From: Escherichia phage vB_vPM_PD112
Reading direction: 5' to 3' (one strand)
Sequence record: NC_054928.1
Length of the DNA: 64,000 nt
Shown here: piece after piece, positions 1 through 64,000 of the stretch
Numbering within the stretch: position 1 is the first letter of the stretch
How the letters are laid out: each line of letters starts with the position of its first letter
The notes under the pieces: model-generated
Databases searched by the model: none
Seen by the model: the letters and a program-made list of their open reading frames with translations, nothing else
Told to the model about the DNA's origin: nothing
Position numbers and translations under genes: made by a program

Positions 1-44
1 TAAACGCTTTCTTCTTATCTTTATGGACAGAAGCTCTATTAAAA

Positions 45-263
45 TTATGTTTTGCGACTAAATTGTTCATAATGCTGAATTACCTCTCTTAAACATTTGC
101 ATGTGAATGAAAACTTTTTAGCTACACCACATTCAAATATATGTTCTCTTAAATCACGTGTATCAGTATATCCCATCTCAACAATAAAATGCCGTATTAG
201 ATTTTTATCTTTATCATTGAGAGAGTTAAAATAATCGGATTTTGAATTAATTTCCCTGGCCAA
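45..263 (-). CDS. hypothetical small protein (arn-motA interval)
   Basis: Track ORF 72 aa; first codon is TTG, true start may be an internal ATG; position upstream of motA. Confidence 0.35.
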   Translation of the reverse strand: MAREINSKSDYFNSLNDKDKNLIRHFIVEMGYTDTRDLREHIFECGVAKKFSFTCKCLREVIQHYEQFSRKT

Positions 264-543
264 ATTGAATCACCTTCAGTTGACGTTTTAACTCTTTTAT
301 CATTTCTTCGTTCATCGCAATATAAAGATCGCGTAAAGCAGGTTTTAGCATTCCATTTACTGGAGAACTAAATGGACATACATAATCTTTTCCTACGAGC
401 TTTTTAGTGAATTCCATATCGCAGAACTTAAATCCTGGTTCATTGGCATAAATTCCCCAATTAGTTGACATCATTTTATTAGCATATTCCAGTGCCTGGA
501 TTTGATTCATAATTCCATCAATTTGAAACTTTTTAATATTCAT
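247..543 (-). CDS. hypothetical protein, 98 aa
   Basis: Track ORF with ATG start; packed head-to-tail with neighbours. Confidence 0.5.
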   Translation of the reverse strand: MNIKKFQIDGIMNQIQALEYANKMMSTNWGIYANEPGFKFCDMEFTKKLVGKDYVCPFSSPVNGMLKPALRDLYIAMNEEMIKELKRQLKVIQFGQGN

Positions 544-1004
544 TAGTAAAGGTCCTCAGAGTAAAGTTCTTTTTCACTACCACCGCGTTCAATACGTACT
601 TGTCCAGCGTAAGTTGCAATAATCATTGCTTCTTCACGTGTCCAATAATTACTATATTGGTCAATAAACCCTTGATCATCATCACAAACTTGCTGAGTAA
701 CTAATTGAGGTTTAACTACATCTAAAACTTCGGCCATGTCTTTAGAATAATGACGAGCACCCGGAATAATAAGAGTTCGTCCATCTTTTAATTTAAAACG
801 ATTGGCTGCGCAAACAATCCGTCGTTGGTACTTTTGGTTTTCATCCCAGTATGCGGTCTGCCAACAGATTTCAGGAACTTCTTTCAGAATATCTTCTTCT
901 GTACATTTATAACCATGTGCTTTAAATTTTTGAACAAGACTTTCTGGAGTTTCACGAGATAAAGGAACATTCAGCATTTTTAAACGATTAATAAATGGAT
1001 TCAT
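543..1004 (-). CDS. hypothetical protein, 153 aa
   Basis: Track ORF with ATG start; stop overlaps next start. Confidence 0.55.
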
Positions 1005-1330
1005 TTAAACCATCCTTTAATACGTTGCCACAAAGTTTTCTGTTGCGCTTTGTTAACACCAATTGAGCGAATAACTGGTTGAGATTCCTGGAATTCTTTA
1101 TAATCAGCAAGGTAAATTTCGTAAGCTGAATCCGTAAAGGAACTTATAGCTGCCATAAAATTATTGCGAATACCTACTGGAGCATCTTTACTTTCACGAA
1201 TAATCATGTATTTACCAGTCTTAATCTTTACGATAGTTCCAAGATAAGCTCCATGGTACCAGATATCCCACCCCTCTTGAGTGGGTTCTGCACAACGACG
1301 AAGTTCATTGATAATTTCTAACTTGTTCAT
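1001..1330 (-). CDS. hypothetical protein, 109 aa
   Basis: Track ORF with ATG start; ATGA-type overlap with upstream ORF. Confidence 0.55.
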
Positions 1331-1340
1331 TATTTATTCC

Positions 1341-1976
1341 TCACAGTTCAGATGCTACGGTGATTACAGCTTCAATGTTTTCTGCCGAGCGTTTAATGTC
1401 AAGATACACATTACCGTTTTTAGCGATTTTACATGACATTCCGATGTCAGTAAATTTCTGAATATGATGTTCCATCATTTTGTATCCAAAAATTCGCATA
1501 TTTCCATTGTTGTTAATTTCAAAATTACGAATTCCGTGAGTGCGTTTTTCTAAAATAGCGAGATAGTTACTGCGATAAGTTTCAACCTTTTTAAGAACAA
1601 ATCCATTTTCATCTAAAAGTTTTAACATGAAGTCTTTATCTTCTTCCATATCAGAAGTAATCTCGCGAGCTTTACGAGTTGCTCGTTTTTTCAGCAGTTC
1701 CGGAGCATTTTCCTGTGCGTATAAAGTTGCTGCATTTGAAATAATATCCTGAGCTTCACCCGTAATGATTAATCCATCACCAGATTTCTCCACCAGGCCT
1801 TTTTTAATCAATACCCCAATATTACTATTAACTACTGCATTACCTAAATCTGGATGCACCTCACGAACTTCTGCAGCTGTAATGAAATCTTTCTTAGCAA
1901 TGGTAATTAAAATCGCAGCAGTTTTTTCATTCAGAATATCGTTAGAAGCTTTGATGATGTAAGTTACTTTAGACAT
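1341..1976 (-). CDS. motA: MotA, activator of middle transcription
   Basis: 211 aa, the T4 MotA length; N-terminus MSKVTYIIKASNDIL recalled as T4 MotA; own early promoter upstream. Confidence 0.9.
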   Translation of the reverse strand: MSKVTYIIKASNDILNEKTAAILITIAKKDFITAAEVREVHPDLGNAVVNSNIGVLIKKGLVEKSGDGLIITGEAQDIISNAATLYAQENAPELLKKRATRKAREITSDMEEDKDFMLKLLDENGFVLKKVETYRSNYLAILEKRTHGIRNFEINNNGNMRIFGYKMMEHHIQKFTDIGMSCKIAKNGNVYLDIKRSAENIEAVITVASEL

Positions 1977-2010
1977 TTTCTAATCTCCGTAATTCTGTAT
2001 CAGTAGTTGA

Positions 2011-2047
2011 TAGTTGTATAGTACCACAGTATGCTTTGGTTGTAAAC
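2011..2047 (-). promoter_or_regulatory. T4-early-type promoter upstream of motA
   Basis: Minus strand GTTTACA (plus 2041-2047), 17-nt spacer, TACTAT (plus 2018-2023), then SD GGAG and ATG at 1976. Confidence 0.7.
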
Positions 2048-2070
2048 CGTTTTGTGAAAAAATTTTAAAA

Positions 2071-2100
2071 TAAAAAAAGGGAGAGCTTCGGCTCTCCCTA
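2071..2100 (-). terminator. intrinsic terminator (hairpin plus U-run)
   Basis: Minus strand GGGAGAGCCGAAGCUCUCCC followed by UUUUUUUAUUUU, just before the motA promoter. Confidence 0.7.
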
Positions 2101-2103
2101 AAA

Positions 2104-2253
2104 TTACTGCATGACTGTGATAACTGTCATGATAACGCGTTGAATTCCGAACGCAAGAAGACCTCCTGCTACGGCTGGAACAACACCTAAACCCGCCAGT
2201 AAAATGCCGCCAGATACTAACGCCGCGCTTGTAATACCAATGAATGGACTCAT
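2104..2253 (-). CDS. small hydrophobic protein, 49 aa
   Basis: Hand-translated MSPFIGITSAALVSGGILLAGLGVVPAVAGGLLAFGIQRVIMTVITVMQ; ATG overlaps gene 52 stop (ATGA); not in ORF track. Confidence 0.5.
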   Translation of the reverse strand: MSPFIGITSAALVSGGILLAGLGVVPAVAGGLLAFGIQRVIMTVITVMQ

Positions 2254-3578
2254 TTGATTTCCTCTAAATCTTTGGTGTATTCGGTAACTACATCAGTAGT
2301 TTTCCAATATTCGTTTTCTTCTTTTTTAGCTTTAGCTTCTTCAGCAAGTTTCTTCGCTTCATCGGAAGTCATATGAAAAATATTCATTCCAACTAGTTTA
2401 TCAACATAAGAAGAATACATATCGATTTTCGAAAGTTCTTCGGTCAGTTCTTTACGAGTTTTACCTTGTACAACAATTTCACCTGAAATTACTTTCTTAA
2501 TGAAATGTGCCTTGGCAAAGGCTAAACGAAAAGCTGATTCAGTTTCTTTAATTTTGTTATCAATTCGTTTTTGAACATAAGTTTTACGAACTTCAACAAA
2601 GTCTTTAATTAAATCAACTACGTTATCGTAAACTTGCAGCTTTCCTTTCTCATTAATGACTGTAATATTCTGAGAACGACGCTCAATCAATCCAAAGTCT
2701 TTCATAATTTTTGCATGGCGTTCTTCTTCGTTATCGCTCAAAGAATATTCTTTACGGAATTTAACTTTAAAGCCAAAACCATGCTCACCGCAAGCATCAT
2801 CCCATGTAATGAAGCCTTTATCTTCAAGCGGGTCTAAGATTTTACTCACATAAGTTTCACGATCATACTTATACGGAATCTCAGTGATATTCATTTGAGT
2901 TCGTGAAGTAAACTTGTACGTTCCACGAATTTCATATTGACCGTCAATTTCAACGACTTCACCGCGAAATTCTGGGAATTCTACCTTCGGTTTAGTTACT
3001 TTCTTTCCTTGAAGAGCTTGTAGTACAGCTTTCTTGACAGAAGAAACACTATGAGGAAGAATGTAAGTTGCATAACCAGTTGCAATACCGGAAACACCGT
3101 TAAGAAGAACAGTAGGAATAATAGGCAAATAGAAAGCAGGCGGAATGTGTTCTTTATCTTGATGTACCGGAGCATATTCAGTATCTTTATATACGCTATA
3201 GAAATTTTTACTTACACGAGCAAAAATATAACGACTTGCTGCTGCTTTTTGAACGGTACGAGAACCAAAGTTTCCTTGACCATCTAACAAAGGAAAGTTA
3301 TTATTCCAAGTGTTAGCCATCAAAGCCCCCGCATCTTGTGCGGAGTTTTCACCATGATGATATCCAAGGTCAGCTACACCACCTGCAATAGAAGCGAGTT
3401 TGTGAAACTTATCTTTATTTCCTCGCGCCAAATCAAGAGCTCGAGCAATAACAAATCGTTGAACTGGCTTAAATCCATCAATCATATTTGGAATAGCACG
3501 ATTTTCAACCGTGTACATAGCATAAGCCAGTGCTTCATTATCAATGATACTTTTTAAATCGCGATTATTCAGTTGCAT
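2250..3578 (-). CDS. 52: DNA topoisomerase II medium subunit (GyrA-like)
   Basis: 442 aa, the T4 gp52 length; GyrA-like N-terminal region; ATG start. Confidence 0.95.
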   Translation of the reverse strand: MQLNNRDLKSIIDNEALAYAMYTVENRAIPNMIDGFKPVQRFVIARALDLARGNKDKFHKLASIAGGVADLGYHHGENSAQDAGALMANTWNNNFPLLDGQGNFGSRTVQKAAASRYIFARVSKNFYSVYKDTEYAPVHQDKEHIPPAFYLPIIPTVLLNGVSGIATGYATYILPHSVSSVKKAVLQALQGKKVTKPKVEFPEFRGEVVEIDGQYEIRGTYKFTSRTQMNITEIPYKYDRETYVSKILDPLEDKGFITWDDACGEHGFGFKVKFRKEYSLSDNEEERHAKIMKDFGLIERRSQNITVINEKGKLQVYDNVVDLIKDFVEVRKTYVQKRIDNKIKETESAFRLAFAKAHFIKKVISGEIVVQGKTRKELTEELSKIDMYSSYVDKLVGMNIFHMTSDEAKKLAEEAKAKKEENEYWKTTDVVTEYTKDLEEIK

Positions 3579-3582
3579 AAAT

Positions 3583-3723
3583 TTACCATACTAGTGAATG
3601 TAGTGCCATAATAACATCAGAAATGAAAAGCACGACTTGAATTAATCCGAACATTACTCCATAATATAGTGCTACCAGTAAAGCAGCAAGGGCTACTGAG
3701 TAGCCCAAGATTTTCTTAATCAT
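3583..3723 (-). CDS. small hydrophobic protein, 46 aa
   Basis: Hand-translated MIKKILGYSVALAALLVALYYGVMFGLIQVVLFISDVIMALHSLVW; ATG overlaps the ac stop; not in ORF track. Confidence 0.45.
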   Translation of the reverse strand: MIKKILGYSVALAALLVALYYGVMFGLIQVVLFISDVIMALHSLVW

Positions 3724-3871
3724 TAGATAACAACGCAAATGTTAAACATGCACACATACCCTGAGCTAAAGCTTGCGAAAACACGCTGCTGACATCAATA
3801 CAGATAGTTAAAACACATGCTACTATCCAACAAATAAATGAAATAACTCCTAATAATTTTGCAATATTCAT
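3716..3871 (-). CDS. ac: small membrane protein, probably Ac (acriflavine sensitivity)
   Basis: 51 aa hydrophobic ORF MNIAKLLGVISFICWIVACVL; size and position between 52 and stp fit T4 ac as I recall it. Confidence 0.5.
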   Translation of the reverse strand: MNIAKLLGVISFICWIVACVLTICIDVSSVFSQALAQGMCACLTFALLSND

Positions 3872-3878
3872 ATTTTCC

Positions 3879-3959
3879 TCACTGGCGTCCGAAGACGCCT
3901 TTAGTTTTAAGATTGTTACGATAGAACTGCATTACGTGTTCGTTATGGAAATTACTCAT
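3879..3959 (-). CDS. stp: Stp peptide (suppressor of three-prime phosphatase)
   Basis: 26-aa [29 protein letters not shown], recalled as T4 Stp; SD GAGGA; hairpin immediately downstream. Confidence 0.75.
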
Positions 3960-4414
3960 TAATATGCCTGCAAAACAAATTTAAAGTTATCAGCCAACAT
4001 ACGGTTCATTTCTTCAAGTGTTTGATACTCAGAATGATGATTACGAGTAAACGCCAAAGCTAACTGACCTTTTCCAAATCCTGTCGTCAAAGGTTTCATC
4101 TTAGAAGCAGGTAGATAAAATACCGTGTATGGAACATTGTTATTTGCAATAGTACGCGCAAGCTGAGACCGACGCTGACGAATATGACTTAGAACTGCAC
4201 TGAATCCTTGCTTAGAACGCTGATTACCTACATAAAATCGTGCAGATACACACGGACTATCAAATGGACCACCAAATTTGCTCACTAAAAAGTAAAATCC
4301 AGGGTTAGACAAAATGTCTTTATGCGGAGTTCCAAAAACCCATTCACCACCCTTGATTGTACCAATAACAGTAGCGCCTGCATTATTCAGATCAGTAACA
4401 GTCATGTATTTCAT
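3959..4414 (-). CDS. ndd: Ndd nucleoid disruption protein
   Basis: 151 aa, the T4 Ndd length; position downstream of denB and upstream of stp. Confidence 0.85.
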
Positions 4415-4473
4415 ATTAATTTCCTCTAATTATTTTCTACTCCAAGGCCGCATGAATACACACGGCCATTAAA

Positions 4474-4689
4474 TTAATCGTCGCAGTCGACGCTCAATTC
4501 CCAAAACTCTTCTACAGTATAAGTTTCAGTATCATTTTCAATACAGAAACGTTCATTACTGTTATTTGCTAAAGTAGCGTTAACTGTCGGTTTCTCGCTA
4601 GTGCTCTTAAGAGGTGAAATACGAATTAACTGATCACCACTATCTAAACAGAAAATTTCACCAACTTTTACATCTTTAAAAATTTTCAT
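4474..4689 (-). CDS. hypothetical protein, 71 aa
   Basis: Track ORF, ATG start. Confidence 0.5.
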   Translation of the reverse strand: MKIFKDVKVGEIFCLDSGDQLIRISPLKSTSEKPTVNATLANNSNERFCIENDTETYTVEEFWELSVDCDD

Positions 4690-4804
4690 AATTCACCTCA
4701 GGGAGTATAAAATCCGAATGCAGTTGTTGACCATCCCATCCAATATGGGAAATTTGCGCCAATGTAAAACATGAGAATATAAAACCAACCGCTCAGCAAA
4801 TTCA

Positions 4805-5002
4805 TCATTTTACGCCATTCCAAATTGTTTCAACCACGGATTTTAAACCATTTTGATGAATATCAATTCCGACTACTGTCATCAAATAGATTCCAACTAC
4901 AACTGAACCTAAGGCAAAAATCAGCATGAAAATGAATAAAGCCGGAAAAATATTATCGAAAAACCATTCAATAAATGTAAAAGCACTGCGTTTACGCTTC
5001 AT
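4805..5002 (-). CDS. small membrane protein, 65 aa
   Basis: Track ORF starts on TTG; first ATG with SD GAGGAAAAT gives MKRKRSAF..., one hydrophobic span. Confidence 0.5.
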   Translation of the reverse strand: MKRKRSAFTFIEWFFDNIFPALFIFMLIFALGSVVVGIYLMTVVGIDIHQNGLKSVVETIWNGVK

Positions 5003-5009
5003 ATTTTCC

Positions 5010-5123
5010 TCACATAAATCCAAAGTAAGCGTTTAATACATCAATCATTAAAACGATTGGGAATATACTCAAAACTATTAGTATTATAACTACATTCCAT
5101 ATAGCTTTAACAATCTTTTTCAT
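5010..5123 (-). CDS. small membrane peptide, 37 aa
   Basis: Hand-translated MKKIVKAIWNVVIILIVLSIFPIVLMIDVLNAYFGFM; SD GGAGGA; early promoter upstream; not in track. Confidence 0.35.
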   Translation of the reverse strand: MKKIVKAIWNVVIILIVLSIFPIVLMIDVLNAYFGFM

Positions 5124-5287
5124 TTTCTGTTCCTCCGTAGTTGATAGGGTAATAGTACCACGGAAGAACAGTCTTGTAAACAACTTTTTTTAAAAATATT
5201 CGTAATAAATGTGAATACCAACTACTACCGCTGAAACCTGTGCAACCCACCACGCACAAGCAATAAGTACAGAATTCAAAATTTTCA
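5117..5287 (-). CDS. small membrane protein, 56 aa, 3-prime end overlapping a promoter
   Basis: Hand-translated MKILNSVLIACAWWVAQVSAVVVGIHIYYEYFKK...; hydrophobic N-terminus; reading frame runs through promoter 5152-5180. Confidence 0.3.
5152..5180 (-). promoter_or_regulatory. T4-early-type promoter
   Basis: Minus strand TTTACA (plus 5175-5180), 17 nt, TACTAT (plus 5152-5157); followed by conserved leader and SD GGAGGA. Confidence 0.65.
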
Positions 5288-5370
5288 TAATAACCTCATC
5301 ACAAAAGTAAATGTTAAACAAATTACTGGAATACTAATTAACCAAACAAAACACCACCACCACAGTGAAC

Positions 5371-5634
5371 TCATAGTTCAATCTCAACGATTTCCAGGTG
5401 TTTTTGTTTTATTGCCTTTTTAACACAATCATGGACTAAATATGACCATGAATCATTATATTCTCCATTAACTAATCGTTGGAGATCTTCACGTGATGAT
5501 AAGTAAGGTTGATCTGATTCCCATTTTGATAAAAATACTGCAGTAAAAATATCTCCTTCACCTGTAGTTGAAGTCGTAAATGCAATAAATTCACCGGTAA
5601 TTTTATGTTTAGCGTAATAAAATTTAAATTTCAT
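5371..5634 (-). CDS. hypothetical protein, 87 aa
   Basis: Track ORF trimmed to the ATG that lies downstream of promoter 5662-5690 and has SD GGAGGA. Confidence 0.5.
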   Translation of the reverse strand: MKFKFYYAKHKITGEFIAFTTSTTGEGDIFTAVFLSKWESDQPYLSSREDLQRLVNGEYNDSWSYLVHDCVKKAIKQKHLEIVEIEL

Positions 5635-5661
5635 TTTTACTCCTCCGTAGCTGATAGTTGT

Positions 5662-5690
5662 ATAGTACCACAGTCCTTGTGGTATGTAAA
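5662..5690 (-). promoter_or_regulatory. T4-early-type promoter
   Basis: Minus strand TTTACA (plus 5685-5690), 17 nt, TACTAT (plus 5662-5667); spacer has dyad CCACA..TGTGG. Confidence 0.7.
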
Positions 5691-5708
5691 CTGTTTTGTG
5701 AAATTTTT

Positions 5709-6266
5709 TTAAATGGAAAGATACCATCCGTTGTAGTTGCTTTTTCTTACAACCTTACGAAGGTCTTCTCTGTCACCGATGAACTTCGGAGTGTACTGGA
5801 TGACACCTGGATGAATTTCTTTAGTGTTGAATATAATTATACAGTCAGCGACTTGGTGATTTAGAATGGGCCCTAGATTTATTCCAGAACCATATGGATA
5901 CTCTCCGCTGCATCCGGTTGTTACCGAAATCCAACGTGAGTCAGTTTGATGTGTCTTAACTTCTACACGAAGCCCACAGTATTTTGGATGCGCCAATACA
6001 TCCCATGCATATGTGTACGGATCATCGACATCTTCTTGACCTTTGTTAACATACCCGCTCAGCCAATCTGCTACAAAAAATTCTGCGTACACAGCGATAC
6101 GGCATCTTTCGATAACTTCTGCCTTATCTTGATTTGGGTTTTGTTTTAAAGAGTATCTTGCTGTATCAGCAATTTTGGCCTTCATTTCACTAGTCAAGTC
6201 ACTGTTCGATAGGGTAAATGTCGGAATCTGAAACAGTCTCTGTAACCCAGGATTCGTTTTCTGCAT
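5709..6266 (-). CDS. denB: DenB, endonuclease IV
   Basis: 185 aa, the T4 DenB length; position between ndd cluster and rIIB. Confidence 0.7.
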   Translation of the reverse strand: MQKTNPGLQRLFQIPTFTLSNSDLTSEMKAKIADTARYSLKQNPNQDKAEVIERCRIAVYAEFFVADWLSGYVNKGQEDVDDPYTYAWDVLAHPKYCGLRVEVKTHQTDSRWISVTTGCSGEYPYGSGINLGPILNHQVADCIIIFNTKEIHPGVIQYTPKFIGDREDLRKVVRKSNYNGWYLSI

Positions 6267-6528
6267 TTAGACTTTCCTTTTTACCACTGAGATAAGCGTT
6301 ATATACTTTAAGAGTGCCGTAATAAATTCGGTCATTTTCATCTAAAGACTCGCGGTCAAGTTCATCGAGCTCCTTTTTATCCATGACTATAACATCATTA
6401 CAGTAAAGAAACCCAAGTTTTTCGTGACCAAACTCAAATTTATTACAGTACACAATATTAGCGTGATGATTTCCGTGCAGTTTAATCTCTTTTATGTCGG
6501 AATCACCGATATTCATACAATAAATCAT
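6199..6528 (-). CDS. hypothetical protein, 109 aa
   Basis: Track ORF, ATG start, SD AAGGAAAA; 3-prime end overlaps denB start by 68 nt. Confidence 0.45.
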   Translation of the reverse strand: MIYCMNIGDSDIKEIKLHGNHHANIVYCNKFEFGHEKLGFLYCNDVIVMDKKELDELDRESLDENDRIYYGTLKVYNAYLSGKKESLNAENESWVTETVSDSDIYPIEQ

Positions 6529-6540
6529 AATTTTTCCTTA

Positions 6541-6560
6541 AAACAAAAGGGCCGAAGCCC
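6541..6560 (-). other. intercistronic hairpin with UUCG loop
   Basis: Minus strand GGGCUUCGGCCC followed by UUUUGUUUU, between ORF 6567-6761 and ORF 6199-6528. Confidence 0.6.
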
Positions 6561-6566
6561 TTTATT

Positions 6567-6761
6567 TTACTTGAATTGTGCAATTCTTTTCTCTAGACAT
6601 TCAGCATAAGATTTCATTGAGATAAACTGCGAAAGTAGCAGTTCTTGCTCAACTGCGCTAACTGTTAGAAACTTTGCGCTTTCTAAAAATTTGCTCAGTG
6701 CATTAATTTTGAGCATTAATTGATCGTATTCTTCTTTTACTCGTGCTTGATAACCTAACAT
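6567..6761 (-). CDS. hypothetical protein, 64 aa
   Basis: Track ORF, ATG start, directly downstream of rIIB. Confidence 0.5.
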   Translation of the reverse strand: MLGYQARVKEEYDQLMLKINALSKFLESAKFLTVSAVEQELLLSQFISMKSYAECLEKRIAQFK

Positions 6762-6793
6762 AATTTTCCTTAATGTAATAAGGGCCGAAGCCT

Positions 6794-7732
6794 TTATTTG
6801 AATTGTTCAGTAACGTCTTCAACTACTTCGTATTGGCAGGTACGCATTTTAGCATCGTTGTAATCAATCGGAATTGATACTACATCACGCGGATGTACTT
6901 TAACTTTTACAACTCGGCTGGTTGAACTGCCAAAGTGACGAATATAAGATTTAGAACACACATGCAGACCATGAGAACAAGTTTGTGTATCATCGTCATT
7001 CACACGAGTACGTGGCATTTTAACTACTTTACCCGGACTGTTATCAAAGGTGTTTGAGTGACAGTCAAAGTAATTGCTACGAACTACTTTCCAAGCATAG
7101 AAGTAACCATCTTCTGTAATTTCAATATCGTTTGCTACCAAGAAATCAAAGAGTCGAGATACCGCTTTTTGGCTTGGGTTTTCCAACAGATTTTCCAGGA
7201 ACGGAAAATAAAATTCAAAGTTTTCGCCTTTTTCCATCGAATCGAGAATACGATCAACTAAACCAGACCGCAATTCAATGTTTTGATAGAACAAGCTTCC
7301 ACCTTCAATTCGAACATCGCCGGAAATATATTTTTCAACAGCGCGACGAACATTAATTTTTTGTGCCGCTTCTTCCAACTTATCCGCTACAAGCAGATTA
7401 AGAATTTCCTGGAAGTTTGAATGAGTATTAGGAGTTGCGTTATAAGTTACACCGTCAACAGTAATTGAAATGAATTTTTTAGATGCATTCCAAATAATGT
7501 CAGATTTAGCAACTGGAGCAATAGCTACATCGCTCTTAACTTCAACTGTAATGTCACCGCTAATGGTAACTTTAGAGCGTTCAGCTTCTTCAGCATTTTT
7601 CAAAACACGACGGATTGTGTCAACCGATACACCTTGCCAATCAGCCAATTCCTGTTGGGTATAATTACCGCTTGAATACAGTTTGACAATTTCAGCTTGT
7701 TCGTTTTTGGTCAGGCATTTAATATTGTACAT
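6794..7732 (-). CDS. rIIB: rIIB protein
   Basis: 312 aa, the T4 rIIB length; immediately downstream of rIIA. Confidence 0.95.
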   Translation of the reverse strand: MYNIKCLTKNEQAEIVKLYSSGNYTQQELADWQGVSVDTIRRVLKNAEEAERSKVTISGDITVEVKSDVAIAPVAKSDIIWNASKKFISITVDGVTYNATPNTHSNFQEILNLLVADKLEEAAQKINVRRAVEKYISGDVRIEGGSLFYQNIELRSGLVDRILDSMEKGENFEFYFPFLENLLENPSQKAVSRLFDFLVANDIEITEDGYFYAWKVVRSNYFDCHSNTFDNSPGKVVKMPRTRVNDDDTQTCSHGLHVCSKSYIRHFGSSTSRVVKVKVHPRDVVSIPIDYNDAKMRTCQYEVVEDVTEQFK

Positions 7733-7743
7733 AATTTTCCTTA

Positions 7744-9921
7744 TTAGGCCGCAAGGGCCTTCATAGTTTTAGCGATTTGGGAAACTTCATCATCACTTAA
7801 AGAGTTGCGATATCCGATGAAGTCGGAAACAATACGGAATTTCTTGGTAAACTCAGCAACCATTTTATCACTGTTTTTTGAAGCATTATTTGATAATACA
7901 TCAAAAAGATTAGTTACTGTCCAGATGTCATGACCGATGGTATCTCTTCCACCGTTGAAATATACACCCTGTAATGAACTAACCATATTAGCAAGTCGTG
8001 TATATTCTTCAGAAACTTCATCTACACTGAAGTACTTCATCATAAAATCTAGTTCAGGATACTTAATAATTTTATCAATATATCGTTTAGCTGAACTTGA
8101 ATAACCTACATACTTATCATAATCTACAGCATCAAAAGCATCTACATATAAATCACGCAGAGTTTCAAAAATACATTGGCACTGACCAAGTTCTTTTACC
8201 TTTTTCTGCAAAAGCGGACGAATAACATAAAATTCATTAATGCCAATAAGATTCGCCATACGAGTCAAAATATTCGTAGATGGATGACAAAGCGATGTAG
8301 TACCATCCATAGAGAAAATATCAGAACGATGCATGTATGCTACATAACCAGTAATTTCATCTGCTTCTGATGTGAGCGTAAACAGTTCCTCTTTTTCCCA
8401 ACGCCCGTCTTTAATTTCAAACTTAAATGCAGTAGCAGTTTTAGGACGAGGAGCTGTACTTTTTACTGCCTTTGGAATATAACTTTTAACTAAAGCTTCA
8501 ATTTCTGACAAATAATGAATGTTAACTTCATCACTTTCAAACATTGCCATAATATCAGGGAGTAAATCAATCTGCGATTCTACTTCCGGATTAATAAACA
8601 GAAGACGCTCATTGTGATGAATATTCAAAGTGTTATTAAATTCACTATCATCTAATGCACGTGCTAATCCACGGACAATATTAACACGATTTTTAATATT
8701 ATCAATAACGATATTAATTTTTGTTGTGTTAATACCAAACAGACGATAACTTGATGCAACGGCTGAAGTTTCATGGCTTTGCTTAATGCGTTTCAGTCGA
8801 GGGTCAAGATTTACTTCATACACAACTCCTGCATTGCATAACTTACTGTCAGGTTCAAACATGCTCTGCATCTTTTTATATGACAGATTTTTAGTCGTGA
8901 ATTTGACTGAATTACTAATCATATAATCTCGAGCAGAATACCCCATCTTCATCAATTCACGGTATGTGTGACGAGGAGATGTAGATTCTTTAAATCGTTT
9001 TACATCTTCATTAAATGCCTGCTCACTGAGCTCTTTAACTCGTTCAATAATATTTTTACGAGTACGATCATCTAGTGAAAGAGCTTCACGTGATGGAGCA
9101 ATATCAAGTGAACCCATTGGAAACTTAATGTAATTCACTTCATTACGAATGCTTAACCAGTTACGATCTCTAATAACACCTTCGATAGGATAAACAATGC
9201 CGCCATAGATAGCATATAATCCACCACGATCTGGCCAGTATCTTTCTGGATTTACACCGTAATAGTCATCAAAATCCGGAAAATAATCAATTTCGCGATC
9301 AAGACCATTAATGATAGCCAAATCTTTAAATGGTCGCATGATATAAGAAACTTCATAAGCAAAGTTTCTAAAGTCTTTTTCTTCAACTGGAACTACGATT
9401 TCAATACCAGTTTTATCGTTTGGACCCATTTCTTTTACGAATGTAGGTTTAATCTGTGGACCATCACCATCCATGTAAGCTACATAACCACGAATTTCGC
9501 CTTTATGATATGAAGTGATACTAAACGTATCAGTATAACTAAACGGAGATTTAGAACCTAAACCAAATCCACCAATGAAATCATTAGATTCAGCCTTAGA
9601 TGAACTGAAGTATGAATTATACAACCCAGGAGAATTATCATCACCCTGAATATCAAAATCGCTCATACCCGGACCAAAATCTCGACAAACAAATCGCGGA
9701 TCTAATCGTCCTGGAACTTGAATGATAAATTTTTCAGGATTTCCATTAAGAGCATGGGCATCAATCATGTTGGTAATCAATTCACGGACTACTGCGCGAA
9801 TCTTGTTTGTATACAAATCAGATGATAGAATTTTAAATACTTTAGGAGATGCTGTGATGCTAAATGCTTTTGATTTAGAACCATTACCAAGAATTGTTTC
9901 TTTTTCAGTGGTGATAATCAT
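7744..9921 (-). CDS. rIIA: rIIA protein (GHKL-type ATPase domain)
   Basis: 725 aa, the T4 rIIA length; N-terminal histidine-kinase-like ATPase motifs. Confidence 0.95.
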
Positions 9922-9931
9922 AATTTCCTCA

Positions 9932-10135
9932 TTAATTCATATTGCGTTTAATAACTTCAACAACTTCTAGTAGTTCATCTTTAGTTGCGGTGTCGGATTG
10001 AATTTTATCTCTAATATCCTTAAAGCGGTTTTTAAACTCTTCAGCTTCTCCCATATCGAAAAAGCGTTGAATGATTCTATATTCTCGATGAACTGCTTTA
10101 TCAAAAAGTTCTAAATTTACTTTGTATGATTTCAT
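9932..10135 (-). CDS. rIIA.1: hypothetical protein, 67 aa
   Basis: Track ORF between gene 60 and rIIA; own early promoter at 10161-10190. Confidence 0.6.
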
Positions 10136-10160
10136 TTCAATATCCTCATTTGCTCAATTA

Positions 10161-10190
10161 ATTATACCACATCCTTGTGGTAAAGTAAAC
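10161..10190 (-). promoter_or_regulatory. T4-early-type promoter
   Basis: Minus strand GTTTACT (plus 10184-10190), 17 nt, TATAAT (plus 10161-10166); -35 abuts the gene 60 stop codon. Confidence 0.75.
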
Positions 10191-10722
10191 TACTGGCTCA
10201 TCCATTCTTTACGAAGGTCAGCATTATCTCCCATGAGCATTTCAAAAAGCTCTTTCCAATTCTCAGGAAGTTTAACAACATCATATACTGGGTTTTGAAT
10301 CATCTCACGATATTCAGATTTTTCCAAAGAGCCAAGTCCCTTAATATAACGGATGCTATGTTTAGGTAGAGCATCTTTGGCACTCTCATATTCAGCGACT
10401 GTATAAAACCATTCTTGTTTTTTGCCGACCTGAGCGATGATTACAGGAGTTTTGACAAAGCGAATTCTTCCTTGTTCAAACAGTTCTGGCCAATTACTAA
10501 AAAATCCGAGCAGAGAAGGATAAATAGAACCTAATCCAATAATCTCTTAATTATGAGGTATTTCTATAGATAGCCCGAAGGCTATCCATCGTGATCTGCG
10601 TCTGTCATAATAGCGACATTCGCATAGTTCATTGAAGAGGATTTAATAGAACGACGAACATTGTTCTGCAATTTATATTTTTTCATATCAACGCTAGAAG
10701 AATCAATTTTTACAAATTTCAT
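10190..10722 (-). CDS. 60: DNA topoisomerase II subunit gp60, made by 50-nt translational bypass
   Basis: Codons 1-46 at 10722-10585 (MKFVKIDSS...TDADHDG), then UAG; decoding resumes at UUA 10534 (LGSIYPSLLGFFSNWPELFEQGRIRF...MSQ) to stop 10190-10192; 160 aa total as in T4. Confidence 0.95.
10535..10584 (-). other. gene 60 coding gap (ribosome bypass element)
   Basis: Take-off GGA 10585-10587, stop UAG 10582-10584, take-off hairpin UAGCCUUCGGGCUA, landing GGA 10535-10537. Confidence 0.9.
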
Positions 10723-11521
10723 TATACACCTCATAGAACTTTTCATCAGGAATCCAACCGCGTTTAAATTCATTAAATGCTCGGCCGAATAATTTTGAAT
10801 TCACAGTTATATTATTAACTGATTTCCATTTAGCAACTCCTGTTCGTTTATAATGATCGGGGTCATATTTCGTGACGTACCATTCATATAAATTTGGTAT
10901 TAATTTTACAGCCTCTGGATTTGTCGCTGATTTATTATACCATGGTTTCGCTTTTTCAAGTTCAGCTGCTTTTGCAGTAGCAGCAACAGTATTTCCAATA
11001 CCAACTAATTTTTCAGCTTTAATGCGTGGATCATTAACATGAAGACGAAAAACTTCGCCCTTTTCATTTTTAAAGCATGTCATGCCTTTAATTCCAGGAA
11101 GCTTAACACCTTTATTAACACCACACCATTCCTTTGGGTTAAATGATCCTTTAATTAATAAGGCGCATTTACCCGATTTAATACTTCTCATTAAAACTTT
11201 ATCTTTCATAAAGTTTTTTGACCATTCAGATACTGCTCTTTGATGGTAAATTCTAGCAATTTCATATAATTTACTAGAACGTAAATATTTTTCAGTGTTT
11301 AACATTCTATTCATCGCATATGCCATTTCACGATTACGATGAATTTTATATAGTAGAAAATGTGCTAAAAAGTGTTCACGAAAAGTCAGTTTCACCAAAT
11401 TTTCTTTATCATCAGAACCTCCCATTGATCTTGGAAGGATATGATGAATTTCACCCTTAAATTTAGAAACGCGGGTTTTACCCCGCACTATTAAGTCATT
11501 ATAGATTTTTTCGTAATTCAC
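10703..11521 (-). CDS. mobA: MobA, HNH-family homing endonuclease
   Basis: 272 aa ORF with HNH motif EIHHILPRS...N...H near the N-terminus; no ATG before the motif (track start is GTG) and no clear SD. Confidence 0.8.
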   Translation of the reverse strand: MNYEKIYNDLIVRGKTRVSKFKGEIHHILPRSMGGSDDKENLVKLTFREHFLAHFLLYKIHRNREMAYAMNRMLNTEKYLRSSKLYEIARIYHQRAVSEWSKNFMKDKVLMRSIKSGKCALLIKGSFNPKEWCGVNKGVKLPGIKGMTCFKNEKGEVFRLHVNDPRIKAEKLVGIGNTVAATAKAAELEKAKPWYNKSATNPEAVKLIPNLYEWYVTKYDPDHYKRTGVAKWKSVNNITVNSKLFGRAFNEFKRGWIPDEKFYEVYNEICKN

Positions 11522-13049
11522 CTACTGTTATCCATTTACCATTAATCTGTACTTCATCATTTTCATTTACGATAATTGTATCGCCATTTAGTTCGAAAGT
11601 AAACCACTCGCCATCTTCTTTTTCTTCAAACGCCTTTTCACCAAGAACTAATCCAGTGATTGCGCAAATATCAAATAGTTCTTTGTTTTTAAGCATATCG
11701 GCATATGACATACCCCAGCTATTAAGAACTTTACCGCGCAATGGATAACCACCATGAAGTTCTTTATCACGAACATCAATAAGATATCCAATAGCAGAAT
11801 CACCCTCAGTCAAGAAAAGAGTAGTATCAGCATCTTTACCACAAAGATTCGCTTTGATATGTTTATGAACCTTAGCTTTAGAAGCCTTTTTAGCTGCTTT
11901 AGTTTCTGCTGCTTTTTCTGCCGCCAATTTACGAGCCAAAGCAGCTTCGATAATCGGCATTAGAATTGCTTCATTATTTAGAATAGCGCGTGAAATCTTT
12001 TTAGCATCAAGCTGAATATGACTACGAATTTCACCAAAAGGAGAAGTAAGTCGTTCTTTAGTTTGAGAATCAAATCGCATGTTTTTCATATCACGGACAA
12101 ACATAACGATAGTCAAACATTCTTTGACACGTGCTTTAGTTACATCAATTTTGAATTTACGTTTGATTTGTGGAATAAGGTCTTCACAAATATCATCCAT
12201 AACACAATCAATGTGATGGCCACCATTCTTAGTATGAATGTTATTCACATAAGTTAATTGACGAAAACCATCCGGTGAACGACCAACAGCAATAGAACAA
12301 TTTTCTTGTTCTTGAACGATAGCATGTTCATCATACTGTCGTGCATATTTCTTAAAATTACCCTGAACCTTTTTACCATTAAAGGTAAATTGAATATCAG
12401 GATAAACTACTGCAAGTGTCTGGAGACGATCCAGTGTAATGTCAAGATAAACTTGAGATAGCTCATTAGTTTCAAATGACATAAAATCAGGAATGAAAGT
12501 AACGCGAGTTCCTTTCCATTTTCCAGGAATAGTTTCCCAGGATTTATTTTCCATGCCATTTGAACAACGAACTACAATATTATTTTGACCATCGCCGGTT
12601 TCACCGACAAACATCACAGAAAAAATATTAGTTAAACTAGAACCAACACCATTCATACCACCAGTGACGCGTTCTTTATCATCACCGAAGTTACCACCTG
12701 CTTTTGGAATAGTCCATGCAGCAACTGGACCAGGAATTTCTTCACCGGTAGGTGTTTTAACCATCGCCTGTGGAATACCGCGACCGTTATCTTCAACTGT
12801 TACTTGATTGTTTTTAATAGTAACATTAATTTTATTTGCGAATTTAAACTTAGTACGAATACCTTCATCTACTGAGTTATCGATAATTTCATCAATAAGC
12901 TTAACAAGACCAGGTACATACTGAACACTTTCCCATTTACCAAACAGAAAGCGCTCATGCATTTCATTAGCTGAAGAGCCAATGTACATGCCGCTACGCT
13001 TTTTGATATGTTCAATATCGCTCAGAATTTTAATTTCATTCTTAATCAT
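11499..13049 (-). CDS. 39: DNA topoisomerase II large subunit (GyrB-like ATPase)
   Basis: 516 aa from the ATG after SD GAGGA (track adds an upstream GTG); GHKL and TOPRIM motifs. Confidence 0.95.
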   Translation of the reverse strand: MIKNEIKILSDIEHIKKRSGMYIGSSANEMHERFLFGKWESVQYVPGLVKLIDEIIDNSVDEGIRTKFKFANKINVTIKNNQVTVEDNGRGIPQAMVKTPTGEEIPGPVAAWTIPKAGGNFGDDKERVTGGMNGVGSSLTNIFSVMFVGETGDGQNNIVVRCSNGMENKSWETIPGKWKGTRVTFIPDFMSFETNELSQVYLDITLDRLQTLAVVYPDIQFTFNGKKVQGNFKKYARQYDEHAIVQEQENCSIAVGRSPDGFRQLTYVNNIHTKNGGHHIDCVMDDICEDLIPQIKRKFKIDVTKARVKECLTIVMFVRDMKNMRFDSQTKERLTSPFGEIRSHIQLDAKKISRAILNNEAILMPIIEAALARKLAAEKAAETKAAKKASKAKVHKHIKANLCGKDADTTLFLTEGDSAIGYLIDVRDKELHGGYPLRGKVLNSWGMSYADMLKNKELFDICAITGLVLGEKAFEEKEDGEWFTFELNGDTIIVNENDEVQINGKWITVGELRKNL

Positions 13050-13076
13050 CACTTATCCTCGTTTGGTTTCGGGAAT

Positions 13077-13100
13077 ATTATACTCCAATAATCATAAAGC
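13077..13100 (-). promoter_or_regulatory. MotA-dependent middle promoter upstream of gene 39
   Basis: Minus strand MotA box GCTTTA (plus 13095-13100), 12 nt, TATAAT (plus 13077-13082). Confidence 0.65.
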
Positions 13101-13101
13101 T

Positions 13102-13120
13102 AAAGGCCCGAAGGCCTTTT
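13102..13120 (-). other. hairpin with UUCG loop over the stop codon of ORF 13119-13379
   Basis: Minus strand AAAGGCCUUCGGGCCUUU; sits directly upstream of the gene 39 middle promoter. Confidence 0.6.
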
Positions 13121-13379
13121 ATTTAAAACGAATAGTCGAATCCTTGAAGAATAGTCCAGAACATACTGTTCCTTCTACTTTCTGCCCGGTAGGTCCAATA
13201 GCACGAAATCCAGTATGTTGGAAATCATTTTCAGAGCAACCGAACCAATTATATCCAGTGATTTCAATATTAGTAAAACCACTTGAAGACAAAACTTTGG
13301 TTGCATTATCAGCATCAGTACATCCTACTAAAGATACTGCTAATACTAATGCTGCAATAGAACGATTAATATATTTCAT
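13119..13379 (-). CDS. small lipoprotein, 86 aa
   Basis: Signal peptide with lipobox LVGC (MKYINRSIAALVLAVSLVGCTD); ATG start. Confidence 0.6.
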   Translation of the reverse strand: MKYINRSIAALVLAVSLVGCTDADNATKVLSSSGFTNIEITGYNWFGCSENDFQHTGFRAIGPTGQKVEGTVCSGLFFKDSTIRFK

Positions 13380-13382
13380 AAT

Positions 13383-13559
13383 TACCCTTTAAGCAAGTCG
13401 TAAAATCCACCATTCACATGCTTAGGGGCAGAGACTAACCGAATAGCAATCCGATGACAATCAGGACATACATCAGTATCCCTTTCAGAAATTTTCTTGA
13501 TTTTTTCGTATTCTTTTGCACAGTCTTTGGATTGACATTTATAATCATAAAGCGGCATA
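13383..13559 (-). CDS. small zinc-ribbon protein, about 58 aa
   Basis: Hand-translated MPLYDYKCQSKDCAKEYEKIKKISERDTDVCPDCHRIAIRL... with two CxxC pairs; coordinates approximate by 1 nt; not in track. Confidence 0.4.
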
Positions 13560-13560
13560 A

Positions 13561-13974
13561 TTATTCCTTAAAGTGAGCTTTCAACATCTGATACAAGGAC
13601 CATGCTTGTTCATTATTTTCAATAGTAACTTTCATTACCGGGAATTCAGATGGTTCAGTTACTGGTGCAGGGTCTTCCTGCTCTTCAGCTGCCTGGTATG
13701 GATTTTCAACTTCATCAAAGAATTCAGCTTCATTCGATGAAAGCCAAATAAAATCTTCATCCAAAATATCTTTACCGGAGGATAATGCCAATCTTCCAGT
13801 AGATGTCACAATTTTAGTAGGACGACCAAGATAGTCAATATCTATAACTTTAAAAGGTTCCATACCTAAACGTCGTGCATAAATTCCGTTTTCAGTATGA
13901 TATTTAATAAATTTTTCTTGAGCTTGTTTATTTTTAAATTGATACCATTTATTAACTTCAAATTTAATAGCCAT
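13561..13974 (-). CDS. hypothetical protein, about 137 aa (possibly goF by position)
   Basis: Track ORF starts on TTG; first ATG overlaps upstream stop (TAATG); name from T4 gene order only. Confidence 0.45.
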
Positions 13975-14189
13975 TAATAAATTTCCTTCCAATAAGTTGT
14001 GCCATTTTCAGTAATTTCACGAAATACACCATAAATTGGTTGTTTATCACCGACTTTCTCATACACATAAACAGAAGTCAAGTGAGTAAACTTGCTAGTA
14101 TGTTCCTTTTGAACTACTACCAAATTTGGATCAAATAATACATCTTCAAATTCATCATTAGTGCAATTCTGAACAATTTTACGTTTCAT
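13974..14189 (-). CDS. hypothetical protein, 71 aa (possibly cef by position and size)
   Basis: Track ORF, ATG start; name from T4 gene order only. Confidence 0.45.
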
Positions 14190-14360
14190 TACAATTTCCT
14201 CATTAATTGAACATTGGAGCGATGCGTTTCAGAAGAGTAGCAGCACCTTTGGCGAATTTTTCATTTTATTCTCCAAGTTGTTTTCTGTATCAGTAGTTGA
14301 TATTGATATAGTACCATAATCAACTACTGATGTATATAGTTTTATGAAAAATTTTAAACT

Positions 14361-14858
14361 TTATGCGCAGCGAGCGTTGCTGTAGTGTTTAATCCAACTT
14401 TCAGGAATGACTTTGTATGTTCCTAAAAATACCGCGTTGTATAGCTTAACGCCATCTTCTACCCACTGATCGGTAATGTATGCACACATAGCACGAGTAC
14501 GATGTTTTTGAACAACCCCTTCCTCATCTTCAGTAAATTCGAATTCATAAGGAGCAACGAACTTAATAGCCTGACCGAGTTTCCACTTAAAGTCTACACC
14601 TACATGCGAAGTATCAATCGTTTCAATTCCTTTAGCGGGAACAGCTTTCAAAAACGCAGACTCAAGAAATTTCGCACGAACATAGCCAAACTGAGGTTTA
14701 GACTTTCCATCTTTAGGAATGATACGCACTTTTACTTCAGAATCTTCATCTTTAACGCCATGTTTAAGCTGAATGCTTACAATTTCGACCAATTTTCCTG
14801 CTGCTTTAGAACGGGATTTATCAGATACACGAGCAATTTCACCAATATTAATAATCAT
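14361..14858 (-). CDS. motB: MotB-like protein
   Basis: 165 aa; position between cef-like ORF and dexA cluster; shares a C-terminal motif with the next ORF. Confidence 0.55.
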   Translation of the reverse strand: MIINIGEIARVSDKSRSKAAGKLVEIVSIQLKHGVKDEDSEVKVRIIPKDGKSKPQFGYVRAKFLESAFLKAVPAKGIETIDTSHVGVDFKWKLGQAIKFVAPYEFEFTEDEEGVVQKHRTRAMCAYITDQWVEDGVKLYNAVFLGTYKVIPESWIKHYSNARCA

Positions 14859-14902
14859 AGTTATCTCTCACTTGTTAAAAAGATTTTATACTCCACAGGA
14901 CC

Positions 14903-14931
14903 ATTATACTCTGGTCCCAAGAGTTTGTAAA
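14903..14931 (-). promoter_or_regulatory. T4-early-type promoter upstream of motB
   Basis: Minus strand TTTACA (plus 14926-14931), 17 nt, TATAAT (plus 14903-14908); spacer has dyad CTCTTGG..CCAGAG. Confidence 0.7.
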
Positions 14932-14934
14932 CTA

Positions 14935-15480
14935 TTAATTCAAAATAGCTACCACTGCACTACGAGGTACTACGCTAAAATCACCTGCATGAACAACATT
15001 CAGAAGTTCAACACCATCTTCAATCCACTGGTCTGTTACCCAACCACAGATAGGATTATCAAAAGGACGACGGATAGACACAGCAGCACACAACAGGTCT
15101 GTAGGGTCTTGCTCTTCAACTTCTTGGAACAGAATGAACTCTGCTTCATAAACCAGGATTTTCTCTATTTTGTTATTGTCTAAACGACGACCGTGGACAA
15201 TATAAGATTTAGTAAACCATTTACTTTTTTCAAAGTCTTCAACGGTAAATTCGCCTTCGCCAAAAACATCAGTCAAAGTTTTATGGCCGGAAATCAAGGC
15301 ATTAGTTTTAATTTCAGGTTCAACCAGTTTGTAGGTTTTGCCGATTTCAATAGCGATAGTCATAGTAGGTTCCTTAATTTCCAGTGGTTTAACAGGGCAT
15401 ACATAAGTGCTTACAACATCAAAATCAATCAGTTTAGCTACCGGATTTGGCGTGTATTCAGGATTATAATTAAATTTCAT
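14935..15480 (-). CDS. hypothetical protein, 181 aa, paralogue of the motB-like ORF
   Basis: C-terminus GWVTDQWIEDGVELLNVVHAGDFSVVP parallels AYITDQWVEDGVKLYNAVFLGTYKVIP in ORF 14361-14858. Confidence 0.55.
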   Translation of the reverse strand: MKFNYNPEYTPNPVAKLIDFDVVSTYVCPVKPLEIKEPTMTIAIEIGKTYKLVEPEIKTNALISGHKTLTDVFGEGEFTVEDFEKSKWFTKSYIVHGRRLDNNKIEKILVYEAEFILFQEVEEQDPTDLLCAAVSIRRPFDNPICGWVTDQWIEDGVELLNVVHAGDFSVVPRSAVVAILN

Positions 15481-15482
15481 AA

Positions 15483-15983
15483 TTATCTCATTTCAATAAA
15501 ATCTACGAGTTCAGCATGGGATTTACGGAACATTACTTGGTGCCCGCCAATGATAACTTCATCTTCAGGAACTTCATATACAGCGAGATAAAATCCTTTA
15601 GAAGATAATTCTTCGCGTTCTTCTCGTGTGAACCATCTCATCATATCATATTCGCTAGCGAAAGCAAAATGATAAAGAGCTATAAACCATCCTGGAATAT
15701 GATATTCGACTCCAACATAATCTTTCTTGAACTTAGTATTAATTACTATATTAGCGTTTTTAACTAATAGTTTATCTTCGTGTGGTAAAGGAATTCTTTT
15801 ATTATTATCGCTATGATGCATAAAATTAGGTCTATCATAACCTACGTGTAATAACCACTCTTCGCTCCATGAATCTATTATACTCCTGTACGGCGTTATT
15901 TGAACACAAAGATTTCGACGTATTGTTATAGCATCTTCACAATTAAGAATACTAAAAGATGATTCAACACGATAAATTTTCAT
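15483..15983 (-). CDS. hypothetical protein, 166 aa
   Basis: Track ORF trimmed to ATG MKIYRVESS with SD GAGGA, which lies downstream of promoter 16011-16039. Confidence 0.5.
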   Translation of the reverse strand: MKIYRVESSFSILNCEDAITIRRNLCVQITPYRSIIDSWSEEWLLHVGYDRPNFMHHSDNNKRIPLPHEDKLLVKNANIVINTKFKKDYVGVEYHIPGWFIALYHFAFASEYDMMRWFTREEREELSSKGFYLAVYEVPEDEVIIGGHQVMFRKSHAELVDFIEMR

Positions 15984-16010
15984 TTTATTATCCTCAGTAG
16001 CTATGGTGTT

Positions 16011-16039
16011 ATAATACCACAACTAACCGAGGAAGTAAA
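16011..16039 (-). promoter_or_regulatory. T4-early-type promoter
   Basis: Minus strand TTTACT (plus 16034-16039), 17 nt, TATTAT (plus 16011-16016). Confidence 0.6.
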
Positions 16040-16046
16040 CAACTTT

Positions 16047-16730
16047 TTATCGTTTTGTTGGAAGAGATAGAGGATCGCACTCTTCCTCTGACGGAGCATC
16101 TTCAAGACCCATAGCATATCGCAAAGCATACTTCATCATCAGGATGTCTTTCGCACAGTCATGAATAGAATTATGCGCAACAAATCCATCTAAAGTTCCC
16201 TTTGGAAGGGGACACGTTGTCATATCACGAACAAGTAGAAGTGCTTCAATTCTGGTACGAATATCACGCTGATTCCAGAATTTACATGGTTCTAACTTAA
16301 ATGTGTCAAGCTCATTCTCAGATACACCATTAAGGCGTTGAATATCACGAATGAGATCGACTAAAATTGGAAAATCAAACGACATTCCACGGCACCAGCC
16401 TTGAGATTTCCAAGGATCGATATTGTGTGCATTGATGTAATCATTAAATTTTGCAATACCATCGATAGTGCTTACATCTTCATCTGATGGTGCAATATTT
16501 TTTCTAGCTTCAGGAGATTGATTCTTCCACCATTCGATAGTGCTTTTAGTAAAAAGACGATGTCCTTTTTGGCTTTTTAAATCAAATTTGATTTTAATGC
16601 CACGTGAAACTAATTCATCGAATGTTTCAACGACTTCTGGATTAGGATCAAAAGCAATTACAGCCAAATCAATAACAGCTGCTTTTTCACCACTTCCCAT
16701 TGTTTCAAAATCTATAATAAAATCAAACAT
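16047..16730 (-). CDS. dexA: DexA, 3-prime to 5-prime exonuclease (DnaQ-like)
   Basis: 227 aa, the T4 DexA length; N-terminal DFETMG exonuclease motif. Confidence 0.85.
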   Translation of the reverse strand: MFDFIIDFETMGSGEKAAVIDLAVIAFDPNPEVVETFDELVSRGIKIKFDLKSQKGHRLFTKSTIEWWKNQSPEARKNIAPSDEDVSTIDGIAKFNDYINAHNIDPWKSQGWCRGMSFDFPILVDLIRDIQRLNGVSENELDTFKLEPCKFWNQRDIRTRIEALLLVRDMTTCPLPKGTLDGFVAHNSIHDCAKDILMMKYALRYAMGLEDAPSEEECDPLSLPTKR

Positions 16731-16987
16731 TAAATTTTCCTTGCTAAATCGCGAATTTGACCTACAGTATAGTCTTGAATATAAACTTTATTAATGGGCT
16801 CATCAATAAATTTTGCCACAGATTCAATGTCTTTTTGTATCTCTTCAAGACTGTATACTATCTTTGAAGCTTTTTCGCGAATAGTAATATTTTCAGGACC
16901 TGGATTTTCTTCAATGACATCTTTAACACTTGTCATAAGAGATTTAAACTGCCACCAACTTAATTCAATCATTAATAATCGCCTCAT
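16730..16987 (-). CDS. hypothetical protein, 85 aa
   Basis: Track ORF, ATG start; resembles the next ORF. Confidence 0.5.
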   Translation of the reverse strand: MRRLLMIELSWWQFKSLMTSVKDVIEENPGPENITIREKASKIVYSLEEIQKDIESVAKFIDEPINKVYIQDYTVGQIRDLARKI

Positions 16988-17225
16988 AAAGATAGCTAAT
17001 TTCGCCTAAAACGTAATCATTGATTGTAACAGTTTTCACTTCACCGCAAAAGAATTCTAACGCAATTAAATCTCGTTCAATTTCTTCTAATTGAAGCCTC
17101 AACTTACTAGATTCTATTTTTACAGTTTCACGATTTTTGCCATAAGCAATTTCATAAATTTCGCTTACTTTATCTTGAAGAAGATAAAACTGATCTTTAG
17201 TTATTTCCACGAATAGCTTCCTCAA
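16965..17225 (-). CDS. hypothetical protein, 86 aa, apparent TTG start
   Basis: No in-frame ATG; begins MRKLF like its neighbour MRRLL; both carry an EEI..D..I and INDY/IQDY pattern. Confidence 0.4.
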   Translation of the reverse strand: MRKLFVEITKDQFYLLQDKVSEIYEIAYGKNRETVKIESSKLRLQLEEIERDLIALEFFCGEVKTVTINDYVLGEISYLYEAIIND

Positions 17226-17231
17226 ATTTAA

Positions 17232-18551
17232 TCATACATAAAACACATCATAACGACCACGGGTAACACCAACATAAAGAAGTTGTTGAGCCAATTCAGC
17301 ATCTGCATAATGAATACAAGGCGTATAGATGAAAGCACGGTCTACAGACATGCCCTGAGCTTTGTGGAATGTTGATGCAGGAAGTGCTTTCACTTTACTG
17401 AACTGTGATTTAGCATCCCAAAAATCACTCCATGGAGCTTTTCCACCTTTATTCCAATTTTTATAAGTTTCTGCCGTTTTACCTAAAAATAGGTTAAACT
17501 TATATAGCTCTTCATCAGATGAAATTATTTTAATCTTTTCACGATAATATTCATCATCGCCATAAGTTTCTACTGTTAAATCCCAATGACGAATTAAGTA
17601 TTCTCCAGAAACACCACGAGCTTTAACAAACGTCGATGTATACTCTGCTTCTATAATACGAACTAATTGTCCGTTATTAAAAATAATTTCTGACACAGGC
17701 TTTCCATCAATTTTATATGTTTTAATTAACGGTTCCTGCATTACAATAATTTCACCGACAATAAAATCTTTATCAGTTTCAAAAATCTTTTTACGAATAA
17801 TGCTATTTAACTTGTCAACAGATTTATTCGTAAATGCCATTACACGATTTTCAAACAAATCATCTAGTGATTTGACGATTGAAAAATAATTTACCATAAA
17901 ATCGCGTAAAGCGGTATCACCTGTAAATCCACGTACTCCATGCCCGTCAACAATTTTATCATAAATCCACTTACCGTTACGAACGTCAGTAGCTACATCA
18001 ATAATAGGAGCATTACTGCGTTTAACTTCAGTGAGTTCACACTGATAAAAGTCTTTGTGTGTAAAGAATGGACTGATATAAGCAGTGTTTTCTCCTGGGT
18101 CAACAGGTCTAATTTGCTTATTATCCCCTATTCCAATTATAGTACACCAAGGTGGAATAGTTGAAAGCAGAATTTTAAATAGCTTTCTATCATACATTGA
18201 CACTTCGTCGCAGATTAATACCCTGCATTTAGCTAAATCCGGTACTTCTTTTTGTTCAAAAAGAACGTTTTCTTCGTATGTTACTGGGTTAATTTTAAGA
18301 ATACTGTGAATAGTACTCGCTTCTTTCCCTGACAGTTTTGAAAGAATCTTTTTGGCTGCATGTGTAGGAGCTGCTAAAATAATTCCAGTTTCGCCTGTAG
18401 ATATTAAAGCTTCAATGATGAACTTAGTAAGAGTAGTCTTACCAGTACCAGCAGGTCCATTAATAGTTACATGATGTTTCTTTTCTTTGATAGCCCTCAT
18501 AACGATGTTAAAGGCGTTTTTCTGGCCTTCGGTCAAATCATCAAATGTCAT
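17232..18551 (-). CDS. dda: Dda DNA helicase (SF1B)
   Basis: 439 aa, the T4 Dda length; Walker A GPAGTGKT. Confidence 0.95.
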   Translation of the reverse strand: MTFDDLTEGQKNAFNIVMRAIKEKKHHVTINGPAGTGKTTLTKFIIEALISTGETGIILAAPTHAAKKILSKLSGKEASTIHSILKINPVTYEENVLFEQKEVPDLAKCRVLICDEVSMYDRKLFKILLSTIPPWCTIIGIGDNKQIRPVDPGENTAYISPFFTHKDFYQCELTEVKRSNAPIIDVATDVRNGKWIYDKIVDGHGVRGFTGDTALRDFMVNYFSIVKSLDDLFENRVMAFTNKSVDKLNSIIRKKIFETDKDFIVGEIIVMQEPLIKTYKIDGKPVSEIIFNNGQLVRIIEAEYTSTFVKARGVSGEYLIRHWDLTVETYGDDEYYREKIKIISSDEELYKFNLFLGKTAETYKNWNKGGKAPWSDFWDAKSQFSKVKALPASTFHKAQGMSVDRAFIYTPCIHYADAELAQQLLYVGVTRGRYDVFYV

Positions 18552-18859
18552 CGTAAATTCCCTGCAATTGGTATACTAACAATACGCCCAGTATCTAAAA
18601 TTCGCCGATATAATCTTTGTGTGTCTACATCAGGCTTAACATGTTTAACTTCTATTTTATTAAACCAAAACTTGCGTGGAGTCTCAACTAATCTCGGAAT
18701 TCCCATACCTAAAGCTAGTCGATACTGCTCTTTAAGAGTTGTAAATACTTTATCAGCAATCTCCCTTTCAAAAAATACAGCAGGACGATGTTCATCAAGA
18801 GGAACAGGCACCGCAAATCCATCTTTATCTCTATACACTATCGCATATACATAAAACAT
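18548..18859 (-). CDS. hypothetical protein, 103 aa
   Basis: Track ORF, ATG start, overlaps dda stop by 4 nt. Confidence 0.5.
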   Translation of the reverse strand: MFYVYAIVYRDKDGFAVPVPLDEHRPAVFFEREIADKVFTTLKEQYRLALGMGIPRLVETPRKFWFNKIEVKHVKPDVDTQRLYRRILDTGRIVSIPIAGNLR

Positions 18860-18860
18860 A

Positions 18861-19607
18861 TTATCCTCGGATAAGTTTAAAAATTGAACAATTTAGCGGG
18901 TATCCTCTTTTCAGTTTAAGTTTATCAATAAAAGACAAGTTTTGATACCGCTCTACACCTTGAATAATTTTATCACACATATCATATTGCATTTCTGCTT
19001 CTGACAACTTTTTCACGGTTTTCCAATCCGAGCCTTTAAGAAGAACGTTCAATTTAACAACTTCAGCGCCTTCTGCTATACGAGAACCATCAATACGAGC
19101 TTTGAGTGCTACAATCGTTAGCTTAATATCAGAGGTTTGTTTTGATTTAGAAAGCTGAGAAATGTGTTCAATTCGGTTTTCGCGTTTTTTCTGTATAGCT
19201 TTAATTTGATTATAAGTCTTTTTGATTTTAGCCCATTTCTTTTCATCTAAATTTAGTTTATGAACTTTTTTCGCAGATGAACGACCAATTCGCAAAGCAA
19301 ATAAATCACGCTTTTCAATCAACTCTTCTAAAGTATAATCAGAACGAAATGTATTATACTTTTTCTTTACTGCAATAACATTCCCTTTAATGTATCCAAC
19401 GTTATTATCAAAACGTTCTAACGATAATTTCTCTCCTTCAATACGATTATCAAAAGGTTCTCCTGAGTAAGCGCAAACTTTCTGATCTAAAATGTTCTTA
19501 ATGTAATTGAAGTCTAAGTTAAAATCTTTAGAACGTCTTTTAGCTGATGCCTGAGTGTGCTCTAAACGACGTGTAATTTTACGAATTTGATTTTTAGACA
19601 GTTTCAT
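18861..19607 (-). CDS. srd: basic 248-aa protein, probably Srd
   Basis: Position between dda and modA as in T4; Lys/Arg-rich; identity is from gene order and size only. Confidence 0.5.
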   Translation of the reverse strand: MKLSKNQIRKITRRLEHTQASAKRRSKDFNLDFNYIKNILDQKVCAYSGEPFDNRIEGEKLSLERFDNNVGYIKGNVIAVKKKYNTFRSDYTLEELIEKRDLFALRIGRSSAKKVHKLNLDEKKWAKIKKTYNQIKAIQKKRENRIEHISQLSKSKQTSDIKLTIVALKARIDGSRIAEGAEVVKLNVLLKGSDWKTVKKLSEAEMQYDMCDKIIQGVERYQNLSFIDKLKLKRGYPLNCSIFKLIRG

Positions 19608-19637
19608 ATTTTTCTCACGGACGGGTTAACTACTTAT

Positions 19638-19666
19638 ACTATAACATTTTTACTTCAGCTTGTAAA
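19638..19666 (-). promoter_or_regulatory. T4-early-type promoter upstream of the srd-like gene
   Basis: Minus strand TTTACA (plus 19661-19666), 17 nt, TATAGT (plus 19638-19643). Confidence 0.6.
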
Positions 19667-19679
19667 CAACTTTATGAAA

Positions 19680-19706
19680 AATGCTTTAAAACTTTCATGG
19701 TATAAT
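19680..19706 (+). promoter_or_regulatory. plus-strand promoter-like element (MotA box plus extended -10)
   Basis: Plus strand aaTGCTTTA, 12 nt, TGgTATAAT; points into modA in antisense. Confidence 0.35.
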
Positions 19707-19723
19707 GAATCTAAGTCCTTCCA

Positions 19724-20326
19724 TTATAGATTAAATCCTTCAAAATCAAGAGTATAGATAGTGTATGTTGAATACTTTTTATACTCGTATCTATCCGCAA
19801 TTCTAAATACACTTCCAGCTGGTATCATTACTTCTTGTTCATCTGAAACTAATTCCATATTACGATAACGATGGCTATCTGGAAACTTAAAACTCGGACT
19901 ATATTCTTTACAACGTAAAGCTTTTATAGCATACTCCTGGAAATTAAATACCATAGGAGCTTTGAATTCAAAAATAACTTGTGTATTGTATTCTAATCCA
20001 GAAGCAAAATGTAGAGCTATATTTTTATCATATGAAGCTGATACTACTTTATCAAATGTAATAATATCAATTCCTTGATTTAATACTTGTTTAGTCTCAG
20101 CTGGAACACCTCTCCAAAGAGGTTTATCGTTTGGAACCAAACGAGATTTGATTATTTCATTTAACCAAGAGTGGTCGTCTGGCTTATTAGTAATACAATG
20201 AATTAAAAGTTCAATTTCGGATAAATTAAATCCTTCAGAAAGTAATTCTTCACGAATAGAAGCACGAACCGATGTATCCATTGATTTTATTTTAAAATCT
20301 TTTAGTTGCATTACTGAGTATTTCAT
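19724..20326 (-). CDS. modA: ModA ADP-ribosyltransferase
   Basis: 200 aa; R-S-E toxin-type motifs (WRGV, SAS, EQEVMIP). Confidence 0.85.
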   Translation of the reverse strand: MKYSVMQLKDFKIKSMDTSVRASIREELLSEGFNLSEIELLIHCITNKPDDHSWLNEIIKSRLVPNDKPLWRGVPAETKQVLNQGIDIITFDKVVSASYDKNIALHFASGLEYNTQVIFEFKAPMVFNFQEYAIKALRCKEYSPSFKFPDSHRYRNMELVSDEQEVMIPAGSVFRIADRYEYKKYSTYTIYTLDFEGFNL

Positions 20327-20958
20327 TCAACTACCTCAATATCATAAACTTTAAATGTTCCAAATGAATCGTGTAATTTTTCTTTTGAAATAGAAGTTAT
20401 TTTATACTTTCCAATTGGAATCATCCATTCTTGTTCACGCACAATCATCATTAAGTTATCAGTACGTTCTGAATCTAATCCATCAGTATCTTCATATGTA
20501 TACTTAAACTCAGTATTAGGAGAAGAAAGTATAATATCGCTGATATGGTCAGAATAATTAAAAGCTTTATCAGTTTTTAAGCGAAATATTATTTCAGTGA
20601 AATACTCAACATAAGAAAAACCACATGCTGTGTGCAAACTAGTAGTAAATGAATCTACTCTGTTCGTTGAAAACACTTCTCCAACTTGTAAATCTTTAAT
20701 GAGCTCTTTTGTCGATTTTGATATACCACGATATAGCTGATAAGGTGATTCAGTTAAATGCTTTTTAATGATTTTATTCAACTGCCGATGAAGAGCTTCA
20801 TTCTTTTTGGCTTCCATACATTGCCAAAGAACTGATTGTTCAAAGTCAGTAAATTTTTCACAGACCTTTTTATACATATCATATTGAAAATCAACGCTTT
20901 CAGCTTTTATAGATAACTGTTCAACATCTGCAAGATTAATAATCATGATAGCCTCCAT
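20323..20958 (-). CDS. modB: ModB ADP-ribosyltransferase
   Basis: 211 aa paralogue of ModA with LYRGIS, STN, EQEWMIP motifs. Confidence 0.85.
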   Translation of the reverse strand: MEAIMIINLADVEQLSIKAESVDFQYDMYKKVCEKFTDFEQSVLWQCMEAKKNEALHRQLNKIIKKHLTESPYQLYRGISKSTKELIKDLQVGEVFSTNRVDSFTTSLHTACGFSYVEYFTEIIFRLKTDKAFNYSDHISDIILSSPNTEFKYTYEDTDGLDSERTDNLMMIVREQEWMIPIGKYKITSISKEKLHDSFGTFKVYDIEVVE

Positions 20959-21013
20959 ATACTTCAGAAGCTATCATATCATCGTTAGGAAGGAAAGTAA
21001 ACAACTTTTTGAA

Positions 21014-21196
21014 TTATTTTACCCAGGGAGCCCAGGGCGGAGGGTCAAGATGGTATGAAGCTAGTTCTTCTAGAAGAGCATCTGGGGCTTCAATTCCATA
21101 ATTCTGTAATACTATACGGTATTCTTTCTTATAATCACTAGAATCATTCTGGATATTCGTAGAATGATTATCTTCTAACATCTCAAATAAATCCAT
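21014..21196 (-). CDS. hypothetical protein, 60 aa
   Basis: Track ORF, ATG start. Confidence 0.45.
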   Translation of the reverse strand: MDLFEMLEDNHSTNIQNDSSDYKKEYRIVLQNYGIEAPDALLEELASYHLDPPPWAPWVK

Positions 21197-21204
21197 ATTA
21201 ATTC

Positions 21205-21675
21205 CTAGCGATAAAAACCAAAATAACGATTAGCTTCAATAATCTTTCTTTCTTCTTCGGACATTCTCCAGCGTAGTCCAACGTCAAAATGAGCCCAGAC
21301 CATCTTAACAAATGCATGTATATCTTTAATATCTTCAATAATGAATGTTTTACTTTTAAAAGGTTGACTCGCTAATTTAACTTTATCATCTTCAAACAGG
21401 TCAAAAAGACCATATTCATGAGCTCTTTTATAGCCTTTAATAGTTAAAGCTTCAGAAGAAGAAAACGGTGAATCAGTATTCTGCAAAATATCTTCAGTAT
21501 GCTTTATAATTAGAATAACATTTTCTGGATATTTTCTTTCTTTTATATCTTTAATTAAAATATCCGGATTTTCTGCTAAAGGAATAATCAATGAGCACTT
21601 TTTATCAAGTGTATTTACTGATTTACCTTCTTTAGACATAAATTCTATTGAATAATGTTTTGCTACTTCAATCAT
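21205..21675 (-). CDS. hypothetical protein, 156 aa
   Basis: Track ORF, ATG start. Confidence 0.5.
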
Positions 21676-21832
21676 GTGATTTCCTCTTGCCTACTAACGG
21701 GCCGTCAGGAATTTTGTTTTCCTGGATATATTTCTCATTTTCTTCCATCATTTTACTACCGATTTTAAGAAGCAAATCCAATGCTTCATTTGCTTTAGCC
21801 TTGGCCTCTTCTAACGTCATATCTCTGTTCAT
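21668..21832 (-). CDS. small protein, 54 aa
   Basis: Hand-translated [31 protein letters not shown]...; fills gap between track ORFs. Confidence 0.35.
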
Positions 21833-22032
21833 GATTTATCCCCATAGATGTCTCTCATCAATTTAAGAGCTGAGCGTTCTAGTTTCTTTTCTTTCTCAGC
21901 ACTAATCATTGATTTCATCCATTCTTCTGATTCGTTCTGCATTTCTTTATTTGCTTGTTCAACCCAACCATCGTCAATGTACATTGAGTTTGGTCTATTG
22001 AACCATTCAAACATTTTCTTCAGAACTTTCAT
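21829..22032 (-). CDS. hypothetical protein, 67 aa
   Basis: Track ORF, ATG start. Confidence 0.45.
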
Positions 22033-22492
22033 TTGTTTTACCTAAAACAACAGTAGGAGCATCATCAAATTCATGAATTTTTAGCAAATTTGGATGTAAA
22101 CTATTCCATACAGAAGAAATAAAGTATGATAACGCATCTTCACTCGCAATTATAAATTTATTTCCTTTATCTATTTTCCAACTATATAATGAATCATACG
22201 AATAGAAAGATAAAGGTTTATCATTATATTGTTCTGCGCTAACATTAATGTATTCGGATTTAGTAAATGCTTCAATTGCTCTAAATGGAATATTTGGTAC
22301 AGTTTCAATAATTCCGATCTTTTTAAGTTTTATTTCAGCATCTTCTGGAACTGGCATTGAAACGAAATTTTCTACGAGATACATTGGGTCACAATAACCC
22401 TTATCAATCATTACTGCTACGGTAATTGGAACATCTTTAGCAAATGACATGCTATTACTGCTAATATACATTTCAAACAAAATCGCTTCCAT
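22007..22492 (-). CDS. hypothetical protein, 161 aa (possibly mrh by size and position)
   Basis: Track ORF starts on TTG; first ATG gives 161 aa. Confidence 0.45.
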
Positions 22493-22500
22493 AATTTTCC

Positions 22501-22839
22501 TCAATCACAAGATGTAGATGAACAACTAGAATCACAAGAACTTCCACATGAATCGCCCGTCCACACATGAACAGGAACATTAGTATCATATGAATCAGAA
22601 CTAGACTGTGTATTCTGCGTATTAGATGATGTAGGTGTTGACCAGCGCCAAGGATTTTTATAATATTCTTGGGCTTCTTCATAAGTCATAATAACTGCTT
22701 CTACTGTTCCATCTCCCATATAAACATACTCAACTACATTTAAAGGAAGGTAGTCATTTGAAATAGGAACTACACCTTCTCCAGGAGTCGTAGAGAAAAA
22801 ATCCGTAAAGAAACTTTTAAACCAATTAAAGATAAACAT
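22501..22839 (-). CDS. hypothetical protein with Cys/Ser-rich C-terminal tail
   Basis: Track ORF trimmed to first ATG; tail [17 protein letters not shown]. Confidence 0.45.
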
Positions 22840-23051
22840 TACAAAAAGCCTCTTTGAAATTCGACTCTTTGAAATCCACCCCAATCAGTGTATCGCATTT
22901 CAGCATTGAACTCGACTGAACCATCTGCATGCATCATGAATGAATGCGTGACGACATCACAATCCCAGCTTTTCATACCCCATTTATCAGAGATAGCTTT
23001 ATCAAGAACCTTCTGAAGGTCTTCATTTGGTTTAATCCAACGATTTAACAT
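22839..23051 (-). CDS. hypothetical protein, 70 aa
   Basis: Track ORF, ATG start, SD AGAGGAG, own early promoter. Confidence 0.5.
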   Translation of the reverse strand: MLNRWIKPNEDLQKVLDKAISDKWGMKSWDCDVVTHSFMMHADGSVEFNAEMRYTDWGGFQRVEFQRGFL

Positions 23052-23077
23052 AGTGCTCTCCTCTATAAGATAATTCT

Positions 23078-23106
23078 ATTATACCATACTCATTTTGGAA
23101 AGTAAA
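23078..23106 (-). promoter_or_regulatory. T4-early-type promoter
   Basis: Minus strand TTTACT (plus 23101-23106), 17 nt, TATAAT (plus 23078-23083). Confidence 0.7.
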
Positions 23107-23115
23107 CCGGTAAAA

Positions 23116-23141
23116 TGAAAAAAGGACTCCCGAAGGAGTCC
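23116..23141 (-). terminator. intrinsic terminator downstream of soc
   Basis: Minus strand GGACUCCUUCGGGAGUCC followed by UUUUUUCAUUUU. Confidence 0.7.
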
Positions 23142-23149
23142 TTAAATTA

Positions 23150-23386
23150 TTAACCACCTATTGTTGTAGGCGTAAACATTGCAGCATTCTTAGTTTTCCA
23201 AGTTGCTGCATCGGAAACTACATCAGAATAAGCTGCTTTTTCTGACGGAAAGATTTGATAATGAGAATCTGCAATACGGTGTTCATTTGAATATACATCA
23301 AATGCTACAGAAACTTCCATACCTTTAACTTCTTTGCCTTCACCCGCTGGATGAGTAAAGGTCTTGATGTTAACGAAACCACCCAT
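23150..23386 (-). CDS. soc: Soc small outer capsid protein
   Basis: 78 aa; motifs FVNIKTF, VSVAF, HYQIFPSEKAAYS resemble T4 Soc as I recall it. Confidence 0.75.
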   Translation of the reverse strand: MGGFVNIKTFTHPAGEGKEVKGMEVSVAFDVYSNEHRIADSHYQIFPSEKAAYSDVVSDAATWKTKNAAMFTPTTIGG

Positions 23387-23425
23387 AATAAACTCCTTTA
23401 TTGTTTAATTACAAGTGTATTTATA

Positions 23426-23599
23426 TCAATCTTCAATGAAAACTTGTGCCAGGAATTCATGCTCATCTTGAATTTGTTTATATAAAGCCATTACAGCATT
23501 TATGTTAGAGCTATCTACTTTAAGTTGATAAGCATACCACTCATGTAAATTAATTAAAGCTTTTTGACGTCTAATAAATTCTTCTTTGGATATTTTCAT
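23426..23599 (-). CDS. small protein, 57 aa
   Basis: Hand-translated MKISKEEFIRRQKALINLHEWYAYQLKV...; ATGA overlap with upstream ORF. Confidence 0.4.
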   Translation of the reverse strand: MKISKEEFIRRQKALINLHEWYAYQLKVDSSNINAVMALYKQIQDEHEFLAQVFIED

Positions 23600-23796
23600 T
23601 TTGAATGCTCTATAATTAATTTTAAGGCTTCTTCACTTACAAAAATTTCGTCAGGGCTTTCTTCTGCAACCCAATCAACCGCACGAAGCTGATTAGATAA
23701 GAGCTCGTATGTGAGCTCCTTGTCATAATTTTTAAATAGCTGGTCAATACGTTTCTTGTGGGCTTTCTTAAGTTGACGTTTATTTAAACGAGCCAT
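23596..23796 (-). CDS. hypothetical protein, 66 aa
   Basis: Track ORF, ATG start. Confidence 0.5.
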   Translation of the reverse strand: MARLNKRQLKKAHKKRIDQLFKNYDKELTYELLSNQLRAVDWVAEESPDEIFVSEEALKLIIEHSK

Positions 23797-24311
23797 TAAT
23801 AACCTCGGTCTTGACGTTCAAAATTATGTTTATTTTTCAAATAATAAAGTTTAAAGATTTCTTCCGCATTCATTCCAAGGCCAGCAAACATATTTAATAC
23901 GAAATGAAATATATCCACAAGCTCAAATTTAATTTCGAGCTGATCTTCTGGGGACATTTCATCAATGCGTTTTTCTTGCGCTTCAATATAACGTGCTTTC
24001 CATTTTTTCCAAACTGCCGATGCATCTTTTTCACCACGTGACATTTCACCAAGAGAAGTCAGAAGTTCGCGGAATTCATCGTCAATGCAGTCTTTTTGTT
24101 CACGCATCCAAGAAACAACATCACCGGCAGTTTCTAATTTATCTGGATGATAGCAGTATTCGCGGTCATTTGCTAAACGAACCTGTAAAGATTTCTGCAT
24201 ATCAAGCATAACTTGCAGAGGGTCTTTTTCATCACCGAGAATATCCCAGTATTCATTTTGAGCTTTATCAGCGCCTTCGATCAGATGACTACATTCGTTG
24301 AAATGTGGCAT
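23796..24311 (-). CDS. 56: dCTPase-dUTPase (MazG-like pyrophosphatase)
   Basis: 171 aa from first ATG (track adds a TTG extension); T4 gp56 length; position next to soc and dam. Confidence 0.8.
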   Translation of the reverse strand: MPHFNECSHLIEGADKAQNEYWDILGDEKDPLQVMLDMQKSLQVRLANDREYCYHPDKLETAGDVVSWMREQKDCIDDEFRELLTSLGEMSRGEKDASAVWKKWKARYIEAQEKRIDEMSPEDQLEIKFELVDIFHFVLNMFAGLGMNAEEIFKLYYLKNKHNFERQDRGY

Positions 24312-24374
24312 GTTATTTTTTCCTTTCAATTCATTAATAAGTTAAATAATTATATCATTTGAGTATGTAAGCAA

Positions 24375-25163
<789 letters not shown>

Positions 25164-25262
25164 TCATTTATTGCAGCAAAAAATGAATTATACAATTCAT
25201 CATATGTATTTGATAATAATACTAACACGTTTTGCGATAAATATTAATTTAAAGGAGGACAT

Positions 25263-25463
25263 ATGGTACAAAAATTAATGACACTTGTTAATGCCATCAA
25301 AGGTAATAAGAAACGTATAGCTTTTACTATTTCTGCTATGATAGGAATTTTACTTTGGAATTTTGTTTTATCGCCAGTTGCTATTGCTCATGGCGTTAGT
25401 ATTCCAGTAATTACTCTTGATACATTCGTAGATTTAGCGTTTGCTTTAGTTGGGTTAATTTAA
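25263..25463 (+). CDS. small hydrophobic protein on the plus strand, 66 aa
   Basis: Fills the only sizeable gap between dam and 61; strong SD AAAGGAGGA 5 nt before ATG; two hydrophobic spans. Confidence 0.45.
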   Translation: MVQKLMTLVNAIKGNKKRIAFTISAMIGILLWNFVLSPVAIAHGVSIPVITLDTFVDLAFALVGLI

Positions 25464-26488
25464 ATCTTAGCATATTTAGATAGCCGCATTTTAGCCATCA
25501 ACCCCTGGGCAATATTATTTTTCATATATTCCATAATTTGTTCAGGGGTTGCACCTTCCTTTCTAATCATATCATTGACATCTTTTGATTTCCAGGGAGA
25601 TTTATCCCAAAACATAACCCTTTCTCCTGCATCAACTAATTTAGTCATTCGTTTAATAGTGTCAGGGTGACGAGGTTCATTATCTAAAACCCATACACGC
25701 CTATCTTTAAATGGAACAATTTCTAGGTCTAATTGACCACCCGTAATAGCTATACCATTTTCAATAAAAAGTGAATCTATAGGTCCTTCTAGAACATATA
25801 CATCACCATCTTTAACCCGTTCAACACCATAGATTTTTGTTGCCTCAGGATAAGCTTTGATGGTGATATATTTTTGAGGAGCATCTTTCTTTAATGCGCG
25901 TCCTTGAAAAGACTCAGCTTTTCCATTAGCGTTATAAATTGGAATAACAAGACGAGGCTCAGGTATTTCCTTTTTATATGTTCCTGGCGCTATACTATTA
26001 ACTAATTTAGGCCATTCAGTTGTAAACCAAAGATATTTCCATTTATCCTTTGGAATACAACGAGCTTTTACGTATTTTATAATTGGATGGTCTTCCGCCA
26101 GTTTATCTAATCTAACACATGACGGAAGAGATTTAATTATTTTCTTCTCAGGTTGTTTAGGAAGTTCTTTAGGTTTTTCTACTGGACGACTTTTACCTTT
26201 TTCTTTTCTTATTTCAAAGATATACTCACGATATAAATCGGGTTCAAACTCCTTTAAATATATTCCGATTGGTGCATGATAGTTACAGTTATAACAATGA
26301 ATATTTCCTTCATTATTATCACCATAATACCATCCACGGGCTTTATTTTGGTCGGTTTTTGAATCTCCACAAACAGGGCATCTAAACCGTAATTTAAAAG
26401 TTGAACTATTATTTACTTGTGTGAATTTAGGTAAATGAGCCAATGCACGATATGCAAACTCATTATCAATCCAAGGTATTGATGACAT
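25460..26488 (-). CDS. 61: DNA primase
   Basis: 342 aa, the T4 gp61 length; zinc ribbon CPVCGDS...CYNC and TOPRIM region. Confidence 0.95.
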   Translation of the reverse strand: MSSIPWIDNEFAYRALAHLPKFTQVNNSSTFKLRFRCPVCGDSKTDQNKARGWYYGDNNEGNIHCYNCNYHAPIGIYLKEFEPDLYREYIFEIRKEKGKSRPVEKPKELPKQPEKKIIKSLPSCVRLDKLAEDHPIIKYVKARCIPKDKWKYLWFTTEWPKLVNSIAPGTYKKEIPEPRLVIPIYNANGKAESFQGRALKKDAPQKYITIKAYPEATKIYGVERVKDGDVYVLEGPIDSLFIENGIAITGGQLDLEIVPFKDRRVWVLDNEPRHPDTIKRMTKLVDAGERVMFWDKSPWKSKDVNDMIRKEGATPEQIMEYMKNNIAQGLMAKMRLSKYAKI

Positions 26489-26490
26489 TT

Positions 26491-26655
26491 TTACTCTTCT
26501 TTTTCTTTAGATTCCTCTTTTTTCTTTTTAGGAATCTGTTCAGGACCTTTATTTACTACAGCGCCTGACGTTGTTCCAGTGGAGATATTTTCAGGATTAC
26601 CACCTGAATCTCCAGCTACCATATCTTCTTTAATAAATTCTTTATATGTTTTCAT
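26491..26655 (-). CDS. small acidic protein, 54 aa
   Basis: Hand-translated MKTYKEFIKEDMVAGDSGGNPENISTG...; not in track. Confidence 0.4.
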   Translation of the reverse strand: MKTYKEFIKEDMVAGDSGGNPENISTGTTSGAVVNKGPEQIPKKKKEESKEKEE

Positions 26656-26656
26656 A

Positions 26657-27013
26657 TTAACCTCTATTCATAAAAGCATTAAAAATTTGGTCATCAATCG
26701 ACGGAATAGCAACCTTTTCTGCATCATTTAACAAATCATTAATTTCATCAGATAGCATAACACATGTACCTTTATTTCCTGTAATTGTTACTGCACAATT
26801 ACGAACGTTTTCTTTATCAAATTTTAGGTTAATATTTTCGTAGTGAAAATCCTTTAATGCCGAATATATTTTTAAAATGAAATTGTCTTTTACTACAATA
26901 AACCCAACCTCGCTATTAAAACGTGGTTCATGGAAACTGTAATAAACCTTTTCATCTATAAAATCGTATGAAATTTTTTCCATTTTTAAATATGAAAATT
27001 CAGAACTATACAT
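26657..27013 (-). CDS. hypothetical protein, 118 aa
   Basis: Track ORF, ATG start. Confidence 0.5.
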   Translation of the reverse strand: MYSSEFSYLKMEKISYDFIDEKVYYSFHEPRFNSEVGFIVVKDNFILKIYSALKDFHYENINLKFDKENVRNCAVTITGNKGTCVMLSDEINDLLNDAEKVAIPSIDDQIFNAFMNRG

Positions 27014-27025
27014 ATTAACCTCTAA

Positions 27026-27319
27026 TTACTCACCTACCACTTCAGCGATGATATTTTTATTATTGAAGTTTTTATCGCAATACAGAATATAATTATACTG
27101 CATTACACCACCAGACTTAAGCTGTTTTTGCACTTCAGCTTTCATTTCAGGACGATCACGCTTAACGATATTCATAATATCTGCTTCAATTTGAGTTTCA
27201 ACCTCAGTCTGATCTGCAGTCATAGACCATTCGCACAAATCTTTATCATAACCTGCCATAGCAGGCTGAGCAGCACAAGAAGCTAAAGCAAAAATTGCAG
27301 CAAAAACAAATTTTTTCAT
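27026..27319 (-). CDS. sp: periplasmic protein, probably Sp (spackle, superinfection exclusion)
   Basis: 97 aa with cleavable signal peptide MKKFVFAAIFALASCAAQPAMA; size and place in the 61-41 interval fit T4 Sp. Confidence 0.55.
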   Translation of the reverse strand: MKKFVFAAIFALASCAAQPAMAGYDKDLCEWSMTADQTEVETQIEADIMNIVKRDRPEMKAEVQKQLKSGGVMQYNYILYCDKNFNNKNIIAEVVGE

Positions 27320-27347
27320 GATAATCTCCTCAGTAGTTTATGTTTAT

Positions 27348-27376
27348 ATAGTATCTCAATTTCCAACAAAAGTAAA
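27348..27376 (-). promoter_or_regulatory. T4-early-type promoter upstream of the sp-like gene
   Basis: Minus strand TTTACT (plus 27371-27376), 17 nt, TACTAT (plus 27348-27353). Confidence 0.65.
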
Positions 27377-27631
27377 CTATTTTATTTCCTCAAGTTCGTT
27401 AATCAATAAAAGTTCTCTGACGCTAAAAACAAAGAAAAATGTGTTCCCATCAACCAGAGCATGACCGCTAATAGAACACCCTCTGCGGAATTTAGAAACT
27501 TCACAATCTAGAACTGTAAAGGGTTTTAATCCTATGACTTTAGCTGTGCGTCTATTCAGTTCACAACCACTTGCGAATTTTTCCAAATCTTCTTCTGATT
27601 TAAACTGATATTCTCTATTAACTAGCATCAT
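27377..27631 (-). CDS. hypothetical protein, 84 aa
   Basis: Track ORF, ATG start; early promoter upstream. Confidence 0.5.
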   Translation of the reverse strand: MMLVNREYQFKSEEDLEKFASGCELNRRTAKVIGLKPFTVLDCEVSKFRRGCSISGHALVDGNTFFFVFSVRELLLINELEEIK

Positions 27632-27662
27632 TTTCTTTTCTCCGCGATTAGCTGATAGAATT

Positions 27663-27691
27663 ACTATAACACAACTCTATCAGCTTGTAAA
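27663..27691 (-). promoter_or_regulatory. T4-early-type promoter
   Basis: Minus strand TTTACA (plus 27686-27691), 17 nt, TATAGT (plus 27663-27668). Confidence 0.65.
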
Positions 27692-27715
27692 CTACTATTT
27701 TACTAGCATCAATAA

Positions 27716-27976
27716 CTATTTCTCTAACTTGACGATTTTACGAAAGTATCTTTTGCATTGACGAATCTGTCGCTTCGTAGGGCGCACAGCAAACTTAATA
27801 AATTCCACTCGACCAAATGGAGGACTTTCTTCTGCTGGAATATCTAACACCAATTCCCACGTATCGGCAATAAGTGCTTTGAATTGCGTATTTTTCCTGA
27901 CGTTATACGGAGTAGGTTTAAATAAAACGATATGCATATTATCCTCGGCAATCCACTTCGCATACTTTCTTATCAT
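27716..27976 (-). CDS. hypothetical protein, 86 aa
   Basis: Track ORF trimmed from TTG to the adjacent ATG. Confidence 0.5.
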   Translation of the reverse strand: MIRKYAKWIAEDNMHIVLFKPTPYNVRKNTQFKALIADTWELVLDIPAEESPPFGRVEFIKFAVRPTKRQIRQCKRYFRKIVKLEK

Positions 27977-28121
27977 CAATGAAAGCTTTAACTAAAGCTT
28001 TATTAACTTCAGCATATTGAGTAGTAGCCCATTGAACGTCATCTTTCATCATTGCGGTTTCTTTAGTAAACATGCTTTCATTCTTAAACCACCCCATAAA
28101 AACTACCTTTACCAATTCCAT
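27939..28121 (-). CDS. dmd: Dmd-like antitoxin (inhibitor of RnlA/LsoA RNases)
   Basis: 60 aa, the T4 Dmd length; sits immediately downstream of helicase 41 with its own early promoter. Confidence 0.55.
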   Translation of the reverse strand: MELVKVVFMGWFKNESMFTKETAMMKDDVQWATTQYAEVNKALVKAFIDDKKVCEVDCRG

Positions 28122-28150
28122 AACAATCTCCTCATTTAACCAACAAGACT

Positions 28151-28179
28151 ACTATACCATAGTCTTGTCAGCTTGTAAA
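28151..28179 (-). promoter_or_regulatory. T4-early-type promoter upstream of dmd
   Basis: Minus strand TTTACA (plus 28174-28179), 17 nt, TATAGT (plus 28151-28156); palindrome CAAGACT..AGTCTTG spans the -10. Confidence 0.65.
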
Positions 28180-29607
28180 CTAAAATTTTAATTCATTTGC
28201 CAAAGCATCTAACTGAGCTCGAGTCGATTCGTTTCTTTGATAGCGATTCTGTTCAGCCTGAATCTGTTGTGAACCTGCTACTTCACTCACTTCAGTTGGA
28301 GTAGAATCTTGTTCAATTTCTACCCATTTCTGATTTCCTTTTTGAACACCCATCAAAAACTTATTCCATTTATTCTTATCACCATATCGTGATTTGATTT
28401 GCTTAATGAGTTGTTGTTCAGCAGCTGCTAGCTCCTCGGTTTCAATGACCGCAAGCATAAAATCAGCTGTCGCTGGAAGACCAGCAGATTCTGCAATATC
28501 GCTCATGTTAACATCAGAAGAATCCCAAGCTTGTTTACCAACCTGTGCTGCAGTCCAAAGAACAGTTTCGGTTTCAACAGCCAGAGCACGCAATTCTTCT
28601 GCAATAGCTTTAACAGTTGTGTAACTATTTTCTGAATAAACTCTAATGCGGCAAGATTTACAAATACCTAGATAGTCGACAATAATGATTGTTGGAACAA
28701 AATTCTTCTTGAGCTTCAATTCATTCAAGAGAGACCTGAATGTGTTAGCATCTGCTCCACCAGTAGGATACTGTTTAACGATTAAACGACCAAGAGTAGA
28801 TTTCTCACGCCATTTTTCCATTTTTCCTTTATACTCAGCGTAAGAAATATGCCCATCATCAATGTCATCAAGAGAAACATCGAGCATATTAGCGTCAATA
28901 CGTTTAGCACAGACTTCTTCTGCCATTTCCATGGAAATGTAAAGAACATTATGACCGAGCTGTAAATAATCTGCTGCCAATGAACACAATCCTAATGACT
29001 TACCAACGTTAACACCAGCCATTAAAACGTTCAGTGTTCCAGTCTCAGCTCCGCCTTTAGTAATTTTGTTTAGAATTCTGAGTTTAAATGGAACCTTACG
29101 AGCTTTATTCATATAAGATAGCCAACGTGCTTCGTAGTCATCCATCCAATCATGACCAACGTAACTATCAAATGAAATTGATAATGCTTGACGCATAATG
29201 TCAGGAATAGCACCAACATCCGGCATTTTCTTATTTCGTTTTTCCGGAGGAAGCTCAGCATTAGTTTGAATTTCGATTATTTTAGACGTAGCATTAAACA
29301 TCGCCCTTTGCTGAACATATTTTTCTGTTTCTTTTACTAACCAGCTGTGGTCTTCCGGAGAATCAGCTAGTTTTGAAATAAGTGTTTTTACACCAGAATA
29401 TTCTGTTTCAGTAAATGAACTATTTTCTAATGCAACATTTAACGCATTAATAGATGGAACGCTATGGTACTCATTAACATGAGATTTAATTAATTTGAAT
29501 GTATTTTTAGCTGGACCACTTTCAAAATATTCTGAATCCATATATGGCCAAACTTTTGAAAAATAAGCTTGATCAAATATGAGATGAGAAAGAATAATTT
29601 CTACCAC
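28180..29607 (-). CDS. 41: replicative DNA helicase (DnaB-like)
   Basis: 475 aa, the T4 gp41 length; start codon is GTG with SD AAGGAG 6 nt upstream. Confidence 0.95.
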   Translation of the reverse strand: MVEIILSHLIFDQAYFSKVWPYMDSEYFESGPAKNTFKLIKSHVNEYHSVPSINALNVALENSSFTETEYSGVKTLISKLADSPEDHSWLVKETEKYVQQRAMFNATSKIIEIQTNAELPPEKRNKKMPDVGAIPDIMRQALSISFDSYVGHDWMDDYEARWLSYMNKARKVPFKLRILNKITKGGAETGTLNVLMAGVNVGKSLGLCSLAADYLQLGHNVLYISMEMAEEVCAKRIDANMLDVSLDDIDDGHISYAEYKGKMEKWREKSTLGRLIVKQYPTGGADANTFRSLLNELKLKKNFVPTIIIVDYLGICKSCRIRVYSENSYTTVKAIAEELRALAVETETVLWTAAQVGKQAWDSSDVNMSDIAESAGLPATADFMLAVIETEELAAAEQQLIKQIKSRYGDKNKWNKFLMGVQKGNQKWVEIEQDSTPTEVSEVAGSQQIQAEQNRYQRNESTRAQLDALANELKF

Positions 29608-29616
29608 ACTTACTCC

Positions 29617-29961
29617 TTAAAAGAATTTAAATTTTTTCTTTGACCTTTTATTAAATGCATCTTGTAGTTGCATTGTAATACATTTTTCTACATGAGGAGC
29701 TAACTCAGCTTTTCTTTCTTGGTCAAGAACAGCAAAGTCCATTACGACTTTTCCATCAACCCAATCTAATTTTGTCACATACACAATGTGTGTAGAACCA
29801 TCTTCTAGTTTAATGACAATCTCCTGGATAACATTTTCCATGGCAGATTTAATTATCTTAAGAGATTCATTAAAAAGACGTTCTTTTCTTTCTTCTTCCC
29901 CCTCCGAAGAGGGGGATTCATCGATAATTTCTAGATCTAAATCTAAATCATCTTTATTCAT
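29617..29961 (-). CDS. 40: acidic protein, about 114 aa, probably gp40
   Basis: Position between uvsX and 41 as on the T4 map; track start is GTG, first ATG used. Confidence 0.45.
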   Translation of the reverse strand: MNKDDLDLDLEIIDESPSSEGEEERKERLFNESLKIIKSAMENVIQEIVIKLEDGSTHIVYVTKLDWVDGKVVMDFAVLDQERKAELAPHVEKCITMQLQDAFNKRSKKKFKFF

Positions 29962-31129
29962 TAAATTCTTCCATATCACTTAACTGTTCGAGGTCAGTTT
30001 CTAAATCAGCAGCTGATTTACTTTTACTTTCTGGAGATTTAAATTTTTCAACCTTTGAGTTAATCAATTCATCAACTTCAGCTTCAACAATTTCATTACT
30101 ATCAATAGCACCTAACTGATAAGCACGTTTAATAGCATCTCGGAATGGTTGATGCTTAAATAAAGGACCCCAGAATGTAGTGCAGTTGGTATCTTTTGCA
30201 CGCCAAGATTTTTCTTCGCGAATCATCTCACCGGTTTCTTCATCAAGAAATTCACGAGCATACCAGCCATTTTTAGGTTTTACCACGAATCCTAATTCTA
30301 GAGCCATATCTAACAATCCAGAATAAGGATCGATACCACCATCAAATTTAACATCAATAAAGAATTTACTTTTTTCTTTAACGGTACGAGATTTTTCTAC
30401 ATTTAGAACAAATTGATACCCCTGAAGATCAGAACCATCTTTAATCTGACGCTTACCGATAATGAATACAGTATCAGCCGAATACATCGGTCCAGTCCCG
30501 CCTCCCATAACGGTTTTACTAAACATTTCTTGTGTTTCGTATGTATGGTTAATAGCAATACATGGAATATTTTTAGTACTAAAATAGGGAGTTACGATAC
30601 GAAATAAGCTTTTCATTGTTTTAGCTCTAGTCATATCACTAACAACTTTTTCATTTAAAGCATCTTCAGTTTCTTTCTTAGAAGCTAAGTTACCAAGCGA
30701 ATCAATAAAAACGACTACCTTTTCACCACGTTCAATTGCATCCAATTGATTAACCATATCAATACGTAATTGCTCAAGTGATTGAACCGGAGTATGAATT
30801 ACTCGTTCTGGATCAACCCCCATGGATCGCAAATAAGCTGGAGTGATACCAAATTCGCTGTCATAAAACAAACATACTGCGTCAGGATATTGCCGCATGT
30901 AAGATGACACCATTGTTAATCCAAAGTTTGATTTAAATGATTTTGATGGACCTGCCAAAATTAACAGACCAGATTGCATACCACCAGTAATTTCACCAGA
31001 AAGCGCAATATTCATCATAGGAATTTTTGTTCGAACTACATCTTTTTCATTAAAGAATTTAGATGTAGTCAGTTCAGCGGTCAATTTAGAAGTAGAAGCT
31101 TTAATCAAACGAGATTTTAAATCAGACAT
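29954..31129 (-). CDS. uvsX: UvsX recombinase (RecA-like)
   Basis: 391 aa, the T4 UvsX length; Walker A GPSKSFKS. Confidence 0.95.
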   Translation of the reverse strand: MSDLKSRLIKASTSKLTAELTTSKFFNEKDVVRTKIPMMNIALSGEITGGMQSGLLILAGPSKSFKSNFGLTMVSSYMRQYPDAVCLFYDSEFGITPAYLRSMGVDPERVIHTPVQSLEQLRIDMVNQLDAIERGEKVVVFIDSLGNLASKKETEDALNEKVVSDMTRAKTMKSLFRIVTPYFSTKNIPCIAINHTYETQEMFSKTVMGGGTGPMYSADTVFIIGKRQIKDGSDLQGYQFVLNVEKSRTVKEKSKFFIDVKFDGGIDPYSGLLDMALELGFVVKPKNGWYAREFLDEETGEMIREEKSWRAKDTNCTTFWGPLFKHQPFRDAIKRAYQLGAIDSNEIVEAEVDELINSKVEKFKSPESKSKSAADLETDLEQLSDMEEFNE

Positions 31130-31137
31130 ATAATACC

Positions 31138-31803
31138 TTATAATAGTGTTCTTGTTCCACGAAATACTTCGAGCATTCTTGCATAAGATTTATTTGGAAA
31201 TCCAGCCTCAATTGCTAATTTTTTAAGCTTAATAGCACCGGGTTTTCCAGAGTTTTCCCATATTTCTTTAATCTTTTCAATGTTACCCCACATTATTGGG
31301 TCACGTTTATGTGATGGTTTATTTCTATTATAACCATATGGATTATTAAGCAAAGCTTCTTTTCGTCTTGCTTTAGTTTCTTCTGACTGCTTTTTGCCTA
31401 GCTGGACTTTCCGGCAAACATCACTAAATCCAAGATGTTTTGGTTTTCCTTTTTGAGCTTTCGAAATTTTTTCTTTAGTTTCTGATGAAACTCTATAACC
31501 AATTCTTCTACCACCCTCTCCGCCAATTTTTAAATTATAGGTCATAGGATCATTTACAACATCTATTGTTACTAATTCTCTTTCAGCATCCCGGGCTGAT
31601 TTAAAATCTTTATAAAACCCAAGAATGCTTAAATTAAAATTTTTCTTACCATACTTTTTCTTGGCTTGTGCTAATAAAGTTCCTGACCCCAGATAACCAT
31701 CATTTAAGTCATCGGTTGAATGAGTTCCGTAGTAAATTTTATTATTAACTAAATTAGTTATAACATAAGTATAATTATATTTCTTTTCTTTGTGTCTTTT
31801 CAT
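31138..31803 (-). CDS. segA: SegA, GIY-YIG homing endonuclease
   Basis: 221 aa from first ATG; GIY-YIG motif YVITN...KIYYGTHS and NUMOD-like repeats; position after uvsX as in T4. Confidence 0.9.
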   Translation of the reverse strand: MKRHKEKKYNYTYVITNLVNNKIYYGTHSTDDLNDGYLGSGTLLAQAKKKYGKKNFNLSILGFYKDFKSARDAERELVTIDVVNDPMTYNLKIGGEGGRRIGYRVSSETKEKISKAQKGKPKHLGFSDVCRKVQLGKKQSEETKARRKEALLNNPYGYNRNKPSHKRDPIMWGNIEKIKEIWENSGKPGAIKLKKLAIEAGFPNKSYARMLEVFRGTRTLL

Positions 31804-31807
31804 GTCA

Positions 31808-32650
31808 TTAATCAACTGCTATTGGATGAATAGCATTAAACTTATGAAACGCTTCTGATTTTTCTTTGCGCGAAACACACATGCGAAGAACCTTTAATGG
31901 CTCGTCTTCTTCACCCAACGATTTTCGTTTTTCAATATTAGAAGTTTTCCAACGAGCTTGCTCTGGAAATTCTCTATTGATTTGCTCGAGAGCTCTATTA
32001 TGTTTTGAATTACTACGAATTGAACTACATCCGCCAGGAGCTTGTGCTTTTCCGGATACAACCAGATATTTGAACAAGGCCAAATGCGGATAACCTTGAT
32101 TAATTAAATTGAGAAATGCATACATATCTTCGCATAAATCAATTTTTCCATACCCAATTTGTTCTGTTGTAAGTTTTCCAAGGTCATACCATGTATTCGT
32201 GAATCCATATGAATTTTCACGATAATTACCCCAAGATGAAGTAATTTTAAAAATAGGTAGACGAGCATGGCCATGATAATACCCGCAATCCATGGCATCT
32301 TCAACGTATTGAATCAATTCATAGAACTGTTCACGAGTTAATTGATTAATTTTATCTACGCAGCGACGATCATCTTTCTTTCGCATTGAACTCATACGAA
32401 TAGTAGTATCATCATCGATCATCCAAATTCGTTGACCTGCATACATATCAGTAATTGCTTTACGAGTTCCAGCAATTCCATTAACATCATCAGGAATAGT
32501 TACAATTTTAGCTCTAGACCCGTAAGCGTCATAATAAGCTTTTTCTTCATGTTCACGTACTACAATATGAGGTTCATAATCAGTCGGAAACATATCAAGG
32601 GCAGAAACTGCCCCTACACGTTGATAGCTTGGAATTACGAATTGAATCAT
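31808..32650 (-). CDS. GT-A fold (family 2-like) glycosyltransferase in the T4 beta-gt slot
   Basis: 280 aa; FVIPSYQR N-terminus and DxD-like WMIDDDTT; too short for T4 beta-gt (351 aa). Confidence 0.7.
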   Translation of the reverse strand: MIQFVIPSYQRVGAVSALDMFPTDYEPHIVVREHEEKAYYDAYGSRAKIVTIPDDVNGIAGTRKAITDMYAGQRIWMIDDDTTIRMSSMRKKDDRRCVDKINQLTREQFYELIQYVEDAMDCGYYHGHARLPIFKITSSWGNYRENSYGFTNTWYDLGKLTTEQIGYGKIDLCEDMYAFLNLINQGYPHLALFKYLVVSGKAQAPGGCSSIRSNSKHNRALEQINREFPEQARWKTSNIEKRKSLGEEDEPLKVLRMCVSRKEKSEAFHKFNAIHPIAVD

Positions 32651-33387
32651 TTCCACTCACCGTTATAATCTTTTTTCGCAATATGAGTTTCACCAGTTTT
32701 CCACCAATGGTCAACTAAATAAAACTGATTTTCGTAAACATGAAGACTTCCAACGTTCCATATAATAGAACCTGCTTTATATTGCCGCGATGGGTCGCCT
32801 GCATTCAAATCAGATACTAATTTATCTAGTACGTATTTTTGCCATGCATAATCATTACGATAGCCTGCCCAGCAATCATTGCTTCTCATGTTAACAACCG
32901 CATTGATTTTCTTGTCACGAATCAGGTACTGTACTGTATTCGTACACATGAAATCTGACATGCCATCTTTATTGTAGTCAAACTGCATGGATGGACGAGT
33001 ATAAATCATGATACCACGTCGAGAATCAGGATTTTGACCAAGTTCAGCTAAACACATGTCATACTGAGCATAGTTATCTTCTGACCAGATAGCCCAACCA
33101 TAATTCGAGTTAATTTCACCTTTAGAAGATGCTACCTGCTGCCAAATCTTTGGTGTTTCACCTGGAATATCTTTAACAAACAGACTTTGAGACTTATACC
33201 ATTCAAGTTCACGCTGAATGTATTCATCATTAAGAGCGCCAAAAATAAACGGTTCATCTGCTACAAATGATGCGCCAATAATTTCAATAGTTTTAACGCC
33301 AGTTTTATCAACTACGAAATCTTTTTCCTTTAATGCAAGCCCCAAATGAAGACGGATTTCTTCAACTGTCATAGAGTCACTAATCAT
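32647..33387 (-). CDS. 42: dCMP hydroxymethylase
   Basis: 246 aa, the T4 gp42 length; thymidylate-synthase-like fold; N-terminus MISDSMTVEEIRLHL. Confidence 0.95.
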   Translation of the reverse strand: MISDSMTVEEIRLHLGLALKEKDFVVDKTGVKTIEIIGASFVADEPFIFGALNDEYIQRELEWYKSQSLFVKDIPGETPKIWQQVASSKGEINSNYGWAIWSEDNYAQYDMCLAELGQNPDSRRGIMIYTRPSMQFDYNKDGMSDFMCTNTVQYLIRDKKINAVVNMRSNDCWAGYRNDYAWQKYVLDKLVSDLNAGDPSRQYKAGSIIWNVGSLHVYENQFYLVDHWWKTGETHIAKKDYNGEWK

Positions 33388-33394
33388 TTAAACC

Positions 33395-33544
33395 TCAATT
33401 GATACATTCATATTTAACTTGTAACAGTAATAAACTCCAACCTAAAACAATAGTTGGAATCATAAGAGGAACCGTTACACTATAGTATATACTTATTATA
33501 ACCATCAAGATTAAAAGCAACACTGCTATAATTTTGCTTTTCAT
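33395..33544 (-). CDS. small membrane protein, 49 aa
   Basis: Hand-translated MKSKIIAVLLLILMVIISIYYSVTVPLMIPTIVLGWSLLLLQVKYECIN; ATGA overlap with imm stop. Confidence 0.4.
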   Translation of the reverse strand: MKSKIIAVLLLILMVIISIYYSVTVPLMIPTIVLGWSLLLLQVKYECIN

Positions 33545-33792
33545 TCCTTCTCTCTGATGATAATTACCTGATTTGGCTGCGCAGACTTTTTAGTTTCACC
33601 TGCAATTGACCAAATAAATGTAATAAACCAACCAATAATTGACCAGTTAAACAGTAAAGATGTGAAAAAGATTCCTACTGTCGATTTTGACCCACGCATC
33701 AAGGCGATAAACCATGGAAGCATGTATATAATAATAGCCAACACGCCTGAAACTAAAACCATAAAAATTGAACCTGCTACTAAAGTTTCCAT
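33541..33792 (-). CDS. imm: Imm, membrane immunity protein
   Basis: 83 aa, the T4 Imm length; two hydrophobic spans; position between 42 and 43. Confidence 0.6.
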   Translation of the reverse strand: METLVAGSIFMVLVSGVLAIIIYMLPWFIALMRGSKSTVGIFFTSLLFNWSIIGWFITFIWSIAGETKKSAQPNQVIIIREKE

Positions 33793-33799
33793 GTTTTCC

Positions 33800-34180
33800 T
33801 CACTTAGTCAAATTTTTTACACATGAATTATAAGAATTTACTACATACTCCATCGGAGCATTTTTACCAGTACGCCATTGGTAATTATTAGCCCAATTAG
33901 CCCAAAGCTCGGCGCAGTAGTTTTCAATTTTTTCTTCGCGTGTAATTACATCCGAATTACGATATGCTTGAGCAGATTCATCTGGACGAATAGCTTCGTC
34001 AAAATTCGCCTGCATTTGTTCTACTGTCTGTTTTGGAGCTTCTTTATAACACTTGACGTTAGGATTATAAAATTTGCTTGAACAGTTTACAATTTTTCCT
34101 ACATCAGACTGATTTACTACCGGTCCTTGAGCTACACAACCAGTAAGACCCAATGCAATAACCAAAATAGCGATTTTCAT
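33800..34180 (-). CDS. lipoprotein, about 126 aa
   Basis: Track start is TTG; first ATG gives MKIAILVIALGLTGC with lipobox; early promoter upstream. Confidence 0.55.
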   Translation of the reverse strand: MKIAILVIALGLTGCVAQGPVVNQSDVGKIVNCSSKFYNPNVKCYKEAPKQTVEQMQANFDEAIRPDESAQAYRNSDVITREEKIENYCAELWANWANNYQWRTGKNAPMEYVVNSYNSCVKNLTK

Positions 34181-34217
34181 TTCATTCTCCAAATCCGTAT
34201 CAGTAGTTGATAGTTGT

Positions 34218-34246
34218 ATAGTACCATGGAATAACAGGGATGTAAA
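34218..34246 (-). promoter_or_regulatory. T4-early-type promoter
   Basis: Minus strand TTTACA (plus 34241-34246), 17 nt, TACTAT (plus 34218-34223). Confidence 0.7.
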
Positions 34247-34330
34247 CAGTTTTGTGAAAAAATTTTTAGGGAATCCAAAGGGTCCAGAATCATCTCTTTT
34301 TCATAAGTATAGATTTATATTACTTGTATG

Positions 34331-34351
34331 AAAAAGGGACCTGGAGGTCCC
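34331..34351 (-). terminator. intrinsic terminator after gene 43
   Basis: Minus strand GGGACCUCCAGGUCCC followed by UUUUU, 14 nt past the polymerase stop. Confidence 0.7.
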
Positions 34352-34364
34352 TAGATTTATTCTA

Positions 34365-37061
34365 TCAGCCAAACAGGAAGTCTAACGAAGCTTTTTCTTC
34401 ATAGTCCATGCCAGCCGATTCACACATACCCGCAAGCGGTTTAACAAACGATTTTTGGAACAAAGTTGAGTGGTCAATCCAAGATAGCACATCAGAACGA
34501 ATTTCTTTTGGAAGTTCTGTACCCGATGGCCAAGCAATGCACTTGTCACCAAATGGATTTCCCTCACGTAATGGAAGAACCATTACCTTATTTCCATCCA
34601 AAATTGGAGCTACACCTAGACCACTAACAGCTCGACGATAAGTTAGCACCCCACGAATATGGAACGGGCATTTAAATCCTGGCCAACCTTTATCATCATA
34701 TTTCGCTATATCATTCGCAGTTTTTACTTCAGCAATAACTTTATAGTCAAGTTGACGATATTCTTTCTCGAAGTTCTTGTAATATTCTTGGACAGACTCT
34801 TCACCTTCCTGAAGAATACGACGAATACTTTCTTCGAGAGCTTCTTGCACTGCTTTTGGTGTTGAACTCTGCTGAGTTTCCATACCCATGATTTTTAGAT
34901 GTGGTTCAGCAAATCGCTTATCTTCCATATCATAAACGTTCAGAGCATAACGTTTTTTCGCTTTCCAAAATCCACCGACACCCTTTGAACCAAGCGGAGG
35001 ACAAGAAATAGCTTCACGGTCCATATGCATCAGATGCTCGCGATTATTCATATAATCACATAACTCACGATATGCAACATCAATCATAGGTTCCATCTTT
35101 TTCTTACCGAACTGATTCATGAATTCAACTAAATCATTTTGTTCTTTAAAGCGGTCAAGACCTACTTTTTCAATAACTTTATCTACACAAACATATACCG
35201 AATCAGTATCACCCGCGGCGATGAAATCTTCATCATTAGTTCCGCATACTTTATTCAGATATTCGTTAATTTTACGAGCAATCCACTGAATACCAACTTG
35301 ACCAAAAATTGTGATAGCAGTAGCATTTCGCAAATCATAGTAACGGAAATGAATGTTACCAAGAGCACCATAAAGACTGTTAATAAGAATTTTACGGTTC
35401 AGCTGATTTGTGTTAGCAAGTGTAGCTGCTTTTTCACATTCTTCAATCAGACTATTGAGAACGGATTCGGTGTAATTCGATAGTTCATTTAAGAAATCAT
35501 CATTGAACTTAACATATCGTTCAACTTCTGGTTTAGTTGAACAAGACCCTGCGCCTTTCATAATAATCTTTTTAATAGCTTCGGCATTCATTTCTTCAGC
35601 GAACATTTTCTTTTTCCAATCTTTACGCTGGAAAAATACTTTAGCGATTTCCTTTGGAATGATACCTTCTTGATGCTTATCATACATCCATCCATTCGGA
35701 GAACAAGAATATTCATCACTCGGTTTAGGAGCTGTTCCTGCAATATATTCATGAATTGGATGAACTTTAAACTGCCCACGAATAGTCTCAGGACTAATGT
35801 TAACCTGACGAATAATGCTAGGATACAGAGACGTCAAGTCAAAACTCATAATATATCGACGAGCAATTGGTTTAGGTTCAAACACAAATGCACCCGGAAA
35901 ACTTTGTTTAACGTGCGAACCCTGTTGAGGAATAACCTTATGTTCACCTTTCAGTGAGTTAAAAATAATAGCGTCCCAAGTTTTAATAGGACTCATTACG
36001 CCAGAAAAAGGCATTTTAGCGTAATAAGACATACTTAAAACTAGATCGATAAACCCACGAATTTTATCAATTGCTTGAACTGATTCTACGTCAATGATGT
36101 TATAACTAATGTATCGTTGATGATTAGTCTCACGAAGTTTATTAATAGGACCATCATACGGTAATTTACCTTTTTTGGTTTCATGCTGAGCAACTGATTC
36201 CAAAGAGAATGACGGCAAATTAGTAAATGCGAATTTCTTATACAAATCTAAATAATCAAGAATAGATACGCCATCAATAGAATAAATTTCTTTGCTACCG
36301 TACACATTTTGAATTAGTTTAGATTTTACCCGACCGATTGGAGAGAAGCGTTTCATACTACGTTCGCCAAGAACCATTTTAACACGATTCATGATATACG
36401 GAACGTCAAATCCCTCAATATTCCAACCAGTAAAAATAGCAGGTCGTTTCTGTTCCCAGAGATTAATATATTCCATGAGCATATCACGCTCATTATCAAA
36501 TGGCATATAAATTACTCGGTCAAGAATTTCTTGAGGAACTTCATCACCACCTTCACAGTCAAGCTTAGCAGCTAACTTTGCATCCCATTTTGATACTGAA
36601 CCGTACATTGAATTCAAAAGGTCGAAAACATAAAAACGGTCATCAATTGAATCGTAATGAGTGATAGCATCAATTTCATATTCTGCTTTCATTGGGTCAG
36701 GAAATTTATCACCAGTAACCTCAATGTCACAGTTAGCTACACGAACAAATTTTCGGTCATAAACAATTTCTGAACCATATGTATCACTGATATAAGCGAG
36801 TTTAAAATCGTTCATACCGAGAGCTTCGAGACCGATGTCTTCCATTCGTTTCATCCAATCTCGTGCATCTTTCATTGATGGAAATTTTTGAGGAGCGCAA
36901 TTTTTACCATAAATGTCTTTGTATTTTGATTCTTCCTTACAGTGTCTAAACATAGTCGGAATATATTCTACTTCACGAGTACGTTCCTTTCCGTTTTCAT
37001 CAATATAACGTTCAACAATGTTATTTCCGACTGTTTCAATAGAGATATAAAATTCTTTCAT
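34365..37061 (-). CDS. 43: DNA polymerase (family B) with 3-prime exonuclease
   Basis: 898 aa, the T4 gp43 length; N-terminus MKEFYISIETVGNNIVERYIDENGKERTREVEY; exo and pol motifs. Confidence 0.98.
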   Translation of the reverse strand: MKEFYISIETVGNNIVERYIDENGKERTREVEYIPTMFRHCKEESKYKDIYGKNCAPQKFPSMKDARDWMKRMEDIGLEALGMNDFKLAYISDTYGSEIVYDRKFVRVANCDIEVTGDKFPDPMKAEYEIDAITHYDSIDDRFYVFDLLNSMYGSVSKWDAKLAAKLDCEGGDEVPQEILDRVIYMPFDNERDMLMEYINLWEQKRPAIFTGWNIEGFDVPYIMNRVKMVLGERSMKRFSPIGRVKSKLIQNVYGSKEIYSIDGVSILDYLDLYKKFAFTNLPSFSLESVAQHETKKGKLPYDGPINKLRETNHQRYISYNIIDVESVQAIDKIRGFIDLVLSMSYYAKMPFSGVMSPIKTWDAIIFNSLKGEHKVIPQQGSHVKQSFPGAFVFEPKPIARRYIMSFDLTSLYPSIIRQVNISPETIRGQFKVHPIHEYIAGTAPKPSDEYSCSPNGWMYDKHQEGIIPKEIAKVFFQRKDWKKKMFAEEMNAEAIKKIIMKGAGSCSTKPEVERYVKFNDDFLNELSNYTESVLNSLIEECEKAATLANTNQLNRKILINSLYGALGNIHFRYYDLRNATAITIFGQVGIQWIARKINEYLNKVCGTNDEDFIAAGDTDSVYVCVDKVIEKVGLDRFKEQNDLVEFMNQFGKKKMEPMIDVAYRELCDYMNNREHLMHMDREAISCPPLGSKGVGGFWKAKKRYALNVYDMEDKRFAEPHLKIMGMETQQSSTPKAVQEALEESIRRILQEGEESVQEYYKNFEKEYRQLDYKVIAEVKTANDIAKYDDKGWPGFKCPFHIRGVLTYRRAVSGLGVAPILDGNKVMVLPLREGNPFGDKCIAWPSGTELPKEIRSDVLSWIDHSTLFQKSFVKPLAGMCESAGMDYEEKASLDFLFG

Positions 37062-37100
37062 AGATATTCCTTAGTTTATAGCCCGAGTTATTAGGCTCTT
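37062..37100 (-). promoter_or_regulatory. gp43 translational operator
   Basis: mRNA GAGCCUAAUAACUCGGGCU hairpin then SD AAGGA and AUG; the loop matches the classic T4 gp43 binding site. Confidence 0.75.
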
Positions 37101-37105
37101 GATAT

Positions 37106-37137
37106 ATTATACTCCAATTAAGGGGCCGAAGCCCCTT
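37106..37137 (-). promoter_or_regulatory. -10 element and UUCG hairpin between regA and 43
   Basis: Minus strand GGGGCUUCGGCCCC (plus 37120-37137) then TATAAT (plus 37106-37111). Confidence 0.5.
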
Positions 37138-37139
37138 GC

Positions 37140-37508
37140 TTAATTACCAATCGTATATTTAGGAACGAGTTTCCATTCATGTTTTTGTTTAAAAGAAATA
37201 ACTCGGAAGTTATTAGTTAAATCTTTCATAAAAGTTCTTTGACCAGGAACGATTTCAATTAGTCCCCAATCTTCTAATAGCCATGCAATCGAATCACGAC
37301 GAACTTCATCTTCTTCTGTCATTTCAACCTGGCGACCATCCATACGAAGCATTTCTTTAAAATGAACGATATAGTATAGTCCTTTTTTCTGGAGAATATG
37401 ACAGGATTGATACAGAACTTTATCTTTATTATTAGCAATTCCCATACGAGTCAGAGTTTCTTTAACTTTCAGAAAATCTTCAGGTTTTTTAAGAGTAATT
37501 TCAATCAT
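37140..37508 (-). CDS. regA: RegA translational repressor
   Basis: 122 aa, the T4 RegA length; N-terminus MIEITLKKPEDFLKVKETL. Confidence 0.9.
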   Translation of the reverse strand: MIEITLKKPEDFLKVKETLTRMGIANNKDKVLYQSCHILQKKGLYYIVHFKEMLRMDGRQVEMTEEDEVRRDSIAWLLEDWGLIEIVPGQRTFMKDLTNNFRVISFKQKHEWKLVPKYTIGN

Positions 37509-37509
37509 T

Positions 37510-38073
37510 TTACCATTCCAATGCTAGTTTTTTGAGTTGTTTCTGTTCTTTTACATTCTTAGTCACTTCTTTCAAAAAATCATCCGTGACTAAACCTTTT
37601 AGTTCTTTTAATACTAAAGGAAGTTTTCCATTTTTAGTAAGAATTGATTTATAGTTAATTGCATCGTTTGTATTAACTTGATACCGCTTAGCAAGTAACT
37701 TAATAATCAATACTTCAGTAGAATCTTCGACCAGTTTTGCCCATTTACCATATCTTTTACCCCGAGGAACAGCAGCCATCAGATAATTAAAATGGGCTTC
37801 ATCGCTTAAACCTGATCCAATTAAATTCATAGCATATACAGCTGGCATGCACTCAGGAAATTGTGATAATGCATTCTCAACCATGTATTTTGAATAATCT
37901 TTTTGAGCAATAGAGCATTTAGTTTTATTATTAATAGCTCCAATTATTTCAAAAAACTCATTTTCAGCTTTTTCCTTAAAAGAATCAGCAGCAGATTGGA
38001 CAGCTGTCCAATCTTTTGAATACCAAGCAACTTGATGCTCGTTTAATTGAATATCATCTTCAAATAAGCTCAT
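37510..38073 (-). CDS. 62: clamp loader small subunit
   Basis: 187 aa, the T4 gp62 length; between regA and 44. Confidence 0.9.
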
Positions 38074-38074
38074 A

Positions 38075-39034
38075 TCACTTCCACTGCATTTCGCATGCCA
38101 ATTGAATGAAAAGATATGCTAAATGTAATTCCGTATTAGCCGCAATTCCATGATACTGGTTATTTTCACCAACAATTTCATACATACGAATAATACTTTG
38201 CGGAGTTACGCGTGTATAAATTTCTTCGGCAAGTTTACCAACGAACCACGAATAATCAGCCGCATATTTTGGTGCTAAAGCTCTGAGTTGTTTAACATCT
38301 TTATTTTTGAGAGACTCAAGAACATCATCAATAGCACCACGATCGTTAGTAACCAGTGATAAAATACCAGCATCCAAAACACCTTTAGATGAATAACTAT
38401 CGAGCTCACCAATAGTTTTACGAAAATCAGGAAAATTCTTTTTAACCAAAGCTGCTACAACTTTCATATCAGCTATAGCAATTCCTTCACGCTTGCAGAT
38501 TTCAGTCAATCGACGAATCATCTGCTTCATCATTTCAATTTTATCTTCATCGGTCGGTTGACCGAATGTGATAACTCGACAGCGTGACTGAAGCGGTTTA
38601 ATAATACCATCAATATTGTTAGCAGTAATAATAATACTACAGTTTGAACTATAAGCTTCCATAAAGGAACGAAGATGTCGCTGAGATTCTGCTAACCCTG
38701 AACGGTCAAATTCATCAATAACGATTACTTTTTGACGACCATCAAATGAAGCGGCGCTGGCAAAATTAGTCAAAGGACCACGAACGAAATCAATTTTACA
38801 ATCTGATCCATTCACAAACATCATATCAGCATTTACATCATGACACAATGCTTTTGCTACAGTTGTTTTACCTGTTCCTGGAGAAGGAGAATGAAGAATA
38901 ATATGTGGAATCTTACCTTTACTTGTAATAGATTTAAAGGTTTCTTTATCAAAGGCGGGAAGAATACATTCATCGATAGTAGATGGACGATATTTCTGTT
39001 CAAGAATGTGTTCTTTTTCATTTACGGTAATCAT
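38075..39034 (-). CDS. 44: clamp loader large subunit (AAA+ ATPase)
   Basis: 319 aa from ATG MITVNEK (track adds a TTG extension); Walker [10 protein letters not shown]. Confidence 0.95.
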
Positions 39035-39069
39035 AATTTCCTCATTCAAGTTTTAGTGTAAATTATAAA

Positions 39070-39081
39070 GGGCCGAAGCCC
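39070..39081 (-). other. intercistronic UUCG hairpin between 45 and 44
   Basis: Minus strand GGGCUUCGGCCC; 4 nt past the gene 45 stop. Confidence 0.6.
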
Positions 39082-39085
39082 TTTA

Positions 39086-39772
39086 TTAAAAATCGTGGGT
39101 AGAATCAGCTTCAAGAGCTACCACATAATTCGCGTGTTCACCTTCAAATTTAGCAGCACCTTGTTTACCTTTTGCCCAGAGCAGAAGTTTATAATTTCCT
39201 GGTTGCATTTTCATATTTGCCATATTGATAATGAAATTAAATGTATTTTCACCATCATAATCGCCAAGAGTCAAAGAATATTTAACACGAGTCAAAGCAG
39301 AATCTTCTACTTTATTAAAACCGTTAATTACGATTTTACCTTCTTTTACCGTGATAGCAATTGTATCAATTTGCAGACCACGAGATACACGCAACAGTTG
39401 TTGAAGGTCTTCAGCTTTAATTTCAGTAACAACAGATGCTACCGGGAATGGAATTGGTTTATTAGGAGCAACTACTGTACTCGGATCGGCTGCTGGCCAA
39501 AAAATTGTTGAGCGAGCATCAGCAATTTTAATATTACCATCTTCTGACTGGGAAATTTCTGCATCATCATTAACTAGAGACAGAATACCGAGAAAACCGT
39601 TCAAATCGTAAATTGCTACATCAAAATCAATAACGTCAGAAATATTTGCTTCAGCATAAGTTGTACCATTAACTGCACGAGTCATAATAAATTGACCAGA
39701 TTTAAGCATAATACCGGAGTTAATAGTAGCGAAATTTTTCAAAATATTCAGTGTATCTTTAGACAGTTTCAT
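39086..39772 (-). CDS. 45: sliding clamp
   Basis: 228 aa, the T4 gp45 length; N-terminus MKLSKDTLNILKNFATINSGIML. Confidence 0.95.
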   Translation of the reverse strand: MKLSKDTLNILKNFATINSGIMLKSGQFIMTRAVNGTTYAEANISDVIDFDVAIYDLNGFLGILSLVNDDAEISQSEDGNIKIADARSTIFWPAADPSTVVAPNKPIPFPVASVVTEIKAEDLQQLLRVSRGLQIDTIAITVKEGKIVINGFNKVEDSALTRVKYSLTLGDYDGENTFNFIINMANMKMQPGNYKLLLWAKGKQGAAKFEGEHANYVVALEADSTHDF

Positions 39773-39801
39773 GTAATTTCCTTCAATTCAAATGAGATTT
39801 A

Positions 39802-39825
39802 ATTTTATAACTAATTTAATAAAGC
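39802..39825 (-). promoter_or_regulatory. MotA-box middle promoter upstream of gene 45
   Basis: Minus strand TTGCTTTA (plus 39820-39827), 12 nt, TAAAAT (plus 39802-39807). Confidence 0.5.
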
Positions 39826-39827
39826 AA

Positions 39828-40217
39828 TTAACGATTAAAATCAGCAGCAATTGTTTCCGCAACAATTTGAGCAGCAACAATTAGACGTTCATCTGCATTA
39901 CCGCAATAACCATCTTCAAGGCGTTCACCACATGAAGTCATAATAAATTTGGCACCAGCGTTTAGGGATTCTGTAGTATGTTTGCGCATTAGTTCAATCC
40001 ATTTATCACTCACTTCACGATCGATAGCTTCATAATACGCATGACGAGCAGGTGCAGATTTAATTTTGTTCTGAATAACTTCCATTGCGTTATCAGAAAG
40101 AGACAAAACCCATGCTCGACGAATTTTATTTTGGTTTTGTGGATTTGAATCAGAACGCACGTGTTTTGGCTGAATATCTTTTACATCAACAGTATAATTC
40201 ACAGTAATTTTAGTCAT
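39828..40217 (-). CDS. rpbA: RpbA, RNA polymerase binding protein
   Basis: 129 aa; position between 45 and 46 as in T4. Confidence 0.75.
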
Positions 40218-40226
40218 AATACACCT

Positions 40227-40415
40227 TTAGTCATAATAATCAGTAACAGTCCAAGCTTCATTTCTATTGGACATTATTTTTGTATATTCTGATTTAAATG
40301 CATTCCTAAGCATAGATTCAGTAACTATATGCTCTTCATTAGAAAAATTATTTCTCAGAATATATCGTTTTATTTCAGGAATAGTTAATAGATGCTGTCC
40401 AGTTGAATATTCCAT
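40227..40415 (-). CDS. hypothetical protein, 62 aa
   Basis: Track ORF, ATG start; middle promoter upstream. Confidence 0.5.
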   Translation of the reverse strand: MEYSTGQHLLTIPEIKRYILRNNFSNEEHIVTESMLRNAFKSEYTKIMSNRNEAWTVTDYYD

Positions 40416-40432
40416 GTTTTTCCTCCATAGAG

Positions 40433-40456
40433 ATTATACTCTAATAAATTAAAGCA
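40433..40456 (-). promoter_or_regulatory. MotA-box middle promoter
   Basis: Minus strand TGCTTTA (plus 40450-40456), 11 nt, TATAAT (plus 40433-40438). Confidence 0.6.
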
Positions 40457-40470
40457 TAATCTCTTATAAA

Positions 40471-42153
40471 TTAAACCATTACAGTAAATCGACCAACTTT
40501 CTTCATTTGAAGATGCTGACCATATTCTTGCGGGTCATGGTCTTTATGCGAAATTATAAAGACATTAGTGTTTTTCATTGAATTTATAATATTAGCTACA
40601 CCTTTAATACCTTCGGCATCAAATGACCCATCAAACACTTCATCAAGAATTAATGTACTAATACTAACACCAGATACGATAGAAGCAATATCACGCCAAG
40701 TAAATAAAAGAGCAATATCAATTCGTGCCTTTTCGCCTTCACTAAATGAAGCATAACTAAAATCTTCACGACCACGGGATTTAATTGTCTCATTAAATTC
40801 TTCATCTAATGTAAACACATAATCCGCTTCCATTATTTTAAGATAATGGTTAATCTGCTTATTAAATAATGGAATGTACTTTTTAATAATAGCACCTTTA
40901 ATACCAGAATCTTTGAGCATATCAGTCAAAATTCCTCGGTGGTATTTTTCCATTACTAAATTAGTTTTTGTCTTAACAATTTTATCAAGTTCTTCTTGAA
41001 GCAGTGCTATTTCATCAGCATGGTCAATAAACTCAGAAGATGCTTTTTCTATAGCCGCTTTAACCTTTTTGGCTTTATCTACCGTCGTGATTAGAGATTG
41101 CTTTTTATTGCGAATATCATTTGCCAACGTCTGCTGGGTTTTAATATTATCTCGGTATTCATCAACAAGAACTTTTAAATTATCACGATGCGTTGAAAGC
41201 TGTTCAAATGAATGCGTACATTCAGAAACTTTATCTTTAATTTTAGAAACAACTTTATCACCGGAACTTAATTGTGACAAACAGGTTGGACATAATCCAC
41301 CTTCGTGATACATATTAATGACTTTATTATACGAATCAATTTTTGATTTAATTAAAAATGCTTCTTGACCAATTTTATTAAATGCATCAGTCGGGTCTTC
41401 ATCTAAAACAATATTAACTAATCTTTCGTTAGCTTCTTCTATTTCCGATTTTAGTGTTCTAGCTTCTTTTGCCAAATCATCATACATATTTTGCAGACGA
41501 GTAAGGTTTTCACCAGACAATTTTTTCTGGCGTTCAACATTATCGTTATATATTTTAATTTGTTGGATAATACTATCTTTTTTAACATCAAGCACTTGGT
41601 TTTGTGAATTTAATTCACGTATTAGTGCTTTATTAAGCTTATCCATTTCAGCTAATGTTCCTACTTCGAGCAGGTCTTCGACGAGTTTTCTTCTTGCAGG
41701 AGTGGATAGGCCCATAAAAGGGGTATATCCAGCCGTGCCGAGTACGACGATCTGTTTGAAACTGGCGTATGACATTCCGATAAGCTGTTCAAATTCTGCT
41801 TGGAAATCTTTACTGCTGGCAGATTCATTAAGACGTGTACCGTTAACGGTGATTTCGAAAACATTTGGTTTTTGTCCTCTTTTGATATAGTACTTTTTCT
41901 CATCATATTCCATCCACAGTTCAACTAAAAGTTCTTTCTTATTTGTGCTGTTTATTAATTGGCCTTTCTTTACATCACGAAATGGCTTGCCAAAAAGCCC
42001 AAATGTGATGGCTTCTAACATAGTAGACTTACCACCGCCATTTCGTCCAGTAATAAGAGTTTTTTGAACCTTATCTAGTTGAATGTCAATCCCATTTTGA
42101 CCAACTGACATTATATTTTTATATTTTACTCTATTAAGTTTAAAATTCTTCAC
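40471..42153 (-). CDS. 46: recombination nuclease ATPase subunit (Rad50/SbcC-like)
   Basis: 560 aa, the T4 gp46 length; Walker A GRNGGGKST and C-terminal signature; GTG start with SD AAAGGAA. Confidence 0.95.
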   Translation of the reverse strand: MKNFKLNRVKYKNIMSVGQNGIDIQLDKVQKTLITGRNGGGKSTMLEAITFGLFGKPFRDVKKGQLINSTNKKELLVELWMEYDEKKYYIKRGQKPNVFEITVNGTRLNESASSKDFQAEFEQLIGMSYASFKQIVVLGTAGYTPFMGLSTPARRKLVEDLLEVGTLAEMDKLNKALIRELNSQNQVLDVKKDSIIQQIKIYNDNVERQKKLSGENLTRLQNMYDDLAKEARTLKSEIEEANERLVNIVLDEDPTDAFNKIGQEAFLIKSKIDSYNKVINMYHEGGLCPTCLSQLSSGDKVVSKIKDKVSECTHSFEQLSTHRDNLKVLVDEYRDNIKTQQTLANDIRNKKQSLITTVDKAKKVKAAIEKASSEFIDHADEIALLQEELDKIVKTKTNLVMEKYHRGILTDMLKDSGIKGAIIKKYIPLFNKQINHYLKIMEADYVFTLDEEFNETIKSRGREDFSYASFSEGEKARIDIALLFTWRDIASIVSGVSISTLILDEVFDGSFDAEGIKGVANIINSMKNTNVFIISHKDHDPQEYGQHLQMKKVGRFTVMV

Positions 42154-42413
42154 AAAAGATTCCTTTTAATGTATCTTTTAGACCATTCTATCATATCATC
42201 ATAATCTAAAAAGTATTCATCAAATTCAGCCATGCAAACAACACCTTGTGCTGCTTTTGATGTGATATAAATTATTCCAACATATCTAGAATCTTCTTCG
42301 GTGTAATCAATATTTGCTATGAATTCATCGTTAATGTCAAATGTCGAAAACTTCACAGTATGCATCCTTAATACAAGATACAGCCATATCTCGTAATGAT
42401 TTAGGTGTGTCAT
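42150..42413 (-). CDS. hypothetical protein, 87 aa
   Basis: Track ORF, ATG start; overlaps next ORF by 77 nt, so one of the two starts is uncertain. Confidence 0.4.
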   Translation of the reverse strand: MTHLNHYEIWLYLVLRMHTVKFSTFDINDEFIANIDYTEEDSRYVGIIYITSKAAQGVVCMAEFDEYFLDYDDMIEWSKRYIKRNLL

Positions 42414-42600
42414 TATCTAAAATGTTGAAGTTAAAAGATACAGCCCAGTCAGTGCATACCGTAACCTTTTTAATACAATTATCTTCAACCTCTAGCGGTT
42501 CAAACCAATATTCAATAATTTCTTTATGCCCAATATCATCTTTTACTTCGCATTCAAAATGCTGACTCATCATAACATTTTTAAATTCATCAAAAGTCAT
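42337..42600 (-). CDS. hypothetical protein, 87 aa
   Basis: Track ORF, ATG start, overlaps gene 47 stop by 4 nt. Confidence 0.45.
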   Translation of the reverse strand: MTFDEFKNVMMSQHFECEVKDDIGHKEIIEYWFEPLEVEDNCIKKVTVCTDWAVSFNFNILDNDTPKSLRDMAVSCIKDAYCEVFDI

Positions 42601-43616
42601 TGTGTTGCCTCTACATATAACTGATTTGCATATTGAATAAGTGCTTCGCGGTCAGAATCAGTGATGTCTGGAATTGCATTAATGTATTCTTCCATCAACG
42701 TCTGAAGAGATTGAACTTCTACTTCTTCGCTATCATCTGACTCGACAGAGTTATCAATCTTTGACACAACTCGTAATGAATGCACAACTTTTTCTAGTTC
42801 AGATTCGAACTTCGTTAGATTTTTGTCTACTTCAGTTACTATAACACGTACTGATAGATTTGTAAAATCTTTATAGTCAATTTTTCCTTTAAATGGATAA
42901 TGAATTCTACGATGCCAGGTAGTATTGTTTGGAATAAATTCCATTCGTTCTGTTTCTGTATCAAACATCCAGAACCCACGAGGGTCATTCTCGTCACCTG
43001 CAGTTAGTGTCCATGGTGTCCCAATATATCTGACGTTAGCAGCCTCAGAGATAGTATGGAAGTGACCAGACCACACTTCTTTATAAGTCTTAAGGAAATC
43101 AGGTTCAAGACCGTGAGATTTCATTCCTTTATAAAAATAAAATCCATTCAGTTCCCAGTGACCAACACAAAAGGAAGCAGATGAAGTTTTAATATGTTCA
43201 AGAATTTCACCGGTATTTTCTTCACACATCCAAGGAATTAAATCAATCAAACACCCGTCAAAATCTACTGTAGTAGGCTTATCATATACTTTAACATTAG
43301 GATATTTAGCCAAAAGCTCAGTAGAAGCATTTGGATGCATTACATTTTTATAGTGGAGATCGTGATTTCCTACAATAGTATGTAATGTGATTCCAGCGTC
43401 ATCAAGCATTTGAACTATTTCACGGGCAAACTCCATAGTTTTATGCGTGATCGCTTTTCGTACATCAAAAATATCACCGTATTGAATCCAGGTAGTAATT
43501 CCATTTTTCTTAGAATATTCTATTGCTTGTTTAATTCCATCAATTTGAATACCGCGAATCCATTCATCATCAGCTTTAACGCCTAAATGCCAATCACCTA
43601 AATTTAAAATTTTCAT
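42597..43616 (-). CDS. 47: recombination nuclease subunit (Mre11/SbcD-like)
   Basis: 339 aa, the T4 gp47 length; phosphoesterase motifs GDWH, GNHD. Confidence 0.95.
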   Translation of the reverse strand: MKILNLGDWHLGVKADDEWIRGIQIDGIKQAIEYSKKNGITTWIQYGDIFDVRKAITHKTMEFAREIVQMLDDAGITLHTIVGNHDLHYKNVMHPNASTELLAKYPNVKVYDKPTTVDFDGCLIDLIPWMCEENTGEILEHIKTSSASFCVGHWELNGFYFYKGMKSHGLEPDFLKTYKEVWSGHFHTISEAANVRYIGTPWTLTAGDENDPRGFWMFDTETERMEFIPNNTTWHRRIHYPFKGKIDYKDFTNLSVRVIVTEVDKNLTKFESELEKVVHSLRVVSKIDNSVESDDSEEVEVQSLQTLMEEYINAIPDITDSDREALIQYANQLYVEATQ

Positions 43617-43751
43617 ATATCAAGAACCGTCATTGAAATGCAAAATAAAATTATTGAAATAAACCCATCTGGTGTGCTAAAGAACCCAATCCAACACGCT
43701 CTGGTGAACAAATAAAACGCGAGAAAAAGTATCACATATCCAAGAAATATC

Positions 43752-43775
43752 ATTATATCAAACTCCGTATAAAGC
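43752..43775 (-). promoter_or_regulatory. MotA-box middle promoter upstream of gene 47
   Basis: Minus strand GCTTTA (plus 43770-43775), 12 nt, TATAAT (plus 43752-43757). Confidence 0.6.
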
Positions 43776-43779
43776 TAAA

Positions 43780-43791
43780 GGGCCGAAGCCC
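43780..43791 (-). other. UUCG hairpin abutting the alpha-gt stop codon
   Basis: Minus strand GGGCUUCGGCCC directly after the stop at 43793-43795. Confidence 0.6.
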
Positions 43792-43792
43792 T

Positions 43793-44995
43793 TTATTTTG
43801 TAATAATGTCAAACTGCTCTTTAAAGCAGAAGCTTGAATCTTGGTGCTGATACAAAAATTCATAAGCTTTTTCGCGTTCACGGTCATAAAGAGCTCGGTC
43901 AGATGACAGTTCTTTAATACGTTCAAATGTTGATTCCATGTCATTTTCATCAAACCAAACGATACCGCTATCGTGCGAAATTAATGGAGTATTATCAACA
44001 CGGAATTTTAAATTTTCGCCAGTAGATTTCCAAAATACTGGAATTGTTCCACATGCACCAAGCTCGAGATGAGTATATTCTAAAGAACGCTGTAGATATT
44101 TTTTATCTAATTTACTCAGCTGATAACCAAATCCGGATTTACTCATGCGTTCAAGCATTTCGCTATTTACATAACGGTCGAGAATTTGCGTCGGCAAATT
44201 AGGAGCAATTTTAATTTGGTCTACTTGATGAAGACGATAATACTCGTATGGAATTCCTTTTTCTTTAATAGGAATGAAAGCTGGAGAACGTTCCAGACCT
44301 TCCATAATAGTACTTAGTCCTGCAGGTTTAAGATGTTTTTCGTGAAAATCAAACATCTGATAAAAGCCTTTCCATGTAGTAGTACGACCAATCCAACGGT
44401 TGATATTCATGTTAATTTCAGAAACATCTTTCCAGTAGGTTGATCGAACCTTCGCAATATCCATAGGAGGCTGAAAGTTATATACGGTCGGTGCTTCTTC
44501 AATATCATCAAACAGAGAAACAGTTTCCGGATACCATTCTTTCATCAAAACTTTATTAAAGTCACCATTATCAGAATGGCTAAAAATAACATCAGCTCGA
44601 CGAACAGTTTCTTCTAATCCCAAATTTCGGCGTAAAGAAAGAGAAGAATGGTCATGCTGATAAACTACAACACGAACCGAAGGTTTAATGTTATCAATAA
44701 TTTTTTTATAGTTATTAATAGTGTCTTCTTCTACTGAAGTAGCAGGAACTGAATTGATAATTAGAATATCACAATCATTTACCAACTTAAGTGTTTTATC
44801 GTATTCTTTTGCCAATAAAACCGGAATTGAAAATGACTTATAATCATGCGCGCAATTACGAGTAAATGATTTATCTTTAGCATAAACCAAAGTTACTTCA
44901 TGACCATTTTTAATAAACCAATCACGCTGCTCAAGAGAAAATTTAGTTACACCGCAACCTTCAAGACCTCGAGCCATAAAAATACATGCTTTCAT
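43793..44995 (-). CDS. agt: alpha-glucosyltransferase
   Basis: 400 aa, the T4 alpha-gt length; N-terminus ...CIFMARGLEGCGVTKF. Confidence 0.9.
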   Translation of the reverse strand: MKACIFMARGLEGCGVTKFSLEQRDWFIKNGHEVTLVYAKDKSFTRNCAHDYKSFSIPVLLAKEYDKTLKLVNDCDILIINSVPATSVEEDTINNYKKIIDNIKPSVRVVVYQHDHSSLSLRRNLGLEETVRRADVIFSHSDNGDFNKVLMKEWYPETVSLFDDIEEAPTVYNFQPPMDIAKVRSTYWKDVSEINMNINRWIGRTTTWKGFYQMFDFHEKHLKPAGLSTIMEGLERSPAFIPIKEKGIPYEYYRLHQVDQIKIAPNLPTQILDRYVNSEMLERMSKSGFGYQLSKLDKKYLQRSLEYTHLELGACGTIPVFWKSTGENLKFRVDNTPLISHDSGIVWFDENDMESTFERIKELSSDRALYDREREKAYEFLYQHQDSSFCFKEQFDIITK

Positions 44996-45019
44996 TTAAT
45001 ATCCTCATTGTTTTGGTTT

Positions 45020-45043
45020 ATTTTACCAAAAATTTATAAAGCA
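45020..45043 (-). promoter_or_regulatory. MotA-box middle promoter-like element upstream of alpha-gt
   Basis: Minus strand TGCTTTA (plus 45037-45043), 11 nt, TAAAAT (plus 45020-45025). Confidence 0.45.
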
Positions 45044-45061
45044 ATATAGGAGCCGAAGCTC

Positions 45062-45235
45062 CTATCCACATAATACACCATACAGAGGCTCATTAGAGCT
45101 TCTAAATTTTATACGTTTATATGTTATAGTTCCTTCTGCTTTAGCTTTATCATGAGACTCTTTAAAGCGCCTCATCATTTCTACTTTAGAGGAACGAATT
45201 TTATTATAATCTATTTCAGAAGTCTGGGTGTTCAT
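45062..45235 (-). CDS. small basic protein, 57 aa
   Basis: Hand-translated MNTQTSEIDYNKIRSSKVEMMRRFKESHDKAKAEG...; stop lies in a UUCG hairpin; not in track. Confidence 0.3.
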   Translation of the reverse strand: MNTQTSEIDYNKIRSSKVEMMRRFKESHDKAKAEGTITYKRIKFRSSNEPLYGVLCG

Positions 45236-45238
45236 CTT

Positions 45239-45442
45239 TCACAGTTGCCACCATTTTTTGACTTGATAAGAATCAACCCACACTTTCATATTAGGGTCTG
45301 CTCTTACAATAGGAGGATTAACTTCTTTAATTGAACTATCATGGTATTCTTTTTCAGAAATTTTCACGCAAAGATGACCATTCAAAGATTCAGTAAATCC
45401 TGCATTAATTTTAAGACGCTTGAATTTTACGTGTGTAAGCAT
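45239..45442 (-). CDS. hypothetical protein, 67 aa
   Basis: Track ORF trimmed from TTG to the adjacent ATG. Confidence 0.45.
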   Translation of the reverse strand: MLTHVKFKRLKINAGFTESLNGHLCVKISEKEYHDSSIKEVNPPIVRADPNMKVWVDSYQVKKWWQL

Positions 45443-45728
45443 CAATCATATCCTCAATCTGCGATCTAGTAGTCTTCCAAAGAATACTGATGAGTTCATC
45501 GTTATATGGCTGTTTTAGAATATCCCGACTTTTCTTGATAGCATATTCGTATTGAGCAAAATTATTATTTTCAGCTGCAATCTGAGCGTGCTTATAAAGA
45601 CGATTCAGTTCGCGTTTGTTTTTAGACAATAACTTATTTGCTTTTCTTTCTGCTTCAAGACGGTTCTTTTCTTCAATAGAAGAAATAAGCTTTTCCACTT
45701 CATCATTAATTTCGGGTTTATCAGTCAT
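45411..45728 (-). CDS. hypothetical protein, 105 aa
   Basis: Track ORF, ATG start. Confidence 0.5.
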   Translation of the reverse strand: MTDKPEINDEVEKLISSIEEKNRLEAERKANKLLSKNKRELNRLYKHAQIAAENNNFAQYEYAIKKSRDILKQPYNDELISILWKTTRSQIEDMIDAYTRKIQAS

Positions 45729-45729
45729 A

Positions 45730-45948
45730 TTATTTCTCTAATATAAAATAAAAATCATCATCTGTTAAATGATACCGATAGTTTAATTCTACACCATTAG
45801 ATTTAAAAGCGGTATCATACGGATTTTCTGGATCAATATCAATGTCAAGAGCTAAAACTTCCCTGAGATACATTTTAAGTAAATAGGGAATAGCTTCAAC
45901 TTCAGGTATTTCTTCCAAGAATCCGGAGAGGTTAATCGTTAGCCTCAT
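45730..45948 (-). CDS. hypothetical protein, 72 aa
   Basis: Track ORF, ATG start. Confidence 0.5.
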
Positions 45949-46489
45949 ATAAAAAATCCAAACTAGGAGAATCGTCTACAACACTTTTCTTTTCAGCCCC
46001 CGGTGTTCTATAGGTTGATTCTTCGTAATGCGTCATTTTATCGTAGATGTCTTGAATAAAAGTTTCATCTACTAACGCAACCATATCGTCGTCACGACTG
46101 TCATAGACATTGTGAACGAAGTAACTATATTTCTTTGCAACTTCCTTACGTTCTTTTTTAATACGCTGGACGAATGCATTAAAACAAGCTTGAGTTATAT
46201 ATGCATGTGGGTTTTTATATTTCGTTTCATCAAAATTATGAAGCCCCTTAATAGAAGCTTCTATACCATCTGCAATCATTTCTTGTTTCCAAGATTGGGT
46301 GTATCCTGAAAAGTTGAAACGTTTAGATAAGCCTTCTGCAATAAGCATAATGGCTAATCCGATAGTATCATTCTGACGAACTACTTTATTTGGGTCTTTA
46401 TTATTTGCTAATTCTGTTTTCCAATCAATAATAGCTTGTAAAAGCTCTTTATTGTTTACGTAATTATATTTAGGCTTAGTTTCTGACAT
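45932..46489 (-). CDS. 55: gp55, sigma factor for late transcription
   Basis: 185 aa from [20 protein letters not shown] (track adds a GTG extension); T4 gp55 length. Confidence 0.9.
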
Positions 46490-46567
46490 TTTCACCTCTT
46501 AGCTCAATTCATAGATCTATTATATCATAATATTTTAAGATCTATCTTAAAGCATAGAGGATATCAG

Positions 46568-46837
46568 TTATCTAAGTAAACAGTATGCTTGGAACACTTT
46601 CTCCATCATCTTTTTAAATTCATGAATATCTATGTAATGATCATTAATATCAGCACGATATAAAAAGTCTAAAAACTTTTCATGTGTGCTAACATATTCA
46701 CTTTCATTTAATTCAGAAACATGGCTTTCCCAATATCCAACACCAGTCTTATTTGGGAAAAATGAAATTTTCATATATTGGTCAACATAGAAAATTCCAT
46801 AATTTTCAATAGTAATAGAAATATTAATAAATTTCAT
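46568..46837 (-). CDS. hypothetical protein, 89 aa
   Basis: Track ORF, ATG start. Confidence 0.5.
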   Translation of the reverse strand: MKFINISITIENYGIFYVDQYMKISFFPNKTGVGYWESHVSELNESEYVSTHEKFLDFLYRADINDHYIDIHEFKKMMEKVFQAYCLLR

Positions 46838-47055
46838 GTATTCATCAACTTAGCCGCTTCAAGAGCTGCATCTAGTGAATCAAATTGATCGACATATTCA
46901 ATCAATTCGCCGTAATTAGCGTATAACCACCATTGGCTAAATTCATACTCAAGGATGAATCCATTTCCTTCAATTTGAGTTAAACCAATGCCGTTTGTAT
47001 TTACTTCATATCCGGCAAGACGCAAATCGTTAATAAGAGCTTCGTTCATATTCAT
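46834..47055 (-). CDS. hypothetical protein, 73 aa
   Basis: Track ORF, ATG start. Confidence 0.5.
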   Translation of the reverse strand: MNMNEALINDLRLAGYEVNTNGIGLTQIEGNGFILEYEFSQWWLYANYGELIEYVDQFDSLDAALEAAKLMNT

Positions 47056-47378
47056 ACCTTAGCAATTTTCAGGTCAGCAAATTTTTTCTTGCGTTGATTT
47101 TTCATACGACGAATAGTTTTATCAGAAATTTCATGCTTTTGATAAGCTTTAGATTCTACGCCAAAAGCTTTAACATCAAATTCTGACAAGATATATTGAA
47201 CCAACAATTCACGAATAGTATTTCGTCCAATTTTCTGATCATTCTGTTTCATCATCTGATGAAGCTCTTTTTCCCATTTATCCAAAATTTGAGGAGTTAC
47301 AATATCGCCTTTTTCTAGCAGAGAAACTACTTTATCATATGCATAAGAATTGATGGCGTTTTTAATTTGAATAGTCAT
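47052..47378 (-). CDS. hypothetical protein, 108 aa
   Basis: Track ORF, ATG start. Confidence 0.5.
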   Translation of the reverse strand: MTIQIKNAINSYAYDKVVSLLEKGDIVTPQILDKWEKELHQMMKQNDQKIGRNTIRELLVQYILSEFDVKAFGVESKAYQKHEISDKTIRRMKNQRKKKFADLKIAKV

Positions 47379-47410
47379 ACATTATCCTCAATTGCGTTAA
47401 AATTTTATTA

Positions 47411-47430
47411 TCCAAAAAGGGCCGAAGCCC
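47411..47430 (-). terminator. UUCG hairpin with U-run (terminator-like)
   Basis: Minus strand GGGCUUCGGCCC followed by UUUUUGG, directly after the stop of ORF 47431-47631. Confidence 0.55.
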
Positions 47431-47631
47431 TTAGCTAAACTGTTTGGCGCCCTTCCAGCCTTCGTACATCATTGCGGCTGATATTAATATTGCCCCTGAA
47501 CAGCTTGAATATTTGTGATTCCAAAACCAGTTCAGAAAAACTTCGTCATCAATACCTTGGGCTATCATATTTTCAAAGAACTGACGACGAGCTTCGGCAA
47601 TTCGTTGCGATAATTTAGATTCAGGATTCAT
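47431..47631 (-). CDS. hypothetical protein, 66 aa
   Basis: Track ORF, ATG start. Confidence 0.5.
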   Translation of the reverse strand: MNPESKLSQRIAEARRQFFENMIAQGIDDEVFLNWFWNHKYSSCSGAILISAAMMYEGWKGAKQFS

Positions 47632-47844
47632 TTAAATTTTCCAATTGCCGTTTTCATCAATGAATTTAATCCAGTCATTTACTGACCACTTGGTCGTATC
47701 ACCTTTTGGAGCAACATTTAAAGTGTATAATCCTTGTTTAAAAAGCATACGTTTGATATTCATATTTTCCTCAGCTGTAACGATAGCACTCGTTTGATTT
47801 ACGTTTAGCAACTCGTTGAGAAGTATTATAATCAAAATCGTCAT
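47632..47844 (-). CDS. small membrane protein, start uncertain
   Basis: Track first codon is TTG; ATG at 47844 or internal ATG at 47763; hydrophobic N-terminus. Confidence 0.4.
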   Translation of the reverse strand: MTILIIILLNELLNVNQTSAIVTAEENMNIKRMLFKQGLYTLNVAPKGDTTKWSVNDWIKFIDENGNWKI

Positions 47845-48064
47845 CAATGTAAACTGATTTTTTCAACTTTCTTACTTCACTACGTAATTGACGATTTAAC
47901 TCATCTTTAACTTCTGAATCAATGCCTTTCATTCTACGCCATTTATCTGAGCGAAAAATGTTTTCAACCATATCTTTATGACTTACGCCATCAGGAGCTT
48001 TGCGCTTTCCAAAATAGTCATAATCACGTACTTTTAAATCTTTACGACGATATGTTTTACCCAT
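47771..48064 (-). CDS. basic protein, about 97 aa
   Basis: Track start is GTG; first ATG gives MGKTYRRKDLK... Confidence 0.45.
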   Translation of the reverse strand: MGKTYRRKDLKVRDYDYFGKRKAPDGVSHKDMVENIFRSDKWRRMKGIDSEVKDELNRQLRSEVRKLKKSVYIDDDFDYNTSQRVAKRKSNECYRYS

Positions 48065-48239
48065 GGAGTTTAATTTCCTTAGCAACTGAACTAAATACAG
48101 CACGATCACAAATCATCTGTTTATGTAACTTAAGTATAAGATAATAAACTTCAAAACCGTTTACATAAGTAACACGAACAACATTACCATTAATAAAATA
48201 ATATTGTCCCTTTTTAATTTCTTTATCAACCACAACCAT
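48057..48239 (-). CDS. hypothetical protein, 60 aa
   Basis: Track ORF, ATG start; early promoter upstream. Confidence 0.5.
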   Translation of the reverse strand: MVVVDKEIKKGQYYFINGNVVRVTYVNGFEVYYLILKLHKQMICDRAVFSSVAKEIKLHG

Positions 48240-48269
48240 ATCAATTCCTCAAAGGTAATTCATATGTTA

Positions 48270-48298
48270 ATAATACCACAGTTTGAACTTGTTGTAAA
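48270..48298 (-). promoter_or_regulatory. T4-early-type promoter
   Basis: Minus strand TTTACA (plus 48293-48298), 17 nt, TATTAT (plus 48270-48275). Confidence 0.65.
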
Positions 48299-48370
48299 CA
48301 ACTTTGTGAAAAATATTTTAGGGAATGATAAGAAAGGAACGATAGCTTAGAATGGTAATATACAGAATGT

Positions 48371-48393
48371 GAAAAAGAAAGGCCCAGAGGGCC
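48371..48393 (-). terminator. intrinsic terminator after the nrdH-like gene
   Basis: Minus strand GGCCCUCUGGGCC followed by UUUCUUUUUC. Confidence 0.6.
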
Positions 48394-48397
48394 CGTC

Positions 48398-48721
48398 TTA
48401 ATCTTCTATGATATCTCTATCATATCCAAGTGAAATGAGAGTTTCTTTGAAGTGTTTAATGTTCTTTTGTCTAGAATCATTAATGAAAATGACTGGATAA
48501 CGAATGTTAAGAGATGTGAATCCAGCGCGTTTAGCAAGAGATACAATCAGTGGACGATCATACTCAATCTTACCATTATTTGTAAGAACTTTATAGAAAG
48601 TAAAAGGAGCATTGAGCTCCTTTAGAAGTTTTGTAACTGATTGACATCCAGGACAACGACCTACTTCATCTGGAATTCCATAGACTTCAATCTTATTCTT
48701 TGAGTTCGAGTTTTGTTCCAC
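48398..48721 (-). CDS. nrdH: glutaredoxin-like redoxin, NrdH-type
   Basis: Thioredoxin fold starting KIEVYG with CPGC active site; no ATG near the fold start; best candidate start is GTG at 48719-48721 with SD AAGGA. Confidence 0.55.
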   Translation of the reverse strand: MEQNSNSKNKIEVYGIPDEVGRCPGCQSVTKLLKELNAPFTFYKVLTNNGKIEYDRPLIVSLAKRAGFTSLNIRYPVIFINDSRQKNIKHFKETLISLGYDRDIIED

Positions 48722-49004
48722 GAGAAATAATTCCTTGATAAGCCCAGTATGGCGGGTTAACAGAATCATCGCCAGAATTTTCTTCAGGAAAATAAACCTG
48801 GATAACAAATCCAGATGCATCAAAGGTAAAATAAACCGTAGGCAGTTCACCTAACAATTCAGCACGAGCATTAATTTCTTCGAGATCTCGTTCACGTCCA
48901 GCCCAAAAACTAGGATTTAGACTACATTCATAGAAATAATAGTCATTACCGAACATATCAAAACCCTTCCAACTCTCTACCACATATCGCTCAAAACTAA
49001 TCAT
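48693..49004 (-). CDS. hypothetical protein, 103 aa
   Basis: Track ORF, ATG start; its 3-prime end overlaps the redoxin ORF. Confidence 0.5.
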   Translation of the reverse strand: MISFERYVVESWKGFDMFGNDYYFYECSLNPSFWAGRERDLEEINARAELLGELPTVYFTFDASGFVIQVYFPEENSGDDSVNPPYWAYQGIISRGTKLELKE

Positions 49005-49006
49005 AA

Positions 49007-49222
49007 TTAGGCCTTTTTATCAAGAACAGCATTTAGTTTGTTAGTAATTTTATCCAGACGCTCATTGAACTCGCTAGAAGATAGTCCTTTTTCTGGAGAA
49101 ATTAAGCTAATCACGAAAAATATAGCAATAAAAGGAATAAGAAAAATAGCACCAACTGCCATAAACAAAAAGAACGTTACAGTTGTAAGAAAATCAGCTA
49201 AACCTTTACGAAATTTATACAT
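49007..49222 (-). CDS. small membrane protein, 71 aa
   Basis: Track ORF, ATG start; one long hydrophobic span. Confidence 0.5.
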   Translation of the reverse strand: MYKFRKGLADFLTTVTFFLFMAVGAIFLIPFIAIFFVISLISPEKGLSSSEFNERLDKITNKLNAVLDKKA

Positions 49223-49337
49223 ATTTTACCCTTAATTGATTAACCAAGCATTGATAAGCACTAAACTATACTGTGAATAAAATTCTGGACCAAAATGAAA
49301 AATCATATCATTTATAGTATCCATAATGTAATTCAAT

Positions 49338-49808
49338 TTAATCATGTTTCCACACCCCATCGGTATTTGACCAAAGTCGCTGATTATCTGATCCTCGCCA
49401 CAGCTTTTTGGTCGGAAGATTTTTCTCATACTTCCCATCAATAATAACATCAACATATTTAAGCATTTCTAGTTGTTTAATATCTTCAAACTTATATCCT
49501 GTCCACAACCAAATGCTTTTATTGGGATAAAGATTTTTTACTGTTTGAACAATGCAATGAACATCATCTCGGTTATCAGGATAAAGAGGGTCTCCTCCAG
49601 TTATAGTTAATCCTTCTATATAATCATTATTCAAACATTCAATTAATTGTTCTAGTGTTTCACCAGTGAATGGAACGCCATTTCTAGCATTCCATGTTGA
49701 TTTATTATAACACCCTTCACATTTATGCAAACACCCCGTAACGAAAAGAACGACCCTGCATCCAGGGCCATTTACAAAGCAGCACGGGTATATTCTGTCA
49801 TAATTCAT
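49338..49808 (-). CDS. nrdG: anaerobic ribonucleotide reductase activase (radical SAM)
   Basis: 156 aa from ATG (track adds a TTG extension); CxxxCxxC in GCLHKCEGCYN. Confidence 0.9.
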   Translation of the reverse strand: MNYDRIYPCCFVNGPGCRVVLFVTGCLHKCEGCYNKSTWNARNGVPFTGETLEQLIECLNNDYIEGLTITGGDPLYPDNRDDVHCIVQTVKNLYPNKSIWLWTGYKFEDIKQLEMLKYVDVIIDGKYEKNLPTKKLWRGSDNQRLWSNTDGVWKHD

Positions 49809-50047
49809 AATAATATCCAATTTTTCCAAGCTTCATCAGTAGAATTACAGCGTTTTAGTATAAGATGTCTAGAAACTTTTATGGCATTTGAGCACTTTTT
49901 AATTGAATCATATTTTAATAAAGCGGCACGAATCAATGTTCCTGACCCCATATAACCGTCATTTATGTTATCGGTGCTATGCGCACCGATATATTCCTTT
50001 GAATTAATTATATTTGTTATTTTATAAATTATATAATACCTATGCAT
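49805..50047 (-). pseudogene. truncated GIY-YIG homing endonuclease remnant, 80 aa
   Basis: YYIIYKITN...KEYIGAHSTDNINDGYMGSGTLI parallels the SegA N-terminus, then ends with no DNA-binding domain. Confidence 0.6.
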
Positions 50048-51857
50048 GTTTTACTCGTTTTACCATTTCTTTCATTTTACCTAAATTCCATGGAACAACG
50101 CTAGGAGTTCCAAGATATCCGCATGTTCTTCTTATGGTGTTCATCTTTTTAGGATCAGTTTCTCCACAAATAGAACAAACAAATCCGTTCTCGGTTGGAG
50201 TCATTTCATGGGTACTTCCACACGTAAAACATTTATCTACTGGCATATTAACGCCAAAATAATCTAAATGTTGTGCAGCATAATCCCATACAGCCTCAAG
50301 GCCTTTTAGGTTATTTTTCATATCAGGAAGTTCAACATAAGAAATGTGACCGCCTGTCGCGATGAAATGATATGGGGCTTCGCGAGAAATCTTTTCAAAT
50401 GGAGTAATATTTTCTTCTACTGAAACGTGGAAACTGTTAGTGTACCAGCCTTTATCAGTAACATCTTTTACACTTCCATATTTTTCGGTATCAAGTTTAC
50501 AGAAGCGATAGCACAGGTTTTCAGCAGGAGTAGAATACAAGCTAAAAGCAAATCCGGTTCTTTCAGTCCACTGCTTAAGATGAGTATTCATTTTAGTTAA
50601 AATTTCTTGTCCAATATCACGACCGACAAGAATATTCAATTCGTGAATACCAATGTATCCTAGGGACACTGAACTTCTACCATTTTTAAATAACTCAATT
50701 ATATCGTCATCAGGTTTAAGACGAACCCCGAATGCACCTTCCTGGTAAAGAATAGGAGCAACAGTAGCTTTAACTCCTTTTAAGGAACTAATTCTACACA
50801 TCAATGCTTCAAAACATAAATCCATTCGTTCATTGAACAATTCGGCAAATTTCTGTTCATTGAACTGTGTTCCAATATAAGAATCTAATGCAATACGAGG
50901 AAGATTCAGTGTTACAACACCAAGATTATTACGTCCATCAAGAATTTCATTACCAGTCGAATCTTTCCATACGCCCAAGAAACTACGGCAACCCATTGGA
51001 GAAACAGGAATAGATGAACCGGTGATAGCTTTATTGTTCTTAGCCGAAATGATGTCAGGATACATTCTTTTGCTTGCGCACTCTAAAGCAAGCTGCTTAA
51101 TATCATAGTTCGGATCGTCTTTATAAAGATTAACACCTTCTTCAACGAACATAACAAGTTTAGGGAAAATAGGAGTTATCCCATCACGACCGAGACCTTT
51201 AATACGATTTTTCAGAATTGCTTTCTGAATCATTCGTTCAGTCCAGTCAGTTCCCGTACCAAATGTAATTGTTACAAAAGGAGTTTGTCCGTTTGAACTA
51301 AAGAGAGTATTTACTTCATATTCATAAGCTTGGAACGCATCGTATACGTCTTTTTCTGTTTTAGATTGGGCATAATTCAACGCATCAGTGATTTGCCATT
51401 TTTCCGCGTCCTCAATATGTTTCGCATAGGTGCGTTTAACATAAGGAGAAAGTACTTTATCTACATTCGCAAAAGTCGTTCCGCCATATTGATGAGAAGC
51501 AACCTGTGCAGTAATTTGTGCCATAATTGCAGTAGCAACGCCAATTGATTTAGGAGTTTCAATCTGTGCATTACCGAGCTTAAATCCGTTCTCAAGCATT
51601 CCTTTTAAATCTACTAAACAGCAATTAGTAAAAGGCAATGATATACTGTAATCTAAATCATGAAAATGAATTAACCCGGCATTATGAGCATTTACAATAT
51701 GGCTTGGAAGAATACTGCAAGCGATATGTTTAGAAACAATACCGGCCATTAAATCTCTTTTTGTTGGAAAGACACGAGAATCTTTGTTGGCGTTTTCGGT
51801 ATTTAATTCTTTATCTTTATTTGAAATAAAATTTAAAACATCTTTCTCTAAAGACAT
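50040..51857 (-). CDS. nrdD: anaerobic ribonucleotide reductase, glycyl-radical enzyme
   Basis: 605 aa uninterrupted ORF; C-terminal glycyl-radical motif RRTCGYLG and zinc ribbon. Confidence 0.95.
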   Translation of the reverse strand: MSLEKDVLNFISNKDKELNTENANKDSRVFPTKRDLMAGIVSKHIACSILPSHIVNAHNAGLIHFHDLDYSISLPFTNCCLVDLKGMLENGFKLGNAQIETPKSIGVATAIMAQITAQVASHQYGGTTFANVDKVLSPYVKRTYAKHIEDAEKWQITDALNYAQSKTEKDVYDAFQAYEYEVNTLFSSNGQTPFVTITFGTGTDWTERMIQKAILKNRIKGLGRDGITPIFPKLVMFVEEGVNLYKDDPNYDIKQLALECASKRMYPDIISAKNNKAITGSSIPVSPMGCRSFLGVWKDSTGNEILDGRNNLGVVTLNLPRIALDSYIGTQFNEQKFAELFNERMDLCFEALMCRISSLKGVKATVAPILYQEGAFGVRLKPDDDIIELFKNGRSSVSLGYIGIHELNILVGRDIGQEILTKMNTHLKQWTERTGFAFSLYSTPAENLCYRFCKLDTEKYGSVKDVTDKGWYTNSFHVSVEENITPFEKISREAPYHFIATGGHISYVELPDMKNNLKGLEAVWDYAAQHLDYFGVNMPVDKCFTCGSTHEMTPTENGFVCSICGETDPKKMNTIRRTCGYLGTPSVVPWNLGKMKEMVKRVKHA

Positions 51858-52669
51858 AATTCTAATTTATCCTTTTGAAATTCTTCGTCTAAATATGGGT
51901 TCCAACCCATTTTAAACCTTTTGATGAAATTATCAATTCTAAATTTCGGTAAGTTTAAATCCGCAAAAATAGATGATTTACTTTTAAAATCTGGACCTAA
52001 ATAATCATATAAAATTTCTGCGTATTTTAACCATAATATATAAGTACCAGATTTAATTGCTCTCGGAGTTTTCCAAGGTTTTACACCATACATCGGATTT
52101 CCACTTCCTTTATGCCTGATAGAAGATGAAATTCCAATTTTAATTTTAGCTTCCTCTGTATGCGAAAATCCATGATGTGGATTTTCTTTCCAGTATTTTT
52201 TAGAAGCTTCTGATATTTTCTTTCTGGCTAAATTAGTATGATGCTTTCCATAAAATCCATGATTTTTACCTTTATTACGATTTCTTTTAATCATGGTTAT
52301 TGATTGCTTTTTTCTAGTTTCTTTAGAAGGAGAAACACCGTATGTTGTAAATTGACCATTAGCATATGCTAAATTAAAATACTCTTTATTCCATATATCT
52401 TTTTCTATATTCTTTTGAAATTCAGCTTCAATGCTAGTTATTTGCTCATCTCCGACTAATTGAAAATATAATATTTCAACTTTCGGCGTTTCTTTCAACA
52501 GGGCTTTTTGAAATTCGGAAGATGACGAAGACGAATAATAAAATTTACCATTTTTATCAATAATATTCGTTCCGTCAAAAGTGCAATTGGTTTTACTTCC
52601 AATATAATAATACGGCGGGGTTTTAGCATTAATTCTACTAATAAATGATAGTTTATATACTACATTCAT
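51848..52669 (-). CDS. Seg-like GIY-YIG homing endonuclease
   Basis: 273 aa; divergent GIY-YIG (VYKLSFI...PYYYIGSK) and two NUMOD-like repeats (GKNHGFYGKHHT, GSGNPMYG); free-standing between nrdD and 49. Confidence 0.65.
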   Translation of the reverse strand: MNVVYKLSFISRINAKTPPYYYIGSKTNCTFDGTNIIDKNGKFYYSSSSSSEFQKALLKETPKVEILYFQLVGDEQITSIEAEFQKNIEKDIWNKEYFNLAYANGQFTTYGVSPSKETRKKQSITMIKRNRNKGKNHGFYGKHHTNLARKKISEASKKYWKENPHHGFSHTEEAKIKIGISSSIRHKGSGNPMYGVKPWKTPRAIKSGTYILWLKYAEILYDYLGPDFKSKSSIFADLNLPKFRIDNFIKRFKMGWNPYLDEEFQKDKLELCL

Positions 52670-53139
52670 TTTAAACTCTTTCTAAGCTGCTTCTTAAATG
52701 AAGCTATTAATTGTGTTTTGGTGTCAGATTCATTATATTCAAATCCTCTTTGAAGCATCTCAGCCATCATTTCCTCTTTTCCTAAACGAGAAAATTCCTT
52801 TGATTTATCTCCAACGAAGTTAGGGTGAATATTATTTTGGGTGTAATCGGATTTTAAATAAGTAAGTAAATTTTCTAACCATTCAAGATAATCAACGCCT
52901 TGTCCCTTTAAGCCAGAACGATTAAATTTGTGTTTCATTTGACCTTCTGCAGCATTACACAGATTACAAAGCAATCCACGTACCTTTCCAGCTTTCGGTC
53001 CATTTAATTCATGGTCATGGTCAAGGTGATTAGCTTGAACATCAGGATTTAGTTCTCGTTGGCAAATTAAGCATTTACCGTTTTGTGCATTATAAAATTT
53101 TTGTTTTTCTTCTTTGTATAATTTGCCAGTCAATAACAT
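52666..53139 (-). CDS. 49: endonuclease VII (Holliday junction resolvase)
   Basis: 157 aa, the T4 gp49 length; zinc-binding CLIC...C...C and His motif. Confidence 0.9.
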   Translation of the reverse strand: MLLTGKLYKEEKQKFYNAQNGKCLICQRELNPDVQANHLDHDHELNGPKAGKVRGLLCNLCNAAEGQMKHKFNRSGLKGQGVDYLEWLENLLTYLKSDYTQNNIHPNFVGDKSKEFSRLGKEEMMAEMLQRGFEYNESDTKTQLIASFKKQLRKSLK

Positions 53140-53181
53140 AATAAAACCCTTACCTTGAATAGATAAGGGTATTTATTATTT

Positions 53182-53358
53182 TCAAGTATTGTAAAACATT
53201 CGATGCAATCGCTTATATTGTCGAATCATCTTTTTAGTAGGACGAGAATAAGTTCCTACACAAGTGGTCATATTAGGGTCAGTAGGACTTCCTTTAATAA
53301 AAAGTTTCCAGACTTTACCACCATTTAACTTTTCAGTATAAATCAATTCAGTTTTCAT
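53182..53358 (-). CDS. small protein, 58 aa
   Basis: Hand-translated MKTELIYTEKLNGGKVWKLFIKGSPTDPNM...; not in track. Confidence 0.3.
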   Translation of the reverse strand: MKTELIYTEKLNGGKVWKLFIKGSPTDPNMTTCVGTYSRPTKKMIRQYKRLHRMFYNT

Positions 53359-53804
53359 TAAAATGCTCGGTCAGAAAAAGAAATTTGAGTTTCAAGCCAT
53401 TCAATATATTCTGCCGCAGCTTGCATCAAATTTCCTTCATAACCATCGTTATTTTCTTGTGCAGCTAATTTAGCTAATGCATATGAAATACGTTCACCCT
53501 GAAAAGCGGCTTTAGGTTTATGAATAGCTTGATCAACTCGTTCTACGACTTCTTCAATTTCGCCATTTTCTACTGATTCAGTGTTCCACAAGCACCAATA
53601 GGCAGTTGGCTTATCGTAGATGTTAATAATCTTTCCATCAGAAAGTTCAATTTCAATAATTCCAATATCAGGTTCTATATCATCTTCACATTCTTTTACA
53701 AGTTCACGAACTTTAAAGACAGTACCTGCACTAAGTTCCGGCCAGTAATTACACAGCTCTTTATCAGCACGATTAATTCTAAACCACTTATCTACTGCAA
53801 TCAT
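53358..53804 (-). CDS. acidic protein, about 148 aa (possibly pin by position)
   Basis: Track start is TTG, first ATG used; name is from T4 gene order only. Confidence 0.4.
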   Translation of the reverse strand: MIAVDKWFRINRADKELCNYWPELSAGTVFKVRELVKECEDDIEPDIGIIEIELSDGKIINIYDKPTAYWCLWNTESVENGEIEEVVERVDQAIHKPKAAFQGERISYALAKLAAQENNDGYEGNLMQAAAEYIEWLETQISFSDRAF

Positions 53805-53926
53805 GTCCCATCTCCATATCAATTATGTCATTTATTGTAGGTTCATTATATACTGTTTCTTCATCAGTGTAAACCGGTTCTTCCGGCTCTGGCTCTACAG
53901 TTTCCCATCTAACCGCCCACCAAGGT

Positions 53927-54097
53927 TTAACCCCGAAGCTTATTAAGTTCTTCATAATCAATCCAGGATTCTAGTCCTGATGGCAAATCATATTCAATTT
54001 CCCAAAGAAGTTCTTCAATTTTCTGAAGACGATCTAATTCTTCAGCTGGAATAGTAACCATTGACGGAGCTCTTGCTACATTAATATCGTAAATCAT
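53927..54097 (-). CDS. hypothetical protein, about 56 aa
   Basis: Track ORF trimmed from GTG to first ATG, which removes the overlap with the upstream ORF. Confidence 0.4.
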   Translation of the reverse strand: MIYDINVARAPSMVTIPAEELDRLQKIEELLWEIEYDLPSGLESWIDYEELNKLRG

Positions 54098-54099
54098 AT

Positions 54100-54315
54100 T
54101 TACCCCAGTTTGACCATACAATCGCCGTATTTCCACTTAGAAATAGACTTTTCACCGTTAGAATAATAAACTTCGAGTTTAGCACGGTTATTTTTAATTT
54201 GAATAATCTTTGCTGTCATCAAAGTTCCATACCCATAATAAACTGCAACTTCATCACCTACATATACCGCGCTTCCGCGGTAGTCATGGATATAATCAGT
54301 TCCTTCGAGCATCAT
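54100..54315 (-). CDS. hypothetical protein, 71 aa
   Basis: Track ORF, ATG start. Confidence 0.5.
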   Translation of the reverse strand: MMLEGTDYIHDYRGSAVYVGDEVAVYYGYGTLMTAKIIQIKNNRAKLEVYYSNGEKSISKWKYGDCMVKLG

Positions 54316-54575
54316 TTAAAGTATTCCCGCAATTGGTCAAATCCACCAATATGACTTCCATCAGGAGCAAATACTTGTGGCATTGTCAAACCAATTTGAG
54401 TATCACGACCTAGTTTCGTCAGAAGCTCAGCGATTTTCTCATCATCAAAAACACCTTTTTCCGGCATAATATTGATAAATTCAAACGGCTGTTTCTTCAC
54501 AGTCAAAAGACGTTTTGCATTATCGCAATACACACATTTGTGTATGTTGCTATCATAACCATATACTTTAAACAT
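54312..54575 (-). CDS. nrdC: thioredoxin (NrdC)
   Basis: 87 aa with CVYC active site; T4 NrdC length. Confidence 0.85.
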   Translation of the reverse strand: MFKVYGYDSNIHKCVYCDNAKRLLTVKKQPFEFINIMPEKGVFDDEKIAELLTKLGRDTQIGLTMPQVFAPDGSHIGGFDQLREYFK

Positions 54576-54643
54576 ATTATTCCTTAATTCCTAATACTTG
54601 TTTAAAAGTCTCGTCGTAATCAAGACTTTGGCCCGTTTGTTCT

Positions 54644-54817
54644 TTATGTTTGTATAATATCACTTACTTCTGATAGCATATTTTTATATGAACGAGTTAA
54701 AGCTGATTTAAGCACGCTGTATCTATCAGGAAATTTACCATGTTCATTATAATAAGCTATTGCTAATTCACGGACTGCCTTTTCAGCAGTCTCCATATAT
54801 TCTTTACGCTTGGTCAT
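54644..54817 (-). CDS. hypothetical protein, about 57 aa
   Basis: Track ORF trimmed from TTG to first ATG. Confidence 0.4.
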
Positions 54818-55121
54818 TTTCTTCTCGGTTAAATCGGTGTTTGCAATGACGACATTTATATTCAAGCTCTGGTTTACGCCAGTTAATCAATTGGACCTGT
54901 TCAGTACCACATTTTGGGCAGTTCGGAACATTCTTAGAAGCCCTTTCGCGGCGTTCAACCATAACCATAATGGCATCCCAAGCAGGAGGTTTAAAGTCTA
55001 GATCGTCACAGCCATGAATCTTTCCACGCATTTCCAGATCGTCTTCTTCACCAGCCATAATGATTTTAATTAGACTGGAATTACTTGAAGCTGCAATATC
55101 TTCTAATAGACGCTTTTTCAT
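54804..55121 (-). CDS. zinc-finger protein, 105 aa
   Basis: Two CxxC pairs (CPKCGTE, CRHCKH); ATG start. Confidence 0.5.
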
Positions 55122-56044
55122 TTCAATACCTCAATAGCATTACGTAAACCATTTGCTTTTGCATTAAGAGCTTTTAACAATTTGGTATGTTCGGCAATCT
55201 GGACTTCAACTTCAATCAAACGAGCATTGAGATATTCGCGTTCTTCGCTCAAGTTATCAATCTTTTCTACTTTAGGTTCTTTTACAACTGGCTTATATGT
55301 ATTAGGGTTCTTCAGTTTAATTAGAATGCGTGAACTGTATAACATTGAACCATTATCTTCGGTTTCATCATACATTTCCACTACGTCCATCATCTCCACC
55401 ATCGTGCAGAGTTTATAAGACAGCGAACGAATAGTTTTGTTATGCTTATTAATTTCTCTAGCTGTCATGGTGCCGAGATTACGTGAGTAATAATAAGGAA
55501 CCTGGATATTAATTAATACTGATGAACCACCTGGCTTGTGTGTTACTTCATCAGCAATAACCCAGTCCTTAACATGAACTGTATTTGTACGGTCATCGCC
55601 CGCGGTAAATAGTTTACGAGCATGCTTAAAAAGCATATTCACTTGGTCATTGAATTGACAAGCGAATTTATCAGCAAATTTAGTTTCAGGAATGGTAGAT
55701 AACCAATCAGCTAAATGGGTCTTTTTAACATCGTTAACAATAGTAAATTCAACCAAATCGGTTATAGATGTCGCAGTTTTAATGAATCTCGGCTTCATAA
55801 AGTTTTTAATGTTATCGCGAGCTACAGTAGAAGATAACAGACGAGAACGTTTAAACCATTGAAGCAAATTGCCTAACGAATGAGAATAAGCGTTTTGAGT
55901 ATCTTTACAGATATGATTTTCCTGGCCAACATATTGAAGGAAATCACGAAGAATATTATTGATTACTGCTCTGTGCCCAATCTGATAATTACGGTGTTTA
56001 GTAATAAGACTGTCAAAATAATCAATATAATGTTTACGAGTCAT
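55118..56044 (-). CDS. hypothetical protein, about 308 aa, C-terminal coiled coil
   Basis: Track ORF trimmed to ATG MTRKHYID with SD GGAG, downstream of promoter 56073-56101. Confidence 0.5.
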   Translation of the reverse strand: MTRKHYIDYFDSLITKHRNYQIGHRAVINNILRDFLQYVGQENHICKDTQNAYSHSLGNLLQWFKRSRLLSSTVARDNIKNFMKPRFIKTATSITDLVEFTIVNDVKKTHLADWLSTIPETKFADKFACQFNDQVNMLFKHARKLFTAGDDRTNTVHVKDWVIADEVTHKPGGSSVLINIQVPYYYSRNLGTMTAREINKHNKTIRSLSYKLCTMVEMMDVVEMYDETEDNGSMLYSSRILIKLKNPNTYKPVVKEPKVEKIDNLSEEREYLNARLIEVEVQIAEHTKLLKALNAKANGLRNAIEVLK

Positions 56045-56072
56045 ATTAATCTCCTCAGTAGAAAGTAAGAAC

Positions 56073-56101
56073 ATTATACCACATCCTTGCGGCAAAGTAA
56101 A
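56073..56101 (-). promoter_or_regulatory. T4-early-type promoter, near-copy of the one at 10161-10190
   Basis: Minus strand TTTACT (plus 56096-56101), 17 nt, TATAAT (plus 56073-56078); 28 of 30 nt identical to 10161-10190. Confidence 0.7.
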
Positions 56102-57115
56102 CTAGTTCAGTGCATTTAGTGCATTGTTCAGTTTAGAACGTTGCTTCGTGAGATTTTTGACTTTTTCTTGAGCTTTTTCTAACATCTTTTCAGCTTCTAA
56201 CACTTCATTAGTTGCTTTAACGAGTTCATCATCTACTGCCTTAAGAGACTTCTCAATCGCGTCAGCGTGCCATTTTTCTACAGGTTTAAAATTTGAATTT
56301 TCAGTAGGAAGAAAATTCACTTTATTGAATTTCCATGCATTTTTATTACCTGAACTATACATCCAAAATTTAGGATCGTTTGATAAGTAATTGGATAAAT
56401 TTAAATTTAAGTTATCTTGCACTTCCTGCTTTTTCTCTTGCGTGACTTCGTCCTTTCTCAAAAAATCGTATTTAAATGAAACGATCATATCAAGTTCATA
56501 TGTTGTGTCTAAGAAATGCTGTGAAATCTTAGACTGAACAGCGGCAACAACATCCATATACTTAAATGCTTCTGTCAACTGCGATTTAAGGCATTCACAA
56601 ATTGAAAGAGAATTTTTTGTATTAGGTTTAAAGCTAATTCGTGCAGTTCTATTATTTTCTTTTAATGGTCTTACTTCCATCTGAAGAGTATAACCATCAA
56701 ATTTCAGATTCTTTAAGTTAATATCAGAACCTTTCAATCGACTCGCAGTTGATAAAATTTGTTTTAATTGTTTACGGAATAGAGCAATAAATCTCCATTC
56801 AAGACGATAATGATTTGGATTAAAAAATCCTGTTGATAAATCGACCTTACTTTGACCAACGCCTTGAACAAATAGAGGATTTTTATAATCAATAGTTTTA
56901 CAGAAATCGGTGAGCTGCTCACGAGCCGTCATTTGCGTAATATACCCTGCTTCGCTAAAATTACGCACCCATTCACTGCTATTCGTATACTTAAAGTGAT
57001 GAATAACACGATTAACTTTATCAGGGTCTAAATTATTTTCACACAAAAATGTCATAACATCACGAGTATAACTGGCATTACGAACCATATCTTCAATTTG
57101 AGAACGAGTTTTCAT
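56102..57115 (-). CDS. hypothetical protein, 337 aa, C-terminal coiled coil
   Basis: Track ORF, ATG start. Confidence 0.55.
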   Translation of the reverse strand: MKTRSQIEDMVRNASYTRDVMTFLCENNLDPDKVNRVIHHFKYTNSSEWVRNFSEAGYITQMTAREQLTDFCKTIDYKNPLFVQGVGQSKVDLSTGFFNPNHYRLEWRFIALFRKQLKQILSTASRLKGSDINLKNLKFDGYTLQMEVRPLKENNRTARISFKPNTKNSLSICECLKSQLTEAFKYMDVVAAVQSKISQHFLDTTYELDMIVSFKYDFLRKDEVTQEKKQEVQDNLNLNLSNYLSNDPKFWMYSSGNKNAWKFNKVNFLPTENSNFKPVEKWHADAIEKSLKAVDDELVKATNEVLEAEKMLEKAQEKVKNLTKQRSKLNNALNALN

Positions 57116-57123
57116 GGTGTTCC

Positions 57124-58014
57124 TTAAGATTTAAGTAAATCAACAATTTTAATTAACTTTTCACGCTCAGATTTAGCTTTACTACTCAATCCAGATAGTC
57201 TGAAAATTTCATCGTCATATTGTTGAATAGAAATATTCAGCTCTTCAATTTGCTTATTAAAATAATCAATTTGTTCAGAATGTTTTTCGTTACTACGAAC
57301 TGGTACAGGTTTTGTAGGCAATTTAGTTGAACTGGATTCATCCGGGCGATAAATTAAAATACAACTTGAACCAATCGGACATTTAGCACCAGACACATAT
57401 TCTAATGTTCCGGCTTCTTTTAAAACTTCAAAAGCTAAACAGAGATGATGACCCATATTGGCATAATCTGTAGAGTGAGCTCTGATGTAATAATCATCTC
57501 CACGAGTACTAAATTTAAAGCATTTAAGGTCTTCTGTATTATTGGTCTTAAAAATCATTTGTTTATCTAGACCTTTAGCTAATCGAGCGCCTAATGCTAA
57601 TAATCGTCGTTGATTTTCCCACAAATCCGCAATCATTTGGTCAAATGATAATTTCGGCATTAGTCGACCATAAAGGTCATATCCTTTATTATAATTACGA
57701 AGGATTTCACTCGCATTAATACGAGACAACGCTCCAATTTTATTAAGGGCTTTCATAATGCGATTAGATAAACTCATTCCAGACCCGTTTGGTCGCTGTA
57801 AATGTTTTTCTAATCCAAATCCAATATCAACTTTAAACTTATCTAAAATTTCGGCATGAACATCTTTATCAATAACATTCAAATCCAAAGTTGGGTTAAA
57901 TCTATGAAAAAATTTATCTGGCTCTCCACGACGAAATACAGTCCATTCATTCATCATTTTTTTATTAACTAAAGATTTAATTACTGTATTGACATTATTA
58001 ATTACTACTGACAT
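57124..58014 (-). CDS. hypothetical protein, about 296 aa
   Basis: Track start is GTG; first ATG gives MSVVINNV... Confidence 0.5.
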   Translation of the reverse strand: MSVVINNVNTVIKSLVNKKMMNEWTVFRRGEPDKFFHRFNPTLDLNVIDKDVHAEILDKFKVDIGFGLEKHLQRPNGSGMSLSNRIMKALNKIGALSRINASEILRNYNKGYDLYGRLMPKLSFDQMIADLWENQRRLLALGARLAKGLDKQMIFKTNNTEDLKCFKFSTRGDDYYIRAHSTDYANMGHHLCLAFEVLKEAGTLEYVSGAKCPIGSSCILIYRPDESSSTKLPTKPVPVRSNEKHSEQIDYFNKQIEELNISIQQYDDEIFRLSGLSSKAKSEREKLIKIVDLLKS

Positions 58015-58021
58015 ATTTTCC

Positions 58022-58429
58022 TCACTCAATTTCAATTTTACTAAATACACAGAATATGATTGAACAGACTACATAAGCACCACACACAGATTGAACTAAT
58101 ACCATCCCAAAGAACCAAACAATATTATCAAACAGTGTCTGTTTTACGTCGAAAGGACGTAAACTTACAGTAATATTATCACCTTTTTCTATTGAAGAAT
58201 ACATCTCTGGGGAAATATATTCACTAAATCTATAACCGTCTTTGAGTTCATATACAGCAATAAACGATAAACTAGACCCCTTTCCTTGTGTTCCTGTAAT
58301 GGTATTAACTACAGTAACATCATAATCTTTATAATGCATATAATCATTAATTGCGTAATAACCGTATGCAACTACTACACATAAACAACATATCAATAAA
58401 TTCAATCTTTTAATTATCAACTGTTTCAT
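58022..58429 (-). CDS. membrane protein, 135 aa
   Basis: N- and C-terminal hydrophobic spans; ATG start; middle promoter upstream. Confidence 0.5.
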   Translation of the reverse strand: MKQLIIKRLNLLICCLCVVVAYGYYAINDYMHYKDYDVTVVNTITGTQGKGSSLSFIAVYELKDGYRFSEYISPEMYSSIEKGDNITVSLRPFDVKQTLFDNIVWFFGMVLVQSVCGAYVVCSIIFCVFSKIEIE

Positions 58430-58458
58430 AATAATCTCAATTAAAAGGGCTTAGAACC

Positions 58459-58482
58459 ATTATACCATCCTTGGTATAAAGC
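58459..58482 (-). promoter_or_regulatory. MotA-box middle promoter
   Basis: Minus strand GCTTTA (plus 58477-58482), 12 nt, TATAAT (plus 58459-58464). Confidence 0.55.
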
Positions 58483-58484
58483 GG

Positions 58485-59012
58485 TTATGCGAGTACCGTC
58501 TTTAACCGTTCTTCAAACTTCCGAAGAGTATTTTGGCGTTCAGCTCTTTGCTTTTTGTAAGTTTCAATACGCTCTGAAATGAGAGTGTATCGTTCATTTA
58601 CTGATTCTTTCATAAAATCAGGAATTTCACGAGAAGCTTTAATCTCATCAAATTTATCAATAACAGCTTGCTCTTCAGCAATTAAGTTATCATACATTAA
58701 AATATCTTTCTTGATGAACTCAATATCTTCTTGAGTTACACGAGATAATTTAGATGCTTTATCCTTTTTGTACTGTTCGTTAGTATCACGAGACCAGTGT
58801 AATGTACGATTTTTATTCGTATTCTTATAAATTTCTACAATACCAATCTCATCGATAATAACGATCCAATTCCAATGGGATTTGTAAATTTGTCCTCCAT
58901 CAACCGTGATTTCACCTCCAATTGAGATGTCATTAAAGAACTTGCTTTGTGCTTCAGATTTAAATTTACCATCGTTATAATTTACCAAGTTGAAAATATC
59001 TTTAGCGTTCAT
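58485..59012 (-). CDS. hypothetical protein, 175 aa
   Basis: Track ORF, ATG start, SD GGAGGA. Confidence 0.55.
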   Translation of the reverse strand: MNAKDIFNLVNYNDGKFKSEAQSKFFNDISIGGEITVDGGQIYKSHWNWIVIIDEIGIVEIYKNTNKNRTLHWSRDTNEQYKKDKASKLSRVTQEDIEFIKKDILMYDNLIAEEQAVIDKFDEIKASREIPDFMKESVNERYTLISERIETYKKQRAERQNTLRKFEERLKTVLA

Positions 59013-59040
59013 TTTCTGTTCCTCCGTAGTTGATAGTTGT

Positions 59041-59070
59041 ATAGTACCACAGAGGAACAGTCTTGTAAAC
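59041..59070 (-). promoter_or_regulatory. T4-early-type promoter
   Basis: Minus strand TTTACA (plus 59065-59070), 18 nt, TACTAT (plus 59041-59046); leader nearly identical to the motA promoter. Confidence 0.65.
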
Positions 59071-59072
59071 CA

Positions 59073-59387
59073 CTAAAAGAAACTTCTTTCACAATTTTTT
59101 CCACTAAACCATGCGCTCACTGCTTTCTTAGTCTCAGGAGCAGTGTTATCCATAAACCATTCAAAGGCAGCCTTTTTATGATTCTGGAGGGCTTCTCGGG
59201 CTTTAATCTGCTCACGGTCTATTAACACTAACATATGAGCCTTTCTTGTCACCATGGGCTTCTTATGATTTTTTGAATACTCCCAGTCATTTGTCCATCG
59301 CATTGTCGTTGCGAACTGAAATACAGCTTCTTTAATCTTAGTTTCGTAAATTTCACGAGCCTTTGAGTATAACATCACTACCTCCAT
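59073..59387 (-). CDS. hypothetical protein, 104 aa
   Basis: Track ORF, ATG start. Confidence 0.5.
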   Translation of the reverse strand: MEVVMLYSKAREIYETKIKEAVFQFATTMRWTNDWEYSKNHKKPMVTRKAHMLVLIDREQIKAREALQNHKKAAFEWFMDNTAPETKKAVSAWFSGKNCERSFF

Positions 59388-59477
59388 TCACCAGTTTAAT
59401 TCTAGTCATCTTTTTAATGGCAGTCCATATAATCTATTTCTGAACTGCCTTTTTGTCTTAGAAGGCCTCTTATGAAT

Positions 59478-60446
59478 TTATTTCAGAAGAGTAACCTCAG
59501 CAATTTCTTGCCAACCGTTTTTGTCGGTCATAATAAAGTCAGCAAGATAAAGTGCAGTACGCAGTGAAACATTGCGTAAACGGTTAACATTGACTTTCAT
59601 CCATGATAATGCTTTATAAGTTTCTTCATCAGAAAGACCGCGCTTTTGCATCATGTCGGTTGAAAGAATAACATCTTCAACCCTGACCATAATTTCTTCA
59701 TTAGTGTGAACACCCAAATCCAAATAAACTGAGCGGGATACTAATGCTTGTAAATGTGGAGCAAGTTTAGTACCACGGTCTAATTCGCGGTCAATGTCAA
59801 CGTTTGTGATAAAAACAATCGTTCCTTTAAATTCAAACTCACGCTCAATGCCTTTTTCTTCTAAGTAAGAAGATGCAGTGCTCCAGCAGACTTTACGGGT
59901 CTCTCCAGTGTCCAGAGCGGCTTTTAGAAGATTAAGAATGTCCATATCAGAGAAAACATCCACATCATCAATCAAAAGGACAGAATTCTCTTCACGATTA
60001 TTCCAAAGTTGTTCATAAAGACCGATACCGGAGATTTTACCGTTAATGCTTTTATATTCAATGTATCCATTATCATTTGCTTTATTCAAAGCTTTATCTA
60101 AAGAATACGTTTTACCAATACCTGCTGCACCAGAGATAATTAATGAACGAATGTTTCCGTTAATAATACCATTCGTCATCATTCCCATAACATTAAATCT
60201 TTTATTAATGCGGGTTTTCATATCTTCATACGATTCTTTAACTTCTTCAACTTTTACACCATCATATGAAATGTCTGATTTGTAAACCCAAACACCGCGA
60301 CGTTTACCGTCAATTTCAACAAAAACTTTACCATCTCCTTGTGCATCTACCGGAGCATTATCTGGGAACCATTCACCTAAGAGCTCAAAAGTTCCAGAGA
60401 TTTCTTTACCGAAGTAGATACCCTTATTGATAGTTACAGTTTTCAT
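59478..60446 (-). CDS. P-loop ATPase (AAA-like), function unknown
   Basis: Walker A GAAGIGKTY and Walker B VLLIDDVD; track start is TTG, first ATG used. Confidence 0.6.
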   Translation of the reverse strand: MKTVTINKGIYFGKEISGTFELLGEWFPDNAPVDAQGDGKVFVEIDGKRRGVWVYKSDISYDGVKVEEVKESYEDMKTRINKRFNVMGMMTNGIINGNIRSLIISGAAGIGKTYSLDKALNKANDNGYIEYKSINGKISGIGLYEQLWNNREENSVLLIDDVDVFSDMDILNLLKAALDTGETRKVCWSTASSYLEEKGIEREFEFKGTIVFITNVDIDRELDRGTKLAPHLQALVSRSVYLDLGVHTNEEIMVRVEDVILSTDMMQKRGLSDEETYKALSWMKVNVNRLRNVSLRTALYLADFIMTDKNGWQEIAEVTLLK

Positions 60447-60482
60447 TTTATTCTCCAATTTTACATTTGTTTTGATAGGGTA

Positions 60483-60511
60483 ATAGTATCACACTACTAC
60501 CCTGCTGTAAA
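60483..60511 (-). promoter_or_regulatory. T4-early-type promoter
   Basis: Minus strand TTTACA (plus 60506-60511), 17 nt, TACTAT (plus 60483-60488). Confidence 0.65.
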
Positions 60512-60515
60512 CAAT

Positions 60516-60779
60516 TTATTTTAATGTTCGCCAAATTTTTACTGCTTCGCGACGAGATACTTCTACAGCTCCAAGTTCTACAGCTTTTTGGCGTCGCCGA
60601 GCGTGTAAGTCATAATGTTTAATGCGTTTATCTTGAAACCAAGAACGTTTCATTCCTATTGCTTCTGCCATTTCGTGAAGCTCTTCAATATCTCCATCAG
60701 TGAACATATGACAATTTTTAGTTGGATGACCGCGAAGTTTCCATCCATGATTCATTAAAACATCTACGTAAACTGTCAT
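60516..60779 (-). CDS. hypothetical protein, 87 aa
   Basis: Track ORF, ATG start. Confidence 0.5.
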   Translation of the reverse strand: MTVYVDVLMNHGWKLRGHPTKNCHMFTDGDIEELHEMAEAIGMKRSWFQDKRIKHYDLHARRRQKAVELGAVEVSRREAVKIWRTLK

Positions 60780-60925
60780 TGATTCTTCTCCAAATAAGTT
60801 TCGATAATTTTCTGAGCGAGATAAACTGCATTATCTTCAGTTGCATCTTCTAAGAAACTTTCAAAACACTCTGAAATTTCTTCTGTGTCAATCAACTTTT
60901 TTACTTCAATTGGTGTAATTTTCAT
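60776..60925 (-). CDS. small acidic protein, 49 aa
   Basis: Hand-translated MKITPIEVKKLIDTEEISECFESFLEDATEDNAVYLAQK...; ATGA overlap; not in track. Confidence 0.35.
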   Translation of the reverse strand: MKITPIEVKKLIDTEEISECFESFLEDATEDNAVYLAQKIIETYLEKNQ

Positions 60926-60963
60926 TTTGTTTTTCCGTTTAAGTGTTTGTTTTGATAGTTGTA

Positions 60964-60991
60964 TAGTACCATAAAGCTTTATGCTTGTAAA
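60964..60991 (-). promoter_or_regulatory. T4-early-type promoter
   Basis: Minus strand TTTACA (plus 60986-60991), 16 nt, TACTAT (plus 60964-60969). Confidence 0.65.
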
Positions 60992-60999
60992 CCGTTTTG

Positions 61000-61040
61000 T
61001 GAAAAATTTTTGAAATAAAAAAGGGAGCCCGAAGGCTCCC
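61000..61040 (-). terminator. intrinsic terminator
   Basis: Minus strand GGGAGCCUUCGGGCUCCC followed by UUUUUUAUUUC, just past the stop of ORF 61043-62056. Confidence 0.7.
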
Positions 61041-61042
61041 TA

Positions 61043-62056
61043 TCATTTATAATAACTTCGGTGGTTTTCAAGATAGACCTTCTCAAGGAAGTCATCCCAG
61101 AAACTCATGTCTACTGTTTTAGGCATACCGTTCTTAGAAGCTTCAGTAGATGCTGCTTCTACTTGATCGACCACATCTTCCAAAAACTCTTGAACCGTTT
61201 TAAATGGATGTTTACCCAACTTCACGTCAAGAATAAATGGAGCGTCTTGAAGTGGATAAACCAAGTCACCAGTTTTGTAAATTTCCAATAGTTGAAGTCC
61301 ACCACGACAAGCATGGCTCAGAGCTTTCCAGTCAATACCTTCGTTGGCTTTGGCCTTACGGGCACGTTCACCATATTCAGCATCTAATTTGTTCAGTGAC
61401 TGCTTAAGCTCAATAAGAGAAAGCGTTGTCTGATATTTACGACCCAACACAGTGTAGAACATTTGCGGGCCTGTTTTCTCATAATTATGGAACACCCATT
61501 CACAGAACTCGTTTTCTGGAAGACGATGCTTAATATCTTCAACTTTAGTGCGACGAAGTCTATCAGGGATTCCTTCTTGATAGTCGACCCACTGGTCAGG
61601 GATTTGATTAACTACTTTCAATACATCACGTAATGCGGCCAAACGAGAACCCTTGACACCGTATTTAGAAGCTTGCTTACGGACATATCCTAAATAGGAT
61701 TTCATGTTAGTCGTATAAAAACGAGAACGGTTGTCTTGAATAAACTTCCACACATCAGGCAAATCAGATTTAACCACTAGCTCAGGTGGAGTGTGAAGCA
61801 TATCTAATGCTACAGTTTCACCATCTGCTGCTAATTTAAAGAAATACTTAAGACTGTATAGTTCATGGTCAATATCATCTTTAGTGTTTTTAGATGATGT
61901 GTTGTTAGTGTTTTTACTCATGTGCTCTTTAACGTTTCCAATAAGAATATCACGAGCAGGAGGAACAAAGATTTCTTTAAAATCTACATCAGATTCTGGA
62001 GTAGAAGTTCCATAAAGATGACTACCAAAATAACTTTTCATTACTGTTTTCATCAT
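61043..62056 (-). CDS. nucleotidyltransferase-like protein (Pol-beta superfamily motif)
   Basis: 337 aa; N-terminal GSHLYGTSTPESDVDF fits the GS...DxD nucleotidyltransferase signature. Confidence 0.55.
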   Translation of the reverse strand: MMKTVMKSYFGSHLYGTSTPESDVDFKEIFVPPARDILIGNVKEHMSKNTNNTSSKNTKDDIDHELYSLKYFFKLAADGETVALDMLHTPPELVVKSDLPDVWKFIQDNRSRFYTTNMKSYLGYVRKQASKYGVKGSRLAALRDVLKVVNQIPDQWVDYQEGIPDRLRRTKVEDIKHRLPENEFCEWVFHNYEKTGPQMFYTVLGRKYQTTLSLIELKQSLNKLDAEYGERARKAKANEGIDWKALSHACRGGLQLLEIYKTGDLVYPLQDAPFILDVKLGKHPFKTVQEFLEDVVDQVEAASTEASKNGMPKTVDMSFWDDFLEKVYLENHRSYYK

Positions 62057-62062
62057 TCAGCC

Positions 62063-62515
62063 TTATATTCCAATAACAGGACACACTTTAGCTTTACGAG
62101 CTTTTAAAAATTCAACGATAATCGATTTCTTGGGTTGAATAGGAGGTAAACCTTTATACGCCCTATCAATGTTTTCTACGTGTAAAGCATAATCCTTTTT
62201 CCATTTATAATCTTTATATTTTTCACGCAAATGTGCAGGAATAACAAATGAACCGATAATAAGTAAAACAACAAAAAGCGCAAGTATAAATGCCGATGGA
62301 AGAAGAATCCATAAACTACCGAAAATAAGCCAACGTTGTAGGCTTTCTGCACAAATAATTGTTAGCCCTACGAGTATAGCACATCCAAAAATAGAAACGA
62401 AAAATGTAGGAATGGCAATAGACCAAAAATATGCGCATAGTGTCTTAGGTCGTTGCCATTCATCGTTAAACAATTTGAATAATTTATAGTGCCAAGAGTT
62501 TTCATTAATAATCAT
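62063..62515 (-). CDS. membrane protein, 150 aa
   Basis: Two to three hydrophobic spans; ATG start. Confidence 0.55.
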   Translation of the reverse strand: MIINENSWHYKLFKLFNDEWQRPKTLCAYFWSIAIPTFFVSIFGCAILVGLTIICAESLQRWLIFGSLWILLPSAFILALFVVLLIIGSFVIPAHLREKYKDYKWKKDYALHVENIDRAYKGLPPIQPKKSIIVEFLKARKAKVCPVIGI

Positions 62516-62517
62516 AA

Positions 62518-63039
62518 TTATCCTTTCATTGAAGGTGTAACAGTTGTTAAATACTTAATCATAGCCTCAGCTTCTGATTTTGATAATGAAATTTCTCCAT
62601 TGTTTTGACGAATAGAAATAAAATCCGGATGACGGTCACCACCAGCTTTTAAAACACACATATAAGTATCAGTTTCATCTTCAATATTTGAAATGATTGA
62701 AGCAGTTCCACATGAATGCGGTTTTTGATAAATCAATACAGCTTTTCTTCCGCCATTTGACTGTTCATAAACTTTTAATACATCAAACAAATCACTTCTT
62801 TTATCAATAGCTAAAATGTTATTTTCATCTTCAATGTTAAATCCTTCGGATACTTCATAAAGTGTCACCCATAAATCGCCAATATCAATAACAGCGTTCA
62901 CTTTTCCATGACTTTCAAGAGCATGACAAATTTTCTTGATTTCGTCATAACTCATTTTAATAATATCATCTCCTTGACTAAGAAAGATGTCATTTTTAAA
63001 TTCAACACGAATTAAACCGCTTCCACTTGAAATAAACAT
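62518..63039 (-). CDS. hypothetical protein, 173 aa
   Basis: Track ORF, ATG start; paralogue of the next ORF. Confidence 0.55.
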   Translation of the reverse strand: MFISSGSGLIRVEFKNDIFLSQGDDIIKMSYDEIKKICHALESHGKVNAVIDIGDLWVTLYEVSEGFNIEDENNILAIDKRSDLFDVLKVYEQSNGGRKAVLIYQKPHSCGTASIISNIEDETDTYMCVLKAGGDRHPDFISIRQNNGEISLSKSEAEAMIKYLTTVTPSMKG

Positions 63040-63045
63040 ATTTCC

Positions 63046-63588
63046 TCACTTTGAAATCATAGTTGGAATAACAGAATCAAGATAAGTCTTTAGCGCAATA
63101 GCTTCGTCTTTGGTAAATGTGACAATATGTGCTCGAGAATCATCAATTTGACGAATAGTTAAGACATCTCCTTCTTCATAGCATTTTGATACATTTAAAA
63201 CAGTTTCATCATTCTGATCGCACTGATCGCAAGCGTTAGTAATAATAGCATTGCAATTTTTAAGCCATTTTAAACTATGTTTTCTTTCATTAGAATAATA
63301 AAAATATTTAATGTAAGTTATAAAATTATCCCAATTATTAATTGATAAGCATATTGACTCGCTTTCAATGTTAAATCCTGGGCATAAAGAATAGAAATGA
63401 ATTTTATGCTCATCATTAATGCTTACAATTTTATCAGTATAAGGATATTCAATTTGGGTTAAATGAATGATTTCACTAGGCGTAAAATATAGCATATCGT
63501 CTTCTTGCGTCAAACGATACATGTTATTTACTTTTTCTATAGCCAATTCACCAAAAAGCGGACTAACTTCTAGTACTAATCGTTTCAT
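63046..63588 (-). CDS. hypothetical protein, about 180 aa
   Basis: Track start is GTG, first ATG used; shares GFNIE and C-terminal YL..V.P.M motifs with ORF 62518-63039. Confidence 0.5.
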   Translation of the reverse strand: MKRLVLEVSPLFGELAIEKVNNMYRLTQEDDMLYFTPSEIIHLTQIEYPYTDKIVSINDEHKIHFYSLCPGFNIESESICLSINNWDNFITYIKYFYYSNERKHSLKWLKNCNAIITNACDQCDQNDETVLNVSKCYEEGDVLTIRQIDDSRAHIVTFTKDEAIALKTYLDSVIPTMISK

Positions 63589-63589
63589 A

Positions 63590-63856
63590 TTAATCCTTTT
63601 TATTGGCACGAATTTGTTCTAAAATTTTAGAATATTCCTTTGTATCAGATTTACGTACAATTGATACACTATAAGGCATACTATCGGTGTCTTTTATAAA
63701 GCGTTCCAAATGACACTCTAACAAAATTTCTGGATTATAAATCGTGTACATCAAATTACCTGTTGCTCCACGATATTGGCAGATTTCTACTGATTGAACA
63801 CCATTCCATAATTTTGTTAAAACTAAATCACCTACTTCTAATTTAGGAAAGCCCAT
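63590..63856 (-). CDS. hypothetical protein, about 88 aa
   Basis: Track start is TTG; first ATG gives MGFPKLEVGDLV... Confidence 0.45.
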   Translation of the reverse strand: MGFPKLEVGDLVLTKLWNGVQSVEICQYRGATGNLMYTIYNPEILLECHLERFIKDTDSMPYSVSIVRKSDTKEYSKILEQIRANKKD

Positions 63857-63857
63857 G

Positions 63858-64000
63858 TTATTCACCAATTAAAGTTTCAATATAAGAATCAAGATTTACT
63901 TTAGCTTCTTCCATAAGAGTTTTGTATTTAATCTTGTTAGCATGTCCGGAGAAAGCTGATTCATCAATAATTGTTGATGTATGAACAGCTTTACTATACG
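63858..64000 (-). CDS. partial ORF (C-terminal end only)
   Basis: Open frame ending ...YIETLIGE then TAA at 63858-63860; 5-prime end lies beyond the window. Confidence 0.35.
   Translation of the reverse strand, partial: YSKAVHTSTIIDESAFSGHANKIKYKTLMEEAKVNLDSYIETLIGE

Follow-up and report, generated by a model that had tools for sequence, protein, structure and literature searches.

What is encoded in the short interval between gene 52 and ndd of Escherichia phage vB_vPM_PD112, and does the stable hairpin found there do anything beyond coding for part of a peptide? The stretch of DNA analysed here (sequence record NC_054928.1, 64,000 nucleotides; hereafter the window) was first annotated from its letters alone, and that first-pass annotation placed in the interval three back-to-back micro-genes, missing from the track of open reading frames (ORFs), together with a hairpin at the boundary between two of them. 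We asked which genes these are, whether they are genes at all, and what the hairpin may contribute to the messages that contain it.

Layout of the interval between gene 52 and ndd

The minus strand does carry, at 3583-3959, three consecutive small ORFs of 46, 51 and 26 amino acids between gene 52 and ndd. They are absent from the ORF track because each is shorter than 60 aa, the default listing threshold. To that extent they were rightly called missing; the novelty that the word implied does not hold, since the T4 record annotates all three. The features of the locus, in window coordinates, are the following.

gene 52, 2250-3578, minus strand: topoisomerase II medium subunit, 442 aa; downstream neighbour, with 3 amino-acid differences from T4 gp52
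52.1, 3583-3723, minus strand: 46 aa from ATG; conserved, predicted small membrane protein of the DUF7396 family; 45/46 aa as in T4 gp52.1
ac, 3716-3871, minus strand: 51 aa, hydrophobic; acridine sensitivity (or 'resistance') gene; 48/51 aa as in T4 Ac
stp, 3879-3959, minus strand: 26 aa; predicted inhibitor of type Ic restriction (EcoprrI) and thereby activator of the PrrC anticodon nuclease; 26/26 aa as in T4 Stp
ndd, 3959-4414, minus strand: nucleoid disruption protein, 151 aa; upstream neighbour, with 7 amino-acid differences from T4 Ndd
C(UUCG)G hairpin, 3884-3899, minus strand: GGCGUC-UUCG-GACGCC, 6-bp stem, within stp codons 21-26
stop-SD-start linker UGAGGAAAAUAUG, 3869-3881, minus strand: stp UGA (3881-3879) overlapping the ac Shine-Dalgarno (SD) sequence GAGG (3880-3877), then a 5-nt spacer and the ac AUG (3871-3869)

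Two of the four junctions in ndd-stp-ac-52.1-52 overlap. The ndd stop and the stp start share 1 nt (TAATG), and the ac stop and the 52.1 ATG share 8 nt (ATGATTAA). The start/stop overlaps originally described are confined to these two, for stp and ac are separated by a 7-nt gap, with the stp UGA overlapping the ac SD within UGAGGAAAAUAUG, and a 4-nt gap lies between the 52.1 stop and the gene 52 ATG. The tight spacing at ndd/stp, ac/52.1 and 52.1/52 suggests that neighbouring genes may be translated in relay.

The program-made ORF list contains a TTG-extended, 51-aa form of 52.1 that reaches 3738. We take 46 aa to be the right length, because the homologues all begin at the ATG (MIKK...) and the upstream DNA belongs to the gene in the ac slot. 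The two larger products are hydrophobic, as had been noted from the sequence, with GRAVY values of 1.53 for Ac (19-aa window maximum 2.74) and 1.74 for gp52.1; the value for Stp is -1.03.

The three ORFs correspond to T4 genes 52.1, ac and stp

A megablast search with window positions 3400-4500 matched 566 phage records, nearly all of them Tequatrovirus and its relatives. The nearest record is that of vB_EcoM_IME537, at 99.2% identity, so the window comes from a relative of T4 and not from T4 itself. The gene order 52 / 52.1 / ac / stp / ndd is that of T4 (NC_000866, 165209-166040), and the lengths given in the T4 record (52.1, 141 nt; ac, 156 nt; stp, 81 nt; ndd, 456 nt) recur here together with the overlaps.

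The identity of the genes was settled by comparison with the annotated T4 proteins. Direct comparison gives 26/26 identical residues for Stp, 48/51 for Ac, 45/46 for gp52.1, 144/151 for Ndd and 439/442 for gp52. The stp genes agree at 80 of 81 nucleotides, the sole change being synonymous, and the conserved N-terminal 18 residues of Stp are all as in T4, as indeed are all 26 positions. In its position, its 1-nt overlap with ndd, its embedded hairpin and its downstream linker, the gene resembles T4 stp (NP_049878) without any difference of substance. T4 ac (NP_049877, 'acridine resistance protein') is matched in its 51-aa length, position, 8-nt overlap with 52.1 and hydrophobicity; the Ac proteins differ by three substitutions, A27V, Y42C and V46A relative to T4. 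T4 52.1 (NP_049876) likewise encodes 46 aa directly upstream of gene 52, and the present product carries L10V relative to it.

Family models point the same way. Stp scores 75.3 bits against Pfam PF08133, 'anticodon nuclease activator' (cut-off 25), over residues 1-26 of 26, and matches phrog_6763 with an E value of 4e-21. For gp52.1 the score against PF24129 (DUF7396) is 79.8 bits (cut-off 27) over residues 1-46 of 46, and phrog_3595 was also matched; both Pfam scores are thus about three times their cut-offs. Ac matches phrog_2501 with an E value of 8e-23. The first-pass annotation had read the 26-aa ORF as Stp and had named ac as its neighbour, proposing alignment with the T4 genes as the check; both names stand, and the T4 peptides are clearly matched.

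We therefore read the stretch as the Tequatrovirus early-gene block ndd-stp-ac-52.1-52, with three described T4 micro-genes on the minus strand. We put the probability of this explanation at about 90%, a figure that applies to the explanation as a whole, including the proposed coupling between the genes and a role for the hairpin. The named parts, 52.1, ac and stp, all have T4 annotations and published descriptions already.

Functions expected of Stp, Ac and gp52.1

Stp is necessary and sufficient for activation of the PrrC tRNA-Lys anticodon nuclease, and its target is the type Ic restriction enzyme EcoprrI, whose restriction of DNA it alleviates (PMC3014915). Loss-of-function mutations cluster at residues 4-14, and deletion of the last 8 stp codons lowers activity just moderately (PMC3014915). 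By its identity to the tested T4 peptide, the Stp encoded here is predicted to inhibit type Ic restriction (EcoprrI/EcoR124I) and to activate PrrC. It would bind the EcoprrI complex of the host and so block restriction, and in prr+ hosts the associated PrrC would be unmasked and would cut tRNA-Lys. In established T4 work, the phage mends the cut tRNA with Pnk and RNA ligase 1.

The T4 ac gene comprises 156 bp and 51 codons and is non-essential, and its loss confers acriflavine resistance (bioRxiv 10.1101/2025.06.30.662393). Ac has been proposed to insert in the membrane and to impair AcrAB-TolC efflux (bioRxiv 10.1101/2025.06.30.662393; PMC13250531). In the present phage it would likewise be a small membrane peptide whose presence renders infection acridine-sensitive, putatively through interference with AcrAB-TolC. 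The product of 52.1 is probably a conserved small membrane protein (DUF7396), with a similar ORF found immediately ahead of gene 52 in the majority of the related loci that were examined.

A C(UUCG)G hairpin inside the stp coding sequence

The hairpin occupies 16 nt at plus-strand positions 3884-3899, and the minus strand reads GGCGUCUUCGGACGCC. It codes for residues G21-V-F-G-R25 of Stp and the first base of the Q26 codon. The same sequence occurs in T4, and folding of the 16-mer yields -11.5 kcal/mol. The hairpin had been placed correctly by coordinates and described as sitting over the stp stop and the ac ribosome-binding site. In fact its end at 3884 lies 2 nt before the stp UGA and 3 nt before the ac SD core GAGG, so that it stands beside these elements and not over them.

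It was in T4 mRNA that the UUCG tetraloop on a C-G closing pair was first found, as an 'extraordinarily stable' hairpin (PMC4371310). With the T4 hairpins of the C(UUCG)G class (Tuerk et al. 1988, via PMC4371310) the present one has in common that C-G pair, the UUCG loop and a G+C-rich stem, and it lies on the coding strand of the stp gene block. By its UUCG loop, C-G closing pair and 6-bp Watson-Crick stem, the stp hairpin belongs to this class. It departs from it in location, lying inside a coding sequence, at stp codons 21-26, where intercistronic placement is typical of the class though not strictly defining, and it has no U-tract.

The motif is abundant in this phage. CTTCGG occurs 33 times in the window against 12.3 expected, a count that none of 100 shuffled sequences reached. 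Thirteen copies, the stp hairpin among them, lie in stems of at least 6 bp; the corresponding share among generic C....G sites is about 2%. Of these 13 stems 12 are on the minus strand, mostly outside long ORFs or at ORF ends. Rfam covariance models applied to the whole window gave no match at the gathering score. The exact 16-mer was found in 110 IMG/VR stretches, mostly contigs absent from the searches anchored on ndd or stp; this spread marks it as a generic stable hairpin and makes the scan uninformative about stp.

Apparent selection on the hairpin

Does the stem merely follow from the peptide that it encodes? Given GVFGR and the codon usage of the phage (window), a Watson-Crick stem is expected with a probability of 3.4e-4, and the observed codons with one of 8e-5. 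The stem is improbable because its codons are all minority choices (GGC, 12%; GTC, 8%; CGC, 11%; TTC, 24%). Among the T4-type stp variants examined, about one third of the 30 nt just upstream differ, and the stem is kept in all but SA20RB. The variants that keep it show only changes from C3 to U and from C16 to U, each leaving a G.U pair, and a C-to-U change in the loop, with folding energies of -9.3 to -11.5 kcal/mol. The codons concerned fall in the tail of stp, on which the activity of the peptide is reported to depend little (PMC3014915). From the codon-usage and comparative evidence, the hairpin appears to be selected at the RNA level within a coding sequence.

It may be argued instead that the hairpin serves no purpose in itself and simply results from the GVFGR peptide and from the common descent of close phages. 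Many of the stp sequences examined are indeed close kin. Moreover, the stp of Kagunavirus-type siphophages (e.g. Raoultella phage RP180) encodes GVFGK through GGA/GGG GTG TTT GGA AAA without any hairpin, its stop being overlapped by a different gene. Conservation of the hairpin is thus partly a matter of the peptide, since siphophage Stp keeps GVFG where the hairpin is lacking. A G-to-A change (V22I) in SA20RB leaves a weaker stem, of -3.5 kcal/mol; the hairpin is thus not strictly required. A by-product would nevertheless have needed three rare codons (GGC, GTC and CGC) together with TTC, at the probabilities given above, and would not readily account for diverged variants in which only G.U-compatible changes have been accepted, or for the strong enrichment of CUUCGG stems in the genome. 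We accordingly regard this explanation as unlikely.

Possible roles of the hairpin

Our best inference for the role of a selected hairpin is one in transcript stability or punctuation. It would act as stable RNA punctuation, either as a barrier to 3'-exonucleases or as a weak point of pausing or termination, and would thereby set the 3' boundary and the stability of the ndd-stp message.

Two other roles were weighed. The hairpin could be a terminator or attenuator, which on the sense strand would part ndd-stp from ac-52.1-52, or which on the plus strand (GGCGUCCGAAGACGCC then UUUAGUUUUA) would halt antisense transcription. The annotators of phage G4500 called the sense-strand hairpin a putative terminator, and T-runs come after several of the other CUUCGG hairpins of the window. 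The sense strand of the present hairpin, however, lacks a U-tract after the stem, its tail being AGUGAGGAAAAUAUG, and an intrinsic (Rho-independent) terminator on this strand was rejected on that ground; T4 transcripts of all four genes, moreover, fall in the same (early) class. The plus-strand form passes a terminator-like pattern scan, but its loop is CGAA, which is not a stabilised tetraloop, its T-run is interrupted, and the late-promoter consensus TATAAATA was not found on either strand of window positions 1-8000. An antisense terminator on the plus strand is accordingly a weak candidate, and termination or attenuation in either form is improbable as an account of the hairpin.

The hairpin could also govern translation of ac by masking or exposing its SD or start, in such a way that translation of ac would depend on the melting of the stem by ribosomes at the end of stp; this comes near to the picture given in the first-pass annotation. 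The proximity of the elements gives this idea its appeal: the hairpin ends a mere 3 nt ahead of the SD, with which the stp stop overlaps, and the minimum-free-energy fold of a 116-nt region stretches the helix weakly toward the SD. The ac SD and AUG nonetheless lie outside the stem. In partition-function calculations, the unpaired probability of the SD was 0.41 with the native hairpin; three synonymous versions in which the hairpin was broken gave 0.36-0.50. With no consistent change in SD accessibility, masking of the ac ribosome-binding site was rejected as the main role of the hairpin. The fold of the whole region has a z-score of just -1.98, and the UGAGGAAAAUAUG linker recurs at three other junctions of the window, two further points against regulation of this kind, which is quite unlikely to be the role of the hairpin.

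As to promoters of other classes, a strict MotA-box regular expression found no match near the locus. A relaxed MotA-like sequence, TGCTTTA-N12-TATTAT, lies inside 52.1, but at this place in T4 the -10-like hexamer is TATTAC, and the sequence is mentioned only in passing.

The linker and the module boundary

The UGAGGAAAAUAUG linker has four exact copies in the window and, with up to one mismatch allowed, eight copies against 0.33 expected; all, in both counts, are on the minus strand. It does not vary between loci, even those with another gene downstream. Against the comparison locus L011, stp, the hairpin and the linker align at 85-100% identity; the ac slot drops to 45-65%, and from the start of 52.1 the value is again 75-95%. 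Secondarily, the hairpin and the UGAGGAAAAUAUG linker would together form a patch of homology at a module boundary, the point at which different genes of the ac slot have been exchanged in related phages.

Such an arrangement recalls the PeSL elements of T4-like phages, which consist of a stem-loop, a sigma-70-like early promoter, an SD and a start codon (PMC4122927; PMC2839356). The likeness lies in the stem-loop, in the conserved SD and start codon that come after it, and in the position at a boundary of gene swapping. Unlike a PeSL, the stp hairpin is itself part of a gene, with only 3 nt between the stem and the SD, and within these 3 nt no promoter-like site was found before the ac SD. 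For lack of a promoter in that position, membership of the PeSL elements was rejected.

Taken together, a tentative picture may be drawn, possible rather than probable, in which the hairpin is a selected, dual-coding RNA element that lies in the tail of stp, dispensable for the peptide, because it is required as RNA. It would determine the stability or the 3' boundary of the ndd-stp message and, with the invariant UGAGGAAAAUAUG linker, might serve as a promoter-less, PeSL-like patch for swapping genes for small membrane proteins into the ac slot.

Conservation of the small genes and their omission from annotation

Comparison with relatives shows purifying selection on all three ORFs. Among the distinct homologous coding sequences retrieved, pN/pS is 0.147 in the 15 sequences of 52.1, 0.136 in the 9 of ac and 0.127 in the 12 of stp, for which codons 1-20 were used; these 12 are a small set of T4-type stp. 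Gene context was followed in 36 IMG/VR loci anchored on Ndd and not on the small ORFs. A 52.1-type ORF stands directly before gene 52 in most of the loci listed, and this still holds where Ndd identity has dropped to about 56%. Hydrophobic ORFs of at least three unrelated types occupy the ac slot in these loci, and Stp is confined, among the matches listed, to a T4/RB-type subset of 14 loci.

Time-course omics of T4 classed the transcripts of 52.1, ac and stp as 'early', and the shotgun proteome from the same work lists Stp, Ac and gp52.1 all as 'NA', that is, not detected (PMC9697503 Table S2). That a shotgun approach should miss peptides of 26-51 aa, mostly hydrophobic or trypsin-poor, is unsurprising. 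Since that proteome lacks gp52.1, it is conservation that carries the case for 52.1 as a gene. That one or more of these ORFs arose by chance in AT-rich DNA, as their very small size and their absence from the proteome might suggest, is highly improbable in view of pN/pS values of 0.13-0.15 in all three, matches to curated family models over their full length, and the retention of 52.1 in its position in T4-like phages to about 56% Ndd identity; for stp and ac, on which T4 genetics and biochemistry exist, such a reading is effectively refuted already.

Public records often omit these genes. The RefSeq entry of the nearest relative, IME537, annotates ac alone, as a 'sugar ABC transporter permease', and lacks stp and 52.1; the G4500 record also lacks stp and 52.1. 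Stp is encoded in 612 phage records, and of 40 Stp-encoding records sampled, most give ndd alone under the match, about 7 bearing a label of stp or of a type-IC-restriction inhibitor. The minimum gene length of Prodigal is 90 nt, and at 81 nt stp falls below it, which would explain its omission.

The main value of the present analysis is as a quality check, in that real, functional micro-genes were hidden by a 60-aa ORF track and are often dropped from public annotation. Stp is of biological importance both as an anti-restriction peptide and as the trigger of an abortive-infection tRNA nuclease; pipelines that discard ORFs of fewer than about 30 codons therefore miss a known counter-defence gene. 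Outside the T4-like phages, rtp6 of phage Rtp is already annotated as 'similar to phage T4 Stp'. Two genes upstream of rtp6, Rtp carries a gene for a putative polynucleotide kinase.

Stp homologues and the mosaic ndd-52 interval

Homologues of Stp were also found in siphophages unrelated to T4, located in the compared phage stretches (L-numbers) as follows:
L054, 12484-12561: stp copy of Raoultella phage RP180, a Kagunavirus
L165, 1483-1575: stp copy of phage Rtp, gene rtp6
L048, L049/L051 and L052: further stp copies; another occurs in Ro145clw

The Kagunavirus Stp homologues are identical at 24 of 25 residues and are encoded directly after the holin/endolysin genes. Rtp encodes a putative polynucleotide kinase two genes upstream of rtp6. 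In L048, the stp reading frame has no stop codon where the other copies end and extends into the downstream gene, staying open for 40 codons or more. The UUCG hairpin that lies within the last codons of stp in vB_vPM_PD112 is absent from the siphophage copies.

Among the T4-like contigs, two carry two stp-derived segments each (L010, 2441-3118; L013, 2609-3286). The first segment is an intact variant (…QWHRHNLKLTGVFGRP) and the second is a T4-type copy with a decayed start. Both lead into the hairpin and the same stop-SD-start linker, and the small hydrophobic ORF that comes next differs. This arrangement looks like cassette insertion through recombination at the hairpin and linker. Across L008-L039, one to four small hydrophobic ORFs make up the ndd-52 interval in mosaic fashion, and a 52.1-like ORF is the one found most consistently. 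In the ac slot between stp and 52.1, three or more unrelated families occur (MNIAKLLG..., MQTVFTFIW... and MIILVFIELI...). The more distant T4-likes of this set lack stp and possess instead, directly after ndd, a conserved hydrophobic ORF of 57-61 aa with the motif M..FF.MGYLF...FERLC..CGV...

Recurrent junctions and hairpins

The 13-mer linker TGAGGAAAATATG, in which a stop codon overlaps the SD and is followed by a 5-nt spacer and ATG, seems to be a standard gene junction in the vB_vPM_PD112 genome. Allowing up to one mismatch, the window contains eight copies (0.33 expected), all on the minus strand; four are exact:
3869-3881, minus: stp/ac junction
5000-5012, minus
47761-47773, minus
58012-58024, minus

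CTTCGG is enriched 2.7-fold in the 64-kb window (33 occurrences vs 12.3 expected). Thirteen copies sit in stems of 6-10 bp, mostly at the ends of long ORFs or outside them, and all but one are on the minus strand:
2078-2099, plus
3884-3899, minus: stp hairpin
6546-6563, minus
10566-10589, minus
13102-13119, minus
23122-23143, minus: T-run after stem
29897-29916, minus
37120-37137, minus
39065-39086, minus
43776-43795, minus
45046-45065, minus
47417-47432, minus: T-run after stem
61022-61041, minus: T-run after stem

T-runs follow some stems and are absent after others. This set is the classic CUUCGG hairpin population of T4. No Rfam family reached the gathering score in the entire window (1-64000).

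Other signals and public annotation

Further elements lie in the locus or next to it:
3690-3706, minus: second perfect hairpin, GGGCUAC-UCA-GUAGCCC, 52.1 codons 6-11
3685-3679, minus: MotA-box-like TGCTTTA inside 52.1, just downstream of that hairpin
3666-3661, minus: TATTAT inside 52.1, after a 12-nt spacer
4443-4470, minus: imperfect GGCCG...CGGCC stem-loop between ndd.1 and ndd

The perfect hairpin is annotated as a terminator in SA20RB and G4500. TGCTTTA and TATTAT might together serve gene 52 as a middle promoter; since the -10-like hexamer is TATTAC in T4, they count as no more than a pattern match. The imperfect stem-loop closely precedes the ndd ribosome-binding site, and SA20RB carries a rho-independent terminator annotation at the matching position.

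In IME537, SA20RB and G4500, stp and/or 52.1 are uncalled. Two product names appear to be misannotations: 'sugar ABC transporter permease' for Ac, which several Tequatrovirus records in RefSeq carry, for example NC_054921.1 (IME537), and 'naphthalene 1,2-dioxygenase' for Ndd in SA20RB (OL960581.1).

Follow-up and report, generated by a model that had tools for sequence, protein, structure and literature searches.

The mobile cassette that splits the topoisomerase gene of phage T4 is the textbook case for the origin of both the gene 60 translational bypass and the three-subunit T4 topoisomerase. This mobA/gene 60 bypass cassette was reportedly described by Bonocora, Zeng, Abel and Shub in PNAS in 2011. 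The MobA/bypass cassette has been extended to six or more phage clades (bioRxiv 10.1101/2022.08.31.505936). A second system of this kind is found in Aeromonas phage Aeh1, where mobE is likewise a Mob-type HNH gene that splits an essential enzyme gene into two cistrons, and where the products likewise reassemble through element-derived tails (PMC3045599; PMC2988022); the Aeh1 case differs in its host gene, nrdA (ribonucleotide reductase), and in having no translational bypass element. The mobE gene of T4 itself carries an internal intrinsic terminator in its 5' coding region (Wilson & Edgell, NAR 2009; PMC2790892), an experimentally mapped hairpin that terminates 30-50% of transcripts (PMC2790892).

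Here we compare with these systems a locus of Escherichia phage vB_vPM_PD112 (record NC_054928.1) that lies in a stretch of 64,000 nucleotides, which we call the window. The region is very probably a T4-type MobA homing cassette located inside the Toprim domain of the phage topoisomerase II large-subunit gene. Sequence comparison gives 100% identity to phage vB_EcoM_CE1 and 97.5% to T4, and the layout of gene 39, mobA, gene 60 and bypass is the one annotated in T4T. Gene 39, mobA, gene 60, the bypass gap and a hairpin within mobA are all on the minus strand, as follows:

11499 to 13049, minus strand: gene 39, N-terminal piece of the topoisomerase II large (GyrB-like) subunit, 516 aa
10526 to 11636, minus strand: MobA mobile element, the insert relative to an uninterrupted gene 39, about 1.1 kb
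10703 to 11521, minus strand: mobA, HNH-family homing endonuclease, 272 aa, with a GTG start at 11521 and its stop at 10705-10703
11471 to 11486, minus strand: predicted GC hairpin GCGGG-GUAAAA-CCCGC at mobA codons 12-17, with the tail GUUUCUAAAUUU (from folding)
10190 to 10722, minus strand: gene 60, open reading frame, annotated in T4T as a joined CDS
10585 to 10722, minus strand: gene 60 codons 1-46, the last of which is the take-off GGA (from translation and alignment)
10535 to 10584, minus strand: 50-nt untranslated coding gap (from sequence, fold and a T4T misc_feature at the same place)
10190 to 10534, minus strand: gene 60 codons 47-160 and stop, C-terminal part of the Toprim domain and GyrB C-terminal region

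An earlier, sequence-only reading of this DNA had proposed that a GyrB-like protein is encoded in two pieces, as in the T4 mobile cassette, and this anatomy is borne out at the coordinates above. The same reading had put both mobA and the bypass element between the two pieces; mobA does lie there, but the bypass gap sits within gene 60, after codon 46. Compared with the T4 cassette, the insertion site in the Toprim domain, the order 39 - mobA - 60, the 43-aa and 30-aa extensions, the recoded copy of the target and the signals of the 50-nt gap are all shared, and the layout agrees with that given for the element in bioRxiv 10.1101/2022.08.31.505936. We find no difference of substance: the host genome belongs to clade 1 (Tequatrovirus), and the flanking gene 39 is closer to cassette-free phages than to T4. 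That a cassette splits the topoisomerase gene is already known, and one more T4-like genome with it adds nothing new through the cassette itself.

Gene 39 begins with an ATG at 13049 and ends with a TAA at 11501-11499, and its product matches the Pfam families HATPase_c and DNA_gyraseB. When aligned with the uninterrupted gp60plus39 of RB51, residues 1-473 of gp39 are colinear with that protein, and residues 474-516 form the insert-encoded C-terminal extension. The first 46 codons of gene 60 comprise the insert-encoded N-terminal extension and the 16-aa homR segment (10632-10585), which is homologous to the replaced parental segment and differs from it at about a quarter of its 47 nt. Codons 47-160 are colinear with RB51 gp60plus39 residues 492-605, and this second part matches TOPRIM_C and DNA_gyraseB_C. 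The Toprim domain is split between its conserved Glu (TEGDSA, in gp39) and its DxD motif (MTDADHDG, in gp60). The bypass signals comprise the take-off GGA (10587-10585), a UAG (10584-10582) and the landing GGA (10537-10535) that closes the gap, together with a take-off stem-loop with a UUCG loop, predicted by folding at 10589-10566. Positions 10500-10699, bypass gap included, are 100% identical to T4T.

The edges of the element were placed by alignment with the cassette-free phages RB51 and PhiZZ30. The boundaries are clean, with a 5' edge that is ambiguous between 11630 and 11636 and a 3' edge 9 nt beyond the bypass gap. A comparison with relatives that carry an uninterrupted gene 39, as suggested in the sequence-only reading, found the cassette in 40 of about 500 Tequatrovirus records (counting as carriers those that cover at least 80% of the query); the remaining matches, about 460 phages, have 95-99% identity, 63% coverage and one uninterrupted gene. 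Only 5 of 1110 positions in the insert differ from T4T (99.55% identity), compared with 60 of 1413 in the gene 39 flank (95.75%), and that flank is nearer to cassette-free PhiZZ30 (97.0%) than to T4T. The alignments support the insert as the derived state, with a sequence history that appears uncoupled from that of its flanks. As far as sequence identity can tell, an insert conserved above its flank in this way marks a homing cassette that has spread recently (Bonocora 2011 cited).

The mobA reading frame shares 23 nt with gene 39 and 20 nt with gene 60. Its product matches PHROG 655, "homing endonuclease", at E=2.5e-57, with PHROG 12434 also matching, and scores 20.1 bits against the Pfam HNH family PF01844 (E=7e-4), just under the 21.4 cut-off. 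The motif residues HH(26-27), N41 and H50 are present. The protein is 99.3% identical to the annotated T4T MobA, and its full-length identity to the MobA proteins of five other clades is 37-60%; except for the GTG-encoded first residue, it is identical in at least 18 other phage records. A tblastn search of the 64-kb window found no further Mob genes.

Two other accounts of the locus bear on whether it is a functional, inserted cassette. One would make mobA an inactive, decaying remnant, with the split kept only since gp39 and gp60 still work; the T4 reference record (AF158101) annotates mobA as a pseudogene, reviews call it defective, its Pfam HNH score falls short of the cut-off, and the endonuclease has been lost in other clades (bioRxiv 10.1101/2022.08.31.505936). 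We nevertheless judge a remnant improbable, given an intact 272-aa frame that recurs identically or at 99.3% identity in other phage records, the retained HH...N...H residues, and an insert far more conserved than its flanks, with a different sequence history. Moreover, the pseudogene in AF158101 corresponds to 11 extra single bases that are absent from T4T and CE1 in the alignment, and in the other listed T4 records the matching stretch is likewise 3001 nt long, with an uninterrupted 272-aa MobA match; the pseudogene annotation looks specific to that one record. The other account reverses the polarity, so that the split state is ancestral and cassette-free relatives lost the cassette by deletion. 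Secondary loss and re-fusion have been described for Aeromonas and Campylobacter phage clades (bioRxiv 10.1101/2022.08.31.505936), but for this locus we find such a history scarcely credible: the cassette-free relatives bear no trace of the C- and N-terminal extensions and have the 47-nt target segment uninterrupted and in a different version, the uninterrupted state accounts for most Tequatrovirus records, the Toprim domain is continuous across the GyrB family generally (Pfam domains), and the cassette reaches 99.55% identity where its flanks have about 96%. The sequence-only reading had named an inactive HNH frame, or absence from relatives through deletion, as findings that would count against it; what we see is an intact mobA and an insertion that is derived rather than deleted elsewhere.

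That reading had also pointed out that mobA has no ATG before its HNH motif and no clear Shine-Dalgarno (SD) sequence, and on both points we agree. Ahead of the HH motif the frame offers just two canonical starts, GTG 11521 (codon 1), directly preceded by a TAG stop, and GTG 11488 (codon 12). The predicted anti-SD duplexes are -3.1 kcal/mol for the first and +0.7 kcal/mol for the second, compared with -5.9 to -6.9 kcal/mol for neighbouring genes; a weak GGA SD is present 8 nt upstream of GTG 11521, at about 11532-11530. Homology would fix the start at GTG 11521. MobA of six other clades begins at the homologous position, with ATG or GTG and then N-Y-x-x-I/V-Y: the start codon is ATG in S16, Acinetobacter and Aeromonas MobA and GTG in Proteus and Shewanella MobA, and in all of these mobA overlaps the end of gene 39. 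At the protein level, codons 2-11 (N-Y-E-K-I-Y-N-D-L-I) are conserved among the MobA clades, MobE and hundreds of relatives aligned from residue 1. The GUG start, the 23-bp overlap, the promoterless status of mobA and a "ribosome scanning" model have already been stated (PMC2988022), and our search for the late promoter TATAAATA on the coding strand of 10000-13400 did not find it. A gp39-MobA fusion, in which a +1 slip on the A6 run (CGA AAA AAU, 11512-11504) leads into the mobA frame, was considered and rejected; it would not be a conserved mechanism, because the A6 run is absent in clades with ATGA overlaps.

Because the homologues start at the position of 11521, the hairpin is placed at codons 12-17, 35 nt past the start. 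The claim that the candidate GTG codons lie in or beside the hairpin is correct for the second GTG (11488-11486) and not for the first, which is 35 nt upstream. The predicted fold (11486-11471) has five G-C pairs and a dG of -9.5 kcal/mol. Including this one, there are 5 all-GC 5-bp hairpins in the 64 kb, against 0.3 expected, and the mobA hairpin is more stable than expected from synonymous-codon resampling (z=-3.2, p=0.006). Across 13 Mob-type genes, the 40-nt window with the greatest stability in the gene as a whole begins between nt +16 and +40 in 11, and in 11 of the 13 this window is more stable than synonymous-codon resamples (p<=0.034). Hairpins equivalent to that of mobA lie at codons 12-20 in 11 of these genes, among them some that start unambiguously with ATG; S16 and Stupor have no significant hairpin at the exact site.

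By clade, the hairpin is found in mobA of six of the seven examined, and also in mobE. Relatives whose insertion point follows gene 39, the primase gene or gp2, or lies inside gene 60, have it as well, with registers that are shifted and sequences that differ between clades. In one case the compensatory change is non-synonymous (Aeromonas AGG/CCU versus Acinetobacter AGA/UCU). A single alignment of all of the hairpins was rejected, as the centre of the helix shifts from clade to clade by as much as several nt. In register with mobE, 87.5% of cells are paired and there are 3 compensatory pairs, in a count of five sequences only. U-rich tails follow the T4-clade, mobE, SQ17 and MHG19 hairpins, whereas in phages of Proteus, Acinetobacter and Aeromonas the MobA hairpin lacks a U tail. 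A search of viral contigs for MobA elements, by protein scan and by a back-translated N-Y-x-K-I-Y-N-D-L-I pattern, returned only distant HNH relatives. Ten such distant HNH genes gave a weak 5' hairpin signal (all z-scores negative, 3 significant), so that a strong hairpin appears to be a trait of the mobA/mobE group of T4-like phages and not of the whole family. Nothing real was found by Rfam in 10000-13300, where the lone match, at 22.9 bits, fell below the gathering score of 86. We found no prior description of the mobA hairpin in the literature, in which Bonocora 2011 is known to us through secondary citation only.

We tentatively regard the mobA hairpin, at somewhat less than even confidence, as a homologue of the weak intrinsic terminator inside mobE, probably with an attenuating or insulating role. 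The mobE terminator, too, is a GC hairpin that falls within codons 1-20 of a Mob-type HNH gene that is promoterless, and both genes are co-transcribed with an essential upstream gene. The two helices have the same centre, nt 43.5 from the start, with compensatory base changes, and the mobE of KM16 shares the GUAAAA loop of the mobA hairpin. The differences are that the mobA stem has 5 bp and -9.5 kcal/mol, compared with 8-9 bp and about -15 kcal/mol in mobE; that its loop has 6 nt rather than 4; that its U tail is interrupted; and that 3' ends were mapped for the mobE hairpin, to which the mobA hairpin is likened from its sequence. Furthermore, nrdB, downstream of mobE, has its own promoter, whereas gene 60 has no documented promoter. 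An intrinsic-terminator scan of 10100-13300 called no terminator at the hairpin or elsewhere; the tail GUUUCUAAAUUU has 4 U in 8, and the scan asks for 5. On this comparison, the homology to the mobE terminator would be a modest extension of the known cassette.

The sequence-only reading had suggested that a hairpin at the start codon limits mobA expression, and this part of it is not supported: the start given by homology is 35 nt upstream, and the helix is in the register of the mobE terminator instead. The suggestion could be rescued if mobA started at the second GTG (11488), the last base of which also opens the stem, and hairpins that mask ribosome-binding sites are a known theme among T4 homing endonucleases (PMC2988022). 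In I-TevI, I-TevII, I-TevIII, segB and Aeh1 mobE, RNA structure at the 5' end is thought to hold the endonuclease low (PMC2988022). The I-TevI/segB-type hairpins contain the SD, the start codon or both, whereas the mobA hairpin contains neither, with the start at 11521, the stem from 11486 and the SD outside the stem. Initiation at codon 12 is also at odds with the conservation of codons 2-11 as protein, with homologues in which codon 1 is ATG and codon 12 is not a start codon, with the lack of any SD at GTG-12, and with the equivalent hairpins inside the coding region of genes that start unambiguously with ATG. A masked second GTG thus seems very unlikely to us, and with the start set by homology the hairpin would not be a start-codon mask. 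A stronger contender, although still an unlikely one, is that the hairpin is selected for something other than termination. It might shield the 3' end of the gene 39 mRNA, through protection from exonuclease once poorly translated mobA RNA is cleaved, or it might slow early elongation, such that a stalled ribosome blocks the next initiation. Its position is conserved in mob genes that always start on or beside the stop codon of an essential upstream gene, many versions have no U tail, and termination would harm the supply of gene 60, mobA being promoterless with no internal promoter listed (PMC2988022). Against this, mobE, which provides the sole experimental data on a homologous hairpin, shows 3' ends at the U tract (PMC2790892), ends that would fit a processed, protected terminus only if the RACE ends are secondary, and U-rich tails follow the hairpins of the T4 clade, mobE, SQ17 and MHG19.

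Limited expression of mobA is still likely, through its GUG start, weak SD and 23-nt overlap with gene 39, possibly with attenuation at the hairpin. In the scheme that we favor, MobA nicks gene 39 where a co-infecting relative carries it uninterrupted, as established for T4 from the literature, and recombinational repair would copy the element into the nicked gene. The element would bring the gp39 tail, the gp60 head with the recoded target copy, and the 50-nt insert, which would destroy the MobA site and so block self-cleavage; ribosomes would hop over this insert, and the two tails would let gp39 and gp60 reassemble. Nicking, homing, preferential inheritance and bypass are taken from the T4 literature and from homology. 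Without a promoter of its own, mobA would be transcribed together with gene 39 and translated from GUG 11521 with an SD of only 3 bp. The most likely route is re-initiation at this GUG by ribosomes that have completed gene 39 some 20 nt downstream, and the hairpin probably attenuates read-through transcription or otherwise insulates the gene 39 mRNA, which would keep MobA low.

A broader proposal, on which we are evenly divided, is that the GC hairpin at codons 12-20 is a built-in cis-regulatory module of Mob-type HNH genes across T4-like phages, one that may have been kept or re-invented among these genes. If so, it would be a portable attenuator or insulator that allows such elements to sit behind essential genes undisturbed while nuclease dosage stays low. 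The homology of the hairpins offers a concrete handle on the self-limited expression of free-standing homing endonucleases beside essential genes.

Real termination at the hairpin would also lower gene 60 mRNA. The only promoter-like sign that we saw inside mobA is a MotA-box-like pattern at 10836-10809.

The gene for the topoisomerase large subunit is split into genes 39 and 60 by an insert of about 1.1 kb (10526-11636, minus strand), and the locus is laid out as follows:

Split topoisomerase locus (all on the minus strand)
Gene 39: ATG at 13049, stop at 11501-11499, minus strand; 516 aa, with HATPase_c and DNA_gyraseB domains
mobA: 11521-10703, minus strand; 272-aa ORF matching PHROG 655, "homing endonuclease" (E=2.5e-57)
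Gene 60, first part: ATG at 10722 to take-off GGA at 10587-10585, minus strand; 46 codons, with a GAGG Shine-Dalgarno (SD) sequence upstream and a UAG right after the GGA
50-nt gap: 10584-10535, minus strand; landing GGA at its end
Gene 60, second part: UUA at 10534 to 10190, minus strand; TOPRIM_C and DNA_gyraseB_C domains

This 3-kb locus is 100% identical to that of Escherichia phage vB_EcoM_CE1 (CE1; ON229909.1, Tequatrovirus) and 97.5% identical to modern T4 records. The T4 record with an annotated mobA (T4T) has the identical layout, with mobA as an 819-nt CDS overlapping gene 39 by 23 nt; the CE1 record labels mobA "hypothetical protein" and gives gene 60 as two unjoined fragments. The sequence-only reading had the coordinates and anatomy right, except that it placed the bypass element between genes 39 and 60 rather than within gene 60. 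Its match to the T4 mobile cassette is borne out by the T4T layout and by the published description of the "MobA element" (bioRxiv 10.1101/2022.08.31.505936), with which the element here agrees; in short, the reading correctly recognised a well-known element. Other accounts (bioRxiv 10.1101/2022.08.31.505936, PMC2988022, PMC11461880) credit Bonocora et al. 2011 with the homing function of MobA, the protective role of the 50-nt stretch and the idea of a mobile cassette. In the cryo-EM structure of T4 topoisomerase II, a Toprim insertion of approximately 70 aa forms an external pendant that probably aids assembly (PMC11461880).

Cassette carriers, taken as those with at least 80% query coverage, account for 40 of 568 matching phage records. 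The remaining close relatives, about 460 at 95-99% identity, reach 63% coverage and have the gene in one uninterrupted piece, which the RB51 record, for instance, names "60plus39". Aligned against RB51 and PhiZZ30, the insert has a clean 5' edge at 11630-11636, ambiguous solely because E-K-A continues in both sequences, and a 3' edge at 10526, 9 nt past the gap; gp39 gains 43 aa from the element, and gp60 gains 30 new aa together with 16 aa that are a recoded copy of the segment replaced. The comparison with uninterrupted relatives that the earlier reading had proposed therefore indicates insertion here, not deletion there. Nor does mobA appear, from its sequence, to be the inactive HNH ORF that the reading had allowed for: it is intact, and by tblastn is the same as in at least 18 other phage records at all residues but the first, read as Val from GTG. 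Within the insert, CE1 and T4T differ at 5 of 1110 positions (99.55% identity); in the parental part of gene 39 they differ at 60 of 1413 (95.75%), and there CE1 is nearer the cassette-free PhiZZ30 (97.0%). This contrast indicates recent transfer of the cassette between lineages, as expected of a homing element.

For mobA itself, the reading had noted the lack of an ATG ahead of the HNH motif and of a clear SD, and both points hold. A TAG stop lies immediately 5' of GTG 11521 in frame, and ahead of the motif's HH the frame offers just two canonical starts, GTG 11521 and GTG 11488. Anti-SD pairing is at best -3.1 kcal/mol, at GTG 11521 (GGA ending 8 nt upstream), and absent at GTG 11488, against -5.9 to -6.9 kcal/mol for neighbouring genes. 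MobA starts with ATG in S16, two Acinetobacter clades and Aeromonas phages, and with GTG in Proteus and Shewanella phages; in all of these clades the start is the codon homologous to 11521, followed by N-Y-x-x-I/V-Y-x-x-L-I, mobA overlaps the end of gene 39 by 4-14 nt, and no good SD was found. Alignments with hundreds of relatives begin at residue 1. Because the start position is homologous in other clades, we infer that mobA starts at GTG 11521. A 2010 review (Edgell, Gibb and Belfort, PMC2988022) describes mobA as a promoterless cassette that shares 23 bp with the ORF upstream of it. According to the same review, no other free-standing T4 endonuclease gene is predicted to start at GUG, and mobA is probably translated infrequently, by ribosomes that scan on after terminating.

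The overlap of gene 39 and mobA also contains an A6 run (CGA AAA AAU, 11504-11512, minus strand) at which a +1 slip would join gp39 to MobA; since the run is not kept in other clades, such a fusion is probably incidental. In four other insertion contexts (behind gene 39, nrdA, the primase gene and gp2; phage sequences L034-L037, gene starts 901, 601, 601 and 601), every Mob-type HNH gene begins 1-4 nt inside the stop codon that ends the essential gene ahead of it, and translational coupling looks like a family-wide layout.

The hairpin that had been proposed to limit expression at the mobA start codon (GCGGG-GUAAAA-CCCGC, 11486-11471, minus strand; -9.5 kcal/mol) occupies codons 12-17. It cannot mask the start, because its first base is 35 nt past the homology-supported codon; the proposed mechanism is wrong in detail, yet it pointed to a real structure. 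All-GC 5-bp hairpins number 5 in this AT-rich 64-kb stretch against 0.3 expected, and synonymous recodings of the protein give structures less stable than the mobA hairpin (hairpin z=-3.2, p=0.006), on which grounds we consider it statistically real. The only other perfect all-GC 5-bp hairpins, at 29898-29915, 37122-37135, 48381-48393 and 54267-54280 (for example CCCCCTCCGAAGAGGGGG and GGGGCCGAAGCCCC), probably act in termination or in RNA stability.

A counterpart is present in the sister gene mobE. The RB3/T4 mobE hairpin, UCCCGAGC-UCAG-GCUCGGGA, lies at the same codons, and this structure, 27 nt after the AUG, was shown by 3' RACE and RNase protection to act as a weak intrinsic terminator, with 30-50% of transcripts ending there (Wilson and Edgell, PMC2790892). 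In an ungapped alignment of mobA from CE1 and S16 with three mobE sequences, the helices share one register, with 87.5% of cells paired and three pairs changed on both sides; pairing drops to 55% or less once the partner is slid by one column. Judged by this alignment, the mobA hairpin is homologous to the known regulatory element of mobE; our literature search found no description of a hairpin in mobA. We surveyed 13 Mob-type genes of T4-like phages, made up of seven mobA clades, mobE-type genes from RB3, KM16 and one viral contig, and relatives from SQ17 (directly after an intact gene 39), MHG19 (after the primase gene) and ESh30 (after gp2). In 11 of them, the 40-nt window with the greatest stability anywhere in the gene begins at nt +16 to +40, and in 11 of 13 the window beats synonymous resampling at p<=0.034. 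Hairpin sequences and registers vary among clades, and one synonymous change in the 5' arm, AGA to AGG, is paired with a non-synonymous UCU-to-CCU change in the 3' arm. In relatives further removed, taken from viral contigs, the trend is only weak. Separately, a second stable structure at 11407-11446 on the minus strand (mobA nt 76-115) reaches -14.6 kcal/mol over 40 nt; it is the most stable window of CE1 mobA and overlies the codons of the HHILPRSMGG motif; in Stupor mobA the strongest hairpin is also just downstream of the usual site.

The homology to the mobE element, together with a partly U-rich tail (GUUUCUAAAUUU), suggests that the hairpin would act as a terminator-like attenuator. Against this role, the tail fails a simple terminator scan, several mobA clades lack any U tail, and no separate promoter is documented for gene 60, which lies downstream. 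The hairpin might instead protect the 3' end of gene 39 mRNA or slow early elongation, readings that, taken together, we regard as less likely than not.

Within the 3' part of mobA (10809-10836, minus strand), some 90 nt ahead of where gene 60 starts, a pattern match places a MotA-box-like TTGCTAAAT followed by TAATAT; should this be a genuine middle promoter, it would have a parallel in the nrdB promoter, which lies at the 3' end of mobE (PMC2790892). The "MobA pseudogene" of the T4 reference (AF158101.6; window 11182-11389) has 11 extra single bases relative to T4T and CE1, mostly G or C, and a few substitutions. The other T4 records listed have the same 3001-nt match length as T4T and an uninterrupted 272-aa MobA match, and the pseudogene may be peculiar to AF158101.6 or its strain. 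Phage CJY920 (PQ349265.1) has, besides the mobA cassette, another insertion of 914 bp close to the 3' end of gene 60, after window coordinate 10226, which encodes a further Mob-type HNH protein, of 265 aa (MNYRKIYDKLIAAAKNRS...). A near-identical gene lies directly after the intact gene 39 of Mosigvirus SQ17 (MW882907.1, 901-1698), and so a second homing endonuclease appears to target the same topoisomerase gene. Downstream of gene 39, the 39.2/goF region (13500-13900) is locally hypervariable, at 78-82% identity to T4T compared with about 96% elsewhere.

Follow-up and report, generated by a model that had tools for sequence, protein, structure and literature searches.

Layout of gene 60 and its coding gap

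Gene 60 lies on the minus strand of the window, the 64,000-nt stretch of the Escherichia phage vB_vPM_PD112 genome (NC_054928.1) that was analyzed. It starts at an ATG at 10722, upstream of which a Shine-Dalgarno sequence (GAGGTG) is found at 10732-10727. The phage type II topoisomerase is composed of gp39, gp52, and gp60, the product of this gene. The locus comprises the following features:

11499-13049, minus strand: gene 39, N-terminal part of the topoisomerase II large subunit (ATPase and start of the Toprim domain; Pfam DNA_gyraseB and HATPase_c)
10526-11631, minus strand: MobA mobile cassette, 1106 nt
10703-11521, minus strand: mobA, intact gene for a 272-aa HNH-type homing endonuclease; shares bases, out of frame, with the 3′ end of gene 39 and the 5′ end of gene 60
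10585-10722, minus strand: gene 60 segment 1, codons 1-46, the last of which is the take-off GGA; 100% identical to T4
10636-10683, minus strand: gene 60 codons 14-29 (KYKLQNNVRRSIKSSS), which hold Y16, Q19, V22, R24, S25, K27, and S28
10597-10624, minus strand: predicted stem-loop (GCGAAUGUCGCUAUUAUGACAGACGC...) upstream of the take-off hairpin
10566-10589, minus strand: take-off stem-loop of 10 bp with a UUCG tetraloop; its 5′ arm contains the take-off GGA and the UAG
10585-10587, minus strand: take-off codon GGA (Gly46)
10535-10584, minus strand: untranslated coding gap of 50 nt, with UAG at its start and the landing GGA at its end
10544-10546, minus strand: GAG, a small Shine-Dalgarno-like triplet 6 nt 5′ of the landing codon; its role in landing is taken from the literature
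10535-10537, minus strand: landing codon GGA
10190-10534, minus strand: gene 60 segment 2, codons 47-160 and a TAG at 10192-10190; encodes what remains of the Toprim domain plus the C-terminal region

Codons 1-46 translate to MKFVKIDSSSVDMKKYKLQNNVRRSIKSSSMNYANVAIMTDADHDG, and the take-off GGA is directly followed by a UAG at 10584-10582. The stretch from this UAG on (10584-10571, minus strand) reads UAGCCUUCGGGCUA. The two GGA codons are separated by 47 nt, and the gap of 50 nt shifts the reading frame; its 3′ part (gap bases 15-47) is 79% A+U. Reading restarts at UUA (10534-10532) and continues for 114 codons, which gives a product of 46 + 114 = 160 aa. The frame of segment 2 opens after a TAA within the gap (10549-10547) and contains no ATG, GTG, or TTG before a TTG at 10327, 69 codons past the landing site. 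Because of this TAA and the missing start codon, the mechanical list of open reading frames holds only a 63-aa ORF (10582-10773, opened by an in-frame ATG farther upstream) followed by a 45-aa ORF (10190-10327) at gene 60.

The initial annotation had placed a ribosome hop here on the basis of a frame that stops at UAG after codon 46 (GGA), a matching GGA 47 nt downstream, a downstream frame that lacks its own start codon and yet encodes the rest of a 160-aa topoisomerase subunit, and an ORF track with a 63-aa fragment followed by a blank. All of this is borne out by the positions given above. The interval that it reported, 10532-10587, has the resume codon and the take-off codon as its exact limits, with the minus strand and the MobA cassette going unmentioned.

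Identity to T4 gene 60 and predicted RNA structure of the proposed bypass site

The bypass in T4 gene 60 has been known since the late 1980s. Over a 1.5-kb query from around the site, the window shares 100% identity with phage vB_EcoM_CE1 and 99.3% with several T4 isolates. An alignment to T4 gene 60, which the initial annotation had proposed as a check, shows no difference from T4 AF158101 in codons 1-46, in the 50-nt gap, or in the 51 nt that come next. Five differences follow in segment 2, the first of them 52 nt downstream of the landing codon, and all five are synonymous. The same 50 nt are labelled “non-coding translational bypass region” in AF158101 and are also annotated as a bypass in T4T and HY01. 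The claim that this is the classic 50-nt hop of T4 is therefore upheld by the complete identity of segment 1 and gap to T4 and by the colinearity with gp39 of phage RB5 described below. The T4 gene 60 bypass belongs to clade 1 of the MobA bypass cassettes (bioRxiv 10.1101/2022.08.31.505936), and its first 46 codons, gap, 160-aa product, position in the Toprim domain, and linkage to mobA are the same here.

At the protein level, joining the segments gives a chain of 160 aa that shares 100% identity with T4 gp60 (PDB chain 8yo3_C) and matches Pfam TOPRIM_C. The 8yo3 chain stems from a codon-optimized, fused construct, and the match proves only that the conceptual product equals annotated T4 gp60. 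Segment 1, with its 46 aa, has the same sequence as in T4 and as the nascent chain 5np6_C, which was determined by cryo-EM in a ribosome stalled at the take-off site. Residues of the nascent peptide (Y16, Q19, V22, R24, Y33, M39, and T40) are present. In the literature, Y16, Q19, V22, R24, S25, K27, and S28 of gp60 have been implicated in bypassing through contacts with the ribosomal exit tunnel.

The gap is widely shared among phages. A 136-nt stretch over the gap is 100% identical in at least 27 phage records and at least 99% identical in at least 33, among the matches listed. A 161-nt query across the gap matches 501 phage records, 54 of which cover at least 80% of the query and thus include the gap; of the remaining records, those sampled down the ranking match only from the landing region onward.

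The hairpin that the initial annotation had placed at the take-off site is a 10-bp stem-loop with a UUCG tetraloop (10589-10566). As an isolated 30-nt hairpin it folds with -14.7 kcal/mol (z = -4.23), and none of 200 shuffles is as stable. The significance holds only for the isolated hairpin, as the fold of the whole 76-nt region is unexceptional (z = -1.45). An alternative role of the UUCG hairpin as an intrinsic terminator was rejected, since a terminator scan of 10000-13200 gave no terminator-like sites. Promoter-like matches in the same interval are fewer than in shuffles and uninformative.

A further stem-loop is predicted upstream of the take-off hairpin (10624-10597) in both the minimum-energy and the centroid folds, with a sequence equal to that of T4. 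It falls in the region of the published T4 5′ stem-loop and may be the same helix. In the 65 nt past the landing site (10534-10470) no stable structure is predicted (z = +1.84), and the reported forward slippage barrier is therefore not recovered by simple thermodynamic folding. The region of the 5′ stem-loop and the 51 nt after landing are identical in sequence to T4, and therefore whatever works in T4 is also present here.

Covariation of the take-off stem was assessed in six distinct cassettes: that of the window and T4, and those of HY01, the Proteus phages, Salmonella phage S16, Shewanella phage Thanatos-1, and Acinetobacter phage fHyAci03. All 60 cells of the 10-bp stem (60/60) are paired across these cassettes from five host genera, compared to just 18-43% of cells in slid controls. 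Compensatory changes on both sides occur in four of the ten pairs, in what is a small set of six sequences. The pair that contains the third base of the take-off codon is of the AU, GC, or UA type among the six. This small covariation set agrees with the larger published analysis by Manning & Atkins (bioRxiv 10.1101/2022.08.31.505936).

The tip of the hairpin, CCTTCGGG with its UUCG tetraloop, is present in four copies in the window (0.23 expected), always on the transcribed strand:

10574-10581, minus strand: copy in the take-off hairpin
13107-13114, minus strand: copy just upstream of gene 39
23129-23136, minus strand: further copy
61028-61035, minus strand: further copy

This UUCG hairpin-tip motif is known to recur in T4 hairpins (bioRxiv 10.1101/2022.08.31.505936), and the copies in the window are in agreement with this.

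The homologous cassettes of the Proteus phages (Bragavirus), Salmonella S16 (Gelderlandvirus), Shewanella Thanatos-1, and Acinetobacter fHyAci03 share the insertion point in the topoisomerase gene with the window. In each of them, too, UAG follows the take-off codon and the hairpin tip reads CC-UUCG-GG (or UUAG). The 3′ part is rich in A+U, a purine-rich triplet precedes the landing codon, and a gene for a homing endonuclease lies upstream. Their gaps are about 72-81% identical to that of the window, and the hairpin is kept via compensatory changes. They differ in the take-off/landing codons, which are GGG/GGA (Proteus), GGU/GGC (S16), GGU/GGU (Thanatos-1), and GAU/GAC (fHyAci03) in contrast to GGA/GGA here. 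In fHyAci03 (MH460829), the split homolog of the topoisomerase gene at 2414-2936 has the same UAGCCUUCGGGCUA hairpin; its take-off codon GAU (Asp) lies one codon earlier than in T4, and the depositors annotated a probable translational bypass. This split gene is covered by Manning & Atkins (bioRxiv 10.1101/2022.08.31.505936).

A more distant parallel are the “byp” elements in the mitochondria of the yeast Magnusiomyces capitatus, which are untranslated inserts of 27-55 nt in coding sequences that are bypassed by the ribosome and resemble mobile elements. Compared from the literature alone, the byp elements and the gene 60 gap are both short, bypassed, mobile-element-like inserts. Unlike gene 60, the byp elements have an unrelated sequence, occur in many copies per genome, and were followed at take-off by a sense codon lacking its tRNA instead of a stop codon.

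The MobA cassette and the unsplit topoisomerase gene

The coding gap is part of a larger insertion. The match to phage IME537, the closest cassette-free backbone, breaks off after 10525 and resumes at 11632; in between, IME537 has 64 nt, compared to 1106 nt in the window. In the direction of the genes, the cassette begins with the gene 39 extension and mobA, continues with the N-terminal extension of gene 60, and closes with the 50-nt gap plus 9 further nt. The last ~43 codons of gene 39 are accordingly a C-terminal extension contributed by the cassette. In the ORF list, gene 39 starts from a GTG at 13052, and the ATG at 13049 fits the 1551-nt CDS that is annotated in T4 and CE1. The cassette size, the 64-nt deletion, and the 9 nt beyond the gap fit the clade 1 MobA element described by Manning & Atkins (bioRxiv 10.1101/2022.08.31.505936). 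The published element is about 1.1 kb in size, splits the gene, replaces 55-75 nt, and carries the bypass gap at its 3′ end. The replacement of 64 nt by 1106 nt thus independently reproduces the published description. According to the literature, the site targeted by MobA is disrupted by the gap, which in this way shields the carrier genome against its own nuclease.

The MobA protein of the window differs from the MobA annotated in T4T by one amino acid. Its match to the Pfam HNH family is weak (E = 7e-4) and lies under the curated cut-off. In the T4 reference AF158101, the mobA stretch has 11 extra single bases and is annotated as a pseudogene plus “gene 60.1”; mobA is intact in T4T.

Without the cassette, the protein is encoded in one piece. 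The unsplit large subunit of the T-even topoisomerase II (gp39 of T2, T6, RB5, and IME537) is the same protein as gp39 and gp60 segment 2 of the window taken together. It is encoded by a single 605-aa ORF without mobA, split, or gap, with 64 nt at the place of the 1106-nt cassette. Residues 2-474 of gp39 from the window are 99.8% identical to residues 1-473 of RB5 gp39 (605 aa). Residues 472-491 of RB5 gp39 match segment 1 (E = 6e-9), and residues 492-605 match segment 2 with 100% identity (E = 4e-81). The junction DADHDG|LGSIY is gapless compared to RB5 gp39 and sits at the conserved D-G of the Toprim DxDxDG motif. The RB5 DNA reads GAC CAT GAT GGT TTA GGA at this point, without the 50 nt. 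Alignments with T6 gp39 (8ylu_C), eukaryotic topoisomerase II, gyrase B, and ParE all run across the junction.

Compared to T4, the phage has the five synonymous substitutions in segment 2, an intact mobA, and a mosaic Tequatrovirus backbone that is closest to IME537 and CE1. The cassette forms an island of 98-100% identity to T4, and its flanks share ~93-97% identity with T4 and 97-100% with IME537. The MobA cassette looks like a recent acquisition by homing into an IME537-like backbone, because the sequence presents a T4-like island in such a backbone whose relative IME537 has the unsplit gene. A more far-reaching version, in which the phage is a natural recombinant whose IME537-like backbone recently gained a T4-type cassette with an intact endonuclease and in which the five synonymous changes, located in host-derived sequence past the landing site, could alter the slippage barrier and hence the bypass efficiency, is rather doubtful.

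Differences from T4 are found elsewhere in the window as well; the comparison with T4 covers the part between the window ends 1-7732 and 56042-64000. Just beyond gene 39 and further along, the intervals 13600-13799 and 14400-14599 are 73% and 86% identical to T4 and 98.5-100% identical to IME537. Their low identity to T4 is ordinary T-even mosaicism. Several homing-endonuclease elements of T4 are missing, namely segF (replaced by two small ORFs), mobB, mobC, and the nrdD group I intron together with its endonuclease. The sites that lack these T4 elements are:

23332-23795: site without the T4 element
44986-45011: site without the T4 element
49817-50064: site without the T4 element
51319-51322: site without the T4 element

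The nrdD gene is an uninterrupted 605-aa ORF (50040-51857). The region between nrdD and gene 49 holds an ORF of 273 aa (51848-52669, minus strand) that contains a NUMOD3 motif and has no T4 counterpart; its annotation is that of a homing endonuclease (SegG in one record), and it is matched by 48 other phage records. The place of the T4 beta-glucosyltransferase is taken by an unrelated 282-aa ORF (31808-32656, minus strand) that matches Pfam TAGT (TET-associated glycosyltransferase, E = 2e-9) and is adjoined by a segA-like gene for a GIY-YIG endonuclease (31138-31815).

Proposed translational bypass and alternative explanations

The locus is almost certainly the programmed translational bypass of T4 gene 60 in a T4-like Tequatrovirus. 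The bypass signals described for T4, namely the matched GGA codons, the UAG, the UUCG hairpin, the residues of the nascent peptide, the GAG, and the A+U-rich 3′ part of the gap, are present in the window at the level of sequence. In T4, according to the literature, the hop has been shown experimentally; the mRNA keeps the 50 nt, and the ribosomes bypass the gap. Judging from the T4 experiments, roughly half of the ribosomes would be expected to hop in this phage.

The mechanism, which is established for T4 with its identical sequence, would start here with initiation at the ATG at 10722 (minus strand) and the translation of 46 codons. The ribosome would then stall with peptidyl-tRNA-Gly on the GGA in the P site and the UAG in the A site. 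Subsequently, the tRNA anticodon would release the mRNA while the tRNA stays within the ribosome, which would slide across the 50 nt, with refolding of the upstream mRNA aiding the movement. Pairing of the GAG with 16S rRNA would aid landing, and reading on from there would yield one 160-aa protein, gp60. The gap itself is the 3′ end of the 1106-nt MobA homing-endonuclease cassette, whose insertion divided what had been one gene 39.

Alternatively, two separate polypeptides could be made, with segment 1 ending at the UAG and segment 2 being initiated inside or just after the gap. The GAG 6 nt before the landing GGA and the AUU codons at 10543-10538 could be imagined as a weak initiation region, and the automatic annotation of vB_EcoM_CE1 (ON229909), the database record closest to the window, gives gene 60 as two separate short CDSs (2379-2519 and 2774-2911). 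However, the 69 codons past the landing site offer no ATG, GTG, or TTG. The second CDS of CE1 starts at the TTG that corresponds to 10327 of the window and leaves 69 codons unannotated; it would delete 69 Toprim residues, all of which (100%) are conserved in RB5. Two chains parted at DADHDG|LGSIY would also split a Toprim motif that is continuous in all homologs, and mass spectrometry in T4 found that the sole bypass product derives from landing at this GGA. Separate initiation is thus highly improbable.

Equally little speaks for removal of the gap from the RNA (by an intron or processing), for a sequencing or assembly error, or for an inactivating insertion in a pseudogene, a group of explanations that is very hard to credit. 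T4-type phages carry self-splicing group I introns in other genes, and the insertion disrupts the reading frame. However, an Rfam scan of the whole 64-kb window gave no match at the gathering threshold, which means that the element has no curated RNA family and that no intron is recognized. A self-splicing intron would also have to be much longer than 50 nt; the conserved catalytic core of group I or II introns measures several hundred nt. RNA removal is also at odds with the literature, in which ribosomes bypass the gap on the mRNA. An error is contradicted by the identical sequence (100%) in at least 27 independently sequenced phage genomes. A pseudogene is contradicted by purifying selection on the flanking coding sequence, with all five differences to T4 being synonymous, and by the compensatory changes in the hairpin across genera.

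Conventional recoding by stop-codon readthrough or a single +1/-1 frameshift without a long hop deserves next to no weight: the stop at the site, the downstream frame change of +2 (equivalent to -1), and the nearby hairpin superficially recall frameshift sites, but neither event can explain expression because all three gap frames hold stops (UAG at codons 1 and 7 in frame 0, codon 11 in frame 1, and codon 12 in frame 2, numbered from the base after the take-off GGA), and a translated gap would add residues that are absent from the colinear unsplit homolog.

The programmed bypass at this locus is already known in full detail, and there is nothing new in the element itself. This instance adds no new biology, and it illustrates that the element can be recognized by a reader of the sequence alone. 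Its practical value lies in annotation: the CE1 record splits gene 60 and omits 69 codons, and automatic pipelines therefore still mishandle the element. If the doubtful effect on the slippage barrier and bypass efficiency were real, the phage would offer a natural test of that barrier and of MobA homing in progress. More generally, bypassing in gene 60 is the classic case of a ribosome skipping a long stretch of mRNA, and it serves as a model for how the nascent peptide and mRNA structure reprogram translation.

Follow-up and report, generated by a model that had tools for sequence, protein, structure and literature searches.

The window (the whole 64-kb stretch of DNA that was analyzed) belongs to a T4-like phage of the genus Tequatrovirus whose early genes are encoded on the minus strand. 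The minus-strand gene order is that of T4, including gp39, 39.1/39.2, goF, cef, motB, two motB paralogs, and dexA, and the inverted repeat described here sits inside the 171-nt intergenic region between cef and motB. A 1-kb segment around the repeat is 99.9% identical to Escherichia phage vB_EcoM_CE1 and 93 to 98% identical to hundreds of Tequatrovirus genomes. The sequence of the repeat region is the same in T4 as in the window, and phage PST and the window are identical across the repeat. The upstream cistron, motB, occupies positions 14361 to 14858 of the minus strand, with its stop codon at 14361 to 14363, and is served by an early promoter at 14903 to 14931 (minus strand; TTTACA-17-TATAAT) that has a -10-bracketing hairpin of its own (-17.4 kcal/mol). 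A GGAG motif distinct from the motB SD lies in the 3' arm of that hairpin, at 14890 to 14900 on the minus strand (+3 to +6), and could be a candidate RegB cleavage motif that is exposed or hidden according to the transcript start.

On the other side of the repeat, cef (13974 to 14189, minus strand) is the first intact cistron downstream of the promoter in the intergenic region, referred to here as the focal promoter. T2-type relatives carry an 89-amino-acid open reading frame (ORF) between this promoter and cef (T2 locus, positions 419 to 688); the ORF belongs to phrog_3720, a PHROG family of unknown function, and a search of it for a Pfam domain found none. In the window phage and in T4, a deletion of about 210 bp has occurred at a short AAAA(T/C)T repeat, leaving an out-of-frame, 11-codon remnant of the 89-amino-acid gene at 14229 to 14274 (minus strand) in which the SD (GGAG, 14274 to 14271) and the ATG (14264) are intact and the stop codon is at 14229. 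The deletion end points lie inside the ORF and outside the promoter and the stem-loop, which are placed between the motB stop codon and the SD and ATG of the remnant.

The predicted early promoter

Read along the minus strand, the layout is an A/T-rich stretch, TATACA, 17 nt, TGG TACTAT, ATCAAT, and ATCAACTACTGATACAG. The A/T-rich stretch, AGTTTAAAATTTTTCATAAAACTA (14337 to 14360), resembles an UP element, lies between the motB stop codon and the -35 hexamer, and was aligned with seven paralogous promoters. The -35 hexamer TATACA (14331 to 14336; family consensus, TTTACA) is separated by a 17-nt spacer from the -10 hexamer TACTAT (14308 to 14313), which is preceded by TGG and is therefore of the extended -10 type. 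Together these elements belong to a conserved block of 76 nt that is present in eight copies, as judged from the alignment with seven paralogous early promoters in the window. The copy at position 2046 is the T4 motA early promoter, for which the annotation in GenBank record Z48569 gives GGTTTAC as the -35 element and TACTAT as the -10 element, with a leader that starts ATCAACTACTGATACAG. The same elements recur in another annotated T4 promoter, near ndd. The focal copy departs from the family in its -35 hexamer and in the 6 nt past the -10 hexamer; TATACA is also found in the orthologous promoter of Dhakavirus Bp7.

The promoter call is based on this homology to the T4 early family and not on a simple promoter scan; such a scan, using the Escherichia coli consensus, misses the focal promoter, which matches at 8 of 12 positions. 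By its homology with the motA promoter, the focal element is probably an active early promoter. A count of 7 nt from the -10 hexamer places the predicted start site at the A in position 14301, exactly where the 3' arm of the repeat begins. A literature search for a T4 5'- or 3'-end transcriptome paper returned none.

The preliminary description of this DNA had taken the left arm of the repeat to be the conserved early leader and the right arm to be an extra, inverted copy peculiar to this locus, and both points are borne out. On the minus strand, ATCAACTACTG occurs exactly at the start of the focal leader, and the leaders of two other promoters, 2046 and 34246, open with it as well; copies with a single mismatch are found at 5180, 59069, and 27376. 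On the plus strand, the right arm at 14319 to 14329 is the sole exact copy.

The inverted repeat: fold, transcripts, and conservation

The repeat was initially described as 11 bp long, with cagtagttgat at 14291 to 14301 and atcaactactg at 14319 to 14329. Both sequences are found at these positions and the repeat is real, but it is larger than was claimed. The perfect arms are 13 bp in length, ATCAGTAGTTGAT at 14289 to 14301 and ATCAACTACTGAT at 14319 to 14331 in the plus-strand reading, with 17 nt between them, and with three mismatches they extend to 20 nt (14289 to 14308 and 14312 to 14331; 85% complementary) around a 3-nt center. The arms are 30 bp apart, center to center, and are symmetric about the -10 hexamer. 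The center of the dyad (14309 to 14311) falls within TACTAT (14313 to 14308 on the minus strand), so that the repeat does bracket the -10 region of an early promoter, as had been proposed. No other inverted repeat in the 64-kb window has perfect arms of 13 bp or more and a loop of at most 25 nt; windows simulated with a first-order Markov model contained a mean of 0.1 such repeats and a maximum of 2.

In the direction of transcription, the 5' arm (ATCAGTAGTTGAT; 14319 to 14331, minus strand) covers positions -30 to -18, comprising the last base of the -35 hexamer and most of the spacer, and the 3' arm (ATCAACTACTGAT; 14289 to 14301, minus strand) covers predicted positions +1 to +13 and is identical to the leader start of the motA-type early promoter family. 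The apical part between them (14302 to 14318, minus strand) holds the -10 hexamer. The RNA hairpin consists of a 13-bp stem, a 2x2 internal loop, a 5-bp stem formed by UGGUA (14316 to 14312) and UAUCA (14308 to 14304) with one G.U pair, and a CUA loop (14311 to 14309). The stem is AT-rich, with G-C at 4 of the 13 outer pairs.

Secondary structure prediction for both RNA and DNA, which had been suggested in the preliminary description, gave folds beyond those of shuffled sequences in both cases. The RNA of a 51-nt segment folds at -20.2 kcal/mol compared with -6.6 +/- 2.6 kcal/mol for shuffles (z = -5.3; 0 of 200 shuffles as good), and the single-stranded DNA of the repeat folds at -11.5 kcal/mol (z = -5.1). 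When only the spacer of the focal promoter was shuffled, z was -6.3. The arms are perfectly symmetric, and the sense and antisense hairpins fold at -20.2 and -18.0 kcal/mol, respectively. Rfam covariance models searched against positions 13900 to 15100 gave no match with an E value of 1 or lower.

The possibility of a hairpin in the transcript, also raised at the outset, holds for one class of RNA and fails for another. Because the 5' arm (-30 to -18) lies upstream of the predicted +1, the promoter's own transcript would be without the hairpin, and since this arm is in the -35/-10 spacer, the hairpin could form only in RNA that arrives from upstream. The motB promoter (14931 to 14903) is located 570 nt upstream of the focal element on the same strand, and a terminator scan found no terminator-like sites between the two; read-through RNA from the motB promoter probably crosses the stem-loop. 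In folds of the read-through RNA the hairpin is an isolated domain, and the promoter's own RNA has structure no greater than that of shuffles.

Two simple functions were considered for the hairpin and rejected. It is not an intrinsic terminator on either strand, having an AT-rich stem and no U-run and being absent from the terminator scan; the 8 nt past the hairpin are ACAGAAAA, with 0 U. Masking of a ribosome-binding site at the focal locus was rejected as well, the SD being 14 nt past the stem and the folds of the read-through RNA and the promoter's own RNA differing by the hairpin alone.

Conservation was counted in the phage GenBank collection. Of 496 Tequatrovirus records, 432 have the 55-nt core (14283 to 14337) with 100% identity, whereas the adjoining 55 nt, comprising the UP region and the 3' end of motB, is identical in only 8 records and the core of the hairpin-free sister promoter at 34246 is identical in 0 records. 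Six records with mismatches were sampled for stem variants, and these contained three distinct changes in the stem. An A-to-G change in SholemSchwarzbard and SsoM113 and a second A-to-G change in Lv5cm each keep a G.U pair in the sense RNA, and the RB18 variant has the penultimate stem pair broken. The near-invariance of the core leaves little covariation signal within Tequatrovirus, and a scan of IMG/VR using flank-anchored patterns yielded two loci, too few for covariation.

Stem-loops at other early promoters and in other genera

Shorter dyads in other promoter spacers, at 28151 to 28175 and 14909 to 14925, had earlier been taken as a hint of a shared feature. These are real hairpins around the -10 region (-18.9 and -17.4 kcal/mol, respectively), and the feature is indeed shared, at frequencies far above those of swap controls. 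In a curated set of 17 early promoters from the window, folded from -35 to +32, 8 contained a hairpin (-16 to -24 kcal/mol) that pairs the spacer with the sequence directly past the -10 hexamer; swapping the downstream halves within the set gave a mean of 2.1 hairpins and a maximum of 6 (5,000 permutations). An objective scan of the window together with T4 55.5 to 80.5 kb and T4 112 to 161.5 kb returned 35 candidate early promoters. A hairpin of -15 kcal/mol or stronger, reaching -24 kcal/mol, was present in 17 of these, compared with a swap mean of 2.7 and a maximum of 8 (10,000 permutations). The sister hairpin promoters in the window have their -35 starts at 60511, 59069, 28179, 27691, 21001, 16039, 14931, and 5180, all on the minus strand, and those in T4 (AF158101) have theirs at 73938, 65798, 62796, 57989, 146142, 136335, 133330, and 123092.

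Of the 17 hairpins, 16 fold more stably on the sense than on the antisense strand (P = 0.0003). The sister stems contain 17 G.U pairs and 0 A.C mismatches, with G+T content equal between the strands, a count that is biased because folding programs extend stems through G.U and stop at A.C. Where the window and T4 differ in two sister stems, every change exchanges C and U opposite G, and the same holds for both differences between the paralogs 5180 and 59069. Across promoters, the center of the dyad ranges from about -14 to -4 relative to the start.

A U-run past the hairpin was found in 0 of the 17 embedded hairpins. Canonical terminators, defined as GC-rich hairpins with a U-run within 130 nt upstream, precede six of the early promoters (window 2058 to 2094, window 61002 to 61038, window upstream of 48298 and of 34246, and T4 146874 and 130309). 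None of these six has an embedded hairpin, compared with 17 of the 29 promoters that lack an upstream terminator (Fisher two-sided P = 0.019), and it looks as if embedded hairpins and canonical upstream terminators substitute for each other. The window also contains a six-copy GGGCCGAAGCCC hairpin family flanked by A-runs and T-runs (6532 to 6573, 6764 to 6805, 13088 to 13129, 39053 to 39094, 43763 to 43804, and 47402 to 47443), the members of which look like bidirectional intrinsic terminators.

In 7 of the 17 hairpin promoters, the focal one not among them, the whole of a real SD is paired within the 3' arm. The seven promoters are window 59069 to 59009, 5180 to 5120, 16039 to 15980 (motB.2 homologue), and 21001 to 20940 and T4 62796 (regB), 136335, and 123092, and in each case the anti-SD is carried by the spacer. 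On the predicted folds, read-through RNA of these SD-masking sisters should be translationally masked and RNA from their own promoters should be free.

Spacers also differ between phages at the same promoter. The promoter at 34218 to 34246 has the spacer TCCCTGTTATTCC in the window and AGACTGTTCTTCC in T4 (about 27090 to 27119), and the T4 version is the anti-SD spacer of the 5180/59069 family; judged from these sequences, spacer modules have evidently been exchanged between paralogous promoters. A small CCACA-agga-TGTGG hairpin located wholly within the spacer, which makes use of the TGTGG preceding the -10 hexamer, occurs in the window at 5662 to 5690, 56073 to 56101, and 10161 to 10192 and also in Jiaodavirus KpV477.

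The motB-cef spacer was examined in nine further genera, and in eight of the nine it contains an early promoter with a stem-loop over or around the -10 region that is built from unrelated arms. The arms are TTGGTGTAGGAG and CTCCTACACCAA in Winklervirus, where the -10 hexamer is in the loop as in the window, TGGTAGAAGAC and GTCTTCTACCA in Mosugukvirus, GGTAGGAGCAT and ATGTTCCTACC in Marfavirus, and GGTCTAT and ATAGACC in Mosigvirus. Karamvirus and Moonvirus have AGGGCTAT and ATAGCCCT, which show a compensatory T:A-to-G:C change relative to Mosigvirus. Dhakavirus has AGGGTAGTA and TAC(TAT)TACCCT, and Jiaodavirus has CCACA and TGTGG, inside the spacer. The Gaprivervirus hairpin, with arms GATAGGGT and GCCCTATC, is found without a recognizable -35 or -10 hexamer, and here the stem-loop seems to have outlived the promoter. 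Because the hairpins of other genera have unrelated arms, structure is conserved at this locus while sequence is not. The intergenic RNA folds with a z score of -2.9 or lower in 8 of the 10 genera, and the sense strand folds better in 6 of 10, which is not significant. The motB-cef spacer of Gaprivervirus EAWsc9 is only about 50 nt in length and contains the hairpin GATAGGGTttttGCCCTATC (locus positions 236 to 285).

Comparison with known systems and possible roles

Stem-loops associated with early promoters have been described in phages RB49 and phi1 as PeSLs (promoter-early stem-loops), in which the stem-loop is mostly between -35 and -10 or overlaps the -10 box (Arbiol et al. 2010, PMC2839356). 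One PeSL stem-loop cut downstream lacZ expression as strongly as rrnB T1, and AT-rich stem-loops on T4 early promoters were put forward as T-even analogues (PMC2839356). PeSL positions fall into five subclasses, one of which overlaps the -10 region (PMC2839356; PMC4122927). PeSLs have been extended to the PST/T4 pair, for which, according to a figure legend, the stem-loops directly precede the promoter and do not cover the -10 region (Comeau et al. 2014, PMC4122927). The focal element resembles PeSLs in having a sigma-70-type early promoter, an AT-rich upstream region, and a stem-loop built into the promoter and in being intergenic from a stop codon to the next SD/ATG. PeSLs are also repeated through their genomes and linked to gains, losses, and replacements of ORFs among related phages. 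Here the promoter family recurs (8 window copies) and the ORF directly past the promoter is present in some relatives and absent from others, but the deletion junction is inside that ORF and not in the cassette. The focal element differs from PeSLs in its AT-rich stem of unusual length (13 + 5 bp), which is not of the G(n)-loop-C(n) kind, and in its 3' arm, which is the conserved transcript leader itself. By analogy, the focal element matches the PeSL subclass whose stem-loop overlaps -10, with terminator or attenuator action as a prediction only. The attenuation seen with a G/C-rich RB49 stem-loop may not transfer, because the focal stem is AT-rich and the next 8 nt have no U.

A second point of comparison is T4 genes e, soc, 49, and I-TevI, whose inhibitory hairpins enclose a promoter (reviewed in PMC3014915). 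As in those genes, the 5' strand of the focal hairpin is upstream of an internal start, and long transcripts would fold and local ones would not. Their promoters are late (or middle), however, and have the SD and/or AUG in the 3' strand, whereas the focal promoter is early and its SD is 14 nt past the stem; the masking pattern is instead displayed by the seven sister early promoters. Intrinsic terminators, such as the GGGCCGAAGCCC-T-run family of the window, also place a hairpin after a gene and are mutually exclusive with embedded hairpins, but they differ from the focal hairpin, which is without a U-run and has an AT-rich stem. Intercistronic hairpins such as REP elements and the malE-malF stem-loop are expected to block 3'-to-5' exonucleases, stabilizing the upstream cistron relative to the downstream one. 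The focal hairpin is like these in its stability, in following a stop codon inside an operon, and in having no U-run; it differs in being no dispersed REP sequence and in overlapping a promoter.

With modest confidence, we favor the reading in which the repeat is the stem-loop of a PeSL-type cassette that acts in RNA as intercistronic punctuation of motB read-through transcripts. The stem-loop would exist only in polycistronic RNA entering from motB, and transcripts from the embedded promoter, starting with the first base of the 3' arm, would remain unstructured. With its 18 bp and -20 kcal/mol, the hairpin may serve as a barrier that defines or stabilizes the 3' end of the motB message, and/or it may attenuate RNA continuing into the downstream cistron; in either case it would substitute for the canonical GC-rich terminator that is found just upstream of other copies of the promoter family. 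The -10 hexamer would lie in the loop because the spacer and the leader start are the sole unconstrained sequence available for the arms. A cis-acting role in RNA is argued for by the geometry, the strand bias, the substitutions that preserve pairing, the promoter-less Gaprivervirus hairpin, and the mutual exclusion with terminators, where the strand argument rests mainly on the sister promoters since the focal arms are symmetric and the genera stand at 6 of 10. As the hairpin lacks terminator features and covers no ribosome-binding site, we infer that a 3'-end barrier or an attenuator is its most likely effect on RNA.

The palindrome could alternatively work in DNA, either as a cruciform that occludes or pre-melts the -10 region or as the operator of a dimeric protein that switches the promoter off. 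Its arms are perfect and symmetric about the -10 hexamer, the single-stranded DNA fold is stable (-11.5 kcal/mol; z = -5.1), the entire 55 nt are invariant with the loop included, and the shut-off of T4 early promoters is incompletely understood (PMC3014915). Against an operator, the arms differ at all 17 hairpin promoters and in all 10 genera, without a common half-site. The G.U pairs of the sister hairpins would be G.T mismatches in DNA, and these hairpins fold better as sense strand in 16 of 17 cases; the position of the dyad center is variable (about -14 to -4), and the Gaprivervirus hairpin persists without a promoter. Cruciform extrusion is further disfavored by the 17-nt loop or by the need to unpair 43 bp. 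The G.U pairs and strand bias of the sister hairpins thus favor RNA over a cruciform or a palindromic site for a protein, leaving the earlier suggestion of -10 occlusion in DNA unsupported, and we regard DNA-level control as quite unlikely. Autoregulation by the T2-type 89-amino-acid ORF through an operator is unlikely too, the ORF being without a Pfam domain and deleted here and in T4, where the repeat is still perfect. It is also conceivable, if unlikely, that the repeat is a neutral by-product, in which a template switch (quasi-palindrome correction) or gene conversion copied the leader inverted into the spacer and the result then hitchhiked. The 5' arm exactly matches, in inverted orientation, a leader common to several paralogous promoters, spacers have been swapped between such promoters (T4 versus the window at 34246), and Tequatroviruses, a young and recombining genus, are only about 3 to 7% divergent here. 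Such a templated duplication explains the origin of the 5' arm, but not its selective conservation or the parallel structures of other genera: the core is identical in 432 records compared with 8 for the adjoining sequence and none for the sister core, stem substitutions keep pairing, independent stem-loops with other arms occupy the same locus in nine other genera, and the genome-wide excess over swap controls is large.

Two further rival explanations give the hairpin another function. As a recombination element, it would be the target or hot spot of PeSL-mediated modular shuffling of small ORFs, a role that would suit the adjacent downstream 89-amino-acid ORF, present in T2-type relatives and deleted in T4 and the window phage, and that has a precedent in a mini-circle crossover mapped to the loop of a stem-loop (Arbiol et al., PMC2839356). 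The deletion end points are inside the ORF at AAAA(T/C)T, however, and not at the promoter or stem-loop, and arms that vary between promoters supply no homology, which makes this role very unlikely. Translational gating of the gene e/soc/49/I-TevI type at the focal locus is the least probable of the explanations and scarcely to be expected. A promoter inside a hairpin with its 5' arm upstream of the start is the gene e arrangement, and seven sister promoters do pair a real SD in the 3' arm, but the focal 3' arm ends at +13, while the T2-type ORF and its remnant have their SD at +28 to +31 and their AUG at +38. The SD of cef lies over 100 nt away, and the minimum-energy fold of the whole intergenic RNA leaves the SD and AUG sites outside the hairpin.

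PeSLs are a kind of element that has already been described, and the focal element is best read as an unusually long and strongly conserved further member. For the focal locus, the result is a modest one, namely, that a palindrome over a -10 region is read as half of a promoter/stem-loop cassette and not as an operator or cruciform switch. The genome-wide hairpin pattern is a more interesting lead. The survey offers quantitative evidence for selection on the stem-loops, in the form of the excess over swap controls, the ten genera with unrelated arms, the mostly sense-strand folding, and the replacement of terminators, and it splits them into two subclasses, those that mask a ribosome-binding site in read-through RNA (regB and motB.2) and those that do not (the focal element). 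A tentative and rather doubtful extension is that T-even phages have a genome-wide "promoter-of-origin" code, in which the hairpin makes the RNA of a cistron read differently, with respect to translation, RegB/RNase access, and decay, according to where the transcript started. If true, such a code would extend the late-promoter paradigm of gene e and I-TevI to early promoters and would amount to a cis-encoded confinement of translation to the first minutes of infection, with a bearing on early shut-off. The PeSL notion, so far a descriptive one, now bears on the way in which closely packed early cistrons of T4 are insulated from each other.
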